From: Verrucomicrobiota bacterium
GTDB lineage: Bacteria; Verrucomicrobiota; Verrucomicrobiia; Verrucomicrobiales; Akkermansiaceae
Length of the DNA: 64,000 nt
Direction of reading: 5' to 3'
NCBI GenBank assembly: GCA_027619375.1
Contig: JAQCFL010000002.1
Span: 1,663-65,662 of the forward strand
Shown here piece after piece: positions 1 to 64,000 of the stretch (positions are counted from its first letter, which is position 1; each line of letters starts with the position of its first letter). Under the pieces are notes generated by a model that worked only from the letters and a program-made list of their open reading frames with translations, was not told the DNA's origin and did no database searches. A program made the position numbers and the translations under genes.

Positions 1-828
1 GAGATTGGCCCGAATCAACTCGTGCGTCCGCTCACTGGTCCAAGTGTGCCAGCAGGGGACTTGTTCCACGTGGAACGCTTCCTTGCCCCAAGAATTCAGG
101 GTGAATAGATCATCAGGCCCAGCGAGGAGTCTCTTGGCCTCGAAACTGAAGAGGGGAGGGGGGGTGTCGCCCTCCTGGCGCTCCAGTTGCGAGAAGTCGA
201 TGGAGCGTCCATTGATTCGGCAGGGGGTCCCCGTCTTGAAGCGCTCGACCCCAAAGCCGAGAGCCTTGAGGGAGTCGCTGACGGTGGAGATCCCGTCGCC
301 CATCCGTCCCCCCTTTTGGTTCTGCAGGCCGACATGCATGAGGGCCCGCATGAAGGTGCCGGCGCTGACCACCACGGTGGGGGCGGCTAGCTCCATCTGG
401 AGGGAGGTGACCACTCCTTGGACTTGGTCGTCCCTGACCAGGATCTCGGCGGCGTTTCCCTGATGGAGGTCGATGCCCGGGCAGGACTCGATCTCGGCTT
501 TGGCGCGGAACTGGTAGGCCTTCTTATCGCACTGGGCGCGGGGGGCCTGCACGCTGGGTCCGCGGCCGGCGTTGAGCAGGCGCCACTGGATGGCGGTGGC
601 GTCGGTGTTGAGACCCATGAAGCCGCCCAGGGCATCGATCTCGCGCACCATGTGCCCCTTGCCGAGGCCGCCGATGGCCGGGTTGCAGCTCATCTGGCCG
701 ATGGTGTCGAGGTTCTGGGTGAGCATGGCCACCTTGGCCCCGAGCCGGGCGGCGGCAAGGGCGGCCTCGATCCCGGCGTGGCCGGCACCGACGACGAGGA
801 CATCGTATTGTTTTGGGTAGCGAAACAT
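1..828 (-). CDS. mnmG: tRNA uridine 5-carboxymethylaminomethyl modification enzyme MnmG/GidA, N-terminal part (3' end of gene lies outside window)
   Basis: Not in ORF track because there is no stop inside the window. Reverse-strand translation from the ATG at 828-826 reads MFRYPKQYDVLVVGAGHAGIEAALAAARLGAKVAMLTQNLDTIGQMSCNPAIGGLGKGHMVREIDALGG... This is the GxGxxG FAD-binding N-terminus typical of MnmG. The frame stays open to position 1. Confidence 0.9.
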   Translation of the reverse strand, partial: MFRYPKQYDVLVVGAGHAGIEAALAAARLGAKVAMLTQNLDTIGQMSCNPAIGGLGKGHMVREIDALGGFMGLNTDATAIQWRLLNAGRGPSVQAPRAQCDKKAYQFRAKAEIESCPGIDLHQGNAAEILVRDDQVQGVVTSLQMELAAPTVVVSAGTFMRALMHVGLQNQKGGRMGDGISTVSDSLKALGFGVERFKTGTPCRINGRSIDFSQLERQEGDTPPPLFSFEAKRLLAGPDDLFTLNSWGKEAFHVEQVPCWHTWTSERTHELIRANL

Positions 829-1160
829 GGGTTCTGGGGGCCGCAGACGGTAGCAGAGCGGGTCCTGATGACAAGCCTGCCCGACGTGGACGATGGGGCG
901 GCCCGGCAGGCCCTCCGCGGCGTTCCACGTGGAACAATGGAATCTCCCGGGCCGGAGCCGCGGACCCTCCGCCGGGGGAGGGGAGCGGTGCTCCTTCCGC
1001 TCAGGAAGGCAGCCGACCGAAAGAGGGCCCCCTGCCCTAAATACTATGTATATAGTACTTAAATCCGGAGCGAGACGGGGCGACTTCAGTGCATTGTGGG
1101 TCGCAGGAGACGGAGCCGGGAGGGCGCCCGGGAGGGAGAGTGCATGGACTTCGATTGACG

Positions 1161-1402
1161 ATCCCGGAGGGATCACAGTCATGAGCGCGGGGTCGAGGAG
1201 CGGAGCGACGAACACCCCGGGAAGAGGCGATTCAAGGGAAGAGAGCACCCCGGTGAGGGGATCCAGCAGCGGACGATCCGCCCTGCACCTCACGCGGCGG
1301 CTGCGACCCCTGCCAGGGTCGGGAGCAGGTGGGCCGGGTTACCGGTGGTGTCGTCGCCTTGCTCCTCAACCAGCGGCTAATGGCTCTGGATCCCTCCGGG
1401 AT
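1161..1402 (-). repeat. ~240-bp miniature element with terminal inverted repeats (family B), copy 1
   Basis: The ends ATCCCGGAGGGATC (from 1161) and GATCCCTCCGGGAT (to 1402) are inverted repeats. The reverse complement aligns by eye over its full length, with most positions identical, to 55911..56151. Confidence 0.7.
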
Positions 1403-1556
1403 GGGTCTGAAGATCAGGCCTAAAGGGCTGATGACCAACATGGCTTTGGCCATGAATAGCCTATGTTGATCTCAAGCCCACTCTTCCGGGGCTTGGCCGG
1501 ACCAAGGAAGTCCGGAGCGGGGCTGTTTTCTTCTGTGGTCGGGCGAAAAATCCCCA

Positions 1557-1783
1557 AGCAGCCTGTTGAAAAAGACGGGAATGAAAAACTGCGAGTCATT
1601 TTGGGAGCTGGCAAGGCGTGAGGAGGGAGTTGGTCGGGACCAGCGACCGACGAACAACGCCGCCAGATCCCAAAAGGGCCGCAGCCCGAAGGGCCTTCTG
1701 CTGTGCCCCTCCGGCGAAGCCGCATTTCAATCGGGGCCCCATATCCCCTCATTTTTCGTTTACGGGTTTTTCAACAGGCTGCT
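1557..1783. repeat. Inverted-repeat-bounded ~230-bp element upstream of the 1795 gene
   Basis: There is a perfect 17-bp inverted repeat: AGCAGCCTGTTGAAAAA (1557-1573) and TTTTTCAACAGGCTGCT (1767-1783). The arms continue imperfectly inward (GACGGGAATGAAAAA vs CCCGTAAACGAAAAA). Confidence 0.45.
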
Positions 1784-1794
1784 AGGCTTCCGCC

Positions 1795-2367
1795 ATGCAT
1801 CAACGGGTTCCTCTCGTCCTTCTCTTCGTCCTCTTGGTCGGATTCCGCCTTCTTGGGGCCCTGTGGCCGGAGGCCTTTCCGAACTTCCAGCTCCTGACCG
1901 CGGTCTTCTTTTGTACGACCGTGTTTCTGGGGTGGAGGGCTCTGTGGGTGCCCGCCGCAGCTTGGCTGGTGACCCTGCCGATCACGAATGGAATGCAAGG
2001 GTTCGGCTGGAGTGCGGAGATGCTGGTGGCGGCCCTTGGTCTGGGACTGACGGTGGGAGTGGGGTGGTTCATGCGTCAACAGCGGGGCGTTCTCCCGCTC
2101 TTGGGCGGCGCAGCACTCTGCGCCGTGCTCAGCTACTTCGTCCTGAATACCCTGAGCTGGTGGAGCTTGCCGGACTATCCGAAGAACCTGGCCGGCTTTG
2201 TCCAGGCCCAGTGGACCGGTGCCCCGCACCATACTCAGCCGACCTGGGTCTTCCTGCGAAACCCGCTCCTCGCCAATGTCCTCTTCACGGCCCTCTTCCT
2301 GCTCGGCCAGCGCAGCCTCGGCTTCGGGCTGGAGCCACAGCGGGCCACCGCCCCGGTGGGACGCTAA
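1795..2367 (+). CDS. Polytopic membrane protein of unknown function
   Basis: 190-aa ORF with ATG start, about five hydrophobic segments (LVLLFVLLVGFRLLGALW, LLTAVFFCTTVFLGW, ...) and GC3-rich codons. No catalytic motif was recognised. Confidence 0.6.
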   Translation: MHQRVPLVLLFVLLVGFRLLGALWPEAFPNFQLLTAVFFCTTVFLGWRALWVPAAAWLVTLPITNGMQGFGWSAEMLVAALGLGLTVGVGWFMRQQRGVLPLLGGAALCAVLSYFVLNTLSWWSLPDYPKNLAGFVQAQWTGAPHHTQPTWVFLRNPLLANVLFTALFLLGQRSLGFGLEPQRATAPVGR

Positions 2368-2426
2368 AGAAACAATCTTGCCCGCACCGTCCCCCCTCGC
2401 TATCCCCGCCACTCAGCCGCGCCACC

Positions 2427-3515
2427 ATGCCAGGACCAGCCGACACCAAATTTGCCAACTTGGACTTCGCCAGTTCACCGATCAACAGCTCCCTGACCCC
2501 GGAGGAGAAGATCGGGATCTATCGCGACATGGTCCGCATCCGGCGCTTCGAGCATCAAGCCCTGGCCCAGTATCAGAAGCCCGGGAAGATGGGCGGCTTC
2601 CTGCACCTCTATAATGGGCAGGAGTCGGTGGCGGTGGGAACGGTCTCCCTCTGTGGCGAGCACGATCACCTCATCACCGCTTACCGGAACCACGGGCACG
2701 CCCTCGCCGTGGGCATGTCCATGGACGAGTGCATGGCCGAGCTCTTCGGCAAGGCCGGGGGCTGCTCAAAGGGCAAGGGGGGCTCGATGCACTTTTTTGC
2801 ACCGGACAAGAATTACTGGGGCGGACACGGTATCGTGGCCGGCCAGACTCCGCTGGGTCTGGGTCTGGGCTTTGGATTGAAGTACAAGGATCTGCCCGGC
2901 TGTGCGCTGACCTTCCTCGGGGACGGGGCCATCAACCAGGGGGCCTTCCACGAGTCCCTCAACCTCGCCGCCCTCTTCGAGATTCCGGTGGTCTTCATCA
3001 TCGAGAACAACGGCTACTCCATGGGCACCTCCCAGCGCCGTTCCAGTGCCTACCGCGAATGCCTCGCCCAGCGGGCCGAGGCCTACGACATGGCCTGGGA
3101 TCTGGTGAACGGAGAGGATGTCTATGAGGTGCGGGCCAAGACCCACATCGCCATGGAGCGGGCCCGCAAGGAGCGGCAGCCAACCCTGTTGGAGGTGGAC
3201 ACCTATCGCTACTACGGACACTCGGTGGCCGATGCGAATGCCCAGAAATACCGGACCCCGGAGGAAATCGAGCGCTACAAGACGAACCATGACCCCCTGA
3301 TTCTCTGGAAGCAACTCCTTCTCAATGAGGGAGTTATGACCGAGGAAGCGGCCAAGGGGATCGAGGATGCGGCCAAGGACGAAGCCAAGCAGTCCGTGGC
3401 CTTTGCGGAGGCTTCCCCGGCACCCACCGTGGAGAGCATCATGGATGATGTCTATTGGGAGACCGACAACAACACCGAAGCTAGCAAGATCGGCCGCCAT
3501 TTCTTCAACGACTGA
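2427..3515 (+). CDS. pdhA: Pyruvate dehydrogenase E1 component, alpha subunit
   Basis: In-frame ATG at 2427 inside ORF 1566..3515. The product shows E1-alpha/TPP motifs (YRNHGHALA, FLGDGAINQGAFHESLNLAAL, TYRYYGHSVAD). The 287 upstream codons are Pro/Arg/Gly-rich and overlap the 1795..2367 gene, so they were discarded. Confidence 0.9.
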   Translation: MPGPADTKFANLDFASSPINSSLTPEEKIGIYRDMVRIRRFEHQALAQYQKPGKMGGFLHLYNGQESVAVGTVSLCGEHDHLITAYRNHGHALAVGMSMDECMAELFGKAGGCSKGKGGSMHFFAPDKNYWGGHGIVAGQTPLGLGLGFGLKYKDLPGCALTFLGDGAINQGAFHESLNLAALFEIPVVFIIENNGYSMGTSQRRSSAYRECLAQRAEAYDMAWDLVNGEDVYEVRAKTHIAMERARKERQPTLLEVDTYRYYGHSVADANAQKYRTPEEIERYKTNHDPLILWKQLLLNEGVMTEEAAKGIEDAAKDEAKQSVAFAEASPAPTVESIMDDVYWETDNNTEASKIGRHFFND

Positions 3516-3548
3516 TCCATCTACGGACACTCTAGTATTTAGACCACC

Positions 3549-4532
3549 ATGCGAGAACTTTCCTACCGCCACGCGCTGCGTGAAGCCTTCGACGAGGAAC
3601 TGGCCCGGGACGAGAATGTCGTCCTGCTGGGCGAGGAGGTCGCCCAGTACAACGGGGCCTACAAGGTGACCGAGGGACTCTGGGAGAAGTGGGGGGCCAA
3701 GCGCATCGTGGACACCCCCATTTCCGAGGCCGGCTTCATCGGGATGGGCCTGGGGGCCTCCATGCTGGGCCTCCGTCCGGTGATGGAGTTGATGTTCTGG
3801 TCCTTCCACAGCGTGGCCTTCGATCAGCTTGTCAACAATGCCGCCAACGTCCGCTACATGTCGGGAGGCTTGATCAACTGCCCCATCGTGGTCCGTGGTC
3901 CGGCCAACGGCGGCACCAACGTCGGCGCCACCCACTCCCACGTTCCGGAAGCGCTCTTTGCGGCCTTTCCCGGCCTGAAAGTTTGTGCTCCGGCCACCCC
4001 GGCCGATGCCAAGGGACTCATGAAGACCGCCATCCGGGACAATGACCCGGTCTACGTCATGGAAAACACCATGCTTTATGGGAACATGGGGCCGGTCCCT
4101 GAGGCTTCCGAGGGGGATCATTTGGTGCCGCTGGGCAAGGCCGACATCAAGCGGGAGGGCTCCGATGTCACCCTGATCGCCCATGGCCGCTCCGTCCTGC
4201 GGGCCCTCGAGGCGGCGGAAATCCTTCAAAATGACCACAATATCTCCGCGGAGGTCGTGGACCTGCGCTCGATCCGTCCCCTGGATCAGGAGACCATCCT
4301 GAGATCGGTCATGAAGACCAACCGGGCCGTCTGTGTTGATGAGTCCAAGGCCTTTGGCGGGGTCTCGGGGATGGTGGCGACCCTCATCCAGGAGCACGCC
4401 TTTGATTCCCTGGACGCTCCGGTGAAGCGGGTCTGCTCGCTGGACGCTCCGGCCATTTACTCGCCTCATGTCGAGGATGAGCAGCTCCCCAACCCCCGCC
4501 GCATCGTGCAGCAGGTCCTCACCATCGCCTGA
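3549..4532 (+). CDS. pdhB: Pyruvate dehydrogenase E1 component, beta subunit
   Basis: 327 aa: MRELSYRHALREAFDEELARDENVVLLGEEVAQYNGAYKVTEGL...DTPISEAGF... This is the transketolase-like pyrimidine-binding plus C-terminal domain pattern of E1-beta. It lies 33 nt after pdhA. Confidence 0.92.
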   Translation: MRELSYRHALREAFDEELARDENVVLLGEEVAQYNGAYKVTEGLWEKWGAKRIVDTPISEAGFIGMGLGASMLGLRPVMELMFWSFHSVAFDQLVNNAANVRYMSGGLINCPIVVRGPANGGTNVGATHSHVPEALFAAFPGLKVCAPATPADAKGLMKTAIRDNDPVYVMENTMLYGNMGPVPEASEGDHLVPLGKADIKREGSDVTLIAHGRSVLRALEAAEILQNDHNISAEVVDLRSIRPLDQETILRSVMKTNRAVCVDESKAFGGVSGMVATLIQEHAFDSLDAPVKRVCSLDAPAIYSPHVEDEQLPNPRRIVQQVLTIA

Positions 4533-4601
4533 TCGGGCTGGACAAGGCCCCTGAAAATCTGGTTGCATCGCCCCCTCACCCTCTTACCATTCCGAACCTC
4601 T

Positions 4602-4970
4602 ATGAAATCCATTGCTATTCTCCCGGCGATTTTCGTCCTCCTCTTCTCCCTCAACTCCTGCTGCTCGAGCTGTTTCAAGGGCAAGAAGTATGAGGCCACC
4701 TGCTGTGATCAAGAGACCTACGAAGAGCAGATCACCACCTGGGTCGAAGAAGAAGTGATGGGTGACAAGGGCCCCGTGATCGTGCGGAGCCCGGTGGTGC
4801 GGACCGTCACCAAGCCGATCACCTGCACCACCTGCGGTTCCTTCTATTGCGCCAGCCCCGGCTGCTGCGACACCGTCAGCCGTGAAGTGCTGAAGCGGGC
4901 CACCGCGCAAGGCGGCACCGGCGAGCCCCACATCGGACAGATTCCGACCATGAAAGTGCTCGCTCCCTGA
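4602..4970 (+). CDS. Cys-rich lipoprotein of unknown function, inserted between pdhB and pdhC
   Basis: ATG at 4602 gives MKSIAILPAIFVLLFSLNSC, a signal peptide plus lipobox. The mature part carries clustered cysteines (CCSSC, CC, CTTC, YC, CC). Confidence 0.6.
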   Translation: MKSIAILPAIFVLLFSLNSCCSSCFKGKKYEATCCDQETYEEQITTWVEEEVMGDKGPVIVRSPVVRTVTKPITCTTCGSFYCASPGCCDTVSREVLKRATAQGGTGEPHIGQIPTMKVLAP

Positions 4971-5126
4971 GCGATCAAGATCAGGCAAATCGGATTTCGC
5001 GGGCCCCTCCAGCAATGGTGGGGCCCGCTTCGTCATGACGCAGGGCGGCGAAATTGCTTTTGCCCAGGCCCGTCCCTCTGCTAAGTCCCCTGCGGTTTCT
5101 GATCACAATCCCCACCCACCGTCCCC

Positions 5127-6425
5127 ATGCCCATCAATCTCGAAATGCCCAAACTCTCCGACACCATGACGGAGGGCACCGTCGTCCGCTGGCTCAAGAA
5201 GGAGGGAGACCAGATCGAGATCGGGGACGAAGTGGCGGAGATCGAAACCGACAAGGCCACCATGGCCATGGAGGCCTTCGACGAGGGCATCCTTGCAAAG
5301 ATTCTCATCCCCGAGGGTGGCAAGGCCGCCATCGGCAGCGTCTTGGCGGTCATCACGGCGGAAGGCGAGTCGTTGGACGCCGCCGAGGCGACCCCTGCGC
5401 CAACCGCCGCTATGCCCGCTGCCGCCGCTCCGGCCGCTGCCCCTTCTTCTCCCGTTTCCGATCCGGTACCGGCCGCCGCCGCACCTGTTGCTCCCGCCGC
5501 ACCTGCGGCGACCCCTCCGGCCTCTGGAGAACGGATCAAATCTTCTCCTCTGGCGCGGAAAATCGCGGCCGACCAAGGGGTGGACCTGGCCGGGGTGACC
5601 GGGACGGGACCCGGGGGACGGATCGTGAAAGCCGACGTCGTCGCCGCCTCGAAAGCCGGCACTGCGACCCCGGCCGCCGGAAAGCCGGCCTCGCCGGCCC
5701 CCGCTCCCGCCGCCATTGCCCCGACCGTGGGTGCCGGTGATCAACGGGTGGAGCTTTCCAGCATGCGCCGCATCATCGCCGACCGCCTCCTGACCTCCAA
5801 GACCACCATCCCCCACTTCTATCTCCATCTTGAGGTCGACGCCGCGCCCCTCATGGCGATCCGCAAGCAGGTCAATGCCCAGGCCGAAGTGACCCACGGC
5901 AACAAGTACACCGTCAACGATTTCATCCTGAAGAGCGTGATCAATGCCCTGCAGGCCGTGCCTGCCGCCAACGCCTCCTTCAACGGCGATCACATCGTGC
6001 AGTTCGAGCAGATCGGCATCGCCGTGGCCGTGGCCATCGACGATGGTTTGGTCACCCCGGTGGTCAAGAATGCCGCCGCCAAGTCCCTTCTGCAGATCTC
6101 CAAGGAAGTGAAGGACCTCGCCACCCGGGCCCGGGACAAGAAGCTCAAGCCGGATGAGTTCGATGGCGGGACTATCACTGTGTCCAATCTTGGGGCCTAC
6201 GGCATCGAATCATTCGATGCAATCATCAACCCCCCGCAGGCCGCCATTTTGTCGGTCGGCGCGATCCTCGAGAAGCCCGTGGTGGTGGACGGCCAGCTCA
6301 CCATCGGTCTCCGCATGAACCTCGGCCTCTCCTGCGACCACCGCGTGGTGGATGGCGCGGTGGGTGCCCAGCTGCTCGGGCAGATCAAGAAGCTCCTTGA
6401 GAATCCGGCTTTAATGCTGGTTTAG
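5127..6425 (+). CDS. pdhC: Dihydrolipoamide acetyltransferase (E2) of pyruvate dehydrogenase complex
   Basis: 432 aa. It has a lipoyl domain (EIETDKATMAMEAF), an Ala/Pro-rich linker, a subunit-binding domain (SPLARKIAADQGVDLAGVTGTGPGGRIVKADV) and the catalytic motif DHRVVDG. Confidence 0.92.
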   Translation: MPINLEMPKLSDTMTEGTVVRWLKKEGDQIEIGDEVAEIETDKATMAMEAFDEGILAKILIPEGGKAAIGSVLAVITAEGESLDAAEATPAPTAAMPAAAAPAAAPSSPVSDPVPAAAAPVAPAAPAATPPASGERIKSSPLARKIAADQGVDLAGVTGTGPGGRIVKADVVAASKAGTATPAAGKPASPAPAPAAIAPTVGAGDQRVELSSMRRIIADRLLTSKTTIPHFYLHLEVDAAPLMAIRKQVNAQAEVTHGNKYTVNDFILKSVINALQAVPAANASFNGDHIVQFEQIGIAVAVAIDDGLVTPVVKNAAAKSLLQISKEVKDLATRARDKKLKPDEFDGGTITVSNLGAYGIESFDAIINPPQAAILSVGAILEKPVVVDGQLTIGLRMNLGLSCDHRVVDGAVGAQLLGQIKKLLENPALMLV

Positions 6426-6969
6426 GGGCTGCCGAGGAGGGATCGCAGCCAGCGTCGGGGGTCATGGGCGCAACGTCCGCAGCTAGGACCCCTGCCGGGG
6501 CGCACGTCTGTGTCAGGTTGAATTCCTGCAATCCGACCTCGTGCGCAATCACTTCAATTGTTGGACGGGCCATTTCCACGCTTCGAGCCCCCGGAGTGCG
6601 GAGGCTCGACTCCGCCTGGCGGCAGCTGGCTGGACAGCGCGGGGGAGCAGCGTCCACCCGGTCTTGCGAGCCATCTCGCCAGCCTTCGAGCCATGCCTCT
6701 ATCATCGCGCCCAACTCCTCTCCCCCACACGGGTCAAGCCCCGCCCATCCCGGGCGGAGTCCCGTCGTCGCCTACGGCTATGCCGGGGCACGGCAAGCCT
6801 CAGCACTCCGGGGCGACAATCCGGAGTGCTCCACGATGAAGACCAGTCGTTTACTGGAGAGCCGCCTCGCTGAATTGCCTCGGGCGAAGGGCAAGAGCCG
6901 GAGAAACCGGCGCCGTTCGCGGATTCGCTGCTCGTCAAGCGGGGTGCATTTTGGGAGCAATGCGGTGCC

Positions 6970-7542
6970 ATGGCAGACACAGCACGGGAGCAGCTCAAGG
7001 GGATCTTGTTGGAGAAATCAGTGCGGACGGGGGAGTTCACCCTCGCTTCGGGGAAGACCAGTGATCTCTACATTGATTGCCGGGTCACCACCATGGATCC
7101 CCGCGGGGCCCTGTTGGTGGGCGAGGTCGGCTGGGCGGCGGTGGCGGATTACCTTCAGGAGAAGGGGCTCCAAGTGCAGGCCATCGGCGGGATGACGCTG
7201 GGGGCGGATCCGGTTTCCCTGGCGGTGGGGATGGAGGCGGTTCGGAAGGCCCCTGAGCGAGGCCTGCAGGTTTTCACGGTGCGCAAGGAGGCCAAGGGCC
7301 ATGGCCGGGGCAAACGGATCGAGGGGAATTTCCACGAGGGCGACACCATCATCGTGGTCGACGATGTCATCACCACCGGTGGCTCGACCTTGAAAGCGAT
7401 CGAGGCGATCGAGGCGGAGGGCGGCAAGATCGCCTTTGCCCTGGTGCTGGTGGATCGGGAGGAAGGGGGCCGGCAGGCGATCGAGGAGCGCGGGGTGCCG
7501 GTGCTGGCCCTGTTTACCAGAAGCGATTTGCTAGGATCCTGA
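6970..7542 (+). CDS. pyrE: Orotate phosphoribosyltransferase
   Basis: 190 aa with PRPP-binding loop IIVVDDVITTGGST and the N-terminal pattern FTLASGKTSDLYID typical of PyrE. Confidence 0.9.
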   Translation: MADTAREQLKGILLEKSVRTGEFTLASGKTSDLYIDCRVTTMDPRGALLVGEVGWAAVADYLQEKGLQVQAIGGMTLGADPVSLAVGMEAVRKAPERGLQVFTVRKEAKGHGRGKRIEGNFHEGDTIIVVDDVITTGGSTLKAIEAIEAEGGKIAFALVLVDREEGGRQAIEERGVPVLALFTRSDLLGS

Positions 7543-7680
7543 GCCCGGCTCCAAAGAAGCCCCATCCGCAGAATCTGCGGGTAGCGGAGTGTGTCGGGTA
7601 GCGGAGTGTTGCCTACGAGCGGAATTGTTGCCACGGCGTCACCGATGGAGGGAGGTCGCCGTGTCGTTGTGTTCAGTGTG

Positions 7681-7896
7681 TCCCGGAGGGACTTGGGACG
7701 GTAGCTGGTGGTACCACCACCGGGTCTCATCGTCGTCTGGAAGAGCACCCCGGAGGGGCGCGGTAAGTCATGGCATGCGGATTGAACCGGTCTCGTTGTG
7801 TTCCGCCCGCTCCCGCGCCCCTCCGGGGTGCCCCTCAAAGGACCGGCCAAAGTCCGGTGGTGCTACCACCGGCTACCGTCCGATGTCCCTCCGGGA
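7681..7896. repeat. ~216-bp hairpin-like miniature element with ~45-bp terminal inverted repeats (family A), copy 1
   Basis: It starts TCCCGGAGGGACTTGGGACGGTAGCTGGTGGTACCACCACC and ends GGTGGTGCTACCACCGGCTACCGTCCGATGTCCCTCCGGGA. A nested inner inverted repeat is present (CACCCCGGAGGGGCGCGG / CCGCGCCCCTCCGGGGTG). A near-identical copy lies at 16608..16824. Confidence 0.75.
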
Positions 7897-8012
7897 CGAA
7901 GAAAACTTAACTGCGACCCTTAGTCGGATACCCTTAACCGCCCAGCTCAAACGTCTTGGTGGGCCAATCATCCAACTCTGCGTTGGCGCAGGGATGCGTT
8001 GGGCCCGGGCCC

Positions 8013-9086
8013 TCAGGCACCGTTGCTTTCGGGATCGAACAACTCGGCGAAGACCAATTCGCCGGCGGAGGTTTGGAGGGTCGAGATGACGACGACATCC
8101 TGGGTGGTGCCGATCTTTGAAACGCCGTGGTTCACCACGATCATGGTGCCATCGGGGAGGTAGCCGACTCCCTGGTGGTCGTCCTTGCCGGAGCGGACGA
8201 GGGCGAGGCGGATCTTCTCGCCGACCGCCACGGCGGGCTTCAGGGCGTCGGCCAAGTCGTTGATGTTCAGGACTTCGGCATTCTGAAGGCGGGCGACTTT
8301 GGCGAGATTCTCGTCGGTGGTGAGGAGGCGGGCCCCGAGGAGGCGGGCCGTTTGAATGAGGCGGGCGTCGAGACTGTCGGTGGTGGAGGCATCGCCGGCG
8401 TCGTGGATGGAAATGCGAAGCCCGGGATGGGCCTGCATTTCCTCCAGACAGTCCAGACCGCGTTGTCCGCGTTGGCGTTTGGCGACCGAGGGAGAGTTGG
8501 ACATCACCTTCAACTCTTCGAGGACGAAGCGGGGGACGATGAGGCGGCCGGTCAGGAATCCGGAGGCCTGGATGCGGGGGACGCGGCCATCCATGATGAC
8601 GTCGGCGTCGAGAATGAGGGGTTGCCCGGAGGCGGAGTCCTGGCGGAAGCGGACGTAGGGGATGATGAAGGCGAAGTCGTCCTGCCCGCTGCGCAGGGCG
8701 AGGGCCGCCCCGATGAAGCCGAGACTGGCAAAGAGGGAGACGCTGACCGCGAGGCCGACCGTGTCGGCCCGGTCGTCGGTGAGTTGCAGGGCGACGACCA
8801 GGAGGCGGTCGATATCCACCCTGGTGAGCAGCCAGGCACAGAAGATGCCGATGAGCAGTCCGAAGATGGCGTGGGAGAAGCCCCGGACGGTGACCCCCTT
8901 GGCGAGGGCCTCGACGAGGATGAAGAAGGCGGCGACGAGGAGGCCGCCGCCGATTCCCACCCAGAGGGGCATCTCGTAGGAGCTGCCGTGGGTGCTGAGA
9001 GCCACAGCCACGCCGGCGATCTCACACACCAGAAGGTAGATGAGGCGGGCGATGTTGACCGAGGCTATGGAGGATCGTTCCTTCAC
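8013..9086 (-). CDS. PIN/TRAM domain membrane protein (YacL-like)
   Basis: This is the C-terminal 357 codons of ORF 8013..9416, using the GTG at 9086 (VKERSSIASVNIARLIYLL...). It has four N-terminal hydrophobic helices, then a PIN-like region (LILDADVIMDGR...LTTDENLAKVA) and a TRAM-like C-terminus (VGYLPDGTMIVVNHG). The upstream 110 codons are Arg/Gly/Pro-rich and overlap rseP. Confidence 0.75.
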   Translation of the reverse strand: MKERSSIASVNIARLIYLLVCEIAGVAVALSTHGSSYEMPLWVGIGGGLLVAAFFILVEALAKGVTVRGFSHAIFGLLIGIFCAWLLTRVDIDRLLVVALQLTDDRADTVGLAVSVSLFASLGFIGAALALRSGQDDFAFIIPYVRFRQDSASGQPLILDADVIMDGRVPRIQASGFLTGRLIVPRFVLEELKVMSNSPSVAKRQRGQRGLDCLEEMQAHPGLRISIHDAGDASTTDSLDARLIQTARLLGARLLTTDENLAKVARLQNAEVLNINDLADALKPAVAVGEKIRLALVRSGKDDHQGVGYLPDGTMIVVNHGVSKIGTTQDVVVISTLQTSAGELVFAELFDPESNGA

Positions 9087-9142
9087 GATTGTTGTTAGAC
9101 TCCCCGGATTCCAGCGCCGGTGCAAGGTAAACCCTTGGGGCC

Positions 9143-10573
9143 TCAGCCCTGCGCCTCGGCGCCGGATGTCGGCCACTTGGGGGCCTCCGTTTTGCCCCAG
9201 AAGAAGTTGTCCCCGATATCCTTGGAGGTGATGAAGAGGAAGAAGCAGAGGATGACCAGGGCGAACGCGGTTTGAACCACCTCCAGAATTCTGGCCTTCA
9301 CGGGTTTGCCGACGATCATTTCTCCCAGGGAGAGCACCACATGTCCACCGTCGAGCACGGGCAGGGGGAGCATGTTCAAGACGGCCAGATTGACGTTGAA
9401 GAGGACCAGAAACCATATCAGGCGTCTCCAGCCGTTTTCGGTGGTGAGGAGGTCATACATGGCCTTGCCGATGCCCACCGGTCCGGACAGGTGCTGGGGA
9501 CCGACGTCGGAATCCTTGGAAACAATCTTGGCGATGGTGACCCACATCATTCGGAGACTGTCCCCCACCTGCTTGGCAGGGGTCGGATAGACCGGTTCCA
9601 CGCTGACTTCGCCGCCGGGGAGGAAGCCGATGCCGATCTTGGCGAGGCCGTCCTTGGCGTTGAGGGGGACCACCGGGGTGACGTTGAGCGTCAGGACGGA
9701 GTCCTTGCGCAGGATCTCAAACTCGAAGGTTTTGCCTGCGGCATCGTCGATGAGATCGAAGAACCGGTCGCGGGTGATGAGCTTCTCTCCGTTGACGGAG
9801 AGAATCTGGTCGCCGGTTTTCAATCCGGCCTTGAAGGCGGGACCACCCTCGGAGACAGGACCGACGATGGTCTTGTTGGGGACTCCGATGCCGACGTTCC
9901 GCATTCCAGAGCGGCGGAACCAGGGGGAGTCGGCAATTTTAAAGCCGCTGCGCAGGACGAGTGGCTCGGGTTCACCGGGACGTGCGACCCGGAACTCGAT
10001 TTCCTTCCCCTCGCTGAGCATGATCCGCTCCTGCACGCTGTCGAGGGATCCGGCAAAGCCGTTCACCTCTTCCCCGTTGATGGCGAGAATCCTGTCGCCC
10101 ACTTGAAGTTTGGCTTCGGCGGCGGGGCTGCCCTTGGCGATGTAACCAATCTCGGTGGAATGGATAAAATCCTCCGGCTTGCCCACGTTCCAGACGATCA
10201 GACCGGCTGTCAGGGCGAGGAGGAAGCTGAAGATGGGACCGGCGAGGGCGACGATGATCTTGTCGAGGGGTTTGACCTTGGGGAGGGGGGCCTTGTCGTC
10301 GCGGTTGTCGCCCTCGATGGATTCCATGGGAGCCATTTGGGGGAGGGCCACGAAGCCGCCGAAGGGCAGCCAGCCCAGTCCGTATTGGACTCCGTTGACC
10401 TCCTTTTTCCAAAGGGGCTTTCCGAACCAGATCTGGAAGCGGTCGACTTGGAGGCCCCTCCACCGGGCGGCGAGGAAGTGTCCGAGTTCGTGGACGAAAA
10501 TGATGATGTTGAAGAGGGCGACGATGATGGCGATCGACGCCGCGGTTTGCAGCAAATTGACTACGGTATCCAT
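9143..10573 (-). CDS. rseP: RIP (site-2) zinc metalloprotease RseP
   Basis: 476 aa with an HELGHF zinc motif in the first TM region, two PDZ-like segments, and the C-terminal NMLPLPVLDGGH motif. Confidence 0.9.
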   Translation of the reverse strand: MDTVVNLLQTAASIAIIVALFNIIIFVHELGHFLAARWRGLQVDRFQIWFGKPLWKKEVNGVQYGLGWLPFGGFVALPQMAPMESIEGDNRDDKAPLPKVKPLDKIIVALAGPIFSFLLALTAGLIVWNVGKPEDFIHSTEIGYIAKGSPAAEAKLQVGDRILAINGEEVNGFAGSLDSVQERIMLSEGKEIEFRVARPGEPEPLVLRSGFKIADSPWFRRSGMRNVGIGVPNKTIVGPVSEGGPAFKAGLKTGDQILSVNGEKLITRDRFFDLIDDAAGKTFEFEILRKDSVLTLNVTPVVPLNAKDGLAKIGIGFLPGGEVSVEPVYPTPAKQVGDSLRMMWVTIAKIVSKDSDVGPQHLSGPVGIGKAMYDLLTTENGWRRLIWFLVLFNVNLAVLNMLPLPVLDGGHVVLSLGEMIVGKPVKARILEVVQTAFALVILCFFLFITSKDIGDNFFWGKTEAPKWPTSGAEAQG

Positions 10574-10768
10574 GAGTGATGAAGGGTGGGGAACCTAGCG
10601 CCGCAGACCCCGGGGGCAAGCGGAGAAACGTCGGGGCCAGAAGGTCCTGACCCCGTCCTGCCGTGGGGATCCAGCCGCGTCGGCCGGGGCGGACAATTGC
10701 ACAAAATCTTACCATTAAGAAGCATTAAAGAATTGCAATCCAGGCCTGTGGGACTAGGAATGGGGAGC

Positions 10769-10915
10769 ATGAATTTGAGGACGAAACTCATTCTGATCTT
10801 GGCCGGGGCCGGTGCGCTTCTGATGGTGTCCTGTGAAACCTTCGCGGGAATGGGACGTGATATCCAGCGGGCCGGACAAGGGATGGAGAACTCCGGGCAA
10901 GGCCGGGAGTGGTAG
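10769..10915 (+). CDS. Small entericidin-like lipoprotein
   Basis: ATG at 10769 gives MNLRTKLILILAGAGALLMVSC (lipobox) followed by ETFAGMGRDIQRAGQGMENSG, which resembles the EcnA/B family. An alternative start at 10760 is possible. Confidence 0.6.
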   Translation: MNLRTKLILILAGAGALLMVSCETFAGMGRDIQRAGQGMENSGQGREW

Positions 10916-10990
10916 AGCGCGGGGCTTGATCCCCGGCGGGGAGAGAGTCGGCCAAGGGTTGGTCGGCCGGTTGCGGTCGGCCGGGACTCT

Positions 10991-11476
10991 TCAGGCGGTC
11001 CCCGAGATTCGTGAATTTTGATCCAAGTGATCTTCGGTTGCCTTGCGGAGCCGCTTCAGAAGGCTCAGGAGCAAGTCGCGCTCCCGGGTGCTGACCTCGT
11101 CGAAAATCGCCTGCAGGGCGGCCCGGCGTTCCTTGAGGAGCCGCTTGGCGACGGCGGATCCGGCCGGGGTGGCGGACACCGAGACAATTCTCCGATCCTC
11201 CGAATTCCGAAGGGTTTCGACCAATCCCTTGGCGCGAAGGCGTTGGACCGCGGTGGTGATGGAGCCGCTGGTCAGGCCGATGCGCCGTCCGAGATCGTTG
11301 ACGGCCTGGGGTCCCTTCCTGGAAAGCCGGTCCAGAATGCCGAGATCCGAAGCGCAAAGGCTGTCGCCGGAAAGGAGGACACGGTCCAGTTCGGCGAGGG
11401 CCTGCTCTGCCCTACCGACGGCACGCCGGGTGCGAAGGGCCTCGCGCCCCTCTTTCTGGTTGGATGTGGCCATCAC
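10991..11476 (-). CDS. MarR family transcriptional regulator
   Basis: 161 aa with a winged-HTH core (LGILDRLSRKGPQAVNDLGRRIGLTSGSITTAVQRLRAKGLVETLRNSEDRR) typical of MarR. Confidence 0.8.
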   Translation of the reverse strand: MMATSNQKEGREALRTRRAVGRAEQALAELDRVLLSGDSLCASDLGILDRLSRKGPQAVNDLGRRIGLTSGSITTAVQRLRAKGLVETLRNSEDRRIVSVSATPAGSAVAKRLLKERRAALQAIFDEVSTRERDLLLSLLKRLRKATEDHLDQNSRISGTA

Positions 11477-11509
11477 GGGACCCGGTCGCCGGGGACCGGA
11501 CCAAGGGTC

Positions 11510-11869
11510 TTAGAACCAAGTCTTTCGGCCCGTGATGTAGGTCTTCACAAATTCCTCGTCCGGCTTGGTGAGATACATGATGTCCTCGACGATGCCGATA
11601 ATTGAGACGATGGAGGTCGGGATCCCACAAAGAAAGAAACCGACCACGCCGATGACGAGCATGATGATGCCTTCCTTCTGGTAGCCGAGGTAGAACTTGT
11701 GGACGCCGAGCCAGCCCAGAAGGATGGCGAGAATCCCAGCCACCATCTTCTTTTCGGACCCGGCAGGACCGGCCGGGGCCCCGGCGGCGGGTGCGGGATT
11801 CGCGGGAGGAGCGGCTTCGGGTGCGGGATCTGGAGCCGCATCTGTGGCGGATTGTTCTTCTTCAGACAT
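11510..11869 (-). CDS. TM2 domain-containing membrane protein
   Basis: An internal ATG at 11869 gives MSEEEQSATDA..., a Pro/Ala-rich linker, then the TM2 signature VAGILAILLGWLGVHKFYLGYQKEG and a second helix. Confidence 0.75.
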   Translation of the reverse strand: MSEEEQSATDAAPDPAPEAAPPANPAPAAGAPAGPAGSEKKMVAGILAILLGWLGVHKFYLGYQKEGIIMLVIGVVGFFLCGIPTSIVSIIGIVEDIMYLTKPDEEFVKTYITGRKTWF

Positions 11870-12015
11870 AGTGGAGTAATCTAGAGAGGGCGGGAGAGCA
11901 CTGACAAGGAAAGACGGAGGGGGAGGCCTTGATGTTGCGAGAATTCCGTCTTGGAGTGCTTTTGCTCGAAATTCGCTCCGGATGGGCAAGACTCCCGCCC
12001 TGTTCACCCCGATTG

Positions 12016-12726
12016 ATGAAGCCCCACGTTCTTCTAGCCGAAGTCGCTACTCCCGCGGGAGATCAGCTGGCCCTCTATTCTCACGACGACAACTTTTTCC
12101 TGAAGGCCAATGGCGTCCAGCTCATGACGAGTGCGGCCCAGGCGCCGGAGGAAGAGTTGGCGCGCCTGGGATGCGCTCCGCTGCGTCCCGCAGCCCAGCC
12201 CCACGTCCTCATCGGGGGCTTGGGGCTTGGTTTCACCCTGGCGGAGGCTTGCCGGGCCCTGCCGCAGAAGGGAGCCCGCTTCACCGTGGCGGAGGTGATC
12301 CCAGAACTGGTGAGCTGGAACAAGACCCATCTCGCCCACCTGCACCCCGGCGTGTGGGAAGATCCGCGGGTGGCGATCCATCGAGGCGATGTGCGGGACC
12401 TGATCGGCAGGCGGCAGGAGGCCTACAATGTCATCCTCCTCGACGCGGACAACAGCCCGGAGGCCTTCCTGGGGCAAAATAACGATCCGCTTTCCACGTT
12501 GGAGGGACTGCAAGAGCTCTCTGCGGCGCTGAAGGCCGGAGGCATTCTGGCCATTTGGTCCGCCTCTGGGGACCCGGGCATCGAGCAGCGCCTGAGCAGG
12601 GCCGGCTTCGAGGTCAGCCGGGCGGAAGTTCCCGCAGCTCATCGGGGTCAACGGAAACGCCGACACATCATCTGGATCGCCCGTAATGGGGAGTATCAAC
12701 CGAAACGACATTCTCAAAAACCATGA
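12016..12726 (+). CDS. Spermidine-synthase-like class I methyltransferase-fold protein
   Basis: ATG at 12016 (MKPHVLLAEV...). It has a Gly-rich nucleotide loop VLIGGLGLGFT and an acidic loop VILLDADNSP. Its stop overlaps the next start (ATGA at 12723-12726). Confidence 0.7.
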   Translation: MKPHVLLAEVATPAGDQLALYSHDDNFFLKANGVQLMTSAAQAPEEELARLGCAPLRPAAQPHVLIGGLGLGFTLAEACRALPQKGARFTVAEVIPELVSWNKTHLAHLHPGVWEDPRVAIHRGDVRDLIGRRQEAYNVILLDADNSPEAFLGQNNDPLSTLEGLQELSAALKAGGILAIWSASGDPGIEQRLSRAGFEVSRAEVPAAHRGQRKRRHIIWIARNGEYQPKRHSQKP

Positions 12727-14138
12727 AGTCCCTGATCATCTCATCTGCCCTCCTGCTTGCCCTCCCCGCCTTCTCCCGGGCCGGGGAGGTCACCGTGGAG
12801 CCCGCCCCCTTCGAAGCAACCGTGCAGCTGGACGGAGTCCTTCTCCCCCCGGGTGGCGAGGGGCTTTCCTTTGACTTGGATCGCTGGAGCGATCTGAAAA
12901 TACTTGATATCAAGGAACAAGGCGCGCCGATCAAGAAGGGGGAGAAGATTGTGACCCTCGATCTGGAAGGCATTGAGCGAAAAATCGCGGATGACAAGAC
13001 GGCGGCGCAACTGCGGGCCCTGGAATTGGCGAATGCGGAGCGGGATCTCGCGAATCTCAAGATTTCCACCGCTTGGAAATTGGAGGTCGCCAAGCGGGCC
13101 TTTCAGCGGACCAAGGAGGACCTCGCCTATTTCAAGGAGGTTGGCCGACCAATCGCCGAAGAGTTCGCAGGGCGTTCGGTGGATCGGGCCAAGCGGTCCT
13201 TGGAAGGTCAGCAGGAGGAGTTGGCCCAGTTGTTGAAGATGTATGAGGAGGACGACCTGACCGAGGAGACCGAGGAGATCATTCTGAAGCGTCAGAAGGA
13301 CTCGGTGGAGGATGCCACCTACATGGTGAAGCGGACCGAGCTCGGTGCGAAGCAGACCTTGGAGGTGGAGCTTCCCCGGCAGGAGGTCGATCTGGAGCAG
13401 GGTTTCAAGGATGCCGAGTTGACCTGGACCTCCCAGAGCGAGCTTCTTCCCAGAGCGCTGGAGCAGAAAAGCCTTGAGGTCAAGAAATTGCGCCTGGAGG
13501 ACGAACGGGCCAGGGAAGCGGAAGCGGAGATCGTCGCCGACCTGAAGAGGATGAGTCCGGCCTCTCCGGTGACCGGGCGGGTCTATTACGGGGAAATCGC
13601 GGATGGCAGCTGGGTTCCAACGGATGCTGCCAAATTCATGAAGGAGCGGGGACTCATCCCGACCGGGGTGGTCTATGCAACGGTCATTCCGACCGGGGCA
13701 CCCTTGGAGGTGCATGCCTTTGCCGACGAAGCGGTGGTGACGCAGGCCCGGAAGGCCAAGGGAGGCTACTTGTCCCCGATCTCCGCACCACGCCAACGCC
13801 TGCCGCTCACCCTGAAGTCGGCCGCCTCCTACCCCGGGGTGGACGGGAAGTATCATGTGGTCTTGACCCTGGATAATGGGATCAAGGATCTGGAGCTCGT
13901 GGCGGGCATGAAGGGGAAGGTGACGCTGGTGACCATCCGCCGGGAGGCAGCCTTGAGTATTCCGGTCGAAGCGCTGCACGAAGAGGCGGACGGGACCTTC
14001 ACGGTGAAGATCAAGTTGGCGGACGGGGCTTCCGAAAGCCGGACCGTGGTGCCTGGGGCGGAAGCAAAAGGGACCGTGGAGATCGTCAGTGGTCTGGAGG
14101 CCGGCCAGGTCGTCCTGGTGGAGGGCGGGGCGGAATGA
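12723..14138 (+). CDS. Secreted HlyD/membrane-fusion-protein-like adaptor
   Basis: 471 aa with a signal peptide (MKSLIISSALLLALPAFSRA), a long central coiled-coil-like Glu/Leu/Lys-rich region and a beta-rich C-terminus (GMKGKVTLVT...VEIVSGLEAGQVVLVEG). This is typical of periplasmic adaptor subunits. Confidence 0.65.
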   Translation: MKSLIISSALLLALPAFSRAGEVTVEPAPFEATVQLDGVLLPPGGEGLSFDLDRWSDLKILDIKEQGAPIKKGEKIVTLDLEGIERKIADDKTAAQLRALELANAERDLANLKISTAWKLEVAKRAFQRTKEDLAYFKEVGRPIAEEFAGRSVDRAKRSLEGQQEELAQLLKMYEEDDLTEETEEIILKRQKDSVEDATYMVKRTELGAKQTLEVELPRQEVDLEQGFKDAELTWTSQSELLPRALEQKSLEVKKLRLEDERAREAEAEIVADLKRMSPASPVTGRVYYGEIADGSWVPTDAAKFMKERGLIPTGVVYATVIPTGAPLEVHAFADEAVVTQARKAKGGYLSPISAPRQRLPLTLKSAASYPGVDGKYHVVLTLDNGIKDLELVAGMKGKVTLVTIRREAALSIPVEALHEEADGTFTVKIKLADGASESRTVVPGAEAKGTVEIVSGLEAGQVVLVEGGAE

Positions 14139-15373
14139 GAACCCTGGCGGGACAGGCCCTGTGCCTCTGTTTGGCCCTCGGATCCGGGGGAAGCCCCGCC
14201 GAGGAGCCGGCTCCGGCAGAGGCAACGGTCCCGGCCTGGAAATCCGATTTGCCCCCGCTGCCGGAGCTGACTCCGCCCAGCGCGGAGGTCTTGGAGAAAT
14301 CGATCCGGGCAGGGGTGGATTTCCTGGTCTCCCGCCAAAACGCGAATGGTTCCTGGGGCGGCCCCACCGAAACCAAGGGCCTGAACATCTATGCGCCGAT
14401 TCCGGGGGCGCACCATGCCTTTCGGTCGGGAGCCTCGGGATTGGCTCTCTACGGAATCTTGGCGTCAAGGGATCAGCGCGCGAGCACCAAGGCGGCCATC
14501 GACAAGGCGGAAGTCTGGTTCCTGGCGGAGCTGCCCCGCCTGCGCCGTGCCGAGCAGACCACCACCTACAATGTTTGGGGTCATGCCTACGGGTTGCGAG
14601 CCTTGTGCGCCCTCTACGAGTATCGGGCCGGGGATGAGCCAAAACGGAGCGCGCTGAAAGCGTTGGGAGCGCAACAGGTCGAACTTCTCCAGCGCTACGA
14701 AGACATCAATGGCGGCTGGGGCTATTTGGATCTGGATGCCACCATCACCAGGAAGCCCTCGGGGATTCCCACCAGCTTCACCACCGCCTCAGCCATGATT
14801 GCCTTGCATGAGGCTCGGGAGGTGATGGGCCTGGCCCTGCCCGAGCGGGAGGTGGATCGCGGACTGCGTTTCCTTCAACGCCAGCAGACACCGGATTTCG
14901 CCTACCTTTACTCCGATAACCATCGCTACCGACCCCGCTACCCGATTAACCGACCAGCCGGTTCTTTGTGCCGCTCCCAAGCTTGCTCGGCAGCGCGGCG
15001 TTACTTTGGGGATGAGGCCGTCACGGATGAGATTCTGAAGGAATGGTTGAAACGCCTGATCCTCCGCAACGGGTGGGTGGACATCGCCCGGAAGAGACCG
15101 GTCCCTCACGAGACCCATTTTCAGAACTCCGGCTACTTTTATTACTACGGCCACTTCTACGCAACCGACTGCATTGCCCTTCTTCCAGAAGCCGACCAGT
15201 TGGTTTATTATCAGAATCTGGCGACTATTTTGCTCCCCAAACAGGAGAAGGATGGTTCCTGGTGGGACTACCCGCTCTACTCGTATCACAAGCCCTATGG
15301 GACGGGATACGTCTTGGCGACCTTGTCGCGGTGCCGGGATGGCGGAATGGGGAAAAGACCGGACGCCAAGTAG
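14135..15373 (+). CDS. Secreted prenyltransferase/squalene-oxidase-repeat protein
   Basis: 412 aa with a signal peptide and repeated motifs SRQNANGSWGG, EDINGGWGYLD and QEKDGSWWDY, typical of terpenoid-cyclase/prenyltransferase alpha-alpha-toroid repeats. There is an ATGA overlap with the upstream gene at 14135-14138. Confidence 0.65.
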   Translation: MRTLAGQALCLCLALGSGGSPAEEPAPAEATVPAWKSDLPPLPELTPPSAEVLEKSIRAGVDFLVSRQNANGSWGGPTETKGLNIYAPIPGAHHAFRSGASGLALYGILASRDQRASTKAAIDKAEVWFLAELPRLRRAEQTTTYNVWGHAYGLRALCALYEYRAGDEPKRSALKALGAQQVELLQRYEDINGGWGYLDLDATITRKPSGIPTSFTTASAMIALHEAREVMGLALPEREVDRGLRFLQRQQTPDFAYLYSDNHRYRPRYPINRPAGSLCRSQACSAARRYFGDEAVTDEILKEWLKRLILRNGWVDIARKRPVPHETHFQNSGYFYYYGHFYATDCIALLPEADQLVYYQNLATILLPKQEKDGSWWDYPLYSYHKPYGTGYVLATLSRCRDGGMGKRPDAK

Positions 15374-15390
15374 TAAGGCGCGCCAAATAA

Positions 15391-16107
15391 TCAAACCTTC
15401 TGGTCGGAACTTCGCAGGCTCAGATCGCCGACTTCGACATGGGCCGGGGCCTCGAGGATGTGGAGAACGGCTTGGGCGACATCCTGGGGGTCGAGCATTC
15501 GGAGGGAGGAGCGCATCGCGGCGAGTTCGCCTTCACGCCCCTTGAAATAGCTGTCGACGAGGGGGGTCTCGACAAACCCGGGGGAAACGCTGGAAATTTG
15601 ATGGGAAGAACCGTCCAGTCGGAACTCAGCGCGGAGGGCTTCTGTGATGCCGCGCACCGCATACTTGCTGGGGGCATAGAATCCGCCGGTGGGGGGCACG
15701 CGATGACCGGAAAGGGAGGAAATGTTGACGATGCGTCCTCCGCTGACGGGGAAGCGCTGGAGGGCCTCTTGGCAGCAGATGGCGAGGCCGTGGACGTTGA
15801 CCTCCCACATTTCCGCCCACTCGGCAGGGTCCCCGTCGGTGAGGCGGGAAAGGTGGGCGATACCGGCGTTGTTGACAAGGATGTCGAGGCGGGGGGAGGC
15901 GGCGTCGAGGATCTCGAAGGCGTGGGCGATCCGCGCTGGTTGGCGGAGGTCGCAGGAGATGGGGGTCGCCCCATCGGGGATCCGGCCAATCTTGCGGCAC
16001 ATTCCGAAGACCGTGGCCCCGCGCTCGAGGAGGGCGGAGGCGATCACTTTGCCGATGCCGCTGGAGGCCCCGGTGACGAGGGCGACTTTTCCACGGAGGG
16101 GACTCAT
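15391..16107 (-). CDS. Short-chain dehydrogenase/reductase (SDR) family oxidoreductase
   Basis: An internal ATG at 16107 gives MSPLRGKVALVTGASSGIGK, the TGxxxGxG motif. The catalytic YAPSK (YxxxK) and NNAG motifs are present. Confidence 0.85.
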   Translation of the reverse strand: MSPLRGKVALVTGASSGIGKVIASALLERGATVFGMCRKIGRIPDGATPISCDLRQPARIAHAFEILDAASPRLDILVNNAGIAHLSRLTDGDPAEWAEMWEVNVHGLAICCQEALQRFPVSGGRIVNISSLSGHRVPPTGGFYAPSKYAVRGITEALRAEFRLDGSSHQISSVSPGFVETPLVDSYFKGREGELAAMRSSLRMLDPQDVAQAVLHILEAPAHVEVGDLSLRSSDQKV

Positions 16108-16251
16108 GCGGGGGAGTGTAGGGAATTCGGAGGCGATGGAAATCCGGGAATGCTGGAGGGAGAATGTCTGAGGCATTTACGGTAAAAGCCGGATGAATTT
16201 GAACAGGAGATCGGGGAGGTCGCCGAGCGCCCATGATAGACGGCCGGATAG

Positions 16252-16580
16252 ATGGCCTGTCCCGTGCCCGTCAGTCGTCCCGTCACCGCCCCTTAGCCCG
16301 TCACCCACGTCACCGACAGTAGGCCAGTCCCTTAGTCCGTCCCACGTCACCGACAGTAGGCCTGTCCCTTAGTCCGTCCCTTAGTCCGTCGCCGAGGCCT
16401 GTCCCTTAGTCCGTCGCCGAGCACCGACAGTAGGCCAGCACCGACAGTAGGCCTGTCCCTTAGCCCCGACAGTAGGCCTGTCCCTTAGTCCGTCGTCCGT
16501 CCCTTAGTCCGTCGTCCCTTAGTCCGTCGCCGTCCCTTAGTCCGTCGCCTTAGTCTGTCGGTCCCTTAGTCTGTCGTCGG
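16252..16580. repeat. Short tandem repeat array A (about 10 copies of ~15-bp unit GTCCCTTAGTCCGTC interspersed with CACCGACAGTAGGCC units)
   Basis: Read directly from the sequence: CCCTTAGTC recurs at about 16328, 16364, 16376, 16401, 16479, 16500, 16515 and 16533, with variants at 16454, 16548 and 16561. There are no spacers and no convincing ORF. Confidence 0.8.
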
Positions 16581-16607
16581 AGGGCCGGACAAATGGCCGG
16601 TCCCTTG

Positions 16608-16824
16608 TCCCGGAGGGACTAGGAACGGTAGCCGGTGGTAACACCACCGGGTCTCCTCGTCGTCTGGAAGAGCACCCCGGAGGGGCGCGGTAGATCCTGG
16701 CATACGGGTTGAACCGATCTCGTTGTGTTTCGCCCGCTCCCGCGCCCCTCCGGGGTGCCAATCAATAATCTGGCCAAGGTTCCGGTGGTGCTACCACCGG
16801 CTACCGTCCGAGGTCCCTCCGGGA
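16608..16824. repeat. Family A TIR miniature element, copy 2
   Basis: TCCCGGAGGGACTAGGAACGGTAGCCGGTGGTAACACCACC ... GGTGGTGCTACCACCGGCTACCGTCCGAGGTCCCTCCGGGA. It is collinear with 7681..7896, differing mainly in the central ~40 bp. Confidence 0.75.
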
Positions 16825-16859
16825 CGAAGAGAACGTCGACTCGCCATTGGGCGGGAGAG

Positions 16860-16970
16860 ATGGCCTGTCCCTTGTCCGACCGGTCCCTTGTCCGTCCGGT
16901 CCGGTCCCTTCTCCGTCCGGTCCGGTCCCTTGTCGGTCCGGGTCCCTTGTCGGTCCGACCGGTCCCTGTG
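16860..16970. repeat. Short tandem repeat array B (about 6 copies of GGTCCCTTGTCCGTCC-like unit)
   Basis: ATGGCCTGTCCCTTGTCCGACCGGTCCCTTGTCCGTCCGGTCCGGTCCCTTCTCCGTCCGGTCCGGTCCCTTGTCGGTCCGGGTCCCTTGTCGGTCCGACCGGTCCC. It lies on the other side of the family A element from array A. Confidence 0.75.
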
Positions 16971-17146
16971 GTGGAGACCTTTTGACGAAAACAACGCTGT
17001 ATCAACGATCCCAGGCCACAACAGGGCCCAATAGCGAAAGTCGGGCTCCTTGCAGGGGCCCGCTGCCACCAGACGTTCCTTTGCCTGATTCATCGGCCAA
17101 TCGAGTGCCGATTGCGACTCATGGAGTGGATTCCTTCGGATACGGG

Positions 17147-17226
17147 CGGGTTAGGAAACAACTCCGCCAATCTGCTGGTCCTTTTGGCCAACACCTGCGT
17201 TGGCTTCCAGGTCGAATAGCCTGCTG
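17147..17226 (+). repeat. ~80-bp direct repeat, copy 1 (upstream of trpS)
   Basis: GGGTTAGGAAACAACTCCGCCAATCTGCTGGTCCTTTTGGCCAACACCTGCGTTGGCTTCCAGGTCGAATAGCCTGCT matches 18747..18825 with few mismatches. It contains the hairpin GCCAAC-ACCTGC-GTTGGC. Confidence 0.7.
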
Positions 17227-17396
17227 GCACTCGACGGAGGCACGTTCGAAGAGGCCCCCTTGAATGTCGGGGAGCTCGGGGGCGTTTCCCGCGGGGCGGG
17301 CCACGAGGATCTTGCCGTCCCGACAGAGGAAGGCACCGGGCATTTGGAGGCACCCGCAGTCTTGCCGCGGGGCGGGGGGCTGCTACAACACGCGCC

Positions 17397-18362
17397 ATGC
17401 GAACGCTGACCGGTCTCCAACCCAGTGGAAGGGTACACGTGGGTAACTATTTCGGGGCGATGGAGCCTGCCGTGCAACTGCAGGAGGAGGGGGAGGCCTA
17501 TTACTTCATCGCGGACTACCACGCCATGACCAGCACGCACGATCCGGCCGAGCTGCGGCAAAATGTGCGGGATATGGCGATCGATTTTCTGGCTTGCGGT
17601 TTGGACCCGGAGAAGGCCTTGTTCTTCCGCCAGAGTGCGGTGCCGGAGGTCAATGAGCTGGCCTGGATCCTCTCCACGGTTTGTCCGATGGGCCTGTTGG
17701 ACCGCTGCCATTCCTACAAGGACAAGGTGGCGAAGGGGATCGCGGCGAGCCATGCGCTCTTTGCCTATCCCGTTCTGATGGCGGCGGACATCCTGCTCTA
17801 CGATTCCAACGTGGTCCCGGTGGGCGACGATCAGAAACAGCACCTCGAGGTGACCCGGGATTTGGTGATCAAGATCAACGGGCGTTTTGGCCCGGAGACC
17901 CTGGTGATGCCGGAGCCGCGGATCCGGGAGGGGGTGGCAAAGGTGCCGGGGCTGGACGGGCAGAAGATGAGCAAGAGCTACAACAACACCCTGCCGATTT
18001 TCGGGGACGAGAAGCCCTTGCGCAAAACGGTGATGCGGATCGTGACCGATTCCACGCCGGTGGAGGAGCCGAAGGCCACGGAAGGGTCGGTGATCCTCGA
18101 TCTCTATCGCTTGATGGCAAGCGAGTCGGACCATGCCGCGATGGTGGCGGATTACCAGTCCGGGGGGATGGGCTACGGCGACTTCAAGAAGCGGCTGTGG
18201 GAGGCCTATTGGGAGTATTTTGCGCCGATGCGGGAGAAGCGGGCGGCCTTAGTGGCCGATCCGGGCTATGTGGAGAGTGTGTTGGCGGCGGGGGCGGCGA
18301 AGGCGCGGGAGACAGCGGAGGCGACTCTGACGCGGGTGAGAAAGGCCGTGGGCTTGAGGTGA
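17397..18362 (+). CDS. trpS: Tryptophan--tRNA ligase
   Basis: 321 aa, class I aaRS. It has an N-terminal TGLQPSGRVHVGNYFG (HIGH-type) and KMSKS (GQKMSKSYNN). Overall length is typical of bacterial TrpRS. Confidence 0.93.
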   Translation: MRTLTGLQPSGRVHVGNYFGAMEPAVQLQEEGEAYYFIADYHAMTSTHDPAELRQNVRDMAIDFLACGLDPEKALFFRQSAVPEVNELAWILSTVCPMGLLDRCHSYKDKVAKGIAASHALFAYPVLMAADILLYDSNVVPVGDDQKQHLEVTRDLVIKINGRFGPETLVMPEPRIREGVAKVPGLDGQKMSKSYNNTLPIFGDEKPLRKTVMRIVTDSTPVEEPKATEGSVILDLYRLMASESDHAAMVADYQSGGMGYGDFKKRLWEAYWEYFAPMREKRAALVADPGYVESVLAAGAAKARETAEATLTRVRKAVGLR

Positions 18363-18703
18363 GTGCGGCGGGAAGACCTGAGACCTCCGGGCGTCGCTGG
18401 TTGGGCGCGGCGGTCTTGGGGACGCTTCTCATGGCGCTCGGGTCCTTGTTGCTGGTCGGGATCCACGTCCAGACCCGGGGCAATATGCGGGAGGTTCTGG
18501 TGGGAACGCATGGGCAGATTCGCACCGATGGCCAGCTGCGGGTCGTGAACGAGATCATGACCCGTGGTTTGATGATCAGCATCGGGGGATTGGGAGTGGT
18601 GGCGAGTGGGGTTATTCTCGCCTCGGTGGGGTTGGTGGGATTTTTTGTTCGTCGGCGGAAGGCCCGGAACGCACCTGTTTCCGGGGCGGTGGACCGACTT
18701 TGA
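18359..18703 (+). CDS. Hypothetical small membrane protein (start uncertain)
   Basis: This is the tail of ORF 17681..18703 in a frame that becomes free after trpS. A possible GTG at 18359 overlaps the trpS stop. There are two hydrophobic helices (WLGAAVLGTLLMALGSLLLVGI; LMISIGGLGVVASGVILASVGLVGFFV). No homology was recognised. Confidence 0.35.
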   Translation: MSAAGRPETSGRRWLGAAVLGTLLMALGSLLLVGIHVQTRGNMREVLVGTHGQIRTDGQLRVVNEIMTRGLMISIGGLGVVASGVILASVGLVGFFVRRRKARNAPVSGAVDRL

Positions 18704-18746
18704 GCCCGGTGGGGAACGGTTTCGATCAATCAATGGTCCATAGGGC

Positions 18747-18825
18747 GCGTTGGGAATTAACTCCCCCAAACTGCTGGTCCATTTGGCCAACACCTGCGTT
18801 GGCTTCCAGGTCGAATAGCCTGCTA
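18747..18825 (+). repeat. ~80-bp direct repeat, copy 2 (downstream of trpS unit)
   Basis: GCGTTGGGAATTAACTCCCCCAAACTGCTGGTCCATTTGGCCAACACCTGCGTTGGCTTCCAGGTCGAATAGCCTGCT. It has the same orientation as 17147..17226. Confidence 0.7.
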
Positions 18826-18984
18826 TACTCGCTGAAATCCGCCTTGATGCTGACCAAAGATCCTGCGCATCTTCGAATGACTTATCTCTTAACGAGCCCT
18901 AAGACCTCTTGCGGGCTTTATCTTTTCGGTTTGACCTTGCTGAAATGGTGTTAGACAGTTCGGAGGAATCAACGAACAGGAGGA

Positions 18985-19203
18985 TTGGTGGATAGCGACT
19001 TATTGCATACGGAGAAGATTCTTGCGGACCGGAAAGTGTTCTTTTTGGACCTGAAAGAAAATCAGCGGGGCCGGGTGGTGAAGATCACTGAGGATGTGGG
19101 AGGCAATCGTGATACGATCATGGTTCCTGCCGAGATCCTTGGGGATTTCATTGCGGCCTTGCAGGATATTCAGGCGACGTCCGAAGCAACCGAGCAGGCC
19201 TGA
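18985..19203 (+). CDS. Single-repeat PUR-alpha-like (PurA/DUF3276-type) ssDNA/RNA-binding protein
   Basis: 72 aa with a TTG start after AGGAGG. LHTEKILADRKVFFLDLKENQRGRVVKITEDVGGNRDTIMVPAEILGDFIAAL matches the PUR-repeat consensus ([20 protein letters not shown]...) as I remember it. Confidence 0.7.
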   Translation: MVDSDLLHTEKILADRKVFFLDLKENQRGRVVKITEDVGGNRDTIMVPAEILGDFIAALQDIQATSEATEQA

Positions 19204-19282
19204 AGAGGTCTGATTGGAGAATCGGCAGTAACGCCCCTGGGGGCGCGGCGGTGGAGGTGCGTACGAGGCGCCAGGGTTCCGG

Positions 19283-19732
19283 TCAGCGGATTTGGCGCCA
19301 GGCCTCGTAGAGAACGATGGCGGCGGAGGTGGCGACGTTGAGTGACCGGGTGCTGGATTCCAGCATGGGGATGCGGAGGGTTTGGGCGGAGTGTTCGCGG
19401 AGGAGTGATTCTGGAAGTCCGCGGGACTCTGGACCGAAGACGAAGAAGTCGCCTTCCTGGAAGGTGGGGTCCCAATGGGAGGCGCTGGCCTTCGTGCTGA
19501 GGAACCAGAAGCGGCTGTGCAGATGAGCCTCGCGGAGGGCGGGGAGGGAATCCCAGACCTGTAGGGGGACCTCCTTCCAGTAGTCGAGTCCGGCGCGGCG
19601 GACCTGCTTGTCCTCCAGGGAGAAGCCGAGGGGCTTGATGAGATGGAGGGTGGAGCCGGTGGCGAGGCAGAGGCGGCCGATGGAACCGGTGTTGTGGGGT
19701 ATTTCGGGGGCGAGGAGGACGACGTGGAACAT
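19283..19732 (-). CDS. trmL: tRNA (cytidine/uridine-2'-O-)-methyltransferase TrmL (SpoU/TrmH family)
   Basis: An internal ATG at 19732 gives MFHVVLLAPEIPHNTGSIGRLCLATGSTLHLIKPLGFSLEDKQVRRAGLDYW... and the C-terminal knot motif SLNVATSAAIVLYEA. The upstream 75 codons are Arg/Pro-rich and were rejected. Confidence 0.88.
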   Translation of the reverse strand: MFHVVLLAPEIPHNTGSIGRLCLATGSTLHLIKPLGFSLEDKQVRRAGLDYWKEVPLQVWDSLPALREAHLHSRFWFLSTKASASHWDPTFQEGDFFVFGPESRGLPESLLREHSAQTLRIPMLESSTRSLNVATSAAIVLYEAWRQIR

Positions 19733-19778
19733 GACGGGCTTGCGGGAAGGGTGTGCTTCAGGCCGCCATGGGGCGACG

Positions 19779-19806
19779 CAAAAACGGCGACCCGAGGGTC
19801 GCCGTT
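19779..19806 (-). terminator. Rho-independent terminator after rpmA
   Basis: The minus strand reads ACGGCGACCC-TC-GGGTCGCCGT followed by TTTTGCG. This is a 10-bp GC-rich stem plus T-tract, ~30 nt downstream of the rpmA stop. Confidence 0.6.
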
Positions 19807-19833
19807 CGAAAAATTGGAAGCGGGGTTCGCTTG

Positions 19834-20088
19834 TTAGTTGGCCTCGGCGAGGGCGACGTTGACGCGGCGGCCGTTGCGGTCGAAGAAGACATTGCCTTCC
19901 ACGAGGGCGAAGATGGTGTGGTCCTTGCCGATGCCGACGTTGGCGCCGGGGTGCCACTTGGTGCCACGCTGACGGAGGATGATGTTGCCGGGAATGACAA
20001 CTTCGCCGCCGAATTTTTTAACGCCGAGGCGCTTGCTGCGGGAATCGCGACCGTTTTTGACGGAACCTTGTCCTTTTTTGTGGGCCAT
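19834..20088 (-). CDS. rpmA: 50S ribosomal protein L27
   Basis: 84 aa: [52 protein letters not shown]..., the canonical L27 sequence. Confidence 0.95.
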
Positions 20089-20127
20089 ATCGAGAGTGTT
20101 GGGAAAGGGGTTGGAGTGATCGGTGGA

Positions 20128-20442
20128 TCAACCGGCGATACCGGTGATTTCGAGTTTGGTGAGGGAGCGGCGGAAGCCTTTCGTTTTGTGGTAGCCCTTG
20201 CGGCGTTTGAATTTGAAGGCGACGCCTTTTTTGCCGCGGAACTGATCGACGACCTTGGCGGTGACGGTGGCTCCATCGACGAAGGGTGTGCCCACCTTGG
20301 TGGCGGTGCCATCGTTGACGAGAAGGATCTCGACGAAGCGGATGTCGTCATCGACATCGACGGCGAGTTTCTCGACATCAATTTTGTCGCCTTCCTGCAC
20401 GCGGTATTGCTTACCGCCGGTTTTGATCACTGCGTAGGACAT
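20128..20442 (-). CDS. rplU: 50S ribosomal protein L21
   Basis: An internal ATG at 20442 gives MSYAVIKTGGKQYRVQEGDKIDVEKL...FKFKRRKGYHKTKGFRRSLTKLEI, canonical L21. It lies directly upstream of rpmA. Confidence 0.93.
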   Translation of the reverse strand: MSYAVIKTGGKQYRVQEGDKIDVEKLAVDVDDDIRFVEILLVNDGTATKVGTPFVDGATVTAKVVDQFRGKKGVAFKFKRRKGYHKTKGFRRSLTKLEITGIAG

Positions 20443-20569
20443 CGGAAAAGTGGATTGGGTGTGAGCCGACACCCAAAAGGGGCGAGGCGGGCGGGGAATT
20501 CACCACAGGGGCCCCGGCGGAGCAAGAAATTTTTGCAAATCTGGTGCGTCGTCTCCAGACTGCGGGTCG

Positions 20570-20992
20570 ATGGACGGAGAATGGGACTACGGGACACCGG
20601 AAGAAATGCATGCGTTGGGGCGGCAAATAGGGGCTGATTTGCGCCCAGGGGCCTGTTTGGGGCTGTGCGGACCGCTCGGGGCGGGGAAGACCCAGTTGGT
20701 AAAAGGTTTGGCGGTGGGACTGGGATATCCCGGGGAGGTGACCAGTCCGACCTTTTCCCTGCTCCATGAATATCGGGGGGGACGGGAGGCCCTGTTCCAC
20801 TTGGACTTCTACCGCGTGGAAACGGAGGGCGAGCTGATCGATCTCGGGTGGGATGAGCTCCTGGAGGAGGGCGTGGTGGTGGCGGAATGGGCGGACAAGT
20901 TTCCCGGAGTGCTCCCGCCAGAAACGCGCATGATCCGGATCGAGCATCTGGAGGGTGGCGGGCGGAGGGTGCGGGAAGGGGTTGCCGACTAG
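20570..20992 (+). CDS. tsaE: tRNA threonylcarbamoyladenosine biosynthesis ATPase TsaE
   Basis: 140 aa with P-loop LCGPLGAGKTQLVKG, then SPTFSLLHEY and HLDFYR, typical of TsaE/YjeE. Confidence 0.85.
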   Translation: MDGEWDYGTPEEMHALGRQIGADLRPGACLGLCGPLGAGKTQLVKGLAVGLGYPGEVTSPTFSLLHEYRGGREALFHLDFYRVETEGELIDLGWDELLEEGVVVAEWADKFPGVLPPETRMIRIEHLEGGGRRVREGVAD

Positions 20993-21053
20993 GCCGAATG
21001 GCACGCGGTTAGTTGGACTAGCGATATCGGGGTGGTGCAGGCACGACCGTCCC

Positions 21054-21563
21054 CTACCTGACGATGCTGCCGCCGGGCCCCGAGGAACTGTTTCCCGGAC
21101 AATCCGTGGAGAGCTCGTTTCGCGGGGCAGGAAGGGTTCCGGAGGGGAGGGGCGCTTGGTGGTCCCGCTCGGAGCGCCTTCGGTGCCCGCCACAAGAGAC
21201 AGGTTCGCCGCAGTGGCGGCAGTCGTAGGCGCTTGTGCCGAGAATCTGGAGGGCGGTGTGTAGGCGATAGCTGCCGAGGAAGCGGGAGGCATCGGGGTGT
21301 TTGGCACAGGAGGTGCGCTCGAGAAGCGGTGCCGAGCAGACCGTACAGCGGGATTGGCCGGCCTCGGCCAAATGGAGAAGGGCGAAGGCGATCCAACCGA
21401 TAAAGACGGTTCCGGCCAGGCCTAGCCAGCGGGGATCGTCCTGGGCCAGGGCGACAATGGCCAAGGTGAAGATTGCGAGAAGGGTGAGAAAACGACCGAC
21501 GTGAAGGAGGGCAACGAGCCTCAAGTGGACAGGGTCGCGATGGGATGGCGGGGTGGGAGCCAT
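21054..21563 (-). CDS. Hypothetical membrane protein with CxxC...CxxC zinc-ribbon-like tail
   Basis: 169 aa with two hydrophobic helices (FLTLLAIFTLAIVALA; LAGTVFIGWIAFALLHL), then CTVC...CRHC. No family was recognised. Confidence 0.5.
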   Translation of the reverse strand: MAPTPPSHRDPVHLRLVALLHVGRFLTLLAIFTLAIVALAQDDPRWLGLAGTVFIGWIAFALLHLAEAGQSRCTVCSAPLLERTSCAKHPDASRFLGSYRLHTALQILGTSAYDCRHCGEPVSCGGHRRRSERDHQAPLPSGTLPAPRNELSTDCPGNSSSGPGGSIVR

Positions 21564-21610
21564 TCGGGAAATCTATAATATTAAGATTCCCAAATCAAGC
21601 AAATAGGGGG

Positions 21611-21793
21611 TTACTCCGTGGCTGGAGCGGAAAATGTTGGGGCAGGAAGACACTGCGGAACATCGGTCCAGAGGGTCTCGGTGGTATTTAGGCCGAAGGT
21701 TCGTCCGGCGGATTGGAGCAGGCGCCCCGGGGTCTGCAGCAAGGCGCAAGAGTTCAGCAAGGGAATCGCGAGAAGGAGAAGAAGCGCTTTCAT
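21611..21793 (-). CDS. Small putative lipoprotein
   Basis: An internal ATG at 21793 gives MKALLLLLAIPLLNSC (lipobox). 60 aa with no homology recognised. Confidence 0.45.
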   Translation of the reverse strand: MKALLLLLAIPLLNSCALLQTPGRLLQSAGRTFGLNTTETLWTDVPQCLPAPTFSAPATE

Positions 21794-21849
21794 GGCGGGG
21801 AGAATAGGGGGAGGGAGGGCCGCGTCAATGGCGGGCAGGGCCCCACATT

Positions 21850-22452
21850 CTATCCCTGATCGTCGTTCAGGGCGGCGATCCGCTTCAAGCATTCGTCCTT
21901 GCCGGAGGCGAGGACCTGGCCATCCGGGGAGAGGAGGAGGTACTCGGGGACGAAGTCACCGGCGAACTTCTCGAGGTCGGCTCCCTCGAGTTTGGAGGAC
22001 AGGACGGTGAGCCAGGGGAAGCCCTCCTTTTTGGCCCAGCTGAGGGCAGCGGCTTCCTGCTCGTCGTAGCTGACGTGGATCATGGCGACCTTCGTGCTGT
22101 CGGCGAGGTGCTCTTTGTAGGACTCCACCAACTGTGGAGCAGCAGCGCGGCAGGGGCCTCACCAACTGGCCGAGTAGTAAACAAAGAAGGCCTCGGGGGT
22201 GAACTGGAGGTTTGCCGGCTTGAAGACCTCGCCCTCCAAGCGGACCGTATTGCCAAGCAATTTGGCCCCGATGCCCTGGGTTTCACCGGCCGCAGGGGTT
22301 TCGGGAGCGGCTGTCGGCGGGGCGGGATCCGCCGTGGGATCCGAGGGAGTAGTTGGCTCCTCGGCGGACTGGGCGGCCTTTTTCTGCCCGGAATCACAGC
22401 TGGCCAGAAGGCCGAGGACGAGGAGGAGGAAGGGAATGAGGATGGTCTTCAT
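21850..22452 (-). CDS. TlpA/ResA-like thioredoxin-fold lipoprotein with in-frame TGA (candidate selenocysteine) in the redox motif
   Basis: The tail of ORF 22159..23955 and ORF 21850..22131 are in the same frame, separated only by the TGA at 22161-22159. The joined product is MKTILIPFLLLVLGLLASC (lipobox) ...EAFFVYYSASW[TGA]GPCRAAAPQLVESYKEHL..., so the TGA sits at the first Cys of W-C-x-x-C. Confidence 0.6.
22123..22139 (-). promoter_or_regulatory. Candidate bacterial SECIS-like hairpin downstream of the in-frame TGA
   Basis: The minus strand reads CTCCAC-AGTTG-GTGGAG, a 6-bp stem with a 5-nt G/U-containing loop. It starts 19 nt after the TGA, which is roughly the spacing expected for bSECIS elements. 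It is short, so the evidence is weak. Confidence 0.35.
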
Positions 22453-22632
22453 GACTGGGGAAACGCGGTGCGGAAGGGGGAACTGCTTTCGACTGAGAGT
22501 TATGGAGAGCGGGAATATTCCCCGAAGCCCTCCGACGGGGTGGAGCATAGGACGTTTCGGCGAGCTGGCAAAGAGAAGCACGGGCAAATTCGCTCGCGGG
22601 GGACGGGCTGCTTGTGTTGGATGGGGGGAACA

Positions 22633-23895
22633 ATGAAGGAACAACTCTTGCAAAGCCCGGTCTTCCACATGGCGGCCACACAGTTCGAACGGGTCGCGGA
22701 TTTCCTGGAGCTGGGCGAGGAGATCCGGGAGCGCTGCAAGTGGCCGAAGCGCCTGATCACGGTGACCATGCCGGTGCGGATGGATGACGGGCGCACGGAG
22801 GTCTTCTTCGGGCATCGGGTGCAACACCATCTTTCCCGGGGTCCGGTCAAGGGCGGCCTGCGCTATCATCCCTCGGTGGACCTCGGCGAGGTCGCGGCGT
22901 TGGCGATGTGGATGAATTGGAAGTGTGCGCTGATGCGGTTGCCGTACGGGGGGGCGAAGGGAGGCATCGCCTGCAATCCACGCGCGATGAGCGACGGGGA
23001 AAAGGAGCGTCTGACGCGGCGTTTTGCGATGGAAATGCTCCCGTTCATCGGGGAGGAGGTCGATGTGATGGCACCGGACATGGGGACCGACGAGCAGACC
23101 ATGGCGTGGATTGTGGATGTCTATTCGACCTACGCGGGGCACCTCGTTCCGGGCATTGTGACGGGGAAACCATTGGAGCTGCAGGGCTCCGCAGGGCGCA
23201 AGGCGGCGACCGGCCACGGGGTGGCCTTTTTGGCGAGCAGGGCCTTGAACAAGCTGGGCATCCAGGCGCCGGGGGCGACTGCGGTGATTCAAGGCTTTGG
23301 CAACGTGGGCTATTACACGGCGGAAACGATGAGCGGTTACGGAATCAAGGTCAATGGGATCTCCGACGTGACCGGGGCGATCTGGAATGATGGGGGACTG
23401 GAGATCCGGGCGCTGCACAATCATGTGCTGGAGACCGGCGGGGTGGCGGGATTCGGGGAAGCGGAGGCCATTGATCCCGGGGCGCTCCTCATGCAGGAAT
23501 GCGATGTGCTGGTGCCGGCGGCGGTGGAGCGGGTCATCACCAAGGACAATGCATCCGGTTTGCGATGCCGGGTCCTGGCGGAGGCGGCGAACGGACCGAC
23601 CACCCCGGAGGCCGATGCGATCATTGAAGAGCGGGGGGACATCTACCTGATCCCGGATGTTCTTTGTAACGCGGGGGGGGTCACGGTGTCCTACTTTGAG
23701 TGGGTGCAGAATCTGCAACGTTTCCAATGGGATGAGCGGGAGGTGTTGACCAAGTTGGAAACGATGCTGGAGGGGGCTTTCGAACGTTTTCAGCAATACG
23801 TGCGTGCCGAGAAGGTGTCTCATCGGATGGCTGCGTTGTTTCTGGGGATCCAGGAGGTGGCGCGGGTGAAACAAGTGCGGGGGTTGTTTCCATGA
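22633..23895 (+). CDS. gdhA: Glutamate dehydrogenase (Glu/Leu/Phe/Val dehydrogenase family)
   Basis: ATG at 22633 (alternative 22621) inside ORF 22075..23895. Motifs are KGGLRYHP, LPYGGAKGG (catalytic Lys region) and the Rossmann loop QGFGNVG. The upstream part of the ORF is antisense to the thioredoxin-like gene. Confidence 0.9.
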   Translation: MKEQLLQSPVFHMAATQFERVADFLELGEEIRERCKWPKRLITVTMPVRMDDGRTEVFFGHRVQHHLSRGPVKGGLRYHPSVDLGEVAALAMWMNWKCALMRLPYGGAKGGIACNPRAMSDGEKERLTRRFAMEMLPFIGEEVDVMAPDMGTDEQTMAWIVDVYSTYAGHLVPGIVTGKPLELQGSAGRKAATGHGVAFLASRALNKLGIQAPGATAVIQGFGNVGYYTAETMSGYGIKVNGISDVTGAIWNDGGLEIRALHNHVLETGGVAGFGEAEAIDPGALLMQECDVLVPAAVERVITKDNASGLRCRVLAEAANGPTTPEADAIIEERGDIYLIPDVLCNAGGVTVSYFEWVQNLQRFQWDEREVLTKLETMLEGAFERFQQYVRAEKVSHRMAALFLGIQEVARVKQVRGLFP

Positions 23896-24902
23896 GCGAG
23901 GCCATATCGAAACATCCCGGGGGAAGGGAGGTGCGCTTTTCGCGCTTTGGACCACCTGAGGAGGTCCTGGAAATCGGGGAACGGGAATTGCCGGAACCTA
24001 CTTCTGGACAAGCTCTTGTGCGGCTGCTGGCCAGCCCGGTGAATCCGGCCGACCTGAACATCGTGGAAGGCGTCTATGGGGTTCGACCGGAGCTGCCGGC
24101 CGTGCCCGGGATGGAGGGCTGCGGGGAGGTACTGCGCTGTCCCGGCGGGGAATTGGCGGTGGGTTCGCGGGTCATTTTTCTGCGCAAAGGGGGGGCCTGG
24201 GCGGAGGAGATGGTTTTGCCGACGGAGGATCTGATCGCGGTGCCGGAGGCCATCGATCCGGTGCAGGCGGCGATGCTGGGGGTGAATCCGCTGACGGCGC
24301 TGCGGCTCCTGGAGGGCTTTGTCGATCTGAAGCCCGGCGATTGGATCGTCCAGAATGCGGCCAACTCGAATGTGGGGCGTTGTGTCATCCAGCTGGCCCG
24401 GGAGCGGGGCGTATCTACGGTGAACCTCGTACGTCGGGAGAGCCTGCGGGAGGAGCTGCTGGGATTGGGGGCGAGCGTGGTCTTGTTGGATGATGAGGAA
24501 ATGGTGGCCAAGGCCCTGGAGGCCACGGGAGGCCGGCGTCCGGTGCTGGCCTTGAACGCGGTGGGCGGGGACAGCGCCCTGCGCCAGATGGATTTTCTGG
24601 AGCGGCGGGGGAGCCACGTCACCTATGGGGCGATGAGTCGGCAGAGCCTGAAGGTGCCGAACAAGTTCGTGATCTTCAAGGAGCTGACCATCACCGGATT
24701 CTGGATCACCAAGTGGCTGGAGGAGAGTGCCCGGGCGAAAATCGAGGAGTCCTATGTCCTTCTTTCCCAATTCGTCGTGGAGGGAAAGCTGGAGCAGGCG
24801 GTGGATGGAAGCTATCCGCTGGAGGAAGTCCGGGCGGCGTGTCGGCGGGCCGGGGAAGAGGGGCGGGGGGGGAAGGTGATCCTGGTTCCTCGAAGGGGTT
24901 GA
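23892..24902 (+). CDS. MDR-family zinc-independent enoyl reductase / quinone oxidoreductase-like protein
   Basis: 336 aa with the pattern LASPVNPADLNIVEGVYG...PGMEGCGEV and the nucleotide loop VQNAANSNVGRCVIQLA. It resembles 2-enoyl thioester reductase (MECR/Etr1)-type MDRs. There is an ATGA overlap with gdh at 23892-23895. Confidence 0.8.
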   Translation: MSEAISKHPGGREVRFSRFGPPEEVLEIGERELPEPTSGQALVRLLASPVNPADLNIVEGVYGVRPELPAVPGMEGCGEVLRCPGGELAVGSRVIFLRKGGAWAEEMVLPTEDLIAVPEAIDPVQAAMLGVNPLTALRLLEGFVDLKPGDWIVQNAANSNVGRCVIQLARERGVSTVNLVRRESLREELLGLGASVVLLDDEEMVAKALEATGGRRPVLALNAVGGDSALRQMDFLERRGSHVTYGAMSRQSLKVPNKFVIFKELTITGFWITKWLEESARAKIEESYVLLSQFVVEGKLEQAVDGSYPLEEVRAACRRAGEEGRGGKVILVPRRG

Positions 24903-24966
24903 GGGAGGGGAGAACCCGGCGGGAGGGCACCAAGTCGGTGGAAGGATGAGGCGCGCTTGAGCCTGC

Positions 24967-26742
24967 TCATGGGGCGTGGGGGCTGGAGCGGAGAGAGAGG
25001 AGGTGCTCGGCGAGGCCGAGGACCTCGGCATCGGTGAGAGTTTCGTGTCCCGGCATGTCCGTGCCGGGGAGGCCGAATTTGGCGATGCGGGCGAGGGTTT
25101 CGCGGAGCGGGGGACCGTTCGGGGCGGGGTTGCTGAAGAGGAAGGGGCCGGCGTTGAGGTTGGCAGGGGGGCGTTGGAAGTGGCGGGCGAGGGGGCCGTC
25201 GCCGCGGCCGGCTTCCCCATGGCAGGCGGCGCAGTGGAGTGCGAAGAGGGTCGCCCCTTCGGCGGGTGGAGGATCGGAGGGGGTCCAGGCGGCGATGGTT
25301 TCCAAACGGGAGGACCACTCTTCGGGAGTGGTGTTGGTGAGGAAGGCGATCAGGTCGGCGCCGCGGTCATCGTCCCAGAGCCGGAGGTAGGGGGGCATGA
25401 CGCTGCCGGGGCTGAGCAATTGGGGATGGAGGAAGTGGAGTTCCATCCATTTTGGGGAGCGGCGCAAACCGACCTGCAGCAGATCCGGTCCCTGTCTGCG
25501 GTTTCCAATCAGGACCGGGGCGTCCTGAAGGATCTTCGGGATGGATCGGCTGGGGCCCCAGAGCAACTCGTCGGCGGTGCCGGGACGCACGTAGCGGGAA
25601 TGGCAATGGATGCAGCCCTCGGAGAGATAGACGGCTTGGCCGCGGGAAACGGGGCTGGCATTGGTTGAGGGGGGCGTGGCGAGGCTCCAAGCGAGGAGCG
25701 CGGACAAGACCACGAGAACGACGGCCGGGTGTCTGCCGGGCAGTCTGAACCGGTGACAGAGCACGGCGGCCGCACCGAGCCAAACCGCGAAGACGAACCA
25801 AGGGGGGACGAGGTGGAGGTTTGCGGCCATGCCGACGCCGAGGGCGGAGCCGATCCAACCGGCGAGGCCGAAGAGTCGCGCGGCGAGGGGGAGCGCTTCG
25901 CGGCTGGTGCGGGCTCCGGAGAGGCAGCCGGGATAGACCACGAGGGCCACGGAATAGAGGGAGACTCCGAGAGGATAGAGCCAACCGGAGAGGGCGGCGA
26001 AGGCCGGTTGACCGACCCACTGCGAGGCGACCGAGAGCAGGGCGAGGGCGGGCAAGAGGACGCGGAGCAGCCAGCCCCGATCGAGAGCCAGGCCGGCGGC
26101 GAGGGCTCCGAAGAAATGGAGGGCGGCATTGCGCCAGAGCAGATCGCTGCCCCAGGTGGCCTTTTTCAGAACGGCGGTGTGTTGGATGATGTAGAAGGCG
26201 GCCGAGTCGAGCCACACGAGGGACAGGAAGAGGAACACGATGAACCAGAACTGGCGGGGGATGGTCGGGGTGGAGGCTGACTTTGGGGGACCGAAATCGT
26301 TGTTCCGCGGGACGGTGGGGACGAACACCGCAGCGAGCCCGGCGAGGAGCACCACGGCGCCGGTCTGCCACTGCCAGGTGGCTTGGAAGAAGGCGGAGAT
26401 ATTGCAGAAGGCATAGGCCAGACCGGTGCCGAGGCCTGCCACCAGTCCGGCGCGTCGGGGGGACACCGTTTGACGCAGGGTGCCGGCGAGGGTGACGAGA
26501 GCGGTGAAACCGCAGACGAGAAAGCCGATCCGCAGGAGGGTGCGAGCCCCGAAGGTTTCCACCAGGCGAGGGGTGAGGACACAGCCGAGGACGCCGCCCA
26601 GGCCCATGGCGGCCATGAGGATCTTCAGGCCGTGGCCGGCATCCTCTCCGAGGGCGCTTCCCTCCAGAAAAGCAAACTGCGCGAAGAGCCGGAAGTAGCC
26701 ATAGATCGCGGTGATGGCGAAGCCGGTGCGGAGCATGTTCAT
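24967..26742 (-). CDS. Fusion protein: MFS-like polytopic membrane domain + CcoO(FixO)-like mono-haem domain + second class-I cytochrome c domain
   Basis: The ATG at 26742 (MNMLRTGFAIT...) overlaps the upstream stop (ATGA). About 11 hydrophobic helices include the MFS-motif-A-like LTPRLVETFGARTLLRIG. Next comes CIHCHSRYVRP...GPDL...W..HF.HP...SPGSVMPPY, the CcoO signature as I recall it. The C-terminus has LFALHCAACHGEAGRGDG...GTDMP. The 157 upstream codons of ORF 24967..27213 were rejected as Arg/Pro-rich. Confidence 0.8.
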   Translation of the reverse strand: MNMLRTGFAITAIYGYFRLFAQFAFLEGSALGEDAGHGLKILMAAMGLGGVLGCVLTPRLVETFGARTLLRIGFLVCGFTALVTLAGTLRQTVSPRRAGLVAGLGTGLAYAFCNISAFFQATWQWQTGAVVLLAGLAAVFVPTVPRNNDFGPPKSASTPTIPRQFWFIVFLFLSLVWLDSAAFYIIQHTAVLKKATWGSDLLWRNAALHFFGALAAGLALDRGWLLRVLLPALALLSVASQWVGQPAFAALSGWLYPLGVSLYSVALVVYPGCLSGARTSREALPLAARLFGLAGWIGSALGVGMAANLHLVPPWFVFAVWLGAAAVLCHRFRLPGRHPAVVLVVLSALLAWSLATPPSTNASPVSRGQAVYLSEGCIHCHSRYVRPGTADELLWGPSRSIPKILQDAPVLIGNRRQGPDLLQVGLRRSPKWMELHFLHPQLLSPGSVMPPYLRLWDDDRGADLIAFLTNTTPEEWSSRLETIAAWTPSDPPPAEGATLFALHCAACHGEAGRGDGPLARHFQRPPANLNAGPFLFSNPAPNGPPLRETLARIAKFGLPGTDMPGHETLTDAEVLGLAEHLLSLRSSPHAP

Positions 26743-27161
26743 CCCTGTAAAACCCTTTCCAACAGTTGTTTGTGCAATCCGATGGCCTGGAGGCCGCCCA
26801 CCACGAGGTCGGTTGCGGCGACCGGGAGCCAGGCCGTCTCGAGGCTGCCGCGGGCCACGCTGAGGGCCACGAAAAGGGCCACGGCGCAGCGGGCCACGGC
26901 GGTGATGAGCCATTGCATGCGCCAGGCGGCGACCGCGTTGGCGTCGCGGGGGAGGCCGCCCACCAGAAAGTAGGAAAGACCGACGGAGAAGACGAAGACG
27001 CCGACCCACGAGAGGAAGATGTTGGGGCCTGCCGGTTCGCTGATTCCCATGAGGCGCAAGGTTTGCAGGGGGAGGAACAGGAGGAGGAGTCCGGTGAGGG
27101 AGTCCATCAGGCCGACGAGGCGCTGGGCCGGAAGAAGAAGTCTGGGAAACTTGTCTTGCAT
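26739..27161 (-). CDS. 140-aa four-helix membrane protein of unknown function
   Basis: Its ATG directly abuts the TAA of the upstream gene (27159-27164). There are four hydrophobic segments and no motif was recognised. Confidence 0.65.
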   Translation of the reverse strand: MQDKFPRLLLPAQRLVGLMDSLTGLLLLFLPLQTLRLMGISEPAGPNIFLSWVGVFVFSVGLSYFLVGGLPRDANAVAAWRMQWLITAVARCAVALFVALSVARGSLETAWLPVAATDLVVGGLQAIGLHKQLLERVLQG

Positions 27162-28424
27162 TTAATTGTTCGCTGCGGATTGAGGTTCGTGTGGCTTGAG
27201 GAGTCCGAGCCACCAGCGGGCGCTGACGATCAGGAGGACGAGGCCGCAGAGGAGGCGCAGGGTGTAGAGGCTCGTCTTGGTTGGGTTGGGGTGAAGGATC
27301 CAGGCGGGGTCGGCGGCTTCAAAGAGGCCGGCGCTTGCCATGAGCACGACGTAGCCGAGGGTGGCGCCGTTCCACCACCAGAAGCCCGTCGCCAAGGGCC
27401 GCGTCCCGCCGGTGAGGACCACGGCGAGGAAGAGCAGGAAGGTGCTGGTGAACCCGGCCATGGCGAAGTGGGCGTGCGCGACGAGGACGTTGGTGAATTT
27501 GGCGGCATCGAGCAGCCCCGGCAGGAAGGTGAGCCAGCCGGTGAGGATGAGCAGGGCGAGCCAGGCCAGGGAGGCGGAGAGCCAGCGGCGTTCCAGAGGG
27601 CTCCAGGAATAGCGTCGATAGAAGATCGGGAGGAGGGCGATCCAGGCGAGAAGGAGGCCGAGGCCAATCCATTGGGAGGGTTCGCGGTGACTGATCACGG
27701 TCCGCTCGAGGAAGGGAACGGCGGCGAGTTGGAGGCCGAAGACGATCCAATAGAGGGACTCTCGCCCCGCGCCTTCGGCCCTCCGCCGACCGAGGGAGCG
27801 GGGCACGAGGAGGAGCAGGAAGACGACGGACAAGCTGGAGCCGAGGAGGCTGGCCCCGGTCGGGCCGCCGCTCTCGGGGTTGACGGGAGGATAGACCTCC
27901 GGGCGGGCGGCGAGGGCGAGGAGCACCGGCACGGCGCCGAGGGCCAGGAGGCCAAGGAGATGCGCCTTGCCGCGGCGGCCGCGAAACCAGGCGGCGGCGA
28001 GGACGCCCCAAAGCAGGACCATGGCCCCGAGGAAGAAGCCGAGGCTGCGCCCGGACCAGTCCAGAAAGATCTTGCCGCTGGTCTGGCCATCCAGCCAGGC
28101 GAGGGAACCCGCCAGCAGGGCGGCGGACCAGGCCCAGATTGCCGTGAGGCCCCAGCTGGTGAGGCCGATGGCATCCACCCCGTAAAGCCGGAACAGCCAG
28201 GCGACCAAGGGGAGGCTGGTCCAGCCGAAGAGGTGCAGGTTCAGGTGCAGGGGCATCCAGCGTCCATAGGTCCAGGTGCCCAGCAGCCCGCCGCCGGTTG
28301 GGGCGACGAGGAGCAGGGCCAGGAGGAAACCCACGGCATTTGCGGCGACCAGCCAGAAGAAGGCATGCCTCAGGGCGGTCCTGATGGAAGCGTTCTCGGG
28401 CGGGAAATTGGGGGAACTCAACAT
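27162..28424 (-). CDS. cbb3 oxidase subunit I (CcoN)/NorB-like haem-copper-oxidase-superfamily membrane protein lacking recognisable CuB/FeB histidine ligands
   Basis: 420 aa, ~12 TM. GRWMPLHLNLHLFGW resembles the CcoN helix-II GRLRPLHTNAVIFAF. FTNVLVAHAHFAMAGF carries the helix-X HxH haem ligand pair. LYTLRLLCGLVLL resembles the CcoN C-terminus FYVIRLLGG. Only one His (H246) lies between residues ~160 and 316, where one His plus an HH pair is expected. These comparisons are from memory of family consensus. Confidence 0.7.
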   Translation of the reverse strand: MLSSPNFPPENASIRTALRHAFFWLVAANAVGFLLALLLVAPTGGGLLGTWTYGRWMPLHLNLHLFGWTSLPLVAWLFRLYGVDAIGLTSWGLTAIWAWSAALLAGSLAWLDGQTSGKIFLDWSGRSLGFFLGAMVLLWGVLAAAWFRGRRGKAHLLGLLALGAVPVLLALAARPEVYPPVNPESGGPTGASLLGSSLSVVFLLLLVPRSLGRRRAEGAGRESLYWIVFGLQLAAVPFLERTVISHREPSQWIGLGLLLAWIALLPIFYRRYSWSPLERRWLSASLAWLALLILTGWLTFLPGLLDAAKFTNVLVAHAHFAMAGFTSTFLLFLAVVLTGGTRPLATGFWWWNGATLGYVVLMASAGLFEAADPAWILHPNPTKTSLYTLRLLCGLVLLIVSARWWLGLLKPHEPQSAANN

Positions 28425-28425
28425 G

Positions 28426-29094
28426 TTAGGAGAGGATGCGGCCGTCCTTCATTTCCACGACCCGGTCACAGCGGTCGGCGAGGGAGCGGTCGTGGGTGGC
28501 CATGATGAGGGTGCGGCCGGCGCTTCTGACGAGATCGACGAGAAGGGCGAAAACCTGTTCGCGACTGTCCTCGTCGAGGGCCCCGGTGGGTTCGTCGGCG
28601 AGGATGAGTTGGGGATCGTTCATGAGGGCCCGGCAGAGGGCGGTGCGCTGGCGCTCCCCACCGGAGAGATCCTGGATGCGGTTTCCCAGTCTGTGTTGGA
28701 GTCCGGTGGCGGTGGTGAGGCGGGCGAGTCGAAGGCGGGCCTCACCCTTGGGAAGTCCTGCGGCGATGGCGGGAATCAGGCAGTTCTCGGTGAGGGTGAG
28801 GTCGGCGATGAGATTGTGGAGCTGGAAGACGAGTCCGATCCGGCTGCGGAGGAGGAGGGTGAGATCGCGGTCGCGGTGGAGGGATTGGCCGTCGTGGAGG
28901 ACCTGCCCCCTGGTGGGTTGATCCAGTCCGGCGATGAGATGGAGGAGGGTGGATTTGCCGCAACCGGAGGGTCCACAGATGGCGACGAGGCTGCCGCGTT
29001 GGACCTCGAGGTCGACCTCGTGGAGGACGGGGATTTTCCCGTTCTCGTAGCTCATGGAAACGCCACGGGTTTGCACTTGGGGTGGTTGGCTCAT
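28426..29094 (-). CDS. ABC transporter ATP-binding protein (MacB/LolD-type)
   Basis: 222 aa with Walker A GPSGCGKST, signature LSGGERQR, Walker B LILADEPT and an H-loop ATHD. Confidence 0.9.
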   Translation of the reverse strand: MSQPPQVQTRGVSMSYENGKIPVLHEVDLEVQRGSLVAICGPSGCGKSTLLHLIAGLDQPTRGQVLHDGQSLHRDRDLTLLLRSRIGLVFQLHNLIADLTLTENCLIPAIAAGLPKGEARLRLARLTTATGLQHRLGNRIQDLSGGERQRTALCRALMNDPQLILADEPTGALDEDSREQVFALLVDLVRSAGRTLIMATHDRSLADRCDRVVEMKDGRILS

Positions 29095-30203
29095 TCGAAT
29101 CGCAGGGCGTTGGCGGCGCGGATCCTCATGCCGTAGATGGCGGGGTAGAGGGCTCCGAGCATGCCGGTGAGGACGGCGAGGAAGACGACCACGCCGATCA
29201 TGGAGGGTTCGAGGTGGACCTCCACATAGCCCTGGAGGAAGGGCAGGGACTTGAGGAGACCGAGGGCGAGGCGGCTGAGGAGGATGCCGACCACCGCACC
29301 TAGCAGGGCCACGACGATGGACTCCCCGACGATGAGGCCGGCGATCTGCCAGCGGGAGAACCCGCAGACGCGGAGGATGGCGAGTTCGCGGATGCGGCCG
29401 AAGACGGCCATGATCATGGTGTTGGCGACGCTGAGCCCGCCGAGGAGGAAGGCGCAGCCGCCCACCACCCAGGCGGTGATTTTCAGGATGCGGAACTGGG
29501 AGTAGTTCTGGCTGAACTCCTCGTTTTCGAGGGCGGTGAGGTTTTCGTGATTGGTTTGCACGTAGTCCTTGAACTGTCGGCGTTGGTTTTCCTCCCGGAG
29601 TTTCACCATGACCACGGAGGCGACCCCCTCCTTTCGGAAGAAGCGTTGGGCGAGAGGGAGGGGCATGAAGACCCCGCCGTCTTCGAAGCCGTTGGCGGTC
29701 CGGATGACTCCGGCGACCTCGAACTCAGCTCGTCCGATCGGCACACGCTCCCCGGCACCAACCTTGAGGAAGGCTGCGGCCCGCTCCCCGAGGAGGACGC
29801 GTTCACTGTCGTTGGTGAACCGGTCGGAAGCACCCTGCAGCCATTCCGCGTCGCGGAGGCGGGCTGCCTCGGGGCCGACCCCGAAGCAGGTGATGACCGG
29901 GTTGTTCTCGCTGGAGACGATGCCGAAGAGGACCGCCTCGGCGTTCTGGACGAAGGGGAGGTCCTCAAACTCGGCGACCGTCTCCACCGGGACGTTGCTG
30001 AAGAAGAGGTCGGAGACGTTGCGTTCGAAGACGATCAGTTCGCTGTCGCTGCTAAGAATGCGTTCGAACATCCGGATCGCCCCGCCGAGCAGGGTCACCA
30101 CGCAAAGCATGGTGGCCACCCCGAAGGAGATACCAACCGCCCCGATGGTGGTGCGGATGGCGTGGCACCGGAGGTTGAGGAGGATGAGGCCGAGGAGGGA
30201 CAT
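29091..30203 (-). CDS. ABC transporter permease, FtsX/MacB-type with periplasmic core domain
   Basis: 370 aa with one N-terminal TM, a ~220-aa extracytoplasmic domain, then three C-terminal TMs (FtsX-like: RELAILRVCGFSRWQIAGLIVGES...). There is an ATGA overlap with the ATPase gene. Confidence 0.85.
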   Translation of the reverse strand: MSLLGLILLNLRCHAIRTTIGAVGISFGVATMLCVVTLLGGAIRMFERILSSDSELIVFERNVSDLFFSNVPVETVAEFEDLPFVQNAEAVLFGIVSSENNPVITCFGVGPEAARLRDAEWLQGASDRFTNDSERVLLGERAAAFLKVGAGERVPIGRAEFEVAGVIRTANGFEDGGVFMPLPLAQRFFRKEGVASVVMVKLREENQRRQFKDYVQTNHENLTALENEEFSQNYSQFRILKITAWVVGGCAFLLGGLSVANTMIMAVFGRIRELAILRVCGFSRWQIAGLIVGESIVVALLGAVVGILLSRLALGLLKSLPFLQGYVEVHLEPSMIGVVVFLAVLTGMLGALYPAIYGMRIRAANALRFE

Positions 30204-30206
30204 CGG

Positions 30207-30986
30207 TCAGCTCGCCACCGAGGTGAGGTGGGGGGTCTCGCGGGGTTGCATGGCGGGGACGGCCGTCCGGAGGCGATCGAGGAAGCGCCACTGAGCGGGG
30301 GAGCCGGGTAGCTGAGAGACCGTTTTGTCTCCCAGCCGGTTGAGGCGTTCGATCAGTTGCAGGGCACTCTGCGCACCGCCGGCGAGGACCAAATTCGGTC
30401 GACCGAGGGCCAGGTCCCGGCCGCCGGTCTTGCCGCTGGTGTCCACCGGGCCGACGAAGTCCTTGAGGTCGTCCGCGATCTGAAAGGCGAGACCGACGAA
30501 GAGGCAGTAGCGCTCGAGGAGCTGGATGAGGCGCGGGCTGCCCCCAGTGATGATGACCGGGAGGAGCGCGGCGAGCCGCAGGAGCGGGACGGTTTTCATT
30601 CGGGCGATGGCCAGAACGCCATGCGGTGACCGGGAGCTACGGCTATCATGCAGATCGCGGCTCTGGCCCCCGAGGAGACTGAAGACCCCGAGGGCTTGAT
30701 CGATGTAGCTGGTCGCCTTGAGGTGATCGGGCAGGCTCGCGAAGGCGATTCCCTCCCCAATGAGGGAGTAGGCCCGGGTGATCAGGGCGAGTCCGGCGAG
30801 GACCGCGGCGCTTTCACCGTGGGTCCGGTGGACGCAGGGTGCGTGCCGCCGGGTATCGGCGTCGTCCATGCAGGGCAGATCGTCGAAGATGAGGGAAGCC
30901 GTGTGGAAATACTCCACGGCGATGGCCAGTTTGAGGGCGTGATTTCTTTCCAGTCCTGCGGAGCGCCCCGAGGCGAAGCAGGCCAT
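30207..30986 (-). CDS. trans-Prenyl diphosphate synthase-like protein (FPP/GGPP synthase family); N-terminus apparently displaced into another frame
   Basis: The first Asp-rich motif FDDLPCMDDADTRR and the second IADDLKD are present, with GKTGGRDLALGRPN downstream. Only ~30 residues precede the first motif. Plausible N-terminal sequence (DDLRALREAFRTGFDDTTEGDPVLVASLAHVLAHPG) is encoded in a different frame at ~31005-31115. Confidence 0.65.
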   Translation of the reverse strand: MACFASGRSAGLERNHALKLAIAVEYFHTASLIFDDLPCMDDADTRRHAPCVHRTHGESAAVLAGLALITRAYSLIGEGIAFASLPDHLKATSYIDQALGVFSLLGGQSRDLHDSRSSRSPHGVLAIARMKTVPLLRLAALLPVIITGGSPRLIQLLERYCLFVGLAFQIADDLKDFVGPVDTSGKTGGRDLALGRPNLVLAGGAQSALQLIERLNRLGDKTVSQLPGSPAQWRFLDRLRTAVPAMQPRETPHLTSVAS

Positions 30987-31159
30987 GGCCCTGCCGAGGT
31001 GCCCGGGTGGGCGAGCACGTGGGCCAGGGAGGCGACCAGCACCGGATCACCTTCGGTGGTGTCGTCGAAACCGGTTCGAAATGCCTCGCGGAGGGCCCGG
31101 AGATCGTCCGGAGACGCTCTGGCTTTCGGAGTTGCGGGGTTGATGGATGGGACATGCGG

Positions 31160-31723
31160 TTAGCGGATGCTCCCTTTGAGGTTGAAGCGGATCGTGACGA
31201 TGGGATTCACGGTGAGGACGAGCAATTTGCGGATCTTGCCCAGTTTGAAATCCTGGTGATCGATGCGCACGGTGCCAGACACTTGGAGGTTGCTGCCGTC
31301 GCGGACAGTGGTCACCGGGAACTGGATGATTTTTCTGACTCCGTGGATGCGGAGGGTCCCCTTGGCCCAGGTGCTGCCATCTTTGGCGGTGGCGAAGCCG
31401 CTGAGATTGAAGCTGCCGGAGGGCATGGCGGCGTGTTCCAGCCACTTGAGCATTTCGTCGTCGCGCTTCACATCGCCGGTGGGAAGGTTTTTGAAGTCCC
31501 AGCTGAGATCGACGGTCTTCGGGGTGGCGGAGTTGGCGTCGCCGGTGATTTTGATCTTATACTTGGTTAGCTTGGCGGTGAAGTCGTGGCCGGTGGCTTT
31601 GACATCGACGAGGATGGCGCTCTTGGCGGGATCGACGACGAACTCGGCTGCTTGGAGCGGCTGAGCGAGGACTCCGAGGGCGAAGGCCAGGGAGAGGAAT
31701 GGGGGAGACAATGGTGATTTCAT
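31160..31723 (-). CDS. YceI-like periplasmic polyisoprenoid/lipid-binding protein
   Basis: 187 aa with a signal peptide (…ALGVLAQPLQA). F.VDPAKS.I...V.ATGHDFTAKL...G.L.IHGV....F...V... is the YceI beta-barrel pattern. Confidence 0.8.
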   Translation of the reverse strand: MKSPLSPPFLSLAFALGVLAQPLQAAEFVVDPAKSAILVDVKATGHDFTAKLTKYKIKITGDANSATPKTVDLSWDFKNLPTGDVKRDDEMLKWLEHAAMPSGSFNLSGFATAKDGSTWAKGTLRIHGVRKIIQFPVTTVRDGSNLQVSGTVRIDHQDFKLGKIRKLLVLTVNPIVTIRFNLKGSIR

Positions 31724-31928
31724 GATGGTTTGATGGGGATGGGTTCAAAGGAGGTTCCGGTGGGAACAGGGAGGTCCCGAGGGAGGGAGAAACACTGCCG
31801 CCGTAGAACGCACGGAAGCGGAGAGGGGGCCGGGCAGGCTCGAGGAAACGGCCCATGATGCCTGGACCCACGGGTGCAGACCCGCGGAAAGGTCACCGGC
31901 CGTGCGTCCTGCACGGGGGCCGAGGGGA

Positions 31929-32327
31929 TCAGAGCCGATAGACTCCGAAGAAGCTGCGCTCGGGAGCGGGAAGCGACAAGGCGGGGTCGGGCGGGGGCCG
32001 GATGGGGAGGTGGCCGGTGGCGGGATCCTGGAGAAGGGTGATGGACGATCCGATATCGCCGCAGAGCAGGGTTCCCGGGGCGAGTTTGCCATCCGCGGGC
32101 TCCTGATCCTCGGCAAGGTCAGCGACCTCTTCGACTTCCTGGTCGCAGTGGCAGGGAACGCCGGGGGTGTTGGGTGTCGAGAGCTGGTGGCAGTTGCCCT
32201 GAAGGGGGCGGGCTGCGGCCGAGGCATGAAGGTTGACCCCGAAGAGGGACATCACCTTGCACGGGCAGCTTGGCAAGATGATGCCGAACCATGCGATGAT
32301 CAGGGCGGTATTGCGGAAGAAAGCCAC
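31929..32327 (-). CDS. Hypothetical small protein with N-terminal hydrophobic helix and Cys/His clusters
   Basis: 132 aa: MAFFRNTALIIAWFGIILPSCPC...CHCDQE... It has strongly GC3-biased codons, unlike the overlapping plus-strand ORF 31902..32372. Confidence 0.5.
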   Translation of the reverse strand: MAFFRNTALIIAWFGIILPSCPCKVMSLFGVNLHASAAARPLQGNCHQLSTPNTPGVPCHCDQEVEEVADLAEDQEPADGKLAPGTLLCGDIGSSITLLQDPATGHLPIRPPPDPALSLPAPERSFFGVYRL

Positions 32328-32423
32328 AGCTGGTCGTTCGGAGTCGATTGTAACGGGGGATGTTCAAATTAAATTTTGCGCATTGCTGAAAAAAAGGGAG
32401 CTTCGGACGCCCCATCCCATGCC

Positions 32424-33380
32424 ATGGCCCGGAGATACGCGAACAACCATCCCATGCCCCGCCACGGGCCCCTGCAGATTTTGAAATGGAAGCTGGGGAT
32501 GTCCCGGCGGGAGGCCCCTGCCGTTCCTGATGCTCCGGACACACCGGCGGCGTGGATGGCGGTGGAGGAGTCGAGACTGGAGGCGCCGCCCATGTCCACC
32601 TGGCAGTTGACCTGGCTCGGGCATGCCTCGTGGCTTCTGCAACTGGGTGGGGCAAACCTGCTCATTGATCCGGTCTTTTCCGAATACTGTGCTCCGGTGC
32701 GCATCCCGAGCTTGCGGCGTCAGCAGGGTCCCGGCGTGCTGCCGGGGGGACTTCCCGGAATCGATGGGGTGTTGCTGACCCACAGCCACTATGATCATTT
32801 GGATCTGCCGACCTTGCGGAACCTCCCGGGAAATCCGCCACTGGTGGTGCCGGAGGGTCATCGGGAATGGCTGAGGGGCAAAGGCTTTGGGGACGTCACC
32901 GAGTTGGCTTGGGGCGACTCCTGTGCGCTCGGCAGGGGTCTCACCGTGCACGCCACCCCGGCGCAACATTTCACGGCCCGGACGCCGTTTGACCGTGACC
33001 GGGGGCATTGGTGTGGGTGGGTGGTGGAGGGCGGAGGGATGCGGATCTATTTCGCGGGAGACACGGGGTATGCACCGCTCTTCGGGGACATTGCGCGGCG
33101 GCATGCCGCGCTGGATCTGGCCGTGTTGCCGATTGGAGCCTATGCCCCGCGCTGGTTGATGCGTCCGATCCATTTGGATCCGGAAGAGGCGGTGCGGGCG
33201 CATCTGGAGCTTGGCCCGCGTTGTTCGGTGGCCTCGCATTGGGGGACCTTCCGTTTGACCGACGAGGCGCTGGGGGAGCCACCGATCTGGCTGGCCCGGG
33301 CCTGTGATGCTGCCGGGGTGGCGCGGAAGGACTTTCGGGTCCTGAAGGTGGGGGAGACGCTCAGCGGGGAGGAGGTCTGA
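32424..33380 (+). CDS. MBL-fold metallo-hydrolase (NAPE-PLD-like)
   Basis: Motifs are WLGHASWLLQLGG, LLIDPVF, the metal motif THSHYDHLD, and FAGDTGY. The start could be 32424 (ATG) or the track start 32376. Confidence 0.8.
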   Translation: MARRYANNHPMPRHGPLQILKWKLGMSRREAPAVPDAPDTPAAWMAVEESRLEAPPMSTWQLTWLGHASWLLQLGGANLLIDPVFSEYCAPVRIPSLRRQQGPGVLPGGLPGIDGVLLTHSHYDHLDLPTLRNLPGNPPLVVPEGHREWLRGKGFGDVTELAWGDSCALGRGLTVHATPAQHFTARTPFDRDRGHWCGWVVEGGGMRIYFAGDTGYAPLFGDIARRHAALDLAVLPIGAYAPRWLMRPIHLDPEEAVRAHLELGPRCSVASHWGTFRLTDEALGEPPIWLARACDAAGVARKDFRVLKVGETLSGEEV

Positions 33381-33421
33381 GCCGGCGGCTTGTGGCGGGA
33401 AGCATCGTCCGATAGTCTCTG

Positions 33422-34732
33422 ATGGAAGACATGTTGCCGCAGGAGATCATCAGGAGGAAGAGGGATGGGGCGAAGCTGAGTCCGGAGGAGATTCGGTTTT
33501 TTGTGCGGGGGATCGCGGATGGCTCGGTGGGGGAGGGGCAGATTGGCTCGTTTGCGATGGCGGTGTTCTTCCGGGGGATGGAGATGGAGGAGCGGGTGGT
33601 GTTGACCGAGGCGATGCGGGACTCGGGTGCGGTGTTGCGGTGGGAGGGTCTCGACGGGCCGGTTCTGGACAAGCATTCCACGGGAGGGGTGGGGGACTGC
33701 ACCTCGCTCATTCTTGGTCCGGTGGTGGCCGCGTGTGGCGGGTTCGTGCCGATGATTTCGGGGCGGGGCCTGGGCCATACCGGGGGGACCTTGGACAAGC
33801 TGGACTCCATTCCCGGCTATCGGACCTCGCCGGAGGAGGCTGATTTCAAGCGGGTTGTGAAGGAAGTGGGTGTGGCCATCATCGGGCAGACGGCCGCCCT
33901 GGCCCCGGCCGACAAGCGCTTCTATGCGGTGCGGGACGTGACCGCCACGGTGGAGTCGATCGACCTGATCACCGCCTCGATCCTTTCCAAGAAACTGGCG
34001 GAGGGCCTGGACGGCTTGGTGATGGATGTGAAGACCGGATCGGGGGCCTTCATGCCGACCTACGAGGATTCCCGTCGTTTGGCGGAGAGTATTGTGGGGG
34101 TGGCGACGGGGGCGGGGGTGAGGACGACGGGGATGCTTACCGACATGAATCAGCCTCTGGCGTCCTGTGCGGGAAACGCGCTGGAGGTGTTGGAGTGTGT
34201 TCGCTTGCTCAGAGGGGAGCTGGGGGCCGGCCGGCTGCTCGAGCTCAGCATCCGGCTTTCCGCGGAGTTGGTTGGGCTGGGTGGATTGGGAGAGGACGCG
34301 GAGGGGATGGTGCGGGAGGCGCTCGCCTCCGGCGAGGCGGCGGAGCGCTTTGGCCGCATGGTGGCCGCGCTGGGTGGGCCGGTTGATTTTGTGGAACGGG
34401 CCGAATTCCATTTGCCGGAGGCTCCGGTGGTGAAGGCGGTCGAGGCCGGGGAGGAGGGGAGGCTGACCGGGGTGGAGACCCGGGAGCTGGGTCTGGCCGT
34501 GGTGGAGCTGGGTGGGGGTCGGCGGCAGGCCGAGGATAGCATTGATTACGCGGTGGGTCTGAGCGGCTTTTTGCCGGTGGGCGCGGCGATCGAGGTCGGG
34601 CAGGCGCTCTGCCTGGTGCATGCCCGGAGCGAGGACGACTGGGAGCAGGCGGCCCGGCGGATCAGGGCGGCCCATCGTGTGGGGGCCGGTGGTGCTGACC
34701 CCGGACCGGTGGTGCAGGAGCTGTTGCGATAG
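33422..34732 (+). CDS. deoA: Thymidine (pyrimidine-nucleoside) phosphorylase
   Basis: 436 aa: [26 protein letters not shown]...[10 protein letters not shown]...[20 protein letters not shown], canonical DeoA motifs. Confidence 0.9.
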
Positions 34733-34784
34733 AAATACCGAGAGGGCGTTTTCCTTTGTCTGCGGTGCGGGTTAGAAGAGGCGC

Positions 34785-35504
34785 ATGGCCACACCGCACA
34801 TCGAGGCGCGAGCAGGGGATTTCGCGGAAACCTGTCTGTTGCCGGGGGATCCACTGCGGGCCAAATACATCGCGGAGACCTTTCTGGACGAAGTGCGGCC
34901 GGTGAACGGGGTGCGCAACATGCTGGGGTTCACGGGGCGCTATCGGGGGACGCCGGTTTCGGTGATGGGCAGTGGGATGGGGATTCCGTCCATCTCGATC
35001 TATGCGAAGGAATTGATCACGGACTACGGGGTGAAGAACCTGATCCGGGTGGGGAGCTGCGGGGCGGTGGGCAGGGAGGTCGGGCTGCGGGACATCATTC
35101 TTGGGATGGGGGCCTGCACCGATTCCGGGGTGAACCGGGCCCGTTTCGGGGGGATGGACTATGCGGCGGTGGCGGACTTCGATCTGTTGCGCCGGGCGGT
35201 GGAGGGGGCGGGACGCCTCGGGCTGCAGGCGCGGGTGGGGAACCTCTTCTCGGCGGACCTCTTCTACGCGCCGGATCCCGGGGTTTATGACACCATGGAA
35301 CGGATGGGGGTGCTGGCGGTGGAGATGGAAGCGGCGGGACTCTATGGTTGTGCGGCGGAGTTCGGGGCGCGGGCCCTGGCGGTCTGCACGGTGTCGGATC
35401 ACCTTCGAACCGGGGAGAGACTTTCGTCGGGGGAGCGGGAGTGCGGTTTTGCGGACATGCTGAAGATTGCCCTGGAGCTTTGTGCTGCGGGAGGCTGCGC
35501 CTGA
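34785..35504 (+). CDS. deoD: Purine nucleoside phosphorylase, DeoD type
   Basis: 239 aa: [34 protein letters not shown]...[20 protein letters not shown]...[10 protein letters not shown]. Confidence 0.9.
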
Positions 35505-35603
35505 AGGGGGCCGTCTTAACAACTTGGACAACGACAATTTGGGGGCTGGGGGGAGGTGCTTGCAACTTTACAGTTCGGGACGGGGGAGCCTTAATCGGGA
35601 GGG

Positions 35604-36008
35604 ATGAGCGGGGAAGAGAAGCTGGAATTGGTCAGATTGGCGGCGGTTGCCGGCAAGGAGGCCTATGCCCCCTATTCGAAGTTTGGGGTGGGTGCGGTGC
35701 TGAAGGCCCGCGACGGGCGCTTGTTTTCGGCCTGCAACGTGGAGAACGCCTCGTATGGCCTGACCATTTGTGCGGAGCGGGCGGCGGTGTTCAAGGCGGT
35801 CTCGGAGGGAGTTCAATCCTTTGCATGTCTCGCCCTGAGCGTTCCCGGCGGGGGAGCTCCGTGTGGGGCCTGTCGGCAAGTACTCCGGGAGTTCGGGGCG
35901 GATCTGCCGATTTTTGTGGGAGACGAAAATGGTGAAATGCGCCGGGAGTTGAACCTGGCGAATTTGTTGCCCGACTCCTTCGGTCCCGAGAGCTTGAATT
36001 TCCCTTAA
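35604..36008 (+). CDS. cdd: Cytidine deaminase
   Basis: 134 aa with zinc ligand motifs CAERAA and PCGACRQ, preceded by APYSKFGVGA. Confidence 0.9.
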   Translation: MSGEEKLELVRLAAVAGKEAYAPYSKFGVGAVLKARDGRLFSACNVENASYGLTICAERAAVFKAVSEGVQSFACLALSVPGGGAPCGACRQVLREFGADLPIFVGDENGEMRRELNLANLLPDSFGPESLNFP

Positions 36009-36302
36009 AAGAGGGGCTTTAGGAGCGAAAAAAGTGGCCGGTGGTCATCGGCTTTGCGGCCCTCTGCGGAGGGCCTCCGTGGCGGAAAGTGCAACTTGGT
36101 ATGCTCTGAAGGGAGGTCAGGAGCCCTCAGGAACCCGGGTGGAAAACAATAATTACGGGCAAATTCACCCAAAAACGGGGAGCTTGAAAACAGTTTTTTT
36201 AAAGGATTCGCCCGGGAAACGAGAGGGCCGCTCGAAGGACTGGCAGGAGCTGGGGGCCCGGGTCGGGAGGGGGAAGCGGAGCGGGCGGAGGAGAGGCTCG
36301 GC

Positions 36303-36683
36303 CTAGGTCTCGGGGCACATGGCCCGCACCGATTTCTGGAACTGGCGGGGGGGGAGATTGAAGTAGGATTTCACTTCGGAGGCGAAGTGGGTGTAGTGCT
36401 TGAAGCCGAGACGCTGGGCAATTACTTGCAGGGAGTAGCCTTCCGCGACCAAACGGCGAGCCAGAAGCATCCGTTGGCGCCGGAACAATTCCTTTGGCCG
36501 CAATCCGGCAACCCGTTCGACGGCGTACTCCAACTGGCGATTGGTGAGCTGCAGTTCGTCGGCCACTCCCGAAACAGAGAAGCCCTCCGCCTCTGCCAGC
36601 TCGAGTAGATCCCGACCGTCCGGACAGGCGAAGCGCTGGCCTTTGCGCTCAAGTTTGAAAGATTCTGTGTCGGGCTCAGCCAT
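36303..36683 (-). CDS. AraC-type helix-turn-helix transcriptional regulator (short, DNA-binding domain only)
   Basis: 126 aa: FSVSGVADELQLTNRQLEYAVER...LARRLVAEGYSLQVIAQRLGFKHYTHFASEVKSYFNLPPRQF, the two HTH units of the AraC family. It is divergent from the 36785 operon. Confidence 0.75.
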   Translation of the reverse strand: MAEPDTESFKLERKGQRFACPDGRDLLELAEAEGFSVSGVADELQLTNRQLEYAVERVAGLRPKELFRRQRMLLARRLVAEGYSLQVIAQRLGFKHYTHFASEVKSYFNLPPRQFQKSVRAMCPET

Positions 36684-36784
36684 GGATGAGGAAATTAAGT
36701 ATCATAGTTTTAAAAAAAACCATTTTTCAGGGGTTCTTGTCAAGTCCTTAAGAAGCCAGTAGTTTTTTCTGTTCAAAACACCAC
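36684..36784. promoter_or_regulatory. AT-rich divergent promoter region between AraC-like gene and methyltransferase operon
   Basis: This 101-bp intergenic stretch has A/T runs (TTTTAAAAAAAACCATTTTTCAGG, AGTAGTTTTTTCTGTTCAAAACACC) in an otherwise GC-rich context. No specific boxes were assigned. Confidence 0.3.
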
Positions 36785-38200
36785 ATGCAGAAGACCTCGC
36801 CACTCCTGAGCAGCATCGTTGTTTGCCGGAATCACCAGGGAGCCGAAATAACGGCCAATATTCTAAGGTTGAGGCGCTATTCGGTCGCCTTTGAAGTCTA
36901 TAATCCCTATAGCGTTCTCCAGCTGTCGGAGGTCTTGAACGATTTCCGGATCCGGGTGGGGGATCAGATTGTTTACGAGGGGAAGGCGGTCGTTTCAGGT
37001 CTGGTGAACACCGGAATCCTGCTCGTTTGCGAGGTCACCCTGGGCGATTCGTGGTTGGATGTCGGATTTTTGGCCGAGCAGGGGCAGGAGGAATCGCTGG
37101 GAGAACAGATTGGTTCGTTCCTGCATGACTGGAAGCGGGCCCATGAGGTGGATTCGGCGTTCAAGGTGGAGGTGGCGGACACCCAGAACCTCTTGTTTGG
37201 CCTCCAACGCTGGTTAGAGCAGATCGATCTCGGGATCCGCGCCACGGCGACCAAGGATCGGCACTCCCTGGAGCAGGACGTTCTTTCGCAGGTGCAGGGC
37301 AAGGTGCTGGAGGAGGTGCACGGCTTGTTTGCATCGTTTGAGAGAACGGCGCTCACCGTTCCGGAAGGGCGGGAGGCGACCCACAAGTTCTATGCGCGGC
37401 GGCAATTGCACCCGCTCTTTCTCTGTTCACCCTTCCTCTATCGCACCTTCCACAAGCCCCTGGGCTATGCGGGGGACTACGAGATGGTGAACATGATGTT
37501 GCGGGATCCCTTTGAAGGAGGATCCCTGTTTGCAAAGAACCTGAACAACGCGTTCATCCAGTCCCCGCCCGCCGAGGCGCACCGGAACCGGATCAAGTAT
37601 CTGAGGACCATGCTGCGGGATGAGACCGAACGGAATGCGCGGGAGGGGCGGCGGACGAAAATCCTGAACCTGGGCTGCGGTCCGGCCCGGGAAGTGGAGG
37701 CCTTCCTGCACGACGAGGAGTTGAGCGATCTGGCCAGTTTCACCCTCCTGGATTTCAACCGGGAAACGATCGACTATGCGCAGCGGCATTTGATGCAGGC
37801 CCGGACCACGGCGGGGCGGGTCACGCCGATTAATTTCGTGGAGCGATCCGTGCACCAGCTGCTTCGGCAGGCGGTTGGCGGTGATGAGGACCTGACTTGG
37901 AGCAGTTACGACGTGGTGTATTGCGCGGGTTTGTTCGATTACCTGTCCCAGCGGGTCTGCAAGCGTCTGATCGAGGTGTTTTTTCGGCTGTTGAAGCCCG
38001 GAGGACTGCTGGTGGTCACCAACGTGGGGACCGATAATCCCAGCCAGGGCGTGATGGAATACATCATGGAATGGAATCTGATCTACCGGGATGACGCCGG
38101 AATGAAGGACTTGGTGCCGGACACGGTTTCGCCCCGGGATTGCACCTTGAAAAGGGATCCGACCGGGGTGAACTACTTCTTGGAGATCAGGAAAGTCTGA
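36785..38200 (+). CDS. PhcB-like class I SAM-dependent methyltransferase (C-terminal MTase, ~230-aa N-terminal domain of unknown function)
   Basis: 471 aa with SAM motif I ILNLGCGPAREV and post-I LLDFN. Its size and its position ahead of sensor-kinase and response-regulator genes mirror Ralstonia phcB. That assignment is from memory and not searched. Confidence 0.75.
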   Translation: MQKTSPLLSSIVVCRNHQGAEITANILRLRRYSVAFEVYNPYSVLQLSEVLNDFRIRVGDQIVYEGKAVVSGLVNTGILLVCEVTLGDSWLDVGFLAEQGQEESLGEQIGSFLHDWKRAHEVDSAFKVEVADTQNLLFGLQRWLEQIDLGIRATATKDRHSLEQDVLSQVQGKVLEEVHGLFASFERTALTVPEGREATHKFYARRQLHPLFLCSPFLYRTFHKPLGYAGDYEMVNMMLRDPFEGGSLFAKNLNNAFIQSPPAEAHRNRIKYLRTMLRDETERNAREGRRTKILNLGCGPAREVEAFLHDEELSDLASFTLLDFNRETIDYAQRHLMQARTTAGRVTPINFVERSVHQLLRQAVGGDEDLTWSSYDVVYCAGLFDYLSQRVCKRLIEVFFRLLKPGGLLVVTNVGTDNPSQGVMEYIMEWNLIYRDDAGMKDLVPDTVSPRDCTLKRDPTGVNYFLEIRKV

Positions 38201-38204
38201 TAGA

Positions 38205-40949
38205 ATGAATCATGTTGTGAGCGGCGGGGATAGGCCCGGGCAAAAGGCGCTGCTTGGGGATCTTCGCGCCGCGTTCCACAAGGAGGAAGCGGCCGTTTTT
38301 ATGGACAACTGCCGGCGGGGAGCGGTGGTGGCCATTGCGGCAACCTTTGGAGGGGCGACCATGGACTGGGTCGTCTATCCGGGATTTGCGGAGCACTTTC
38401 TTTATGTCCGCACCGCTTTCGCCTTCTTTCTGGCGGGGATCCTGGCCCTGCTTTACTGGCAACCGGCGATGCGTTTCAGTCGCGTTCTGGGGCACATGAT
38501 CGTGCTGCTGCCGATCATCAACGTCTTGTGGATGATCGCGGCGTTGGGTGAAGACGAGTCGGCCTACTATGCCGGTCTGAACCTGGTGATGGTGGGTTCT
38601 GTGTTGCTGCTCCGCTGGAAGTTTACGGATTCGGTGATCAACTCGGTGCTTTGCTTGAGCGGCTATCTGAGCGTGGAGGCGGCGATCGGGACAAGCTTCG
38701 ACGTGGTGTTTCGGAATTCCTTCTTCATTTTGGTGACGGGGATCATTGCCTGTGTGGGGATTTATTTTTATAACAGGCTGAGGTTCAGTGAGTATTGTCT
38801 GCGGATTGAGGTGGAGGCGAACCGGGCGGAGCTGGCCCACAACCATGAGCGTTTGCGGGCCCTGGATGAGGCGAAGACCCGGTTTTTTGCGAACATCAGC
38901 CATGAGCTGCGGACGCCGTTGACGCTCATTCTGGCTCCCGTGGAGAAGCTCCGGGGGAGTGCTGCGGTGAAGGGGGACGAAACGCTCATGCAGATGGTGG
39001 ATTCCTTGGAGGACAATGGTTTACGTCTGCTTCGATTGATCAACGACTTGCTGGATTTGGTGAAGCTGGACACGGAGGAGATGAAGATGCGGCCGGAGCG
39101 TTTTCGGCCGGCAATTTTTCTCGAAGGGCTCGGTCGGAATCTGGGACCGATGGCGGATCGCAACACGGTGGCGCTGACCTGGAGTTCGAATGAAGCGGCC
39201 CAGCAGGAGGTGTATCTGGATCGGGACCGCCTGGAGAAGATCGTCCTGAACCTCGCAGTGAACGCCCTGAAATTCACTCCGCCCGGCGGGAGGGTGGAGA
39301 TGAAGGCGGATGTGGAGGAGAACACCCTGCGGTTGTCGGTCGCGGACACCGGGGAAGGGATGACCGGGGATCAGATCCGGAGTGCCTTCGAGCGATTCTG
39401 GCAGGCGGATTCCTCGGTGCGGCGCAAGCATCAGGGGGTGGGCATTGGCTTGGCCCTGGTGAAGAGCCTGACCGAGTCGATGGATGGCACGGTCGGGATC
39501 GAGAGCGAATTTGGGAAGGGGACGACCTTTAGCCTGACCATTCCGCTGGTGGCCGTGCCGGAGAAGGAGAGCGAGGCGGATGAGGGGGTGGAGGTCACGA
39601 GGCAGGATGCCTTTGACGAGCTGCACACGCGGGCGCGGCTGCAGGGGGCGGCGGTGGCCCCAACGGCGCGGGAGCCCCGCGAGTTGTTGTTGAGAAAGGC
39701 GGGGAGTCGTGCGCGGGGAGATCGGGAGCGTATTCTGATCGCGGATGACGAGGCGGGACTGCGGGCGTTCCTGCGAAGCGAACTGGAAGAGCTGGGTTGT
39801 GAGGTGGTCGAGGCGAAGGATGGGGCGGAAGCGTGGGAGTTGGCGCAGCGGATGCAGCCGAGCCTGGCGGTGTTGGACATGATGATGCCGGAAATGGATG
39901 GGATCACCCTGACCCGGAAACTTCGGGAGAGCGAAGGGACCTCCCAGCTGCCCATCGTGCTGGTGACGGCACGGGCCGATGATGCGTCGCGCATTCAAGC
40001 TCTGGAGGCTGGCGTCAGTGATTTCCTGACCAAGCCGTTCTCCACGGCGGAGCTGCGGGTGCGCATCGTCAATCTGCTGGACGGACAGCGCTACCAGCGT
40101 CAGTTGAACGTGAAGAACCGGGAGTTGGGGATCGCCTTGCAGGAGATCAAGGCGAACGAGGCGCGGCTGCTGCACGCCGAGAAGTTGTCCTCCCTGGGCC
40201 GGATGAGTGCGGGGATCGTGCATGAGGTGAACAACCCGCTCAACTACGCGAAAACGGCCCTGCATGCCTTGCGCATCTACGTGGACGATCTGCCCGAGGA
40301 GGAGCGGGAGGACTACATGGAGACGGTGGGGGATGCGGAGGAAGGAGTGGGTCGGGTCATTCGGATCATCAGCGACCTGCGTTCCTTCACGAAAGGGGAG
40401 ACCGCGCACCGCTTCGATGTGAGTCTGGGGACGGTGCTGGAGTCGGCGCGGCGTCTGGTGAGCCACGATTTGCAGGGAATTTCCTATGAAGCTGACCTTC
40501 CGGAAGGCTTGGAGGTGTCTGGAAATGACAATCAGTTGTGCCAGGTGTTCGTCAACCTGATGCAGAACAGTGCACAGGCGGTGGTGGCGGCGCGGAAGAG
40601 GGGAGAGGAGCCGACCATCGTGGTGAAGACCGGGAAGGAGCCCGATGGAAGGGTTTTTGTGTCGATCAGGGACAATGGTTGCGGAATCTCCGCGGAGGAT
40701 GTAGAGCATTTGTTCGACCCATTTTTCACGAAACGGGAAGTGGGCGAAGGAATGGGTTTGGGTTTGAGCATTTGCCACCGCATTCTAGAGTCTCACGGAG
40801 CCAGCATCGAGGTGACCAGCGAACTGGATCGATTCACGCAGTTCACCATTCACTTCCCCACCGAACCCGACGACGACGAAGAAGAAACAGCCGAGTCTCC
40901 GGAATCCTCCGGAACGGAGCACATGGAAGAAGCCAGCCGCATACAATGA
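38205..40949 (+). CDS. Membrane sensor hybrid protein: TM sensor + HisKA/HATPase + REC + second HisKA/HATPase (HK-REC-HK)
   Basis: 914 aa with ~6 N-terminal TM helices. The first H-box is FFANISHELRTPL with an ATPase (DTGEGM...GVGIGLALV...GKGTTFSL). The REC domain is ILIADDE...VLDMMMPEMDG...LTKPF. The second H-box is GIVHEVNNPLN with an ATPase (RDNGCGI...GMGLGLSI). Confidence 0.9.
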   Translation: MNHVVSGGDRPGQKALLGDLRAAFHKEEAAVFMDNCRRGAVVAIAATFGGATMDWVVYPGFAEHFLYVRTAFAFFLAGILALLYWQPAMRFSRVLGHMIVLLPIINVLWMIAALGEDESAYYAGLNLVMVGSVLLLRWKFTDSVINSVLCLSGYLSVEAAIGTSFDVVFRNSFFILVTGIIACVGIYFYNRLRFSEYCLRIEVEANRAELAHNHERLRALDEAKTRFFANISHELRTPLTLILAPVEKLRGSAAVKGDETLMQMVDSLEDNGLRLLRLINDLLDLVKLDTEEMKMRPERFRPAIFLEGLGRNLGPMADRNTVALTWSSNEAAQQEVYLDRDRLEKIVLNLAVNALKFTPPGGRVEMKADVEENTLRLSVADTGEGMTGDQIRSAFERFWQADSSVRRKHQGVGIGLALVKSLTESMDGTVGIESEFGKGTTFSLTIPLVAVPEKESEADEGVEVTRQDAFDELHTRARLQGAAVAPTAREPRELLLRKAGSRARGDRERILIADDEAGLRAFLRSELEELGCEVVEAKDGAEAWELAQRMQPSLAVLDMMMPEMDGITLTRKLRESEGTSQLPIVLVTARADDASRIQALEAGVSDFLTKPFSTAELRVRIVNLLDGQRYQRQLNVKNRELGIALQEIKANEARLLHAEKLSSLGRMSAGIVHEVNNPLNYAKTALHALRIYVDDLPEEEREDYMETVGDAEEGVGRVIRIISDLRSFTKGETAHRFDVSLGTVLESARRLVSHDLQGISYEADLPEGLEVSGNDNQLCQVFVNLMQNSAQAVVAARKRGEEPTIVVKTGKEPDGRVFVSIRDNGCGISAEDVEHLFDPFFTKREVGEGMGLGLSICHRILESHGASIEVTSELDRFTQFTIHFPTEPDDDEEETAESPESSGTEHMEEASRIQ

Positions 40950-42139
40950 GCCAACAGACCTTGGATTACCGACAGCATCTCGTCCTCTTTGTGGATGATG
41001 AGGCGAAGACCAGAAAGTATTTCGCCAAGTTATTTGGGAAGGTGTTCCGCATCGTCCTCGCCGAGGACGGGGTGGCGGGATTGGAACGATTCCGGGAGTA
41101 TCAGGACGAGATTGGAGTGGTCATCACCGACCAACGGATGCCCAACGAGTCGGGAACGCAATTTTTGGAGAAGGTGGCGCTGTTGAAGCCGAATGTGGTG
41201 CGGATTCTCTCCACGGCCTTCGCGGATATCGATGCGGCGGTGGACTCCGTGAACAAGGGGGGCATCTACCGGTATATCACCAAGCCCTGGGAGGTGCCCG
41301 AGCTGGAGGTGACCCTGCGGCGGGCGATGGAACTCTACATGGTGCGTTTGGAGCGGGAGGAATTGATCCGGCAAAAGATGATGAGTGTGGAGATCCTGGC
41401 GGCCTCGGACCGCATCATGTCTCTGGCCGCGCTTTCCGTCTTTCGGGATGGCCGACTGCGCCACGTGGGGGAGGGCCTCAAGGCGGTGGTGCGGCTGGCG
41501 GAGGATCAGCGGGATCGTGCGGCGGAGAGCGTGGCGGCGGAGGGCTTGTCATGGCGGGAGCTCTATCGGCGGCATTTGTCGTTTCTTGGATCGGTGGCGT
41601 CTTCCCTGCCGGAGAATTTGACGGAGCCTGCCGCCCTGTCCTTTGACAAGCGCTGCTCGGTGCGGGAGGTGTTGGAGGCGACGGTGGAAGTGAGCGAGGG
41701 GCGGATCGTGTGGGCGGCCCCGCGAGCCACCCCACCGGACTGGCCCGGGCCTGCCGAAGGGATGCGGATCGTGGTGGGGGGGCTCTTGAACAGCCTGGTG
41801 GAAGCCGGGGGAGGAGAGGGCCCGGTGCGTTTGGAGGAATGCCTCTCGGGGTTGGAGATCGCCTTCCCGGCGCGGCCCTTGCGGAAGCTGCTGCAGCCAG
41901 CCATGAGCACCTCGGCGGAGGAGCCTTCGCGGATCGCTCTGGAGGTCATCGGCGGCTTCCTGCGACTGGCGCACTTCGGCTGCATCTTCGATTTCCTTCC
42001 CGAACCGCAGAGTGGCGGTTGTCGGCTGCGGATCGGCTTCGACGTTTCCCGGGTGGAGCGCGCTCCGAGCGACCCCTATGAGGAACTGGCGGCGGACCTG
42101 GTCGGGAATGAGCTCTTCTGGTCGCGCTTCGTGGATTAG
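40946..42139 (+). CDS. Response regulator: REC domain + ~270-aa C-terminal domain of unknown function (PhcQ-like arrangement)
   Basis: The ATG at 40946 overlaps the kinase stop (ATGA). The REC domain is HLVLFVDDE...VVITDQRMPNESG...ITKPW. The C-terminal region has no recognised output motif. Confidence 0.85.
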   Translation: MSQQTLDYRQHLVLFVDDEAKTRKYFAKLFGKVFRIVLAEDGVAGLERFREYQDEIGVVITDQRMPNESGTQFLEKVALLKPNVVRILSTAFADIDAAVDSVNKGGIYRYITKPWEVPELEVTLRRAMELYMVRLEREELIRQKMMSVEILAASDRIMSLAALSVFRDGRLRHVGEGLKAVVRLAEDQRDRAAESVAAEGLSWRELYRRHLSFLGSVASSLPENLTEPAALSFDKRCSVREVLEATVEVSEGRIVWAAPRATPPDWPGPAEGMRIVVGGLLNSLVEAGGGEGPVRLEECLSGLEIAFPARPLRKLLQPAMSTSAEEPSRIALEVIGGFLRLAHFGCIFDFLPEPQSGGCRLRIGFDVSRVERAPSDPYEELAADLVGNELFWSRFVD

Positions 42140-42230
42140 GGGCGCCTTCTGGTCGGAGTTATGCGGAACCCAATGAAACTCAGGGTTAAATGCCTTGTGC
42201 TTAAGACATCTTAACCATTATGATCCACCC

Positions 42231-43454
42231 ATGACAACTTTCTCTAAGCGGCGGTCAAACGGAGCGGTACTACTGACGGCCATATTGGGCTTGGGCAGTG
42301 CGCCGGTCTGGGCGGTGGGCTTTTTCCTGCCGAACCAAAGCGTGGAGGCCACCGCACGAGGCAATGCCTGGGTGGCGACCGCGGACTCGGCGGCGGCGGT
42401 GCATTACAATCCGGCCGGACTCACCCAGCTGGAAGGACCGACGAGCGAGTTCGGACTCTATACCGTTTATCTGGGCTACGATCACGACTCGGATCTTGAC
42501 GGCGAGCACTACAAGACCGACCGGGGCCTGAAGGCGGTGCCGCACCTCTACTACGCGCAACCGATCAACAAGAAGATGGCCTATGGACTGGGTCTGACCG
42601 CGCCCTTTGGTTTGGGCACGGAGTGGGACAACGACACCGTCTTCCGGGATGTGGCGATCGAGGCCGATCTCAAATATGTCCGACTCTCGGCGGTGCTTTC
42701 GTATGCGTTGACCGAGACGCTCTCAATTGGTGGCGGGGTGGGGCTCGACTACACGAATGTGACGCTGAAGCGGGGCATCGATGACGCCCTGAGTCCCTTT
42801 CCGAATGATACCCTGAAGTTTGAAGGGGACGGGACGGATCTGGTTTGGACGCTCAGTCTGCTCTGGAAACCCTGCGACGCACACTCCTTCGGTCTGACCT
42901 ATCGCTCGGCGTCGGAGTTCAAGCTGAAGGGAGATGTGGAGTCCACGCCGGAAGGCTTTGGCCTGCCTGACGGCTCGGCGAACATCGACTTCAACACGCC
43001 GCAGACCGTGGCGGGCGGCTACCGGTATCGGGTCAATGATCGCTTCGACGTGGAGGCCAACGTGGAGTGGGTGGATTGGGACAGCCTGAACACGCTGACC
43101 TTGAACGGCGACGGTCTGGGCGGGATGCCGGTGCCGGTGCCCTTTGAATATGAGTCCTCCTTCATCTACGAAGTGGGGGGATCCTACCAGGTGGACGACC
43201 GCTGCCGGGTGCACTTCGGTTATGTCTACAATGAGGCTTCCGTGCCGGACCTTTTCTACAATCCCGCCGTGCCCGACTCGAACCTGCAGTCGCTCAACGT
43301 GGGGCTGAGCTACAAGTTTGACAAGGTCACCATGAGCGGGGCCTACCAGTATGCCTGGTCGGAGTATGATGTGAACGACTCGGTGCTGCCGAGCAATGGA
43401 CGGTATGACAGCGAACACCATGCCTTCCTTGTTTCAGCCCGTTGGGATTACTGA
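42231..43454 (+). CDS. FadL/OmpP1/TodX-family outer-membrane channel for hydrophobic compounds
   Basis: ATG at 42231 with a signal peptide (…LGSAPVWA). The N-terminal hatch pattern is NQSVEATARGNAWVATADSAAAVHYNPAGL. The body has alternating beta-strand composition and a C-terminal aromatic (…VSARWDY). Confidence 0.75.
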   Translation: MTTFSKRRSNGAVLLTAILGLGSAPVWAVGFFLPNQSVEATARGNAWVATADSAAAVHYNPAGLTQLEGPTSEFGLYTVYLGYDHDSDLDGEHYKTDRGLKAVPHLYYAQPINKKMAYGLGLTAPFGLGTEWDNDTVFRDVAIEADLKYVRLSAVLSYALTETLSIGGGVGLDYTNVTLKRGIDDALSPFPNDTLKFEGDGTDLVWTLSLLWKPCDAHSFGLTYRSASEFKLKGDVESTPEGFGLPDGSANIDFNTPQTVAGGYRYRVNDRFDVEANVEWVDWDSLNTLTLNGDGLGGMPVPVPFEYESSFIYEVGGSYQVDDRCRVHFGYVYNEASVPDLFYNPAVPDSNLQSLNVGLSYKFDKVTMSGAYQYAWSEYDVNDSVLPSNGRYDSEHHAFLVSARWDY

Positions 43455-43456
43455 CG

Positions 43457-44302
43457 ATGAGCGAGACTGAAGGAGGGATCCCCTATTTCGATGAGCTGTT
43501 CAAGCTGATTGGAAGCGACGAGGAGTGGTGCCGGGCCTTCGGCAAAAATGTCCATTGGGGCTATTGGGAGGATCCGGCGAAGGCGGATGGCAGTATAGAA
43601 TCCTTTGTGGAGGCGGCGGATGCGCTGACCAGGAAGACCGTGTCGGAGGCCCCCTTGCGCGATGGCATCCGCATTCTCGATGTGGGTTGCGGGTTCGGGG
43701 GGACGATTCAGATGCTCAACGAGATGGTGAAAGACAGCCATCTCATCGGAGTGAACATCGAGGAACGGCAACTGGCGCGGGCCCGCGAGAGGGTGCAGGC
43801 GAAGAACGGCAACACCATCGAGTTCATCCACATGGACGCGAACGAGCTGCATTTCGACGAGCCCTTTGACGTCATCTTCGCGGTGGAGTGCATCTTCCAC
43901 TTCAATCGGCCGAGGTTCTTCCGGCACATCAAGCGGCTGCTCAAGCCGGAGGGCCGGTTCGTGATCACCGACTTCGTGGTGAAGCGCTGGAAGATGCCCA
44001 TTTTTCGGACCCTGAACGCAATCAGCCGCAATGCGACCTTGGCGACCTATGGGGACATCGATCTTTCCTACAGCCTGACCCGGTACCGGAAAGTGGCGGA
44101 AGAGGCGGAACTCCGCTGCTCGCATGATCTCGACATTTCACGCAACACCCTGCCGACCTATGCGTTCGTGCTCCGACAGATCAAGAAGGTGGCGGACGCG
44201 AAACGGTCGACACGATTTCGCAAGGCCACGGAGGGCCTGGACAAGGCGACCCGCTGGGGGATTCTGGGCTATCACGTCATCGCCTTTTCGCATCCGGAGT
44301 GA
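43457..44302 (+). CDS. Class I SAM-dependent methyltransferase (second MTase of the cluster)
   Basis: The ATG at 43457 lies 2 nt after the FadL-like stop. Motif I is ILDVGCGFGG and the acidic loop is IGVNIEE. The motif II-III region is FDVIFAVECIFHF...LKPEGRFVITD. Confidence 0.8.
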   Translation: MSETEGGIPYFDELFKLIGSDEEWCRAFGKNVHWGYWEDPAKADGSIESFVEAADALTRKTVSEAPLRDGIRILDVGCGFGGTIQMLNEMVKDSHLIGVNIEERQLARARERVQAKNGNTIEFIHMDANELHFDEPFDVIFAVECIFHFNRPRFFRHIKRLLKPEGRFVITDFVVKRWKMPIFRTLNAISRNATLATYGDIDLSYSLTRYRKVAEEAELRCSHDLDISRNTLPTYAFVLRQIKKVADAKRSTRFRKATEGLDKATRWGILGYHVIAFSHPE

Positions 44303-44310
44303 GAGGGAGG

Positions 44311-45999
44311 TCAGGGCAGGAGGTAGAGCGCGCCAGCCGTGAGCAGCAGGCCGCCGGCGAGGAGGTCGCGTGAGCCGAGGCGGTCGTTCGCCCCGCGGGA
44401 GCGGAGGAATTTGAGGAGCAGGCCGGTGGGGCAGCCGTACTTGCAATAGGCCAATGGGACGACGGCGGAAGCGAGCAGACCGACCACGGCGATGGTGATG
44501 CTGGACCAACCGGCGACCCGGAAGAGGTAGGCGTCGAAGGCCTCGAGGGCCGCGTTGTTGACGCCGAGACCGAGCATGACGTTGCCGAGGACGAAGGCGA
44601 GGAGGACGAAGGGCACAGCGGAGAGGAGGCGGTGGAGCTTTGGTGGCACCGCGAAGTTTGGCAAGGGGATCTTCTGCATCCACTGCTGCAGGGCACCGTG
44701 GGGACAGAGGTGGTGGCAGTAGAGTTGGTGGCCGGTGGACCAGGGGATGAGGAAGGCCGCGCCGGCCATGACGAGGCTGCCGAGAGCGGGGAGCCAGGCG
44801 ACGCCGTTCTGGGCCCAGCCCGAAAAGAGGGCCATCGAAAGCAGGTCGCCGGTGAGGAGGCCGAGGTAGAGGACGAGGAGGATCTGCCACGCAATCCGGA
44901 GGTGGGCCTGGCCGCGGAGTTTGGTGAAGGACATCATCAATCCGCCCAAGGTGAGGAAGAAAAGGCCGAACTGGCGGGGGGAGACGGGGAAGGGGGGCGG
45001 AGGGCGGTCGCGGTCGGCGAGAAAGGCGTGCAGGCGCCGCCGGACGCCCTCGACGAGGGCCCAGCTGCTGTGGGTGGCGCCGGAGACCCCCTCGATACCG
45101 GCTTCCTCGAGGTCGAGGCCGGCGACCTTCCCGATGGGCCAGCCGTTGAATTGGGCGAGGTAGGCCTCGCCGTCGAGCATGCGGTCAAGATACTCGTCGT
45201 TGTCGTAGCTCTTCCGGAAGCGGAGGGCTCGCACGGTCTCCGCCTTGGCGTCCAATAAAATGAGCGTGTCGGTGGGGCCCTGATAGCCGAGGAGGTGATC
45301 CTGCCCGGGGGAGGTGCGCAGGGCGTGGGCGATGAGGGTTCCCTGCGCATCCTTCACCTGTTGCACACCCTCCCGTGCGGGATGCGCGGTGAGCGACCGT
45401 GCCTCCGGGAGAAGCAGCTGGACCTCGACGAGGAGAATTTCGGTGGGAAAGAGGGCGGAGTCGCGGATGGTGGTGCCGCCGAGGCGCCGGGTGACGGCGC
45501 TGACGATGCCGCTCGAGGTGAGGGTCGCGCCGCTGACCGCATCGATTTCAGGCCGGCCGGGACTGCCGAGGGTGAGCCCGTGGAAGCCGCGCCAAAAGGG
45601 CCCGCTTTTCGCGACCGTGGCGACGTGGTCCGCGGTGTCCTCGGAGGAAAGGAGCGCTGCTCCGGTCACCCGCCCGGTGGGGTCGAGGGCCACGAGGACG
45701 TTGCTGGGGCCGGTGTAGCCGAGGATGTCATCCGCCTCGGGGGAGGTGTGGAACACGAGGCCGAGCTGGCGGCCGTCGGCGTCCTGCACCGTCTGGATGT
45801 TGTGGGGCGGGGTGCGTGGGCCGAGCCTGGCGGCGGTGGGAAAGAGGGAGCGGGCCTGCTTCACGGTGAGGGCGGTGTCGCGCTGGGCGCGGAGCCTCTG
45901 ATGCTGCTGATGCATCAAGAGCGCCGCTGCCAGGACCACGGCGAGGCGGTAGAGGCGGGGGAGGACGCGGCGGATTCCCCGGAGCACGGCGCCGATCAT
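44311..45999 (-). CDS. NosR/NirI-like membrane protein: two periplasmic FMN-binding domains + polytopic domain with CxxxCP motifs
   Basis: The ATG at 45999 overlaps the upstream stop (ATGA). Two FMN_bind-like segments end in DAVSGATLTSSG and EGVSGATHSSWA. The C-terminal helices carry YCHHLCPHG and YCKYGCPTG, as in the NapH/NosR family. Confidence 0.7.
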   Translation of the reverse strand: MIGAVLRGIRRVLPRLYRLAVVLAAALLMHQQHQRLRAQRDTALTVKQARSLFPTAARLGPRTPPHNIQTVQDADGRQLGLVFHTSPEADDILGYTGPSNVLVALDPTGRVTGAALLSSEDTADHVATVAKSGPFWRGFHGLTLGSPGRPEIDAVSGATLTSSGIVSAVTRRLGGTTIRDSALFPTEILLVEVQLLLPEARSLTAHPAREGVQQVKDAQGTLIAHALRTSPGQDHLLGYQGPTDTLILLDAKAETVRALRFRKSYDNDEYLDRMLDGEAYLAQFNGWPIGKVAGLDLEEAGIEGVSGATHSSWALVEGVRRRLHAFLADRDRPPPPFPVSPRQFGLFFLTLGGLMMSFTKLRGQAHLRIAWQILLVLYLGLLTGDLLSMALFSGWAQNGVAWLPALGSLVMAGAAFLIPWSTGHQLYCHHLCPHGALQQWMQKIPLPNFAVPPKLHRLLSAVPFVLLAFVLGNVMLGLGVNNAALEAFDAYLFRVAGWSSITIAVVGLLASAVVPLAYCKYGCPTGLLLKFLRSRGANDRLGSRDLLAGGLLLTAGALYLLP

Positions 46000-48263
46000 T
46001 TCACGGGGACGAGCTGGACGCAATCTGCGTGAAGGAATCCGCTGCCGGTGGGGCCGGTGATGGTGACCGAGGCGGGGAGGACATCGACAAAGTCATAGCT
46101 GCCGACGACCTGGTAGTTCTTTGCGGAAGGTTCCTTGCTGAGATCGACGGGGACTTCGGAGGATCCCTTGCCGTGGGCGATGGTCAGCGTGGCGGTCTTG
46201 CAGCGGTTCTCGTGGGGCCGCAGGTAGTAGCGCACCTCATAGCGGCCGGACTTCTTGACCCGAATCGGGAAGGTCGCGGACACCCCGTCACCCGCACCGG
46301 CGTAGGCGTAGCTGTTGTTGACGGTGGGCTTCAGGCCGTCGCCGTGGCTCCATTTGCCCTTCAGCCGGGCGGCCTGATCATCGACGACGATGCCGGCCAG
46401 GCTGTCGGAGGGGAGGCCCCGGTCGATCGCGGAAGGCTGGGCGGCATTGGCCGGCAGGTAGAGTGTGCCGTCGGGCGAATCGCGGCGGAGGGCCCCGGGT
46501 TGCTGGAGGAGGGCGATGAGTTGAGGGAGGTAGTTCTCATAAACGCCGCGGGGGGTGGTCTTCCGGGTGGTGGCGATCCAGGCAGCCTTGCCGACCACCT
46601 CGCCCATCATCCCGCAGGTGCGCATGACCCGGACCGTGCCGAGGACTTCGTGGGTGACGGAGACGCAGCGGCCGGCCATGAAGAGGTTGGGGATGTTGCG
46701 CGAGTAGAAGCAACGGTAGGGCACGGGATAGCCCACCGAGCGGTCCACGCCCTTGCCGTGCACGGCGACGGAAATGAAGGGATTGTCCTCGAAGCCCTTG
46801 AGGAATTCCTTCTTCGGATAGTGGAGGTCGATGGACCAGGTGGTGGGGACACAGCCGTCGGGAAAATCGCGTTTGTTGACGACATCCTCCTCGGTGAGAA
46901 TGACGTCGCCCAGAAGCCGGCGCGACTCACGGGTGCCGCCGATGTAGGCGAGCCATTGCAGACGGGCATTCTCATTGCCCTTCTCTGCTTTGATAGCGGA
47001 AAAGGCGCCGAAGACGGCCCGCAGGTTCCAGTCGCGGATGAGTTCGAGATCGTCCAGAGGGTGGTGATCGAAGCCGCTTTCCCAGAACCACTCGCCCTTG
47101 AAAAACTTCGATCCGGGGCCCTTGGAAGCCCGGGTCTCGGGGAATTGCTCCGTGGTAAGCTCCAGAGCCCAAGGGGTTTCGGGCCAGGCTTGCGGGCTCC
47201 GGCCCTGCTCCCAGGACCACATGTTGGAGGTGCCCATGTGGCCCTCTACGGTCATGTCGAAATCGGCTCCGGCGAGGCCGCCGATGGTGCCATGGCCGGT
47301 GGCGTCGCAGAAAAGGGTGCCCTCAAAGCGCCGCTCGATGCTCTTGCGGACGTCGAGGGCGACCACCGCAGCGATGCGACCGTCCTTCATTTCCACGCCG
47401 TGGGCAAAGTGGCCGAGGAAGAGATCGAGAGTCTTTTCACCGGCCACGACCGCTGCCTTTTTGCCATCCACGAAATCGGCGGCGGTGCCGGGAGAGTCTG
47501 GGGCCCGGTCGGTGAATTCTTCGATGATGTCGCCGATGTGCGGATACTTGCCGAGGCGGATGTTTCCCTGGGCCCAGACGCGCACCTCGGAGGATCCATT
47601 GCCACCGAGCACTTCGCGGTCCTGAATGAGGGCGACCTTCAGCCCCTGCCGGGCGGCGGAGATGGAGGCCCCCAGTCCGGAATAACCGCCGCCAATGACG
47701 ACGAGATCGTAGGGGCCCTCGGTGGTGACCGTTTCAGGCAGGTTGAGGAGTTCGCGGCGGAGTTTGACGAGTTCCTCCCCGCCGTCCGGGGGTTGGGCGT
47801 TGAGATTGGTGGTGAAGAGGATGGCGTCGCAGCGGCCGTCGAAGCCGGTGAGGTCGTGCAGGGAGAGGGTGACCTTGGTGTCGATCACCGGGAGCACCCC
47901 GCCATCGTGCCAATGCCACTCCGCTCCCTTGGTCCCGAAGGTCTCCCTGAGTGGTGTTCCGTTGACGAGGAGCTGAAACTTTCCGGGGGCGCCTTCCGCG
48001 GCCCAAGGGGCGACCCAGTCCTTGGTGCGGACGAAGATGCGGTAGGTGCCGGTCTCGGGCAACGCCACCGTGGTAGTGGCGTCGGCCACCGGGGTTCCAA
48101 GACCATGGGCGAGAAGGTAAGGCGAACCCATTTGCAGCATGAACTGCGTGTCCACTTTCCAGCCACCGGGATCCCCGAAGGCCTCCGCTTCCACGAGGAG
48201 GGATCCGGCACGGAGGGGAAGGACGGTGAGGCAGACGAGGAGGCCGAGTGTGTTGCGGATCAT
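45996..48263 (-). CDS. Secreted FAD-dependent oxidoreductase flanked by beta-sandwich (CBM-like) domains
   Basis: An internal ATG at 48263 gives MIRNTLGLLVCLTVLPLRAGS (signal peptide). The dinucleotide fold is YDLVVIGGGYSGLGASISAARQG...LIQDREVLGGN. The N- and C-terminal ~150-aa regions are beta-rich. Confidence 0.8.
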   Translation of the reverse strand: MIRNTLGLLVCLTVLPLRAGSLLVEAEAFGDPGGWKVDTQFMLQMGSPYLLAHGLGTPVADATTTVALPETGTYRIFVRTKDWVAPWAAEGAPGKFQLLVNGTPLRETFGTKGAEWHWHDGGVLPVIDTKVTLSLHDLTGFDGRCDAILFTTNLNAQPPDGGEELVKLRRELLNLPETVTTEGPYDLVVIGGGYSGLGASISAARQGLKVALIQDREVLGGNGSSEVRVWAQGNIRLGKYPHIGDIIEEFTDRAPDSPGTAADFVDGKKAAVVAGEKTLDLFLGHFAHGVEMKDGRIAAVVALDVRKSIERRFEGTLFCDATGHGTIGGLAGADFDMTVEGHMGTSNMWSWEQGRSPQAWPETPWALELTTEQFPETRASKGPGSKFFKGEWFWESGFDHHPLDDLELIRDWNLRAVFGAFSAIKAEKGNENARLQWLAYIGGTRESRRLLGDVILTEEDVVNKRDFPDGCVPTTWSIDLHYPKKEFLKGFEDNPFISVAVHGKGVDRSVGYPVPYRCFYSRNIPNLFMAGRCVSVTHEVLGTVRVMRTCGMMGEVVGKAAWIATTRKTTPRGVYENYLPQLIALLQQPGALRRDSPDGTLYLPANAAQPSAIDRGLPSDSLAGIVVDDQAARLKGKWSHGDGLKPTVNNSYAYAGAGDGVSATFPIRVKKSGRYEVRYYLRPHENRCKTATLTIAHGKGSSEVPVDLSKEPSAKNYQVVGSYDFVDVLPASVTITGPTGSGFLHADCVQLVPVK

Positions 48264-48482
48264 GGGGAGGGTGGCTTGTGGTTGGGCAAGAGCGGCTGTT
48301 GCGGCACCAATGTTGTTACAATGTGGCTTCAGGCCGAGGCAAGCCCGGGCTCGTTCCCCGCCGATCATCGCGGGTTGCCAAGGTATTTATACTGAGATCA
48401 TCTCGATTGTGACAGTCCGGCCTCTGGGCGAGGTGCTCCGGTGTGGTATCGACACGCCATGGGGCTGGGGCATCATACCGCG

Positions 48483-49364
48483 ATGAGAGCTTGTTGGATC
48501 TTGCTGGTGATGGGGCTGTGGGTGGGCGCGGTGCAGGCGGACGACCTCCGCGTGGCGACCTTCAACATTCGCTATGACGCCTCGGGTGATCGCGGAGAAA
48601 GGGACTGGAAGGCGCGGCGGGATCTGGTGGCGGAGACAATCGGAAAGATGAAGCCGGACGTGTTGGGTCTGCAAGAGGCCATGGACAAGCAAAAGGCCTA
48701 TCTGGAGAAGACCCTGCCGATCTACGGCGTGGTGGGGGTGGGTCGCGATGATGGCAAAACCCGTGGCGAGTATTCGCCGATTTTCTACCGCAAGGATCGC
48801 TTCGAGGTGGATGACAAGGAACTAGGGACCTTCTGGCTGTCCGACTCGCCGGAGGAACCTGGATCGATGTCCTGGGGCAATTCCATTCCGAGAATCTGCA
48901 CTTGGGTGCGCCTTACCGGGAAGGTGGGCGGTGCGAGCTTCTACGTTTTCAACACCCACTGGGATCACCAAAGCCAGCCGTCGCGGGAGCGGTCCGCAGT
49001 CCTGATGGCGGAGCGCATCGCGGGGCGGAAGCACGGAGAGGAGCCGGTGGTGGTGTTGGGAGATTTCAATGCAACGGAGACCAATCCGGCGATGGTGAAG
49101 TTGCTGACGAAGCAGGCGGTGGAGACGAATTCCCTGCGGGAGGCCTTCCTGCTTCTGCATGCGGATCAGGAGAATCGGCGGACGGGACACGGATTTGGAG
49201 GCGGCATGACAGGAAAGGCGATGATCGATCACGTCCTGATCACCAGGTCGTGGAGCGTTCGGGAGGCCTGGATCGAGTATCATCGTCGCGGGACGATGTG
49301 GCCCTCCGATCATTTTCCGGTCGCCGCGGTGCTGTCGCTGGAGCCGCCCGCGGGAGAGAAGTGA
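48483..49364 (+). CDS. Secreted endonuclease/exonuclease/phosphatase (EEP) family protein
   Basis: ATG at 48483 with a signal peptide. Motifs are RVATFNIR, VLGLQE, VFNTHWDH, GDFN, IDHVL and PSDHFPV. Confidence 0.8.
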   Translation: MRACWILLVMGLWVGAVQADDLRVATFNIRYDASGDRGERDWKARRDLVAETIGKMKPDVLGLQEAMDKQKAYLEKTLPIYGVVGVGRDDGKTRGEYSPIFYRKDRFEVDDKELGTFWLSDSPEEPGSMSWGNSIPRICTWVRLTGKVGGASFYVFNTHWDHQSQPSRERSAVLMAERIAGRKHGEEPVVVLGDFNATETNPAMVKLLTKQAVETNSLREAFLLLHADQENRRTGHGFGGGMTGKAMIDHVLITRSWSVREAWIEYHRRGTMWPSDHFPVAAVLSLEPPAGEK

Positions 49365-49385
49365 GATTCTGCGCGAATCGGGAAA

Positions 49386-49916
49386 TCAACTGGTGCTGAG
49401 GGCCGGGCTGGAGAGCATGGTGTCGTCGTCGGTCCCAAGGTGCTTGTCGGGTCCGGCGGAGCGGACCTCGAGTTGATCGGGTGAGAGGATGTGGAAGTGA
49501 AACGGTGAACCCCAGCGATCACAGAGTTCGCCATCGATGCTGATGGCGGGGTGGTCACGGGGAAGGGGGGCGTGGAAGTGGTTGTTTCCTCCGGAGAGAG
49601 CGTTGGTGATCTCGCGGTTGGTCCCGTCGGGAATCTCATGGAGGACGTTCCGGTAGGCCGCGAAAAGCGCAAGCAGGATGCGGAGGTCGTTCTCGATGTT
49701 GCCGGTCGTTCGGTTGAGCCCGTCGGCGAGGAGGGAGCGTTTCGGGTCGTGGGGAGGCACGGTCGGGGCGGTGGCCACGGGAGTAGCGGGGGGGTAGTGA
49801 AGGACGGGGAGCGGCATGAAGTCCTCGGTGAGGGAGACATCGCGGGGTCGCCAAGGGTTCCACAGGACGATGAGGACGCCGGTGATGATCAGGAGAAGTG
49901 CGAGGGCGGGGCGCAT
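49386..49916 (-). CDS. Hypothetical protein with N-terminal TM helix and GspG-like C-terminal motif
   Basis: 176 aa: MRPALALLLIITGVLIVLW... The C-terminal DRWGSPFHFHILSPDQLEVRSAGPDKHLGTDDD resembles the type II secretion pseudopilin G C-terminal pattern, a weak match from memory. Confidence 0.5.
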   Translation of the reverse strand: MRPALALLLIITGVLIVLWNPWRPRDVSLTEDFMPLPVLHYPPATPVATAPTVPPHDPKRSLLADGLNRTTGNIENDLRILLALFAAYRNVLHEIPDGTNREITNALSGGNNHFHAPLPRDHPAISIDGELCDRWGSPFHFHILSPDQLEVRSAGPDKHLGTDDDTMLSSPALSTS

Positions 49917-50201
49917 GGCGGGTGGTCAGGAAAGGACGTCGAGCAGCCGGAGAGCAGGAAGCGAGTCGATCCGAGAGGCGAGGGTAGGGGGAGTTTCGGA
50001 CCCAAATAGCAGCGGAAGCGCTGAATTTGGGCCGGTCAGGAGGGGGCCGGGAGGGGTCATAGCAGGGGGGATCAGTGGAGGATCTGCAAAATACGTAAAT
50101 ATTAATTATCGACAAGAGAAAGATGATTTCGGGATGCTTTTCCGATCAGCAAGGCGGGGGGCGGATTTGTAATAGAGCTTCGAGACCCCGGTGGTTACAA
50201 G

Positions 50202-50768
50202 ATGCGGCAGATGGAAGGACTCTTGATCGGATTGGTGGCCGTGGCCCTCTTGGCTCTGGTGGTTTGTGCGTTGATTTACAACGGCTTCGTGAGCCGACGC
50301 AATGCGGTGCGCAATGCATTTGCCTTTATTGATGTGCAATTGAAAAAACGTTGGGACCTGATTCCGAACCTGGTGGAGACGGTGAAGGCCTATGCGAGCC
50401 ACGAGAAGGAAACGTTCGACCGGGTCATCAAGGCGCGCCAGCGGGTGGAGTCCTCGCCGGTGGGGACGCGGGTGCGTTTTGAAAGCGAACAGGATCTCGG
50501 AGCGGGGGTCTCGCGACTGCTGATGCTGGCGGAGGCCTATCCGGAGTTGAAGGCGGGCAACCAGTTTTTGAACCTGCAGCGAAACCTAACAGAAATCGAA
50601 TCGCAGTTGGCGGCTTCGAGGCGGGCCTACAATGCGGCAGTGACCGATTGGAACGAGGGGGTGGAGATGTTCCCGGGCAGCGTCTTTGCGAAGGTGTTCG
50701 GCTTTGGGACGGCAGATTGGTTCGAGACGCCGTCCGATCAACGAAAGGCGCACGATGTCCGCTTCTGA
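50202..50768 (+). CDS. LemA family protein
   Basis: 188 aa with an N-terminal TM, then YNGFVSRRNAVRNAFAFIDVQLKKRWDLIPNLVETVKAYASHEKETF...AEAYPELKA...YNAAV..WN....FPGSVFA. Confidence 0.85.
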   Translation: MRQMEGLLIGLVAVALLALVVCALIYNGFVSRRNAVRNAFAFIDVQLKKRWDLIPNLVETVKAYASHEKETFDRVIKARQRVESSPVGTRVRFESEQDLGAGVSRLLMLAEAYPELKAGNQFLNLQRNLTEIESQLAASRRAYNAAVTDWNEGVEMFPGSVFAKVFGFGTADWFETPSDQRKAHDVRF

Positions 50769-50785
50769 CCATTTTTCGCGGGATC

Positions 50786-51223
50786 TTGCTGGTGGCCGAC
50801 TTCCACAAGGAGTTCCATGGCGAGTTGGCGGTGCTGCCGGACGTGGCAGAGAAGCACTTCGGTTGGTTTGGGCGGAAACTGCAGACGCTGGGAGGCAATC
50901 TGCAGCGGATGGAGAATCCGGAGTTTGAGAAGGCCTTCGTGGTGCGGGGCGCAGATGCGGTGGAGGCGCGCTACATTCTGACGCCCGACATGCAGGAGAG
51001 GCTTCTGGCGTTGCGGGGGCGATTGAATGACGGGGTGCGCTTCGCCTTCAAGGAGTCACAGGTCTATATCGGCTTTTCGAACAAGGGAAATTGGTTCGAG
51101 GGCGACCTGAAGCGGACCGCGCATGATCGCGGACAGATGCGCGAGATCCTCGGGCAGATGGCGTGCTGCTTCAACATCGTGCAGGACCTGAATTTGAACA
51201 CACGGATCTGGACGAAGGAGTGA
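50786..51223 (+). CDS. DUF3137-like protein, only the C-terminal domain present (N-terminally short; non-ATG start needed)
   Basis: FHKEFHGELAVLPD...RMENPEFEKAFVVRGADAVEARYILTPDMQERLLAL matches my memory of DUF3137, the usual LemA neighbour. There is no ATG between the LemA stop (50768) and this domain. Candidate starts are TTG 50786 and GTG 50792. Confidence 0.45.
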   Translation: MLVADFHKEFHGELAVLPDVAEKHFGWFGRKLQTLGGNLQRMENPEFEKAFVVRGADAVEARYILTPDMQERLLALRGRLNDGVRFAFKESQVYIGFSNKGNWFEGDLKRTAHDRGQMREILGQMACCFNIVQDLNLNTRIWTKE

Positions 51224-51525
51224 GGAAAGGGCGGCTGGGAATCCTCGTCGTGAGGACACTCCGGGATGATCCGGCGGCAAGGAAGAGACACCGCCAAAAT
51301 GTTGTTAGACTTTCGCCGGACGAGGCTGCCGCGATCGTCGAGAAGGAATCAAACCGTCACCTAGGGCTCCTCCCTTCCCAAGTTGATGTGCCGTTCGACA
51401 AGGAACTGAAATTTCGGCGCTTGCCTCGTGGCCACAGCCTTATCCTCCGGGTGCCCGCGCGGAGAGGCGTCCGGCTCGGCCTTGGGTGCGCTTGACAAGG
51501 GGCCAAGGAGGGGGTGGATTGTGGT

Positions 51526-52284
51526 ATGAGCGGATGGATTGGACGGGTGTTGGGGTGTTTGCTGCTGCTGCTGGCACCGTTGCAGGGGGCGGAGACGGTG
51601 GAGTTGCTGAGCAGTGAGGGACGGAAGCTGGAGGCGGTCTTGCTGGAGCGGGGGAAGGATGCGGTGAAGGTGGAGGTGGGGCGGAAGATCTATGTGCTGC
51701 CCTTCGACAAGCTGGCGGCGGAATCGGTGGCCCTGGTGAAGGCGGCGAACCTCCCGGTGATGTGCAACTTTGATATCCAGGTGGACCTGAAGAAGCGGGG
51801 GGACAAGGTGGAGCAGATGCGGAATGAGACGGTGCGGGTGGGGAATGAATTGGTGACCCAGGTGCTGACCGATTCCTACCGGGTGGACGTGGTGGATGGC
51901 GAGGCGACGGTGCGAAATCGGGATGTGGCCGATCCGAGTCCCGCAGGGATCCTTTACGTCGCGGTGTTGTGCAACGGGAAGAACGGCCACAATGTCATGC
52001 GATTGGATCAGTTTGCCCTCGCCTCGCTGGATCCCCTCTCAGCGAAGGAATTCGAGGTGACGAAGTCGAAGAGTTGGCACTCGGAGCGGGGGAGAAATTT
52101 TGGGAAGGGGAGCATTAAAGTGGAGGGCAACTATGCGGGCTATGTGGCGGCGGTGGTGGTGGACGGGAAGATCGCGGCGGTGAAGACGAGTCCGCCGAAG
52201 TATGAAGAGGAGCCCGAGGAAGTGCGGCGGCTCATCGGCCTCGCCAAACCGGAGAAGAAGGGGATTTTCCCCACACCGAAGTAG
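51526..52284 (+). CDS. Secreted hypothetical protein
   Basis: The ATG at 51526 gives MSGWIGRVLGCLLLLLAPLQGAE (signal peptide). ~250 aa, beta-rich, Lys/Glu-rich C-terminus, no family recognised. Confidence 0.6.
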   Translation: MSGWIGRVLGCLLLLLAPLQGAETVELLSSEGRKLEAVLLERGKDAVKVEVGRKIYVLPFDKLAAESVALVKAANLPVMCNFDIQVDLKKRGDKVEQMRNETVRVGNELVTQVLTDSYRVDVVDGEATVRNRDVADPSPAGILYVAVLCNGKNGHNVMRLDQFALASLDPLSAKEFEVTKSKSWHSERGRNFGKGSIKVEGNYAGYVAAVVVDGKIAAVKTSPPKYEEEPEEVRRLIGLAKPEKKGIFPTPK

Positions 52285-52685
52285 CGGCTGGGCGACTCAC
52301 ATTGAAGGCGATGGACGGTTAGTTCCCTTGGCCTGCCCCTACGGCCCCACCGCTTGCCCGCCCCCCGTCGCTCCCGCAGACCAAACTCCCGGCTGTGCTT
52401 CAAATCCTCTCGTCACGACGTCCATACCGAAAGCCCCCGCTCCCCATCCCCACTCTCACCCTGCAAAGTGCTTTTTTGTTCACCTTGTTCGCCTGTTTGC
52501 CTTACCCAAAAAAAATACACAACCGATGCCTAAACCATATCTGATCCTTAAATACCGGAGTTATCCAACTTCGACCCCACCTACCCAACCAACACAGACC
52601 TTAACCGCTTATCCCCAAACCCTTATCCACAATCTTGCCAAGTCGCATATCCCCGCTAAAGTCGCTCAATAGTACTGTTCTGCCA

Positions 52686-53324
52686 ATGAAGATGAATCTC
52701 GTGTCCCCTACCATCAGAGCCCTTCCGATTCTCGTTGCCTTAGTTCTCCTCGGCGGTTGCAGCGAAGATAGCAAGCGGGTGATCCGAGTCACTACGCAGC
52801 TCTCTGGTGCTTCGCCACACGAAGTAATGGAAACGTTGGTGCTACGCATAGAGTTCCAATTGATTGGATTGCCGGGCGTCGATTCGATTACTTCAATCAG
52901 CTCGATCGGGAGTCTTGAGACCTACGTCCTCGTAGCGCAGGAAGGGGACATCGATGAAATGATCACCCGTGTGGAGGAGGAATTATCAAACGCTGAGCTT
53001 CCGTTTGCAGCGACCGCCCCCACCGTGGAACCATTGCCGTCTACCACGAGCATTCCAGCAGTGAGCCCAACTGACATTTATTGCATCGTGGTCGATCTGG
53101 ACCTGGAGGCAATTGCGCGCTACGGCATTTCGCACTCGAAGGTCGTTTCGGCCATGCAGGAACAAGCTGGCGGGAGTGCTTCCGATATGAGCCGATTGAA
53201 GAGTCTACGTGCGATCCACTTCTCCAACATCGGCAACCGCACGGTTTCGCTAGAGGAACTGGCGGAGATTCGAGTAGAGAAGCAGCCCAGCCATGTCGTC
53301 ACGCGTTGGCCGACCGAGGACTAG
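52686..53324 (+). CDS. Lipoprotein resembling the N-terminal periplasmic porter subdomains of RND (AcrB/CzcA) transporters
   Basis: The ATG at 52686 gives MKMNLVSPTIRALPILVALVLLGGC (lipobox). Next comes IRVTTQLSGASPHEVMETLVLRIEFQLIGLPGVDSITSISSIGSLETYVL...DIDEMITRVEEELSNAELP..., like the ypGAsaeeVe..Vt..iE..l.g..gv..i.S.S pattern that follows TM1 in RND pumps. The local GC is lower. Confidence 0.55.
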   Translation: MKMNLVSPTIRALPILVALVLLGGCSEDSKRVIRVTTQLSGASPHEVMETLVLRIEFQLIGLPGVDSITSISSIGSLETYVLVAQEGDIDEMITRVEEELSNAELPFAATAPTVEPLPSTTSIPAVSPTDIYCIVVDLDLEAIARYGISHSKVVSAMQEQAGGSASDMSRLKSLRAIHFSNIGNRTVSLEELAEIRVEKQPSHVVTRWPTED

Positions 53325-53469
53325 TAATGCACAATCGGGCAGAACAAGACGCAGCAGAGCAACAGATGGGGCGGCCTTGTACTCGGAACTGTAGGGGCAT
53401 TCAAGTGTCTATCGAGCAGCGACGCGCCCCCTCGCCCCATCTGTGCCTGTGCTATGACGTTGGCAATGA

Positions 53470-53952
53470 ATGAATAAGCAAAGCCTCGGTTGGATGCTTC
53501 TGGTGGCCGGAATTGTCGCAATCGCTTCAAGCTGGTTCAGCATTCGGCCATCTTCAGCGCACCGTTATGACGAACTCACTGACCGCGAAGCTGCGGCACC
53601 AGGTTGGGTGACAGCCGAAGGGTGGGTCATGAGCAAGGACGATGAGGGCTTCACCGCCTTAGCCCTCATCTTCGTGGGGCCCGGATCGATGACCTGTCCC
53701 TTGTTTATGTGGTCCCTTGGTTTTGTGCTAACACTTTTCTACACCGATCCTTTGGCCATTGTTCCTGCCCCAGTTCAAAGCAGTGTCCCGTTGTTACGCA
53801 GGGCCGGTTTTGGCTTGGATTCAAAGCTGGATAACTTCATCGTTTGCCCAGTTCGGATTTGTAACGCATCATGTTGGCAAGCGACCCCACAAGGACGGCG
53901 AGGAAGGGAAAATTTCGGCACGTGGCGTCCTGTCTCCTGCCGCAGATGTTGA
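53470..53952 (+). CDS. Hypothetical membrane protein (3' end overlaps next gene; uncertain)
   Basis: 160-aa ORF. The first ~100 aa have plausible TM helices (WMLLVAGIVAIASSWF; LALIFVGPGSMTCPLFMWSLGFVLTLFY). The tail is Arg/Cys-rich and overlaps 53871..54968. Confidence 0.35.
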   Translation: MNKQSLGWMLLVAGIVAIASSWFSIRPSSAHRYDELTDREAAAPGWVTAEGWVMSKDDEGFTALALIFVGPGSMTCPLFMWSLGFVLTLFYTDPLAIVPAPVQSSVPLLRRAGFGLDSKLDNFIVCPVRICNASCWQATPQGRRGRENFGTWRPVSCRRC

Positions 53953-54968
53953 TCGGGCTTCTGGTCCTCGGGATTTGGCGCGGCGGGTTCTGGCTCATGC
54001 CGCTGACTGTCTTCCTGATGGTCCTGGTGCCGATTCTGGATTTGCTGACCGGTTGGCAGGATGACGAGCATTTTGAGACGAGCGATTTTTCGCGGGCCCA
54101 GGTTGTGTTGCTCCGTTGGAACACGCGATTGTATGCGGTGGGATACATGGCGGCCCTGGTCTATGTGGTGCTGAACATTGATCGCTTCAGTGGGCTTGAA
54201 TTCGGGTTGCTGGTCAGCGGGATGGGACTGGTGGGAGGGGTTGGTTTCGGCTGCGCTCATGAATTGCTGCATGCGCCGGGCCGGATCGACCAGACGCTGC
54301 AGAAGATCATGACGATTTTCCTGTTCTATCCCCACTACAAGCTCATCCACATCCGCAGCCACCATCACCATGCCGGGACCGATCATGATGAGAACACGGC
54401 CTGGATGAACGAGAGCATCTACTCCTATATTTTCCGCACCATCCCCGGTAGCATGGTGCGGTGCTGGCAGATGGAGGCGAAGCGCCACCGGGCGGTCAGC
54501 AGGGAGTCGTTTTTGAAGGGTTTCCTAATGAACAAGATGGTTCCCTACGCGCTCGGCCAGGTGATTCTGCTTGTGGCGCTTTGGGTGTTTGCGGGGCCGA
54601 TGGGATTGTTGTTCTACGCGGCGCAACTTGTGGTTGGGCACCTCATTCTCGAGTCGGTGAACTACATCCAGCACTATGGACTGCTGCGGAAGTTGAGGGA
54701 TGGAAAGTATGAACGAACCGGGCCGGAACATTCCTGGGACACCTACCATTTCTTTTCCAGCTACGTCACCTTCCGCGTGGGACATCATTCCTATCACCAC
54801 ATTGCGGTGCAGCCCTACTACCTTCTGGATCCTGAACCAGAGGCCCCGAAGTTGCCGGTCGGCTATTTTTGGGCGATTCCGATCGTCCTCCTGCCTCCGG
54901 TCTGGCGGCGTTGGATCAATCCGCGGATCGAGGCTGCGGGCGAGCAGATCGAAGCGGCCGCGGGCTGA
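53871..54968 (+). CDS. AlkB-like integral-membrane di-iron hydroxylase/fatty-acid-desaturase-family protein
   Basis: His boxes are AHELLH and IHIRSHHHH, plus the NYIQHYGL (HYG) motif and GHHSYHH, on a 4-6 TM scaffold. The start could instead be the internal ATG at 53946. Confidence 0.75.
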   Translation: MLASDPTRTARKGKFRHVASCLLPQMLIGLLVLGIWRGGFWLMPLTVFLMVLVPILDLLTGWQDDEHFETSDFSRAQVVLLRWNTRLYAVGYMAALVYVVLNIDRFSGLEFGLLVSGMGLVGGVGFGCAHELLHAPGRIDQTLQKIMTIFLFYPHYKLIHIRSHHHHAGTDHDENTAWMNESIYSYIFRTIPGSMVRCWQMEAKRHRAVSRESFLKGFLMNKMVPYALGQVILLVALWVFAGPMGLLFYAAQLVVGHLILESVNYIQHYGLLRKLRDGKYERTGPEHSWDTYHFFSSYVTFRVGHHSYHHIAVQPYYLLDPEPEAPKLPVGYFWAIPIVLLPPVWRRWINPRIEAAGEQIEAAAG

Positions 54969-55058
54969 GGGCGGGCCTGAATAGATGGCCTGTCCCTTGT
55001 GCTGGGGTCCCCGCGTTCGATTGCAATACGGACGGGCAGAGTAGACACTCCCTTCCGG

Positions 55059-55811
55059 ATGGACGAGTCAACGAAGACAAAGGCCCTGCGACTGCGCAAG
55101 GAGGATGCCGTGCAGCAGATTCTGGCGAAATCGCGCTCCACCAAGGAGGTCGCGGAGGAGTTCGGGATCTCCCACCAGGCTGTCTCGCTCTGGGTTCAAC
55201 GCTACAAGAAGTCCGGCACCCTCCAGGTCGAACGGATGGGACGCAAAAAGATTCCCCCGTTCACCCTAGCGGAGAGACGCCAATTCTCCGCCATGGTGAT
55301 CGCCCTCTACAAAAAGATGGGCTATCGTCTCGGAGACAATGTTCCGGAAGTCGATCAGATCGAGAACGCAACCCTGATCGATTTTCTCAAGCAAATTTCC
55401 GATCGACCGCCTTCTGCACACCAGGCGCACAAGCTCTTGAAAGAGCTCAACCTGCCCCCACACAGTAATCCCTTCACCCGGCTCGACGAGGATGATCAAC
55501 GGGCGAAAACGTTCTATCCTCTTCATGATCCGTTCAAAGCGCCGTCCCCCGAATCCACTGCCGCATCTGGCACGGACCAGCCCGGCACCCGGGACCATCT
55601 CGACGAGGCTGCTCCGAGCACTTCGGAGGAATACGACCAATGGATCAAGGACTCCAAGAGAATCCTCAAGGAGCGAGGGATCGACTACGACCCGGTTCAG
55701 ATGCGCGTCCAAAAGCCCACAAGTCCCGGCGGACGGGGCGGCAAGCAGACCAAGGGGGCCTCACATACTCCTCCGAAACGCCGCAAGAAAAAGGCTCGAA
55801 AACGCCGCTGA
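55059..55811 (+). CDS. Helix-turn-helix protein (transposase-N-terminal-like HTH) with basic C-terminal tail
   Basis: ATG at 55059. KSRSTKEVAEEFGISHQAVSLWVQRYKKSG is an IS630/IS3-type HTH. The C-terminus is PPKRRKKKARKRR. No catalytic transposase domain is present. Confidence 0.6.
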   Translation: MDESTKTKALRLRKEDAVQQILAKSRSTKEVAEEFGISHQAVSLWVQRYKKSGTLQVERMGRKKIPPFTLAERRQFSAMVIALYKKMGYRLGDNVPEVDQIENATLIDFLKQISDRPPSAHQAHKLLKELNLPPHSNPFTRLDEDDQRAKTFYPLHDPFKAPSPESTAASGTDQPGTRDHLDEAAPSTSEEYDQWIKDSKRILKERGIDYDPVQMRVQKPTSPGGRGGKQTKGASHTPPKRRKKKARKRR

Positions 55812-55910
55812 GGGACTCGTTTCCAATCGACCCGAACAGTCTGCCATCGACAGCCGGGGGGACTGAATTTGTCTGGGAACTCGTAGCTGGGAACTGGGAT
55901 CTATGTACAC

Positions 55911-56151
55911 ATCCCGGAGGGATCCCGAGCCATTAGCCGGTGGTTGAGGAGCCGCGCGACGACATCACCGGTCAACCGGCCCACGCGCTCCCGACCCTGG
56001 CAAGGGTCGTAGCCGCCGGGAGAGGTGCAGGGCGGATCGTCCGCCGCTGGCACCCCTGCCGGGGTGCTCTCTTCCGTTGAGCCGCCATTTCCCGGGGTGG
56101 TCGTCGCTTCACTCCTTGACCCCGCGCTAATGGCTTTGATCCCTCCGGGAT
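55911..56151 (+). repeat. Family B TIR miniature element, copy 2
   Basis: ATCCCGGAGGGATCCCGAGCCATTAGCCGGTGGTTGAGG ... GCGCTAATGGCTTTGATCCCTCCGGGAT. It is collinear with the reverse complement of 1161..1402. Confidence 0.7.
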
Positions 56152-56208
56152 GTCGAATCGCCCTTCAGGCAAGCTCTCGCGAGCCTCACTCATGGCCTGG
56201 GAAATAGT

Positions 56209-56625
56209 TTAAGAGGAAAAGGGATTGATCACGCGGACTCCGGCATAGAGCTGGCCGTGGTTGAGGTCTTCGGAGTAGACGGTGGCACATCCGAGCTCGA
56301 CGGCGGCGGCGATGATGGCGCCGTCCCAGTAGGAGATCTGATGGCGCTTCCTGATCGCAAGGGCGGACCAAAAGAGGGCGTCCGTCAGAGCGAGGACGGG
56401 ATAGGTTTCGAGGGACTCGAGAATCCGGATGACCGTGTCTTCGGGGAGTCGGAGCTTCGCGGTCGCGTTGACGTAGAACTCGGCGAGGACTTGGACGGAA
56501 AGTGCGCCTCCGTCCTTGGACAGGAGTCCTCTGGCGATGGTGCGCTTCTCCCGTTCTGCTGGCGCACCGGAGGCGGCGTAGAGAAGGATGTTTGTATCCA
56601 GGAAGAACTCAGCGTGCATGGGCAT
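56209..56625 (-). CDS. vapC: PIN-domain toxin VapC
   Basis: An internal ATG at 56625 gives MPMHAEFFLDTNILLYA. The acidic PIN residues are D in FLDTN, E in LAEFY, D in LTDAL and D in YSEDLN. Confidence 0.75.
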   Translation of the reverse strand: MPMHAEFFLDTNILLYAASGAPAEREKRTIARGLLSKDGGALSVQVLAEFYVNATAKLRLPEDTVIRILESLETYPVLALTDALFWSALAIRKRHQISYWDGAIIAAAVELGCATVYSEDLNHGQLYAGVRVINPFSS

Positions 56626-56839
56626 CGTCGCGCTTGAGGCGATCCCCGGCGGCAAACTCGGGCAGTTCATCCATTGCCGCGAAGAGCGTCTTGGCTCGGT
56701 CGCGGGCGGTCATCTGGGGTCCGGCCAGAACGTGTTCCAAGCCCTGCAGGACCAGCTCACGCAGGGTGGTGCGGCGTTCGGCAGCGAGGACTTTGGCCCG
56801 GTGCACGAGATCGTCGGGCAGCTCAATAGTGGTTTTCAT
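56609..56839 (-). CDS. vapB: Type II antitoxin (VapB-like)
   Basis: An internal ATG at 56839 gives MKTTIELPDDLVHRAKVLAAERRTTLRELVLQGLEHVL (76 aa). It overlaps the vapC start by 17 nt. Confidence 0.6.
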   Translation of the reverse strand: MKTTIELPDDLVHRAKVLAAERRTTLRELVLQGLEHVLAGPQMTARDRAKTLFAAMDELPEFAAGDRLKRDDAHAR

Positions 56840-56885
56840 CACCCGTAGATACAGCTTTACGGGCAAGCTGTCAAGAAGCCGGCCC

Positions 56886-57410
56886 CTACACCACATCCAT
56901 GTCGTCGAACTCCATGTCGTCGCCGCCGGAGGAGTCGAAGTCGACTTCGCGGACGCGTTTGGCGTCGCGGATGAGTTCGACGTGTTTGCGGATCATTTCG
57001 CGGACGGTGATGCCGTCGGGGATGGCCCGCATATCGACCACGGGGTAGGTGCGGTCGGAGGTGGCGAGGTGGATGGTGGAGAGGTTGAACATGCGCTGCA
57101 CGAAGGGGCGGTGGATGGTGGTGTCCTTGACGCGGTAGAGTTCGACCTCGTCGATCTCCTGGTTGAAGACGCCCTTGTAGAGGCGCAGGCGCTGGGTGGT
57201 GACTTCGAAGACGGTGCAGCGGATGACGAGCCATTTCCAGATCATGTAGCCGAGGGGGATGGCGGCTCCGATGATGACGGGGGCCAGCATGAAGGACCCG
57301 GCGATGAAGGCGGCGATGAAGGCGGCGATGAGGAGGAGGCAGGCGCTGAAGACCCAAAAATTCAGGAGTTGGGAGGGGCTGCCTTTCCAGACGGTATCTT
57401 CATCGGACAT
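56886..57410 (-). CDS. Membrane-anchored bacterial PH (bPH_2/YdbS-like) domain protein
   Basis: An internal ATG at 57410 gives MSDEDTVWKGSPSQ.... There are two TM helices, then FEVTTQRLRLYKGVFNQEIDEVELYRVKDTTI...STIHLATSD. The upstream 189 codons of the track ORF are Arg/Pro-rich. Confidence 0.7.
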   Translation of the reverse strand: MSDEDTVWKGSPSQLLNFWVFSACLLLIAAFIAAFIAGSFMLAPVIIGAAIPLGYMIWKWLVIRCTVFEVTTQRLRLYKGVFNQEIDEVELYRVKDTTIHRPFVQRMFNLSTIHLATSDRTYPVVDMRAIPDGITVREMIRKHVELIRDAKRVREVDFDSSGGDDMEFDDMDVV

Positions 57411-57541
57411 GGCGGGAGAGTCGGGCTTGGGGGGCGGGGTGACAAGTAGAGAAGCGCGGGGCTTTTGTAACTTCGGCGCTACATGCGGGGGAAGTTGTTC
57501 CGGTAAGCCTCGCCGCCGCCGGCGAGGAGGATCTGGGGAGC

Positions 57542-58891
57542 CTATTTGCCCGGGGCGCGCAAGGTCACGGTGTTGACGACCACGCCATTGACGTCGTGGT
57601 GGAGGAGGAGGGCGCCCTGGCCGTCGGCCTTGACGGAGACGAATCCGCCTTTGACGCGGAGAAACTGGTGGGGCGGCAGCTTGCGATCCTGCGACCAGCC
57701 CCCAGCGTGTTGGTCGCTGGCGGGGCCGGAGCCGAACTCCTGGAGGCCGGTTTCGGGGTCGATGGAGTGGTATTGCCAGTGGCGGTCGCCATTGATGACG
57801 ACGCAGCCGGAGATGGAGGAGAGGAACTTGCGAAGACGTTCGCCCTCGATGGCGAATCCCCCGTTGGCGTGGTTGTCGTTCTTCTTCTTGCGATCGGGAC
57901 CGACCACGGGGGTGGCGCTGACGAAGAACTTGTTGGTGGCGTCGCTGTCGCGCATGGTTTGCTCGATCCATTTCCATTGTTCCGCGCCGAAGATGCTCTT
58001 GTCCGGGCCGTCCTTCATGTTGTTGGGGCTGCGGTATTCGCGGCCTTCGGGAAACCAGACCTGCACGTGTTTGCCCCAGCGGAAGGTGCGATAGGGTTTG
58101 TCGCTCTGCGGGATCTGTTCGCGCCAGACCATGAGGCCCTGCTCCCAGGTGAGATCGCCGTAGGTTTGGCCGGGCCAGCAGTCGTTCATGAGGACGTCGT
58201 GGTCATCGTGGAGCCAGTAGGAGGGGACCTGCCGGTGAAATTCGCGGAGGTTGGGGAGGGCGTAGATGCGGTTCCACTTGTAGCGGGCCGTGGCGAGATC
58301 CTTGGCGAAGGGATTGGGCTTGTCGTAGTAGAGGGTGTCGCCGGTTTGCACGAAGAAGGAGGGCTTCAGGGTGAGCATGGACTTGTAGATCTTGTGTCCG
58401 TTGGCGAGGTCGTCGCGGCGGGGGAAGTCCTGGCAGGTGGAGACCACGAAGGTGACGGGTTGGTCGGCGGCGGGGGCGGGGGCGGTGCGGAAGCTGCCGG
58501 TGATGGAGGCGGTTTCCAACTCAGTGTTCTTGGCCCCAGCGATGGCGACTCCGTGGATAGCAAAGAGATATTCAGAGTCTGGCTTGAGGTCTGTCAGGGA
58601 AAACTGATGGCAGAAATCCGTCTTTTTGCTGACCTCCGGATGTTCAGGAGCGAGGACAGTGCCGAGATGACTTAGCATGATGGAGAGGCCGCCTGCAGCT
58701 CCCGGCACCGACCACTGTTTCGGTTCCTGGTCATCCCACTGGTCGATGCGGCGGTCGGCCTCGGGTCGTTCGGTGAGGCGGACCCAGAGGACGGCGCTGG
58801 TATCGGTGACTTCGCCGATCTTGACGCCATCGGCGAAGCCGACCGCTTGGAGGGGGGTGGCGAGGAGGGCGAGGAAGAGGAGTGCTTTCAC
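57542..58891 (-). CDS. PhoD-like alkaline phosphatase/metallophosphatase
   Basis: The GTG at 58891 gives (V)KALLFLALLATPLQA (signal peptide). The pattern is GEVTDTSAVLWVR (PhoD N-domain), FVVSTCQD, VQTGDTLYYD, WLHDDHD and INGDRHW. Confidence 0.75.
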   Translation of the reverse strand: MKALLFLALLATPLQAVGFADGVKIGEVTDTSAVLWVRLTERPEADRRIDQWDDQEPKQWSVPGAAGGLSIMLSHLGTVLAPEHPEVSKKTDFCHQFSLTDLKPDSEYLFAIHGVAIAGAKNTELETASITGSFRTAPAPAADQPVTFVVSTCQDFPRRDDLANGHKIYKSMLTLKPSFFVQTGDTLYYDKPNPFAKDLATARYKWNRIYALPNLREFHRQVPSYWLHDDHDVLMNDCWPGQTYGDLTWEQGLMVWREQIPQSDKPYRTFRWGKHVQVWFPEGREYRSPNNMKDGPDKSIFGAEQWKWIEQTMRDSDATNKFFVSATPVVGPDRKKKNDNHANGGFAIEGERLRKFLSSISGCVVINGDRHWQYHSIDPETGLQEFGSGPASDQHAGGWSQDRKLPPHQFLRVKGGFVSVKADGQGALLLHHDVNGVVVNTVTLRAPGK

Positions 58892-59112
58892 GGGGAGGAA
58901 ACTGGTGGGCGGGTGGGAATTTGTCAGCTGTGTTTGTGAGGCCGGGGGGATCTGCGCGTTGTGGACGGGGAGGAGAGGGGAGGGAGGGGCGGTGGTGGAA
59001 CCGCCGACGCCCCGCAGGGGCGCCGCTACGCGGAGTGGAGGATCGCGGAGGGGCCGCGCAAGAGCGGTGTCGACGTTCGAAGACTCACTCTGCCAACGCA
59101 GTCCAAAATGCC

Positions 59113-59898
59113 TCAGGCGAGGAGGGCGATCTTGCGGATGAGGAGGAGGCAGGCGAGGGCGATGACGAGGCAGAGGGCGCGTTCGACGCCGCGGCGGGAC
59201 CAGCGGAGGGCACCGTGGGTGGAGCCGAACCAGGCGCCGAGGGCGACGGCGGGGAGGAGGACGAGGAGGGTGGTGAGGCCGGGGGGCCAGCCGTGGGCGA
59301 GGGTGCGGCTGCCGAGGCCGATGGCGGAGTTGATCCAGATGAAGACCGTGCCGCAGGCGGCGGCCTGCTTGGCATCGCCGCGTCCTAACAAGCGGATGAT
59401 CGGCACCAGGTAGATGCCCCCGCCGATGCCGACCACGCCGGCCACGAAGCCCAGAAGGCAGCCGATGAGGATGCCCACCGACCACCAGAGGGCGGGGGAG
59501 GTTTGAGGGTTGGTCCCGGGTTCCCGGAGGGGCCGGAAGGGGGCGAGGAGGAGGCGGAGGAGGACGGCGAGGAGGGAGGCGAGGAGGATCCCGAGGAAGA
59601 CGCCCTGGGGCAGGACGAGACGTCCGCCGAGCCAGGCGCAGGGGATGGAGCCGAGGAGGAAGGGGGCCAGACGGGTCCAGGAAAAGTGGCCGCCGCGGAT
59701 GAAATTGACGCTGCCGATGGTGGTGGCGAAGAGGTTGAAGGTCAGCGAGATGACGGGGATGGTGCCCATCGGGAAGGCGGCGATGGACTGGATCGCGGTG
59801 TAGCTGGATCCACCACCCAGGCCGACCGAGGTGTGGGCGTAGGCGGCGAGGAGGAAGCCGAGCGCGACGAGGGAGAGGACGAGGAAGCCGGGGTCCAC
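59113..59898 (-). CDS. TauE/SafE family sulfite/anion exporter
   Basis: 261 aa, ~8 TM, with duplicated GLGGGSS / GIGGGIYLVP motifs typical of TauE/SafE (DUF81). Confidence 0.8.
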   Translation of the reverse strand: MDPGFLVLSLVALGFLLAAYAHTSVGLGGGSSYTAIQSIAAFPMGTIPVISLTFNLFATTIGSVNFIRGGHFSWTRLAPFLLGSIPCAWLGGRLVLPQGVFLGILLASLLAVLLRLLLAPFRPLREPGTNPQTSPALWWSVGILIGCLLGFVAGVVGIGGGIYLVPIIRLLGRGDAKQAAACGTVFIWINSAIGLGSRTLAHGWPPGLTTLLVLLPAVALGAWFGSTHGALRWSRRGVERALCLVIALACLLLIRKIALLA

Positions 59899-59903
59899 GG
59901 CGG

Positions 59904-62792
59904 CTATCCTAATGTGGCCGCGGCGGTCTTGAGGAGTTCATCCTTTTTGTCGCGCTGGGGGGCGGTGCCGCGGGCCATGTCGGGCTTGCCGCCGCCCTTG
60001 CCTCCGGCGAGGGGAGCGAGAGAGTTGATGAGGGCGCCGGCCTTGTGGGCACTACCAGAGCCGCAGTAGGCCCCGAGGTGGAGGCGTTCGCCATCGTCCA
60101 CCACGAAGAAGGCGGCGCCATCGAATTGGCGCTTCTTCAGGCCGGTGAGGAGTTCCTGCAAAAGTTCGGCGGGACCATCGACGCCCACGGCGAGGTTGCC
60201 GCCCTTTTCGAGGAGGGAGGCGAGAAGGTCGTCGGCGATCTTGCCGGCGGCCTTGGCCTGTTCCTTCTTCAGAGTTTTCTGGGCCTCGATGGCGGCGTGT
60301 TTGACCTCGTCGCGGTGGGCGAGGGCCTTGGCGAGGAGGCTGTTGATCTCGTGGATGTCGGCCTTGGCGACCACGGCTTCGGCGACGAGGTGGGGGAGGT
60401 CGGGGACGAGGGAGGGATCGAGGCCGGCGGCCTGGAGGGCGGTGTTGGCGGCGGCCAACTTCTCCTCGGCGGCCTTGATTTCCTCGCTGAGATTGGTGGC
60501 CTGTTCCTGGAGGGAGGCCCAGGCGGCCTCGCCGCAGGCGGCCTCGATGCGGCGCACTCCGGCGGCGATGGCTTCCTCGCGCTTGATGCGGAAGAAGCCG
60601 ATCTCTCTGGTGTTGCGGACGTGGGTGCCACCGCAGAGTTCCTGGGAATAGCCGTTGATTTCCAGCGGCTTACCGCCGATCTGGACCACGCGGACCAGCT
60701 CGCCGTATTTGTCGCCGAAGAACTGCATGACGTCCTCCCGGCCCTTCACCCGGGCGTGGGGGACCTCCTGCCAGCTGACGCTGTCGGCGGCCTTGATGCG
60801 CTCGTTGACCATCTCCTCCATCCGGGAGATTTGCTCGGCGCTGACCGGAGCGGAGCTGAAATCGAAGCGGAGGCGGTCCTCGGCGACGAGGGAGCCCTGC
60901 TGGGTGGCGTCCCTGGAAACGACCTCGTGGAGGGCCCAGTGGAGGAGGTGGGTGGCGGTGTGGTGGGCCTCGATGGGACGGCGGCGGGCCGTGTCGAGCT
61001 TCAGGGTGACCTGGTCGCCCGGTTCGACCGGGCCGACGAGGTTGGCGGGGACGCCGTGGGCGCGGGCTCCGCCAATCTGCTGCACGGCGACGACGGGGAT
61101 GTCGTTGTTGTTGACGACTAGATATCCAGTATCCCCGACCTGCCCGCCCATTTCGGCGTAGAAGCAGGTGCGGTCGGTGATGATCCAGAGGAGGTCTTCC
61201 TCGCTGTGTTCCTCGAGGACGGTGGTGGCGCACTCGTCCTGCTCGAAGCCGACGAACTCGGTGACGGCGTCGGTGGCGATGTCGAGGGCGGAGACGATTT
61301 CGGACTTCTGGGCCGCCCGGGCCCTTTCCCTTTGGGCCTGCATTTGGCGCTCAAACTCCTCAAGATCTAGCTCAATACCGCGCTCCTTGCAGAGGAGTTG
61401 GGTGAGGTCTAACGGAAATCCATAGGTGTCATATAGGAGGAAGACGTTCATCCCCGAGAATCGCCGGCTCACTCTCAGAAGAGCTTCTTTTCGCTCGTCA
61501 GAAAGGTCCGGTTTATTTGCGAGATCCTCCAGTAGAGCTGAAGTATTTGCCTCCATTACCTTGATATGTGTTTCAAATTCTTGGAGCCCGCGGTCGAGGG
61601 TTTGGTTGAAACTTTCCTCCTCGCGGGTGAGGGTCTTCTTGATCGTTTCGGCGCGGGAGACGAGTTCGGGGAAGACGCCGCCCATTTCGGTCTGAAGGGT
61701 GTCCATGAGTTCGGCCAGGAACGGCGTATCTCCTTGAAAGCCAAGGGATCGCCCATAGCGGACGGCGCGGCGGAGGATGCGGCGCAGCACGTAGTTGCGG
61801 CCGTTGTTGCCGGGGAGGATGCCGTCGGCGATGGAGAAGCTGAGGGTGCGGATGTGGTCGGCGATGACGCGGAAGGCGATGGCCGCTTTCAGTTCCTCGG
61901 AGTGCTCGGTCTGGCCGGGGGCGGGGAAGATGTCGGTGTATTTCCTGCCGCTGAGTTCCTCCAATTTGTCGAAGAGGGGGCGGAAGACATCGGTGGCGTA
62001 GTTGGACGGTTGGCCGGAGAAGTCGGTGAAGTTTCTTGTCGTCTGGAGGATTGAACAGACCCGTTCGAAGCCCATGCCGGTATCGACGTGTTTGGCGGGG
62101 AGGTCGCGGAAGGAGCCGTCGGCTTCGGCGTTGTATTGGATGAAGACGAGGTTCCAGATCTCGATGCAGCGGTCGCTGTCCTGGTTGACCAGCGCGCCCT
62201 TGGTGTCGCCGTTGGGGGTGAGGTCGACGTGGAGTTCCGAGCAGGGGCCGCAGGGGCCGGTGTCGCCCATCATCCAGAAATTATCGGCGACGTTGCCGTT
62301 GACGATGTGGACTTCGGGATCGCAGCCGGCCTTCTCGAAGAGGACTTTCCAGAGGTCGTAGGCTTCGTCATCGAAGACGCCGGGATCGCCCTCGCCGGGG
62401 CGGTAGATGGTGGCGTAGAGGCGTTCGGGAGGGAATCCCCAGCGGACCACGATCAGCTCCCAGGCCCAGTTGATGGCCTCGGCCTTGAAGTAATCGCCGA
62501 AGGACCAGTTTCCCAGCATCTCGAAGAAGGTGTGGTGGTAGGAGTCGATGCCGACGTCCTCGAGGTCGTTGTGTTTGCCCCCGGCGCGGATGCACTTCTG
62601 GGTGTCGGCGGCGCGGGGGGGGGCGTAGGGGGCCTTTTCGGTGCCGAGGAAGTAGGGCACGAACTGGTTCATGCCGGCATTGGTGAAGAGGAGTCCGGGA
62701 GATTGGGGGAGGAGGGAGGCGGAGGGCACGATGGTGTGTTCCTTCTCCCGGAAGAACTCGAGAAAGCTGTTGCGAATATCCGCCGCGGTCAT
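59904..62792 (-). CDS. alaS: Alanine--tRNA ligase
   Basis: An internal ATG at 62792 gives MTAADIRNSFLEFFREKEHTIVPSASLLP.... Class II motifs are present (HHTFFEMLGNWSFGDYFK; GPCGPCSE), plus the editing-domain HTATHLLH and CGGTHV and a C-terminal DHHA1-like region. There are ~25-30 extra residues before LYDTYGFPLDLT. Confidence 0.93.
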   Translation of the reverse strand: MTAADIRNSFLEFFREKEHTIVPSASLLPQSPGLLFTNAGMNQFVPYFLGTEKAPYAPPRAADTQKCIRAGGKHNDLEDVGIDSYHHTFFEMLGNWSFGDYFKAEAINWAWELIVVRWGFPPERLYATIYRPGEGDPGVFDDEAYDLWKVLFEKAGCDPEVHIVNGNVADNFWMMGDTGPCGPCSELHVDLTPNGDTKGALVNQDSDRCIEIWNLVFIQYNAEADGSFRDLPAKHVDTGMGFERVCSILQTTRNFTDFSGQPSNYATDVFRPLFDKLEELSGRKYTDIFPAPGQTEHSEELKAAIAFRVIADHIRTLSFSIADGILPGNNGRNYVLRRILRRAVRYGRSLGFQGDTPFLAELMDTLQTEMGGVFPELVSRAETIKKTLTREEESFNQTLDRGLQEFETHIKVMEANTSALLEDLANKPDLSDERKEALLRVSRRFSGMNVFLLYDTYGFPLDLTQLLCKERGIELDLEEFERQMQAQRERARAAQKSEIVSALDIATDAVTEFVGFEQDECATTVLEEHSEEDLLWIITDRTCFYAEMGGQVGDTGYLVVNNNDIPVVAVQQIGGARAHGVPANLVGPVEPGDQVTLKLDTARRRPIEAHHTATHLLHWALHEVVSRDATQQGSLVAEDRLRFDFSSAPVSAEQISRMEEMVNERIKAADSVSWQEVPHARVKGREDVMQFFGDKYGELVRVVQIGGKPLEINGYSQELCGGTHVRNTREIGFFRIKREEAIAAGVRRIEAACGEAAWASLQEQATNLSEEIKAAEEKLAAANTALQAAGLDPSLVPDLPHLVAEAVVAKADIHEINSLLAKALAHRDEVKHAAIEAQKTLKKEQAKAAGKIADDLLASLLEKGGNLAVGVDGPAELLQELLTGLKKRQFDGAAFFVVDDGERLHLGAYCGSGSAHKAGALINSLAPLAGGKGGGKPDMARGTAPQRDKKDELLKTAAATLG

Positions 62793-62936
62793 GGGTGGGG
62801 GCTGAGAAACCACGAAATCAGGGGATTGAACACGCTTTTTTACCAGCAGGGGAGGCCGGGATTTCCGCAGGCCGTGCATTGACCTCGTGGGGCAGTCAGG
62901 CTAGCGTCGGATCCGTATCCCTTACAAAGAAGTACC

Positions 62937-64000
62937 ATGAACACCCGTCCCTCTGCCCCGACTCTTGCTGCTGCCGTCGTTCTGAGCACCCTGAGCCCCC
63001 TCCATGCCGCAGAGACCGTGGCACGGACCTGGAATGAGCTGAATCTCGATGCGATCCGCGTGTCCTTTCCCGACCCGCCGGTCCATGCCCGGAACCTCTT
63101 CCACGTCTCGGTGGCGATGTACGACGCCTGGGCGGCCTATGATCCGGTCGCGGTGGGCTATGTCCACAACGAGGTGGGGCCTGCTCCGGGAATTGCGGAG
63201 CCGGGGATTGCCCCGCCCATTTCCATCGCGGCGGCGCGGCATGAGGCGATCAGCTATGCGGCCTATCGGGTGCTGGTGGCGCGTTATTTCACCTATCCTC
63301 ATCCGAAAACGCCTGCGGCAAATTCCCTGGTATCAAAGGCGGAGTTTGATGCGCAGATGGCCACGTTCGGCTATCCGCTCGGGAACACCACCACGGTGGG
63401 GGACAGTCCGGCGGCGGTGGGGAACCGGGTGGCGGCGGCGGTTCTGGCCTACGCGGACACGGATGGCTCGCGGGAGAGCACCGGCTATGACGATCCGACC
63501 TATGCGCCGGTCAACAATCCGCTCATCCTCGCCTTTCACGGAACGCAGATGAACGACCCGAATCGGTGGCAGCCGTTGGCCTTCGAGTTTGCCTTCACGC
63601 AGAACGGCATTGAGGCCGATGGGGTGCAGACCTTCGTGGGAGCGCATTGGGGGTCGGTGCGGCCGTTCGCGCTGCATTTGGAGAACGGCCAAACGCTTTA
63701 CCATGATCCCGGCATGCCGCCGTTGCTGGGTGGCGAAGGGGAGGAACAGTTCAAGCAGAACAATCTGGCGGTGGTGCGCTTCAGCAGTTGGCTGGACCCC
63801 GATGACGGAGTCTTGGTGGATATTTCCCCGGACAGTTGGGGCCGCAACTCGTGCGGCTACAACGACGGGACGGGCTACTCGGTGAATCCCAAGACCGGGC
63901 TGCCTTATCGGCCAAACATCGTGAAGCGGGGTGATTTTGGGCGGGTTCTGGCGGAGTTCTGGGCGGATGGGCCGCACTCCGAGACGCCTCCGGGGCATTG
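62937..64000 (+). CDS. Secreted protein, N-terminal part (possibly vanadium-haloperoxidase/PAP2-related family); continues beyond window
   Basis: Not in ORF track because there is no stop. The ATG at 62937 gives MNTRPSAPTLAAAVVLSTLSPLHAAE (signal peptide), then WNELNLDAIRVSFPDPPVHARNLFHVSVAMYDAWAAYD... The frame is open to 64000. The family call is from memory and weak. Confidence 0.65.
   Translation, partial: MNTRPSAPTLAAAVVLSTLSPLHAAETVARTWNELNLDAIRVSFPDPPVHARNLFHVSVAMYDAWAAYDPVAVGYVHNEVGPAPGIAEPGIAPPISIAAARHEAISYAAYRVLVARYFTYPHPKTPAANSLVSKAEFDAQMATFGYPLGNTTTVGDSPAAVGNRVAAAVLAYADTDGSRESTGYDDPTYAPVNNPLILAFHGTQMNDPNRWQPLAFEFAFTQNGIEADGVQTFVGAHWGSVRPFALHLENGQTLYHDPGMPPLLGGEGEEQFKQNNLAVVRFSSWLDPDDGVLVDISPDSWGRNSCGYNDGTGYSVNPKTGLPYRPNIVKRGDFGRVLAEFWADGPHSETPPGH

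Follow-up and report, generated by a model that had tools for sequence, protein, structure and literature searches.

A probable Phc-type signalling operon with a rebuilt sensor kinase in a Verrucomicrobiota bacterium

The Phc system has been called 'genus-specific' to Ralstonia (PMC8578825). PhcB is accepted as the maker of methyl 3-hydroxymyristate or methyl 3-hydroxypalmitate (PMC8578825, PMC9197120), and PhcQ binds PhcA and keeps PhcA stable in Ralstonia (PMC13320629). The Cupriavidus Phc proteins are 56-75% identical to their R. solanacearum counterparts and a Cupriavidus strain produces a form of 3-OH PAME (PMC2842291), and we therefore took the reference proteins as valid proxies. In Leptospira, phosphotransfer and receiver-controlled activation have been established experimentally for LvrA/LvrB (PMC5863495, PMC13269768), and PhcR has been cited as a prototypical member of their class (PMC13269768). 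FadL-mediated uptake of long-chain acyl-homoserine lactone signals, as in Sinorhizobium, offers a precedent for an outer-membrane channel (PMC9938287). Our literature search found no paper describing Phc in Verrucomicrobia or linking phcB with Verrucomicrobia, in agreement with the earlier note, which had called an extended phc-type system outside Betaproteobacteria uncharacterised.

We analysed a 64,000-nucleotide stretch of DNA (the window) from a Verrucomicrobiota bacterium and searched all six proteins of the locus against Pfam and NCBIfam. All six open reading frames were present (Table 1), and reading of the sequence bore out the gene order and junctions described earlier: the stop codon TGA of the first methyltransferase (38198-38200) is separated by 4 nt from the kinase ATG at 38205, the kinase stop overlaps the regulator start in ATGA (40946-40949), and the FadL stop (43452-43454) lies 2 nt before the ATG of the second methyltransferase at 43457. 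The longest FadL reading frame begins at TTG 42195, while ATG 42231 is most likely the true start, giving the signal peptide MTTFSKRR...VWA. The genes past 44302, for an FMN_bind/Fer4_5 protein and an FAD oxidoreductase, are convergent, so the second methyltransferase gene is the last of the five-gene operon. We consider it probable (about 0.6) that this is a Phc-type small-molecule signalling operon, with signalling as its putative function, which shares a common ancestral module with phcBSRQ and has been rebuilt. The firm part of this reading consists of the homologies, the domain order, the intact motifs in both kinase cores, the motif loss in the regulator and the gene linkage.

Table 1. 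Features of the locus, with positions in the window and the evidence for each
Feature	Position	Strand	Evidence
AraC-type DNA-binding protein, 126 aa	36303..36683	-	Pfam HTH_18, E 9.5e-18; divergent from operon
Intergenic region, 101 bp, AT-rich, divergent	36684..36784		Sequence read
PhcB-family SAM-dependent methyltransferase, 471 aa	36785..38200	+	Homology to PhcB; class I domain
Kinase residues 1-205, PhcS-type multi-pass membrane sensor	38205..38819	+	Profile-profile match; borderline MASE8
Kinase residues ~206-625, core 1 (HisKA + HATPase, His233) and receiver (Asp558)	38820..40079	+	Pfam
Kinase residues ~641-914, core 2 (His673; N, G1, G2 boxes), PhcS-type	40125..40949	+	PhcS match
Response regulator, 397 aa: receiver (Asp62), long helix, degenerate kinase core	40946..42139	+	PhcQ/PhcR and kinase-core matches
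FadL/OMPP1/TodX-family outer-membrane channel, 407 aa, signal peptide	42231..43454	+	Pfam Toluene_X, E 4e-59
Second class I methyltransferase, 281 aa, RebM/MitM-like, last gene of the operon	43457..44302	+	PDB sequence matches

The locus shares with the phcBSRQ operons of Ralstonia and Cupriavidus co-oriented, tightly spaced genes, in which a PhcB-family methyltransferase comes first, immediately behind it stands a kinase that combines a homologous membrane sensor with a PhcS-type core, and a regulator with a PhcQ/PhcR-type receiver and no DNA-binding domain comes next. However, the PhcR and PhcQ pair is replaced here by one regulator, whose C-terminal part is kinase-like as in PhcR but degenerate, and an extra kinase core and receiver are inserted in the PhcS homologue. 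Only 1 of 81 betaproteobacterial loci has a FadL gene beside the operon, whereas such a gene is often linked here. In addition, a gene for a small AraC-type protein is linked, no PhcA was identified within the window, a second methyltransferase is found in this lineage, and the host belongs to the phylum Verrucomicrobiota. The order of a sensor-DHp-CA-REC-DHp-CA protein followed by a REC-DHp-CA-like protein is shared with Leptospira LvrA/LvrB. The NCBIfam LvrA model matched the kinase as HK-REC-HK over positions 182-817 of 819 with 259 bits, far under the family cutoff of 1200 bits, and we therefore regard this as an architectural parallel and not as LvrA membership. Moreover, LvrA is a cytoplasmic protein that senses through a PAS domain, whereas the verrucomicrobial kinase has the PhcS-type membrane sensor, and LvrB retains kinase activity (His161) and signals on to LvrC, whereas the verrucomicrobial regulator has lost the His and the ATP-binding boxes.

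The 471-aa methyltransferase matched the PhcB orthologue of R. pickettii over its full length with 40% identity (E 1e-122), and the homology extends over the non-catalytic N-terminal two-thirds, indicating a specific likeness to PhcB beyond the class I fold, as had been proposed. The protein consists of an N-terminal beta-barrel (~10-86), a helical region (~105-286) and a Rossmann methyltransferase domain (~291-469), and the motifs KPLGYAGDYEMVN, AHRNR and YCAGLFDYLS, all outside the SAM site, are shared with PhcB. Many relatives are named 'EF 3-hydroxypalmitic acid methyl ester biosynthesis protein' in IMG, which is the KEGG name of PhcB, so the homology was already visible in databases. Identity to a Paraburkholderia homologue was likewise 40%; on the Paraburkholderia plasmid, a cyclopropane-fatty-acid-synthase-like gene lies ~1 kb upstream of the cluster. 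A 40% identity is not enough to define the substrate, and the enzyme could make some other methylated lipid.

Domain searches of the 914-aa kinase gave a MASE8-like sensor, HisKA and HATPase, REC, and a second HisKA and HATPase. The MASE8 match reached 24.5 bits, under the 26.2-bit cutoff, while kinases of relatives scored above it, and profile-profile comparison aligned the sensor with betaproteobacterial PhcS sensors over 178 columns (probability 99.95%, E 1.2e-38). Both kinase cores carry intact His, N, G1 and G2 motifs, and the receiver Asp is present. In the regulator, Pfam and NCBIfam assigned a REC domain followed by ~260 residues without assignment. The regulator was 38% identical to PhcQ (E 9e-36), profile comparison over receiver and helix gave E 3.6e-48, and the receiver alone reached 100 bits with PhcQ and 87 with PhcR. 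The part after the helix, which the earlier note had left as an unknown domain behind a correctly identified REC, matched kinase cores (E 5e-21 to core 2, 1.3e-13 to PhcS and 1.2e-10 to PhcR). The alignment shows neither the phospho-acceptor His nor the ATP-binding boxes, and this part is thus a degenerate kinase core; a conserved motif GNELFWxR follows it at the C-terminal end. Comparison of the regulator's C-terminal domain with that of PhcQ gave no significant similarity (P = 0.013, probability 3.4%), and an AlphaFold2 model of the regulator (pLDDT 83) had LvrB (8vc9) as its best PDB match.

We further compared gene linkage in 32 long Verrucomicrobia-type loci and 81 betaproteobacterial loci. 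The methyltransferase-kinase-regulator trio was found in nearly all long related metagenome loci, and also in the cultured Oceaniferula spumae and Luteolibacter sp. LG18; since nearly all related loci of sufficient length carry it, the arrangement is not due to chance. Synthase and sensor stay in one operon over 48% to 99% methyltransferase identity. FadL adjoins the trio in several arrangements in 17 of the 32 long loci, so that its noted association with the cluster recurs in this lineage. About half of the long loci lack it, and none was found within 9 kb in Luteolibacter LG18, indicating that FadL is not essential to the module. Sinorhizobium likewise has a FadL-family channel and a hydrophobic fatty-acyl quorum-sensing signal (PMC9938287), such a compound being the putative cargo here; however, its fadL lies outside the synthase/receptor operon and its signal is an acyl-homoserine lactone, whereas the verrucomicrobial channel is encoded within the operon or next to it. 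For the second methyltransferase, the best PDB sequence matches were 3bus (E 3e-25), MitM and a D-glucose O-methyltransferase. It belongs to the cluster as noted earlier, but among the loci fetched with the 471-aa methyltransferase it was seen only here and in near-identical contigs. Its relatives with 70% identity are likewise encoded right behind a FadL gene, in one case with the regulator gene upstream and in the other without it. In the latter case (L168, a short 4.3-kb contig) a UDG-family gene lies directly upstream of the pair, so the pair may serve an unrelated function. The second methyltransferase, an accessory specific to this lineage, goes with FadL and not with the trio.

The earlier note had taken the 914-aa kinase for a gene fusion of PhcS and PhcR, which would make the cluster a compact phcB-(phcS+phcR)-phcQ. 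A membrane kinase followed by a receiver and a kinase does repeat the domain order of PhcS then PhcR, and the receiver and core 2 align end to end with PhcR (25% identity, E 2e-17). However, against the R. pickettii PhcS kinase core, core 2 scored 159 bits (35% identity), whereas it reached only 52 bits against that of PhcR, and in a tree of kinase cores it formed one clade with a short kinase and PhcS (bootstrap 98), with PhcR outside and core 1 as a separate clade (bootstrap 100). The module of core 1 and internal receiver, absent from PhcS, showed only generic similarity to PhcS and PhcR (36-50 bits): core 1 scored ~46-50 bits to everything, and the internal receiver reached 36 bits to the PhcR receiver, against the 87-100 bits of the separate regulator's receiver to PhcR/PhcQ. 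Short kinases consisting of sensor and core 2 only, without this module, exist in two related loci (L101 and L102). Since core 2 is PhcS-type and core 1 and the internal receiver are generic, no PhcR orthologue is contained in the kinase; we consider a fusion very improbable, and the kinase is a PhcS homologue with an inserted kinase-plus-receiver module. It also follows that sensor and core 2 group with PhcS, and the regulator receiver with PhcQ/PhcR, and not with unrelated two-component families; together with the methyltransferase homology, this sustains the earlier claim of a Phc-type cluster outside Betaproteobacteria. Homology and lineage conservation suggest that fatty-acid-ester signalling, regarded as Ralstonia-specific, may be far more widespread.

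We give equally little credence to the idea that the 471-aa enzyme methylates the kinase or regulator, tuning it in a CheR-type adaptation, and does not synthesise a small molecule. It had a weak Pfam CheR match (E 2e-4, under the curated cutoff) and a profile match of ~70 residues to a protein lysine methyltransferase (E 3e-5), and its N-terminal region, large and non-catalytic, might serve to bind a protein. In contrast, the accepted products of PhcB are methyl esters of fatty acids (PMC8578825, PMC9197120), the best fold matches of the AlphaFold2 model (pLDDT 86) were enzymes with small-molecule or acyl-carrier substrates (3ocj, UbiG, AprA MT2 and PKS C-methyltransferases), and neither a demethylase nor a deamidase partner was linked in related loci. 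An envelope or lipid homeostasis circuit seems unlikely, though it deserves more weight: FadL would bring in hydrophobic substrates from outside, the methyltransferase would act on a fatty acid either imported or made by the cell, and the sensor would report membrane or lipid status and adjust envelope genes. The FadL family classically imports long-chain fatty acids and hydrophobic compounds, the sensor is all-membrane without a periplasmic domain, and both the FadL-methyltransferase pair of L168, without the regulator directly upstream, and the lipid gene near the Paraburkholderia cluster would fit. Nevertheless, in the only members studied so far, the product of PhcB acts outside the cell as a density-dependent signal that PhcS senses (PMC8578825, PMC11960443), the strict synthase-sensor-regulator operon is the typical pattern of an autoinducer circuit, and lipid-metabolism genes are not consistently linked.

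For a Phc-type signalling operon, we propose that the PhcB homologue would transfer a methyl group from SAM to a fatty-acid-like carboxylate. By analogy this would be a 3-hydroxy fatty acid, yielding a hydrophobic methyl ester, which the second methyltransferase may further modify. The compound would cross the outer membrane through FadL in either direction and be detected by the PhcS-type membrane sensor. Core 1 would then autophosphorylate on His233 and pass the phosphate to Asp558 of the internal receiver, which, once phosphorylated, may turn on core 2 (His673) as in the receiver-controlled LvrA and LvrB, and core 2 would in turn phosphorylate Asp62 of the regulator. With a catalytically dead kinase-like domain and no DNA-binding domain, the regulator probably works through binding to another protein, as PhcQ does with PhcA in Ralstonia, and the best candidate partner would be the small AraC-type protein beside the operon.

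This protein had been described as an AraC-like regulator; HTH_18 is present, but it comprises only the DNA-binding half of an AraC protein, with no domain for ligand binding or dimerisation. A linked copy was detected in 13 of the 32 long loci, and none was found, at the thresholds used, in the clades with 48-52% methyltransferase identity. Its small homologues, 121-166 aa in length, precede the operon in divergent orientation in one set of related loci; in a second set they come straight after the regulator gene. The divergent intergenic region presumably holds promoters for both transcription units; one promoter-like site was found in it, on the minus strand, and the stretch preceding the methyltransferase ATG is partly conserved among relatives.

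All six open reading frames named by the earlier note were found at their places in the window (see the table), and the 4-nt gap, the ATGA overlap and the 2-nt gap that it had described at the gene junctions were all seen in the sequence. The start assigned to the FadL gene is the most plausible one, because it yields a signal peptide and the same gene call was made in a 99%-identical contig. The genes 3′ of the second methyltransferase gene are convergent, and we therefore placed the operon at 36785-44302. The G+C content was 58-61% in the cluster (window 36001-44000) versus 64-67% in the adjoining 8 kb. Relatives at 69% identity keep the same site of insertion, behind a cytidine deaminase gene, indicating that horizontal acquisition, if any, was not recent. 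An Rfam scan of the window returned no RNA family, promoter and terminator scans of the window gave nothing informative, and intergenic alignment among relatives revealed limited conservation and no clear operator. Moreover, no paralogues of the cluster proteins were identified elsewhere in the 64-kb window.

Genes of the Phc-type cluster and their domain content
Gene product	Coordinates	Strand	Domains
Small AraC-type regulator, 126 aa	36303-36683	-	Pfam HTH_18 only
PhcB-family methyltransferase, 471 aa	36785-38200	+	Class I methyltransferase domain in last 180 residues
Kinase, 914 aa	38205-40949	+	Borderline MASE8, HisKA + HATPase, REC, HisKA + HATPase (Pfam, NCBIfam)
Regulator, 397 aa	40946-42139	+	REC + ~260 residues without Pfam/NCBIfam assignment
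FadL channel	42231 (ATG, most plausible start)-43454	+	Toluene_X/FadL
Second class I methyltransferase, 281 aa	43457-44302	+	Class I methyltransferase (Pfam/NCBIfam)

Reference Phc clusters were collected by tblastn of plasmids, which identified a methyltransferase-kinase-regulator-regulator cluster on the Paraburkholderia graminis plasmid pPHS1_P, and by a genome scan with the Paraburkholderia protein, which returned 80 Burkholderiales loci including those of Ralstonia pickettii (L072) and Cupriavidus necator (L052 and L058). R. solanacearum was not among the loci returned, and the R. pickettii and C. necator orthologues were used as proxies; their use is supported by a report of 56-75% identity between the Phc proteins of Cupriavidus and R. 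solanacearum and of a form of 3-OH PAME made by a Cupriavidus strain (PMC2842291). The R. pickettii locus carries ORFs of 463, 453, 377 and 333 aa in the order phcB, phcS, phcR and phcQ, and the published sizes of PhcB, PhcR and PhcQ from the R. solanacearum complex agree with these ORFs (PMC8578825). The phc-like cluster of P. graminis (L001; NZ_CP024936.1 432595-436970) lies on a 494-kb conjugative plasmid (MOBP, MPF_F), with a 134-aa receiver protein only at the PhcR position and a cyclopropane-fatty-acid-synthase-family gene ~1 kb upstream. A further homologue of PhcB, with 90% identity to those of Paraburkholderia, came from a MAG labelled Rhodanobacter sp. (L014; JBARCX010000022.1), a contig that is probably mis-binned.

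We found that the 471-aa methyltransferase is specifically PhcB-like, as had been proposed, and not just a protein with the class I fold. It aligned with R. pickettii PhcB over residues 8-467 at 40% identity (E 1e-122) and with the 80 Burkholderiales homologues at 39-41% identity. The match spans the entire non-catalytic N-terminal region, with common motifs beyond the SAM site, so that the protein has both the size (~465 aa) and the full-length homology beyond the SAM-binding fold that characterize PhcB. Many relatives carry the IMG name 'extracellular factor (EF) 3-hydroxypalmitic acid methyl ester biosynthesis protein', which is the KEGG name of PhcB. The closest relatives (54-99% identity) belong to Akkermansiaceae, Verrucomicrobiaceae, Roseibacillus, Luteolibacter and Oceaniferula, indicating that the host is a member of the Verrucomicrobiota. 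A HMMER scan of 1.84 billion representatives gave 658 clusters (50% identity) matching the methyltransferase at E <= 1e-30, and among the 150 matches listed most cover nearly the entire protein, at 29-66% identity. Pfam and NCBIfam recognised no domain in residues 1-270. The AlphaFold2 model (pLDDT 86) consists of a beta-barrel (~10-86), a helical region (~105-286) and a Rossmann domain; the barrel had no Pfam match at E up to 10, and thus no PilZ or other assignment was made. The best PDB fold matches of the model were 3ocj, UbiG, the AprA MT2 domain, polyketide-synthase C-methyltransferases and the fatty-acid-synthase pseudo-methyltransferase, which act on small or carrier-bound acyl substrates, and a PDB profile search with the methyltransferase family gave one marginal match only.

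The kinase gene begins 4 nt past the methyltransferase gene, so that a membrane sensor histidine kinase directly follows the phcB homologue, as expected of PhcS. The 914-aa protein has two HisKA + HATPase pairs, here called core 1 and core 2, with an internal receiver in between; the His, N, G1 and G2 motifs are kept in both cores and the Asp is kept in the receiver. In domain-wise BLAST, the membrane sensor scored 56-63 bits against the PhcS sensor, and core 2 (~641-895) scored 159 bits (35% identity) against the PhcS kinase versus 52 bits against the PhcR kinase. Core 1 scored 46-50 bits against each of the PhcS kinase, the PhcR kinase and core 2, and the internal receiver scored 36 bits against the PhcR receiver. 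When 49 sensor domains of the Verrucomicrobia type were compared, profile against profile, with those of betaproteobacterial PhcS, the probability was 99.95% (E 1.2e-38, 178 columns). When the kinase cores were placed in a neighbour-joining tree, core 2 grouped with the PhcS cores and with a short kinase of the metagenome locus L101 (bootstrap 98), core 1 formed a separate clade (bootstrap 100), and PhcR fell outside both. The bit scores and the grouping of core 2 with PhcS led us to reject the earlier reading of this protein as a fusion of PhcS and PhcR.

Two metagenome loci with 55% methyltransferase identity, L101 (kinase at L101:9420-10814) and L102, encode a 464-aa kinase made of the sensor and a core-2-type kinase only, which is the PhcS architecture. 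These short kinases show that core 1 and the receiver were gained or lost as one unit, and that PhcS-type kinases occur with or without the inserted kinase-receiver stage. Given the domain scores, the sensor profile match, the tree and these short forms, the 914-aa kinase is, as judged by homology, a PhcS homologue with a kinase and receiver module inserted between sensor and kinase core, and this module is its departure from PhcS.

The regulator had been described as a receiver followed by an unknown domain. The receiver and next helix are clearly related to PhcQ, with 38% identity (E 9e-36; profile E 3.6e-48 over 174 columns). The receiver is nearly as close to PhcR (87 bits) as it is to PhcQ (100 bits), and the PhcQ and PhcR receivers scored 112 bits against each other, indicating that these two are paralogues. 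The supposedly unknown part is a kinase core. The profile of residues 150-397 matched core 2 at E 5e-21 (214 columns), PhcS kinase cores at E 1.3e-13 and PhcR kinase cores, with a profile of betaproteobacterial sequences only, at E 1.2e-10, while Pfam at E up to 10 gave no match for this C-terminal part. The AlphaFold2 model (pLDDT 83) displays a long helix after the receiver and then an alpha/beta domain, and its best PDB match was the receiver-controlled kinase LvrB.

Alignment of the regulators shows that the kinase core decays by grades across clades. Regulators of distant clades (L115, L127, L162 and L166) kept an H-box-like HH(I/L)RN, DNGPG and FDPFF and are missing the N-box asparagine; in window-clade regulators the histidine, G1 and G2 are lost too, and 53 relatives show no conservation at any of these positions. 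No separate PhcR gene (receiver plus active histidine kinase) was present in the cluster: the regulator has a kinase-like domain without the His, N-box and G-boxes, and the internal receiver and core 2 of the kinase did not group with PhcR. Thus, separate phcR and phcQ genes in the R. pickettii locus stand against one regulator gene in the window, whose product is best described, from these alignments, as a putative single receiver-pseudokinase of the PhcQ/PhcR family. The series from near-intact to fully degenerate kinase-like domains suggests that PhcQ itself may be a decayed PhcR-type receiver-kinase, which would fit the recent finding that PhcQ acts by binding PhcA. For the C-terminal domain of betaproteobacterial PhcQ we found no significant similarity to the regulator C-terminal part (P = 0.013), to the kinase cores of PhcS and PhcR, or to core 2 (P = 0.013 to 0.4 over all comparisons). 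The C-terminal motif of the regulator, GNELFWxR at residues 385-394, shows little or no variation. In PhcQ of the Betaproteobacteria (L001, L072) the C-terminus reads ADRLAxWIERF, which is loosely similar without statistical support; the two could be a common partner-binding tail.

We also compared the kinase and regulator with the Leptospira pair LvrA/LvrB, in which LvrA phosphorylates its own receiver and LvrB, and receiver phosphorylation frees the catalytic domains of a receiver-controlled kinase (PMC5863495, PMC13269768). The domain layout of the pair recurs in the window: LvrA has the same DHp-CA-REC-DHp-CA order as the kinase, and LvrB (REC-DHp-CA) corresponds to the receiver and kinase-core homologue of the regulator. 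The kinase aligned over positions 182-817 of the 819 of the NCBIfam LvrA model, but with 259 bits against a cutoff of 1200 bits it falls far outside the LvrA family. LvrB has kinase activity and a phospho-acceptor His, whereas window-clade regulators have no conserved His, N-box, G1 or G2.

Synteny was scored with tblastn and HMMs from the window proteins in 80 metagenome loci (methyltransferase identity 48-71%) together with genome and contig loci. The order methyltransferase, sensor-core1-REC-core2 kinase, regulator was found in nearly every locus that extended far enough, and the operon is carried by two cultured strains, Oceaniferula spumae and Luteolibacter sp. LG18. FadL was present in 17 of 32 long-flank loci versus one of 81 betaproteobacterial loci. 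Its position varies: in the closest clade it follows these three genes directly on the same strand, some loci have it downstream on the opposite strand, and in others it immediately precedes them, on either strand. The protein itself belongs to the FadL/OMPP1/TodX family, with 200.6 bits against Toluene_X (cutoff 29.7) over residues 35-390 after a signal-like N-terminal sequence. This linkage, together with the PhcB, PhcS and receiver homology, supports the proposal of a Phc-type cluster with a linked FadL outside the Betaproteobacteria. A small AraC-type protein was encoded in 13 of the 32 long loci, either upstream in divergent orientation or right behind the regulator gene. At 56-69% methyltransferase identity, L086:14542-14913 and L098:13413-13784 hold a 123-aa gene between regulator and FadL, assigned in L086 to the EthD family by Pfam; the window has no such gene.

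The second methyltransferase resembles the RebM/MitM-like class I small-molecule methyltransferases over the full domain, with PDB matches to 3bus (E 3.4e-25 over residues 22-263) and MitM (E 3e-20), and its broader family is common in Planctomycetes and Cyanobacteria. Its proposed place in the cluster was borne out in part: it adjoins FadL, but among the synteny loci it occurred only in the window and near-identical contigs. Relatives at 70% identity again lie directly 3′ of a FadL gene. The order is regulator-FadL-methyltransferase in locus L167, whereas in L168:775-2923 (Logan contig SRR31480342_238996) the FadL gene and a 71%-identical methyltransferase gene are directly preceded by a UDG-family gene, not a regulator, with a convergent FMN_bind/Fer4_5 neighbour as in the window; that contig is 4.3 kb long and the methyltransferase-kinase-regulator trio could lie elsewhere. 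An accessory role common to this protein and the Paraburkholderia cyclopropane-synthase-like gene product was rejected, the SAM motif being all that they have in common.

In Ralstonia, PhcB is the enzyme that produces methyl 3-hydroxymyristate or methyl 3-hydroxypalmitate, and the signal is sensed by PhcS, for which His230 is required (PMC11960443). Long-chain acyl-homoserine lactone signals are taken up by way of FadL (PMC9938287). We propose, from homology and linkage, a chain in which the methyltransferase would make a hydrophobic methyl ester that would cross the outer membrane through FadL and be sensed by the PhcS-type sensor. Phosphate would then pass from His233 to Asp558, the phosphorylated receiver would gate core 2 (His673), and core 2 would phosphorylate Asp62 of the regulator, whose pseudokinase domain would bind an output protein, with the linked mini-AraC protein as the leading candidate. 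In its broad form, to which we give a probability of roughly 0.4, fatty-acid-methyl-ester signalling of the Phc type would be an autoinducer system of ancient origin and wide distribution, and the first case of quorum sensing in the Verrucomicrobiota; the Verrucomicrobial form would have a FadL channel dedicated to the signal, a PhcS kinase that works in two stages under receiver gating, and a receiver-pseudokinase that binds directly to, and thereby controls, a minimal AraC-type DNA-binding protein. The main alternative, a circuit for lipid or envelope homeostasis, appears unlikely to us. A CheR-like role of the methyltransferase in modifying proteins would draw on sub-threshold matches only, and it clashes with the known role of PhcB and with the fold matches to enzymes of small or carrier-bound acyl substrates.

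Verrucomicrobia are abundant in sea water, lakes and soil. Signalling through methyl esters would be directly testable there, as the operon is present in cultured strains. In the literature searched, no article made a substantive link between Verrucomicrobia and either phcB or 3-hydroxypalmitic acid methyl ester, and one Ralstonia paper calls Phc genus-specific (PMC8578825). The interest of the finding lies in the extension of this supposedly genus-specific system, with homologues in Cupriavidus, to an under-studied phylum.

Elsewhere in the window, two glutamate/leucine-type dehydrogenase genes (ELFV_dehydrog) lie ~7 kb apart, at 22075-23895 (+), with ~220 extra N-terminal residues, and at about 30812-32239 (+), the latter located via the 99%-identical contig L082. 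In a 748-aa ORF at 24967-27213 (-), matches to FixO and cytochrome c (cbb3 subunit III-like) are confined to the last 230 residues, and the long N-terminal part has no assigned domain. The AT skew was unusually strong (0.26) in the 26-28 kb region of the window.
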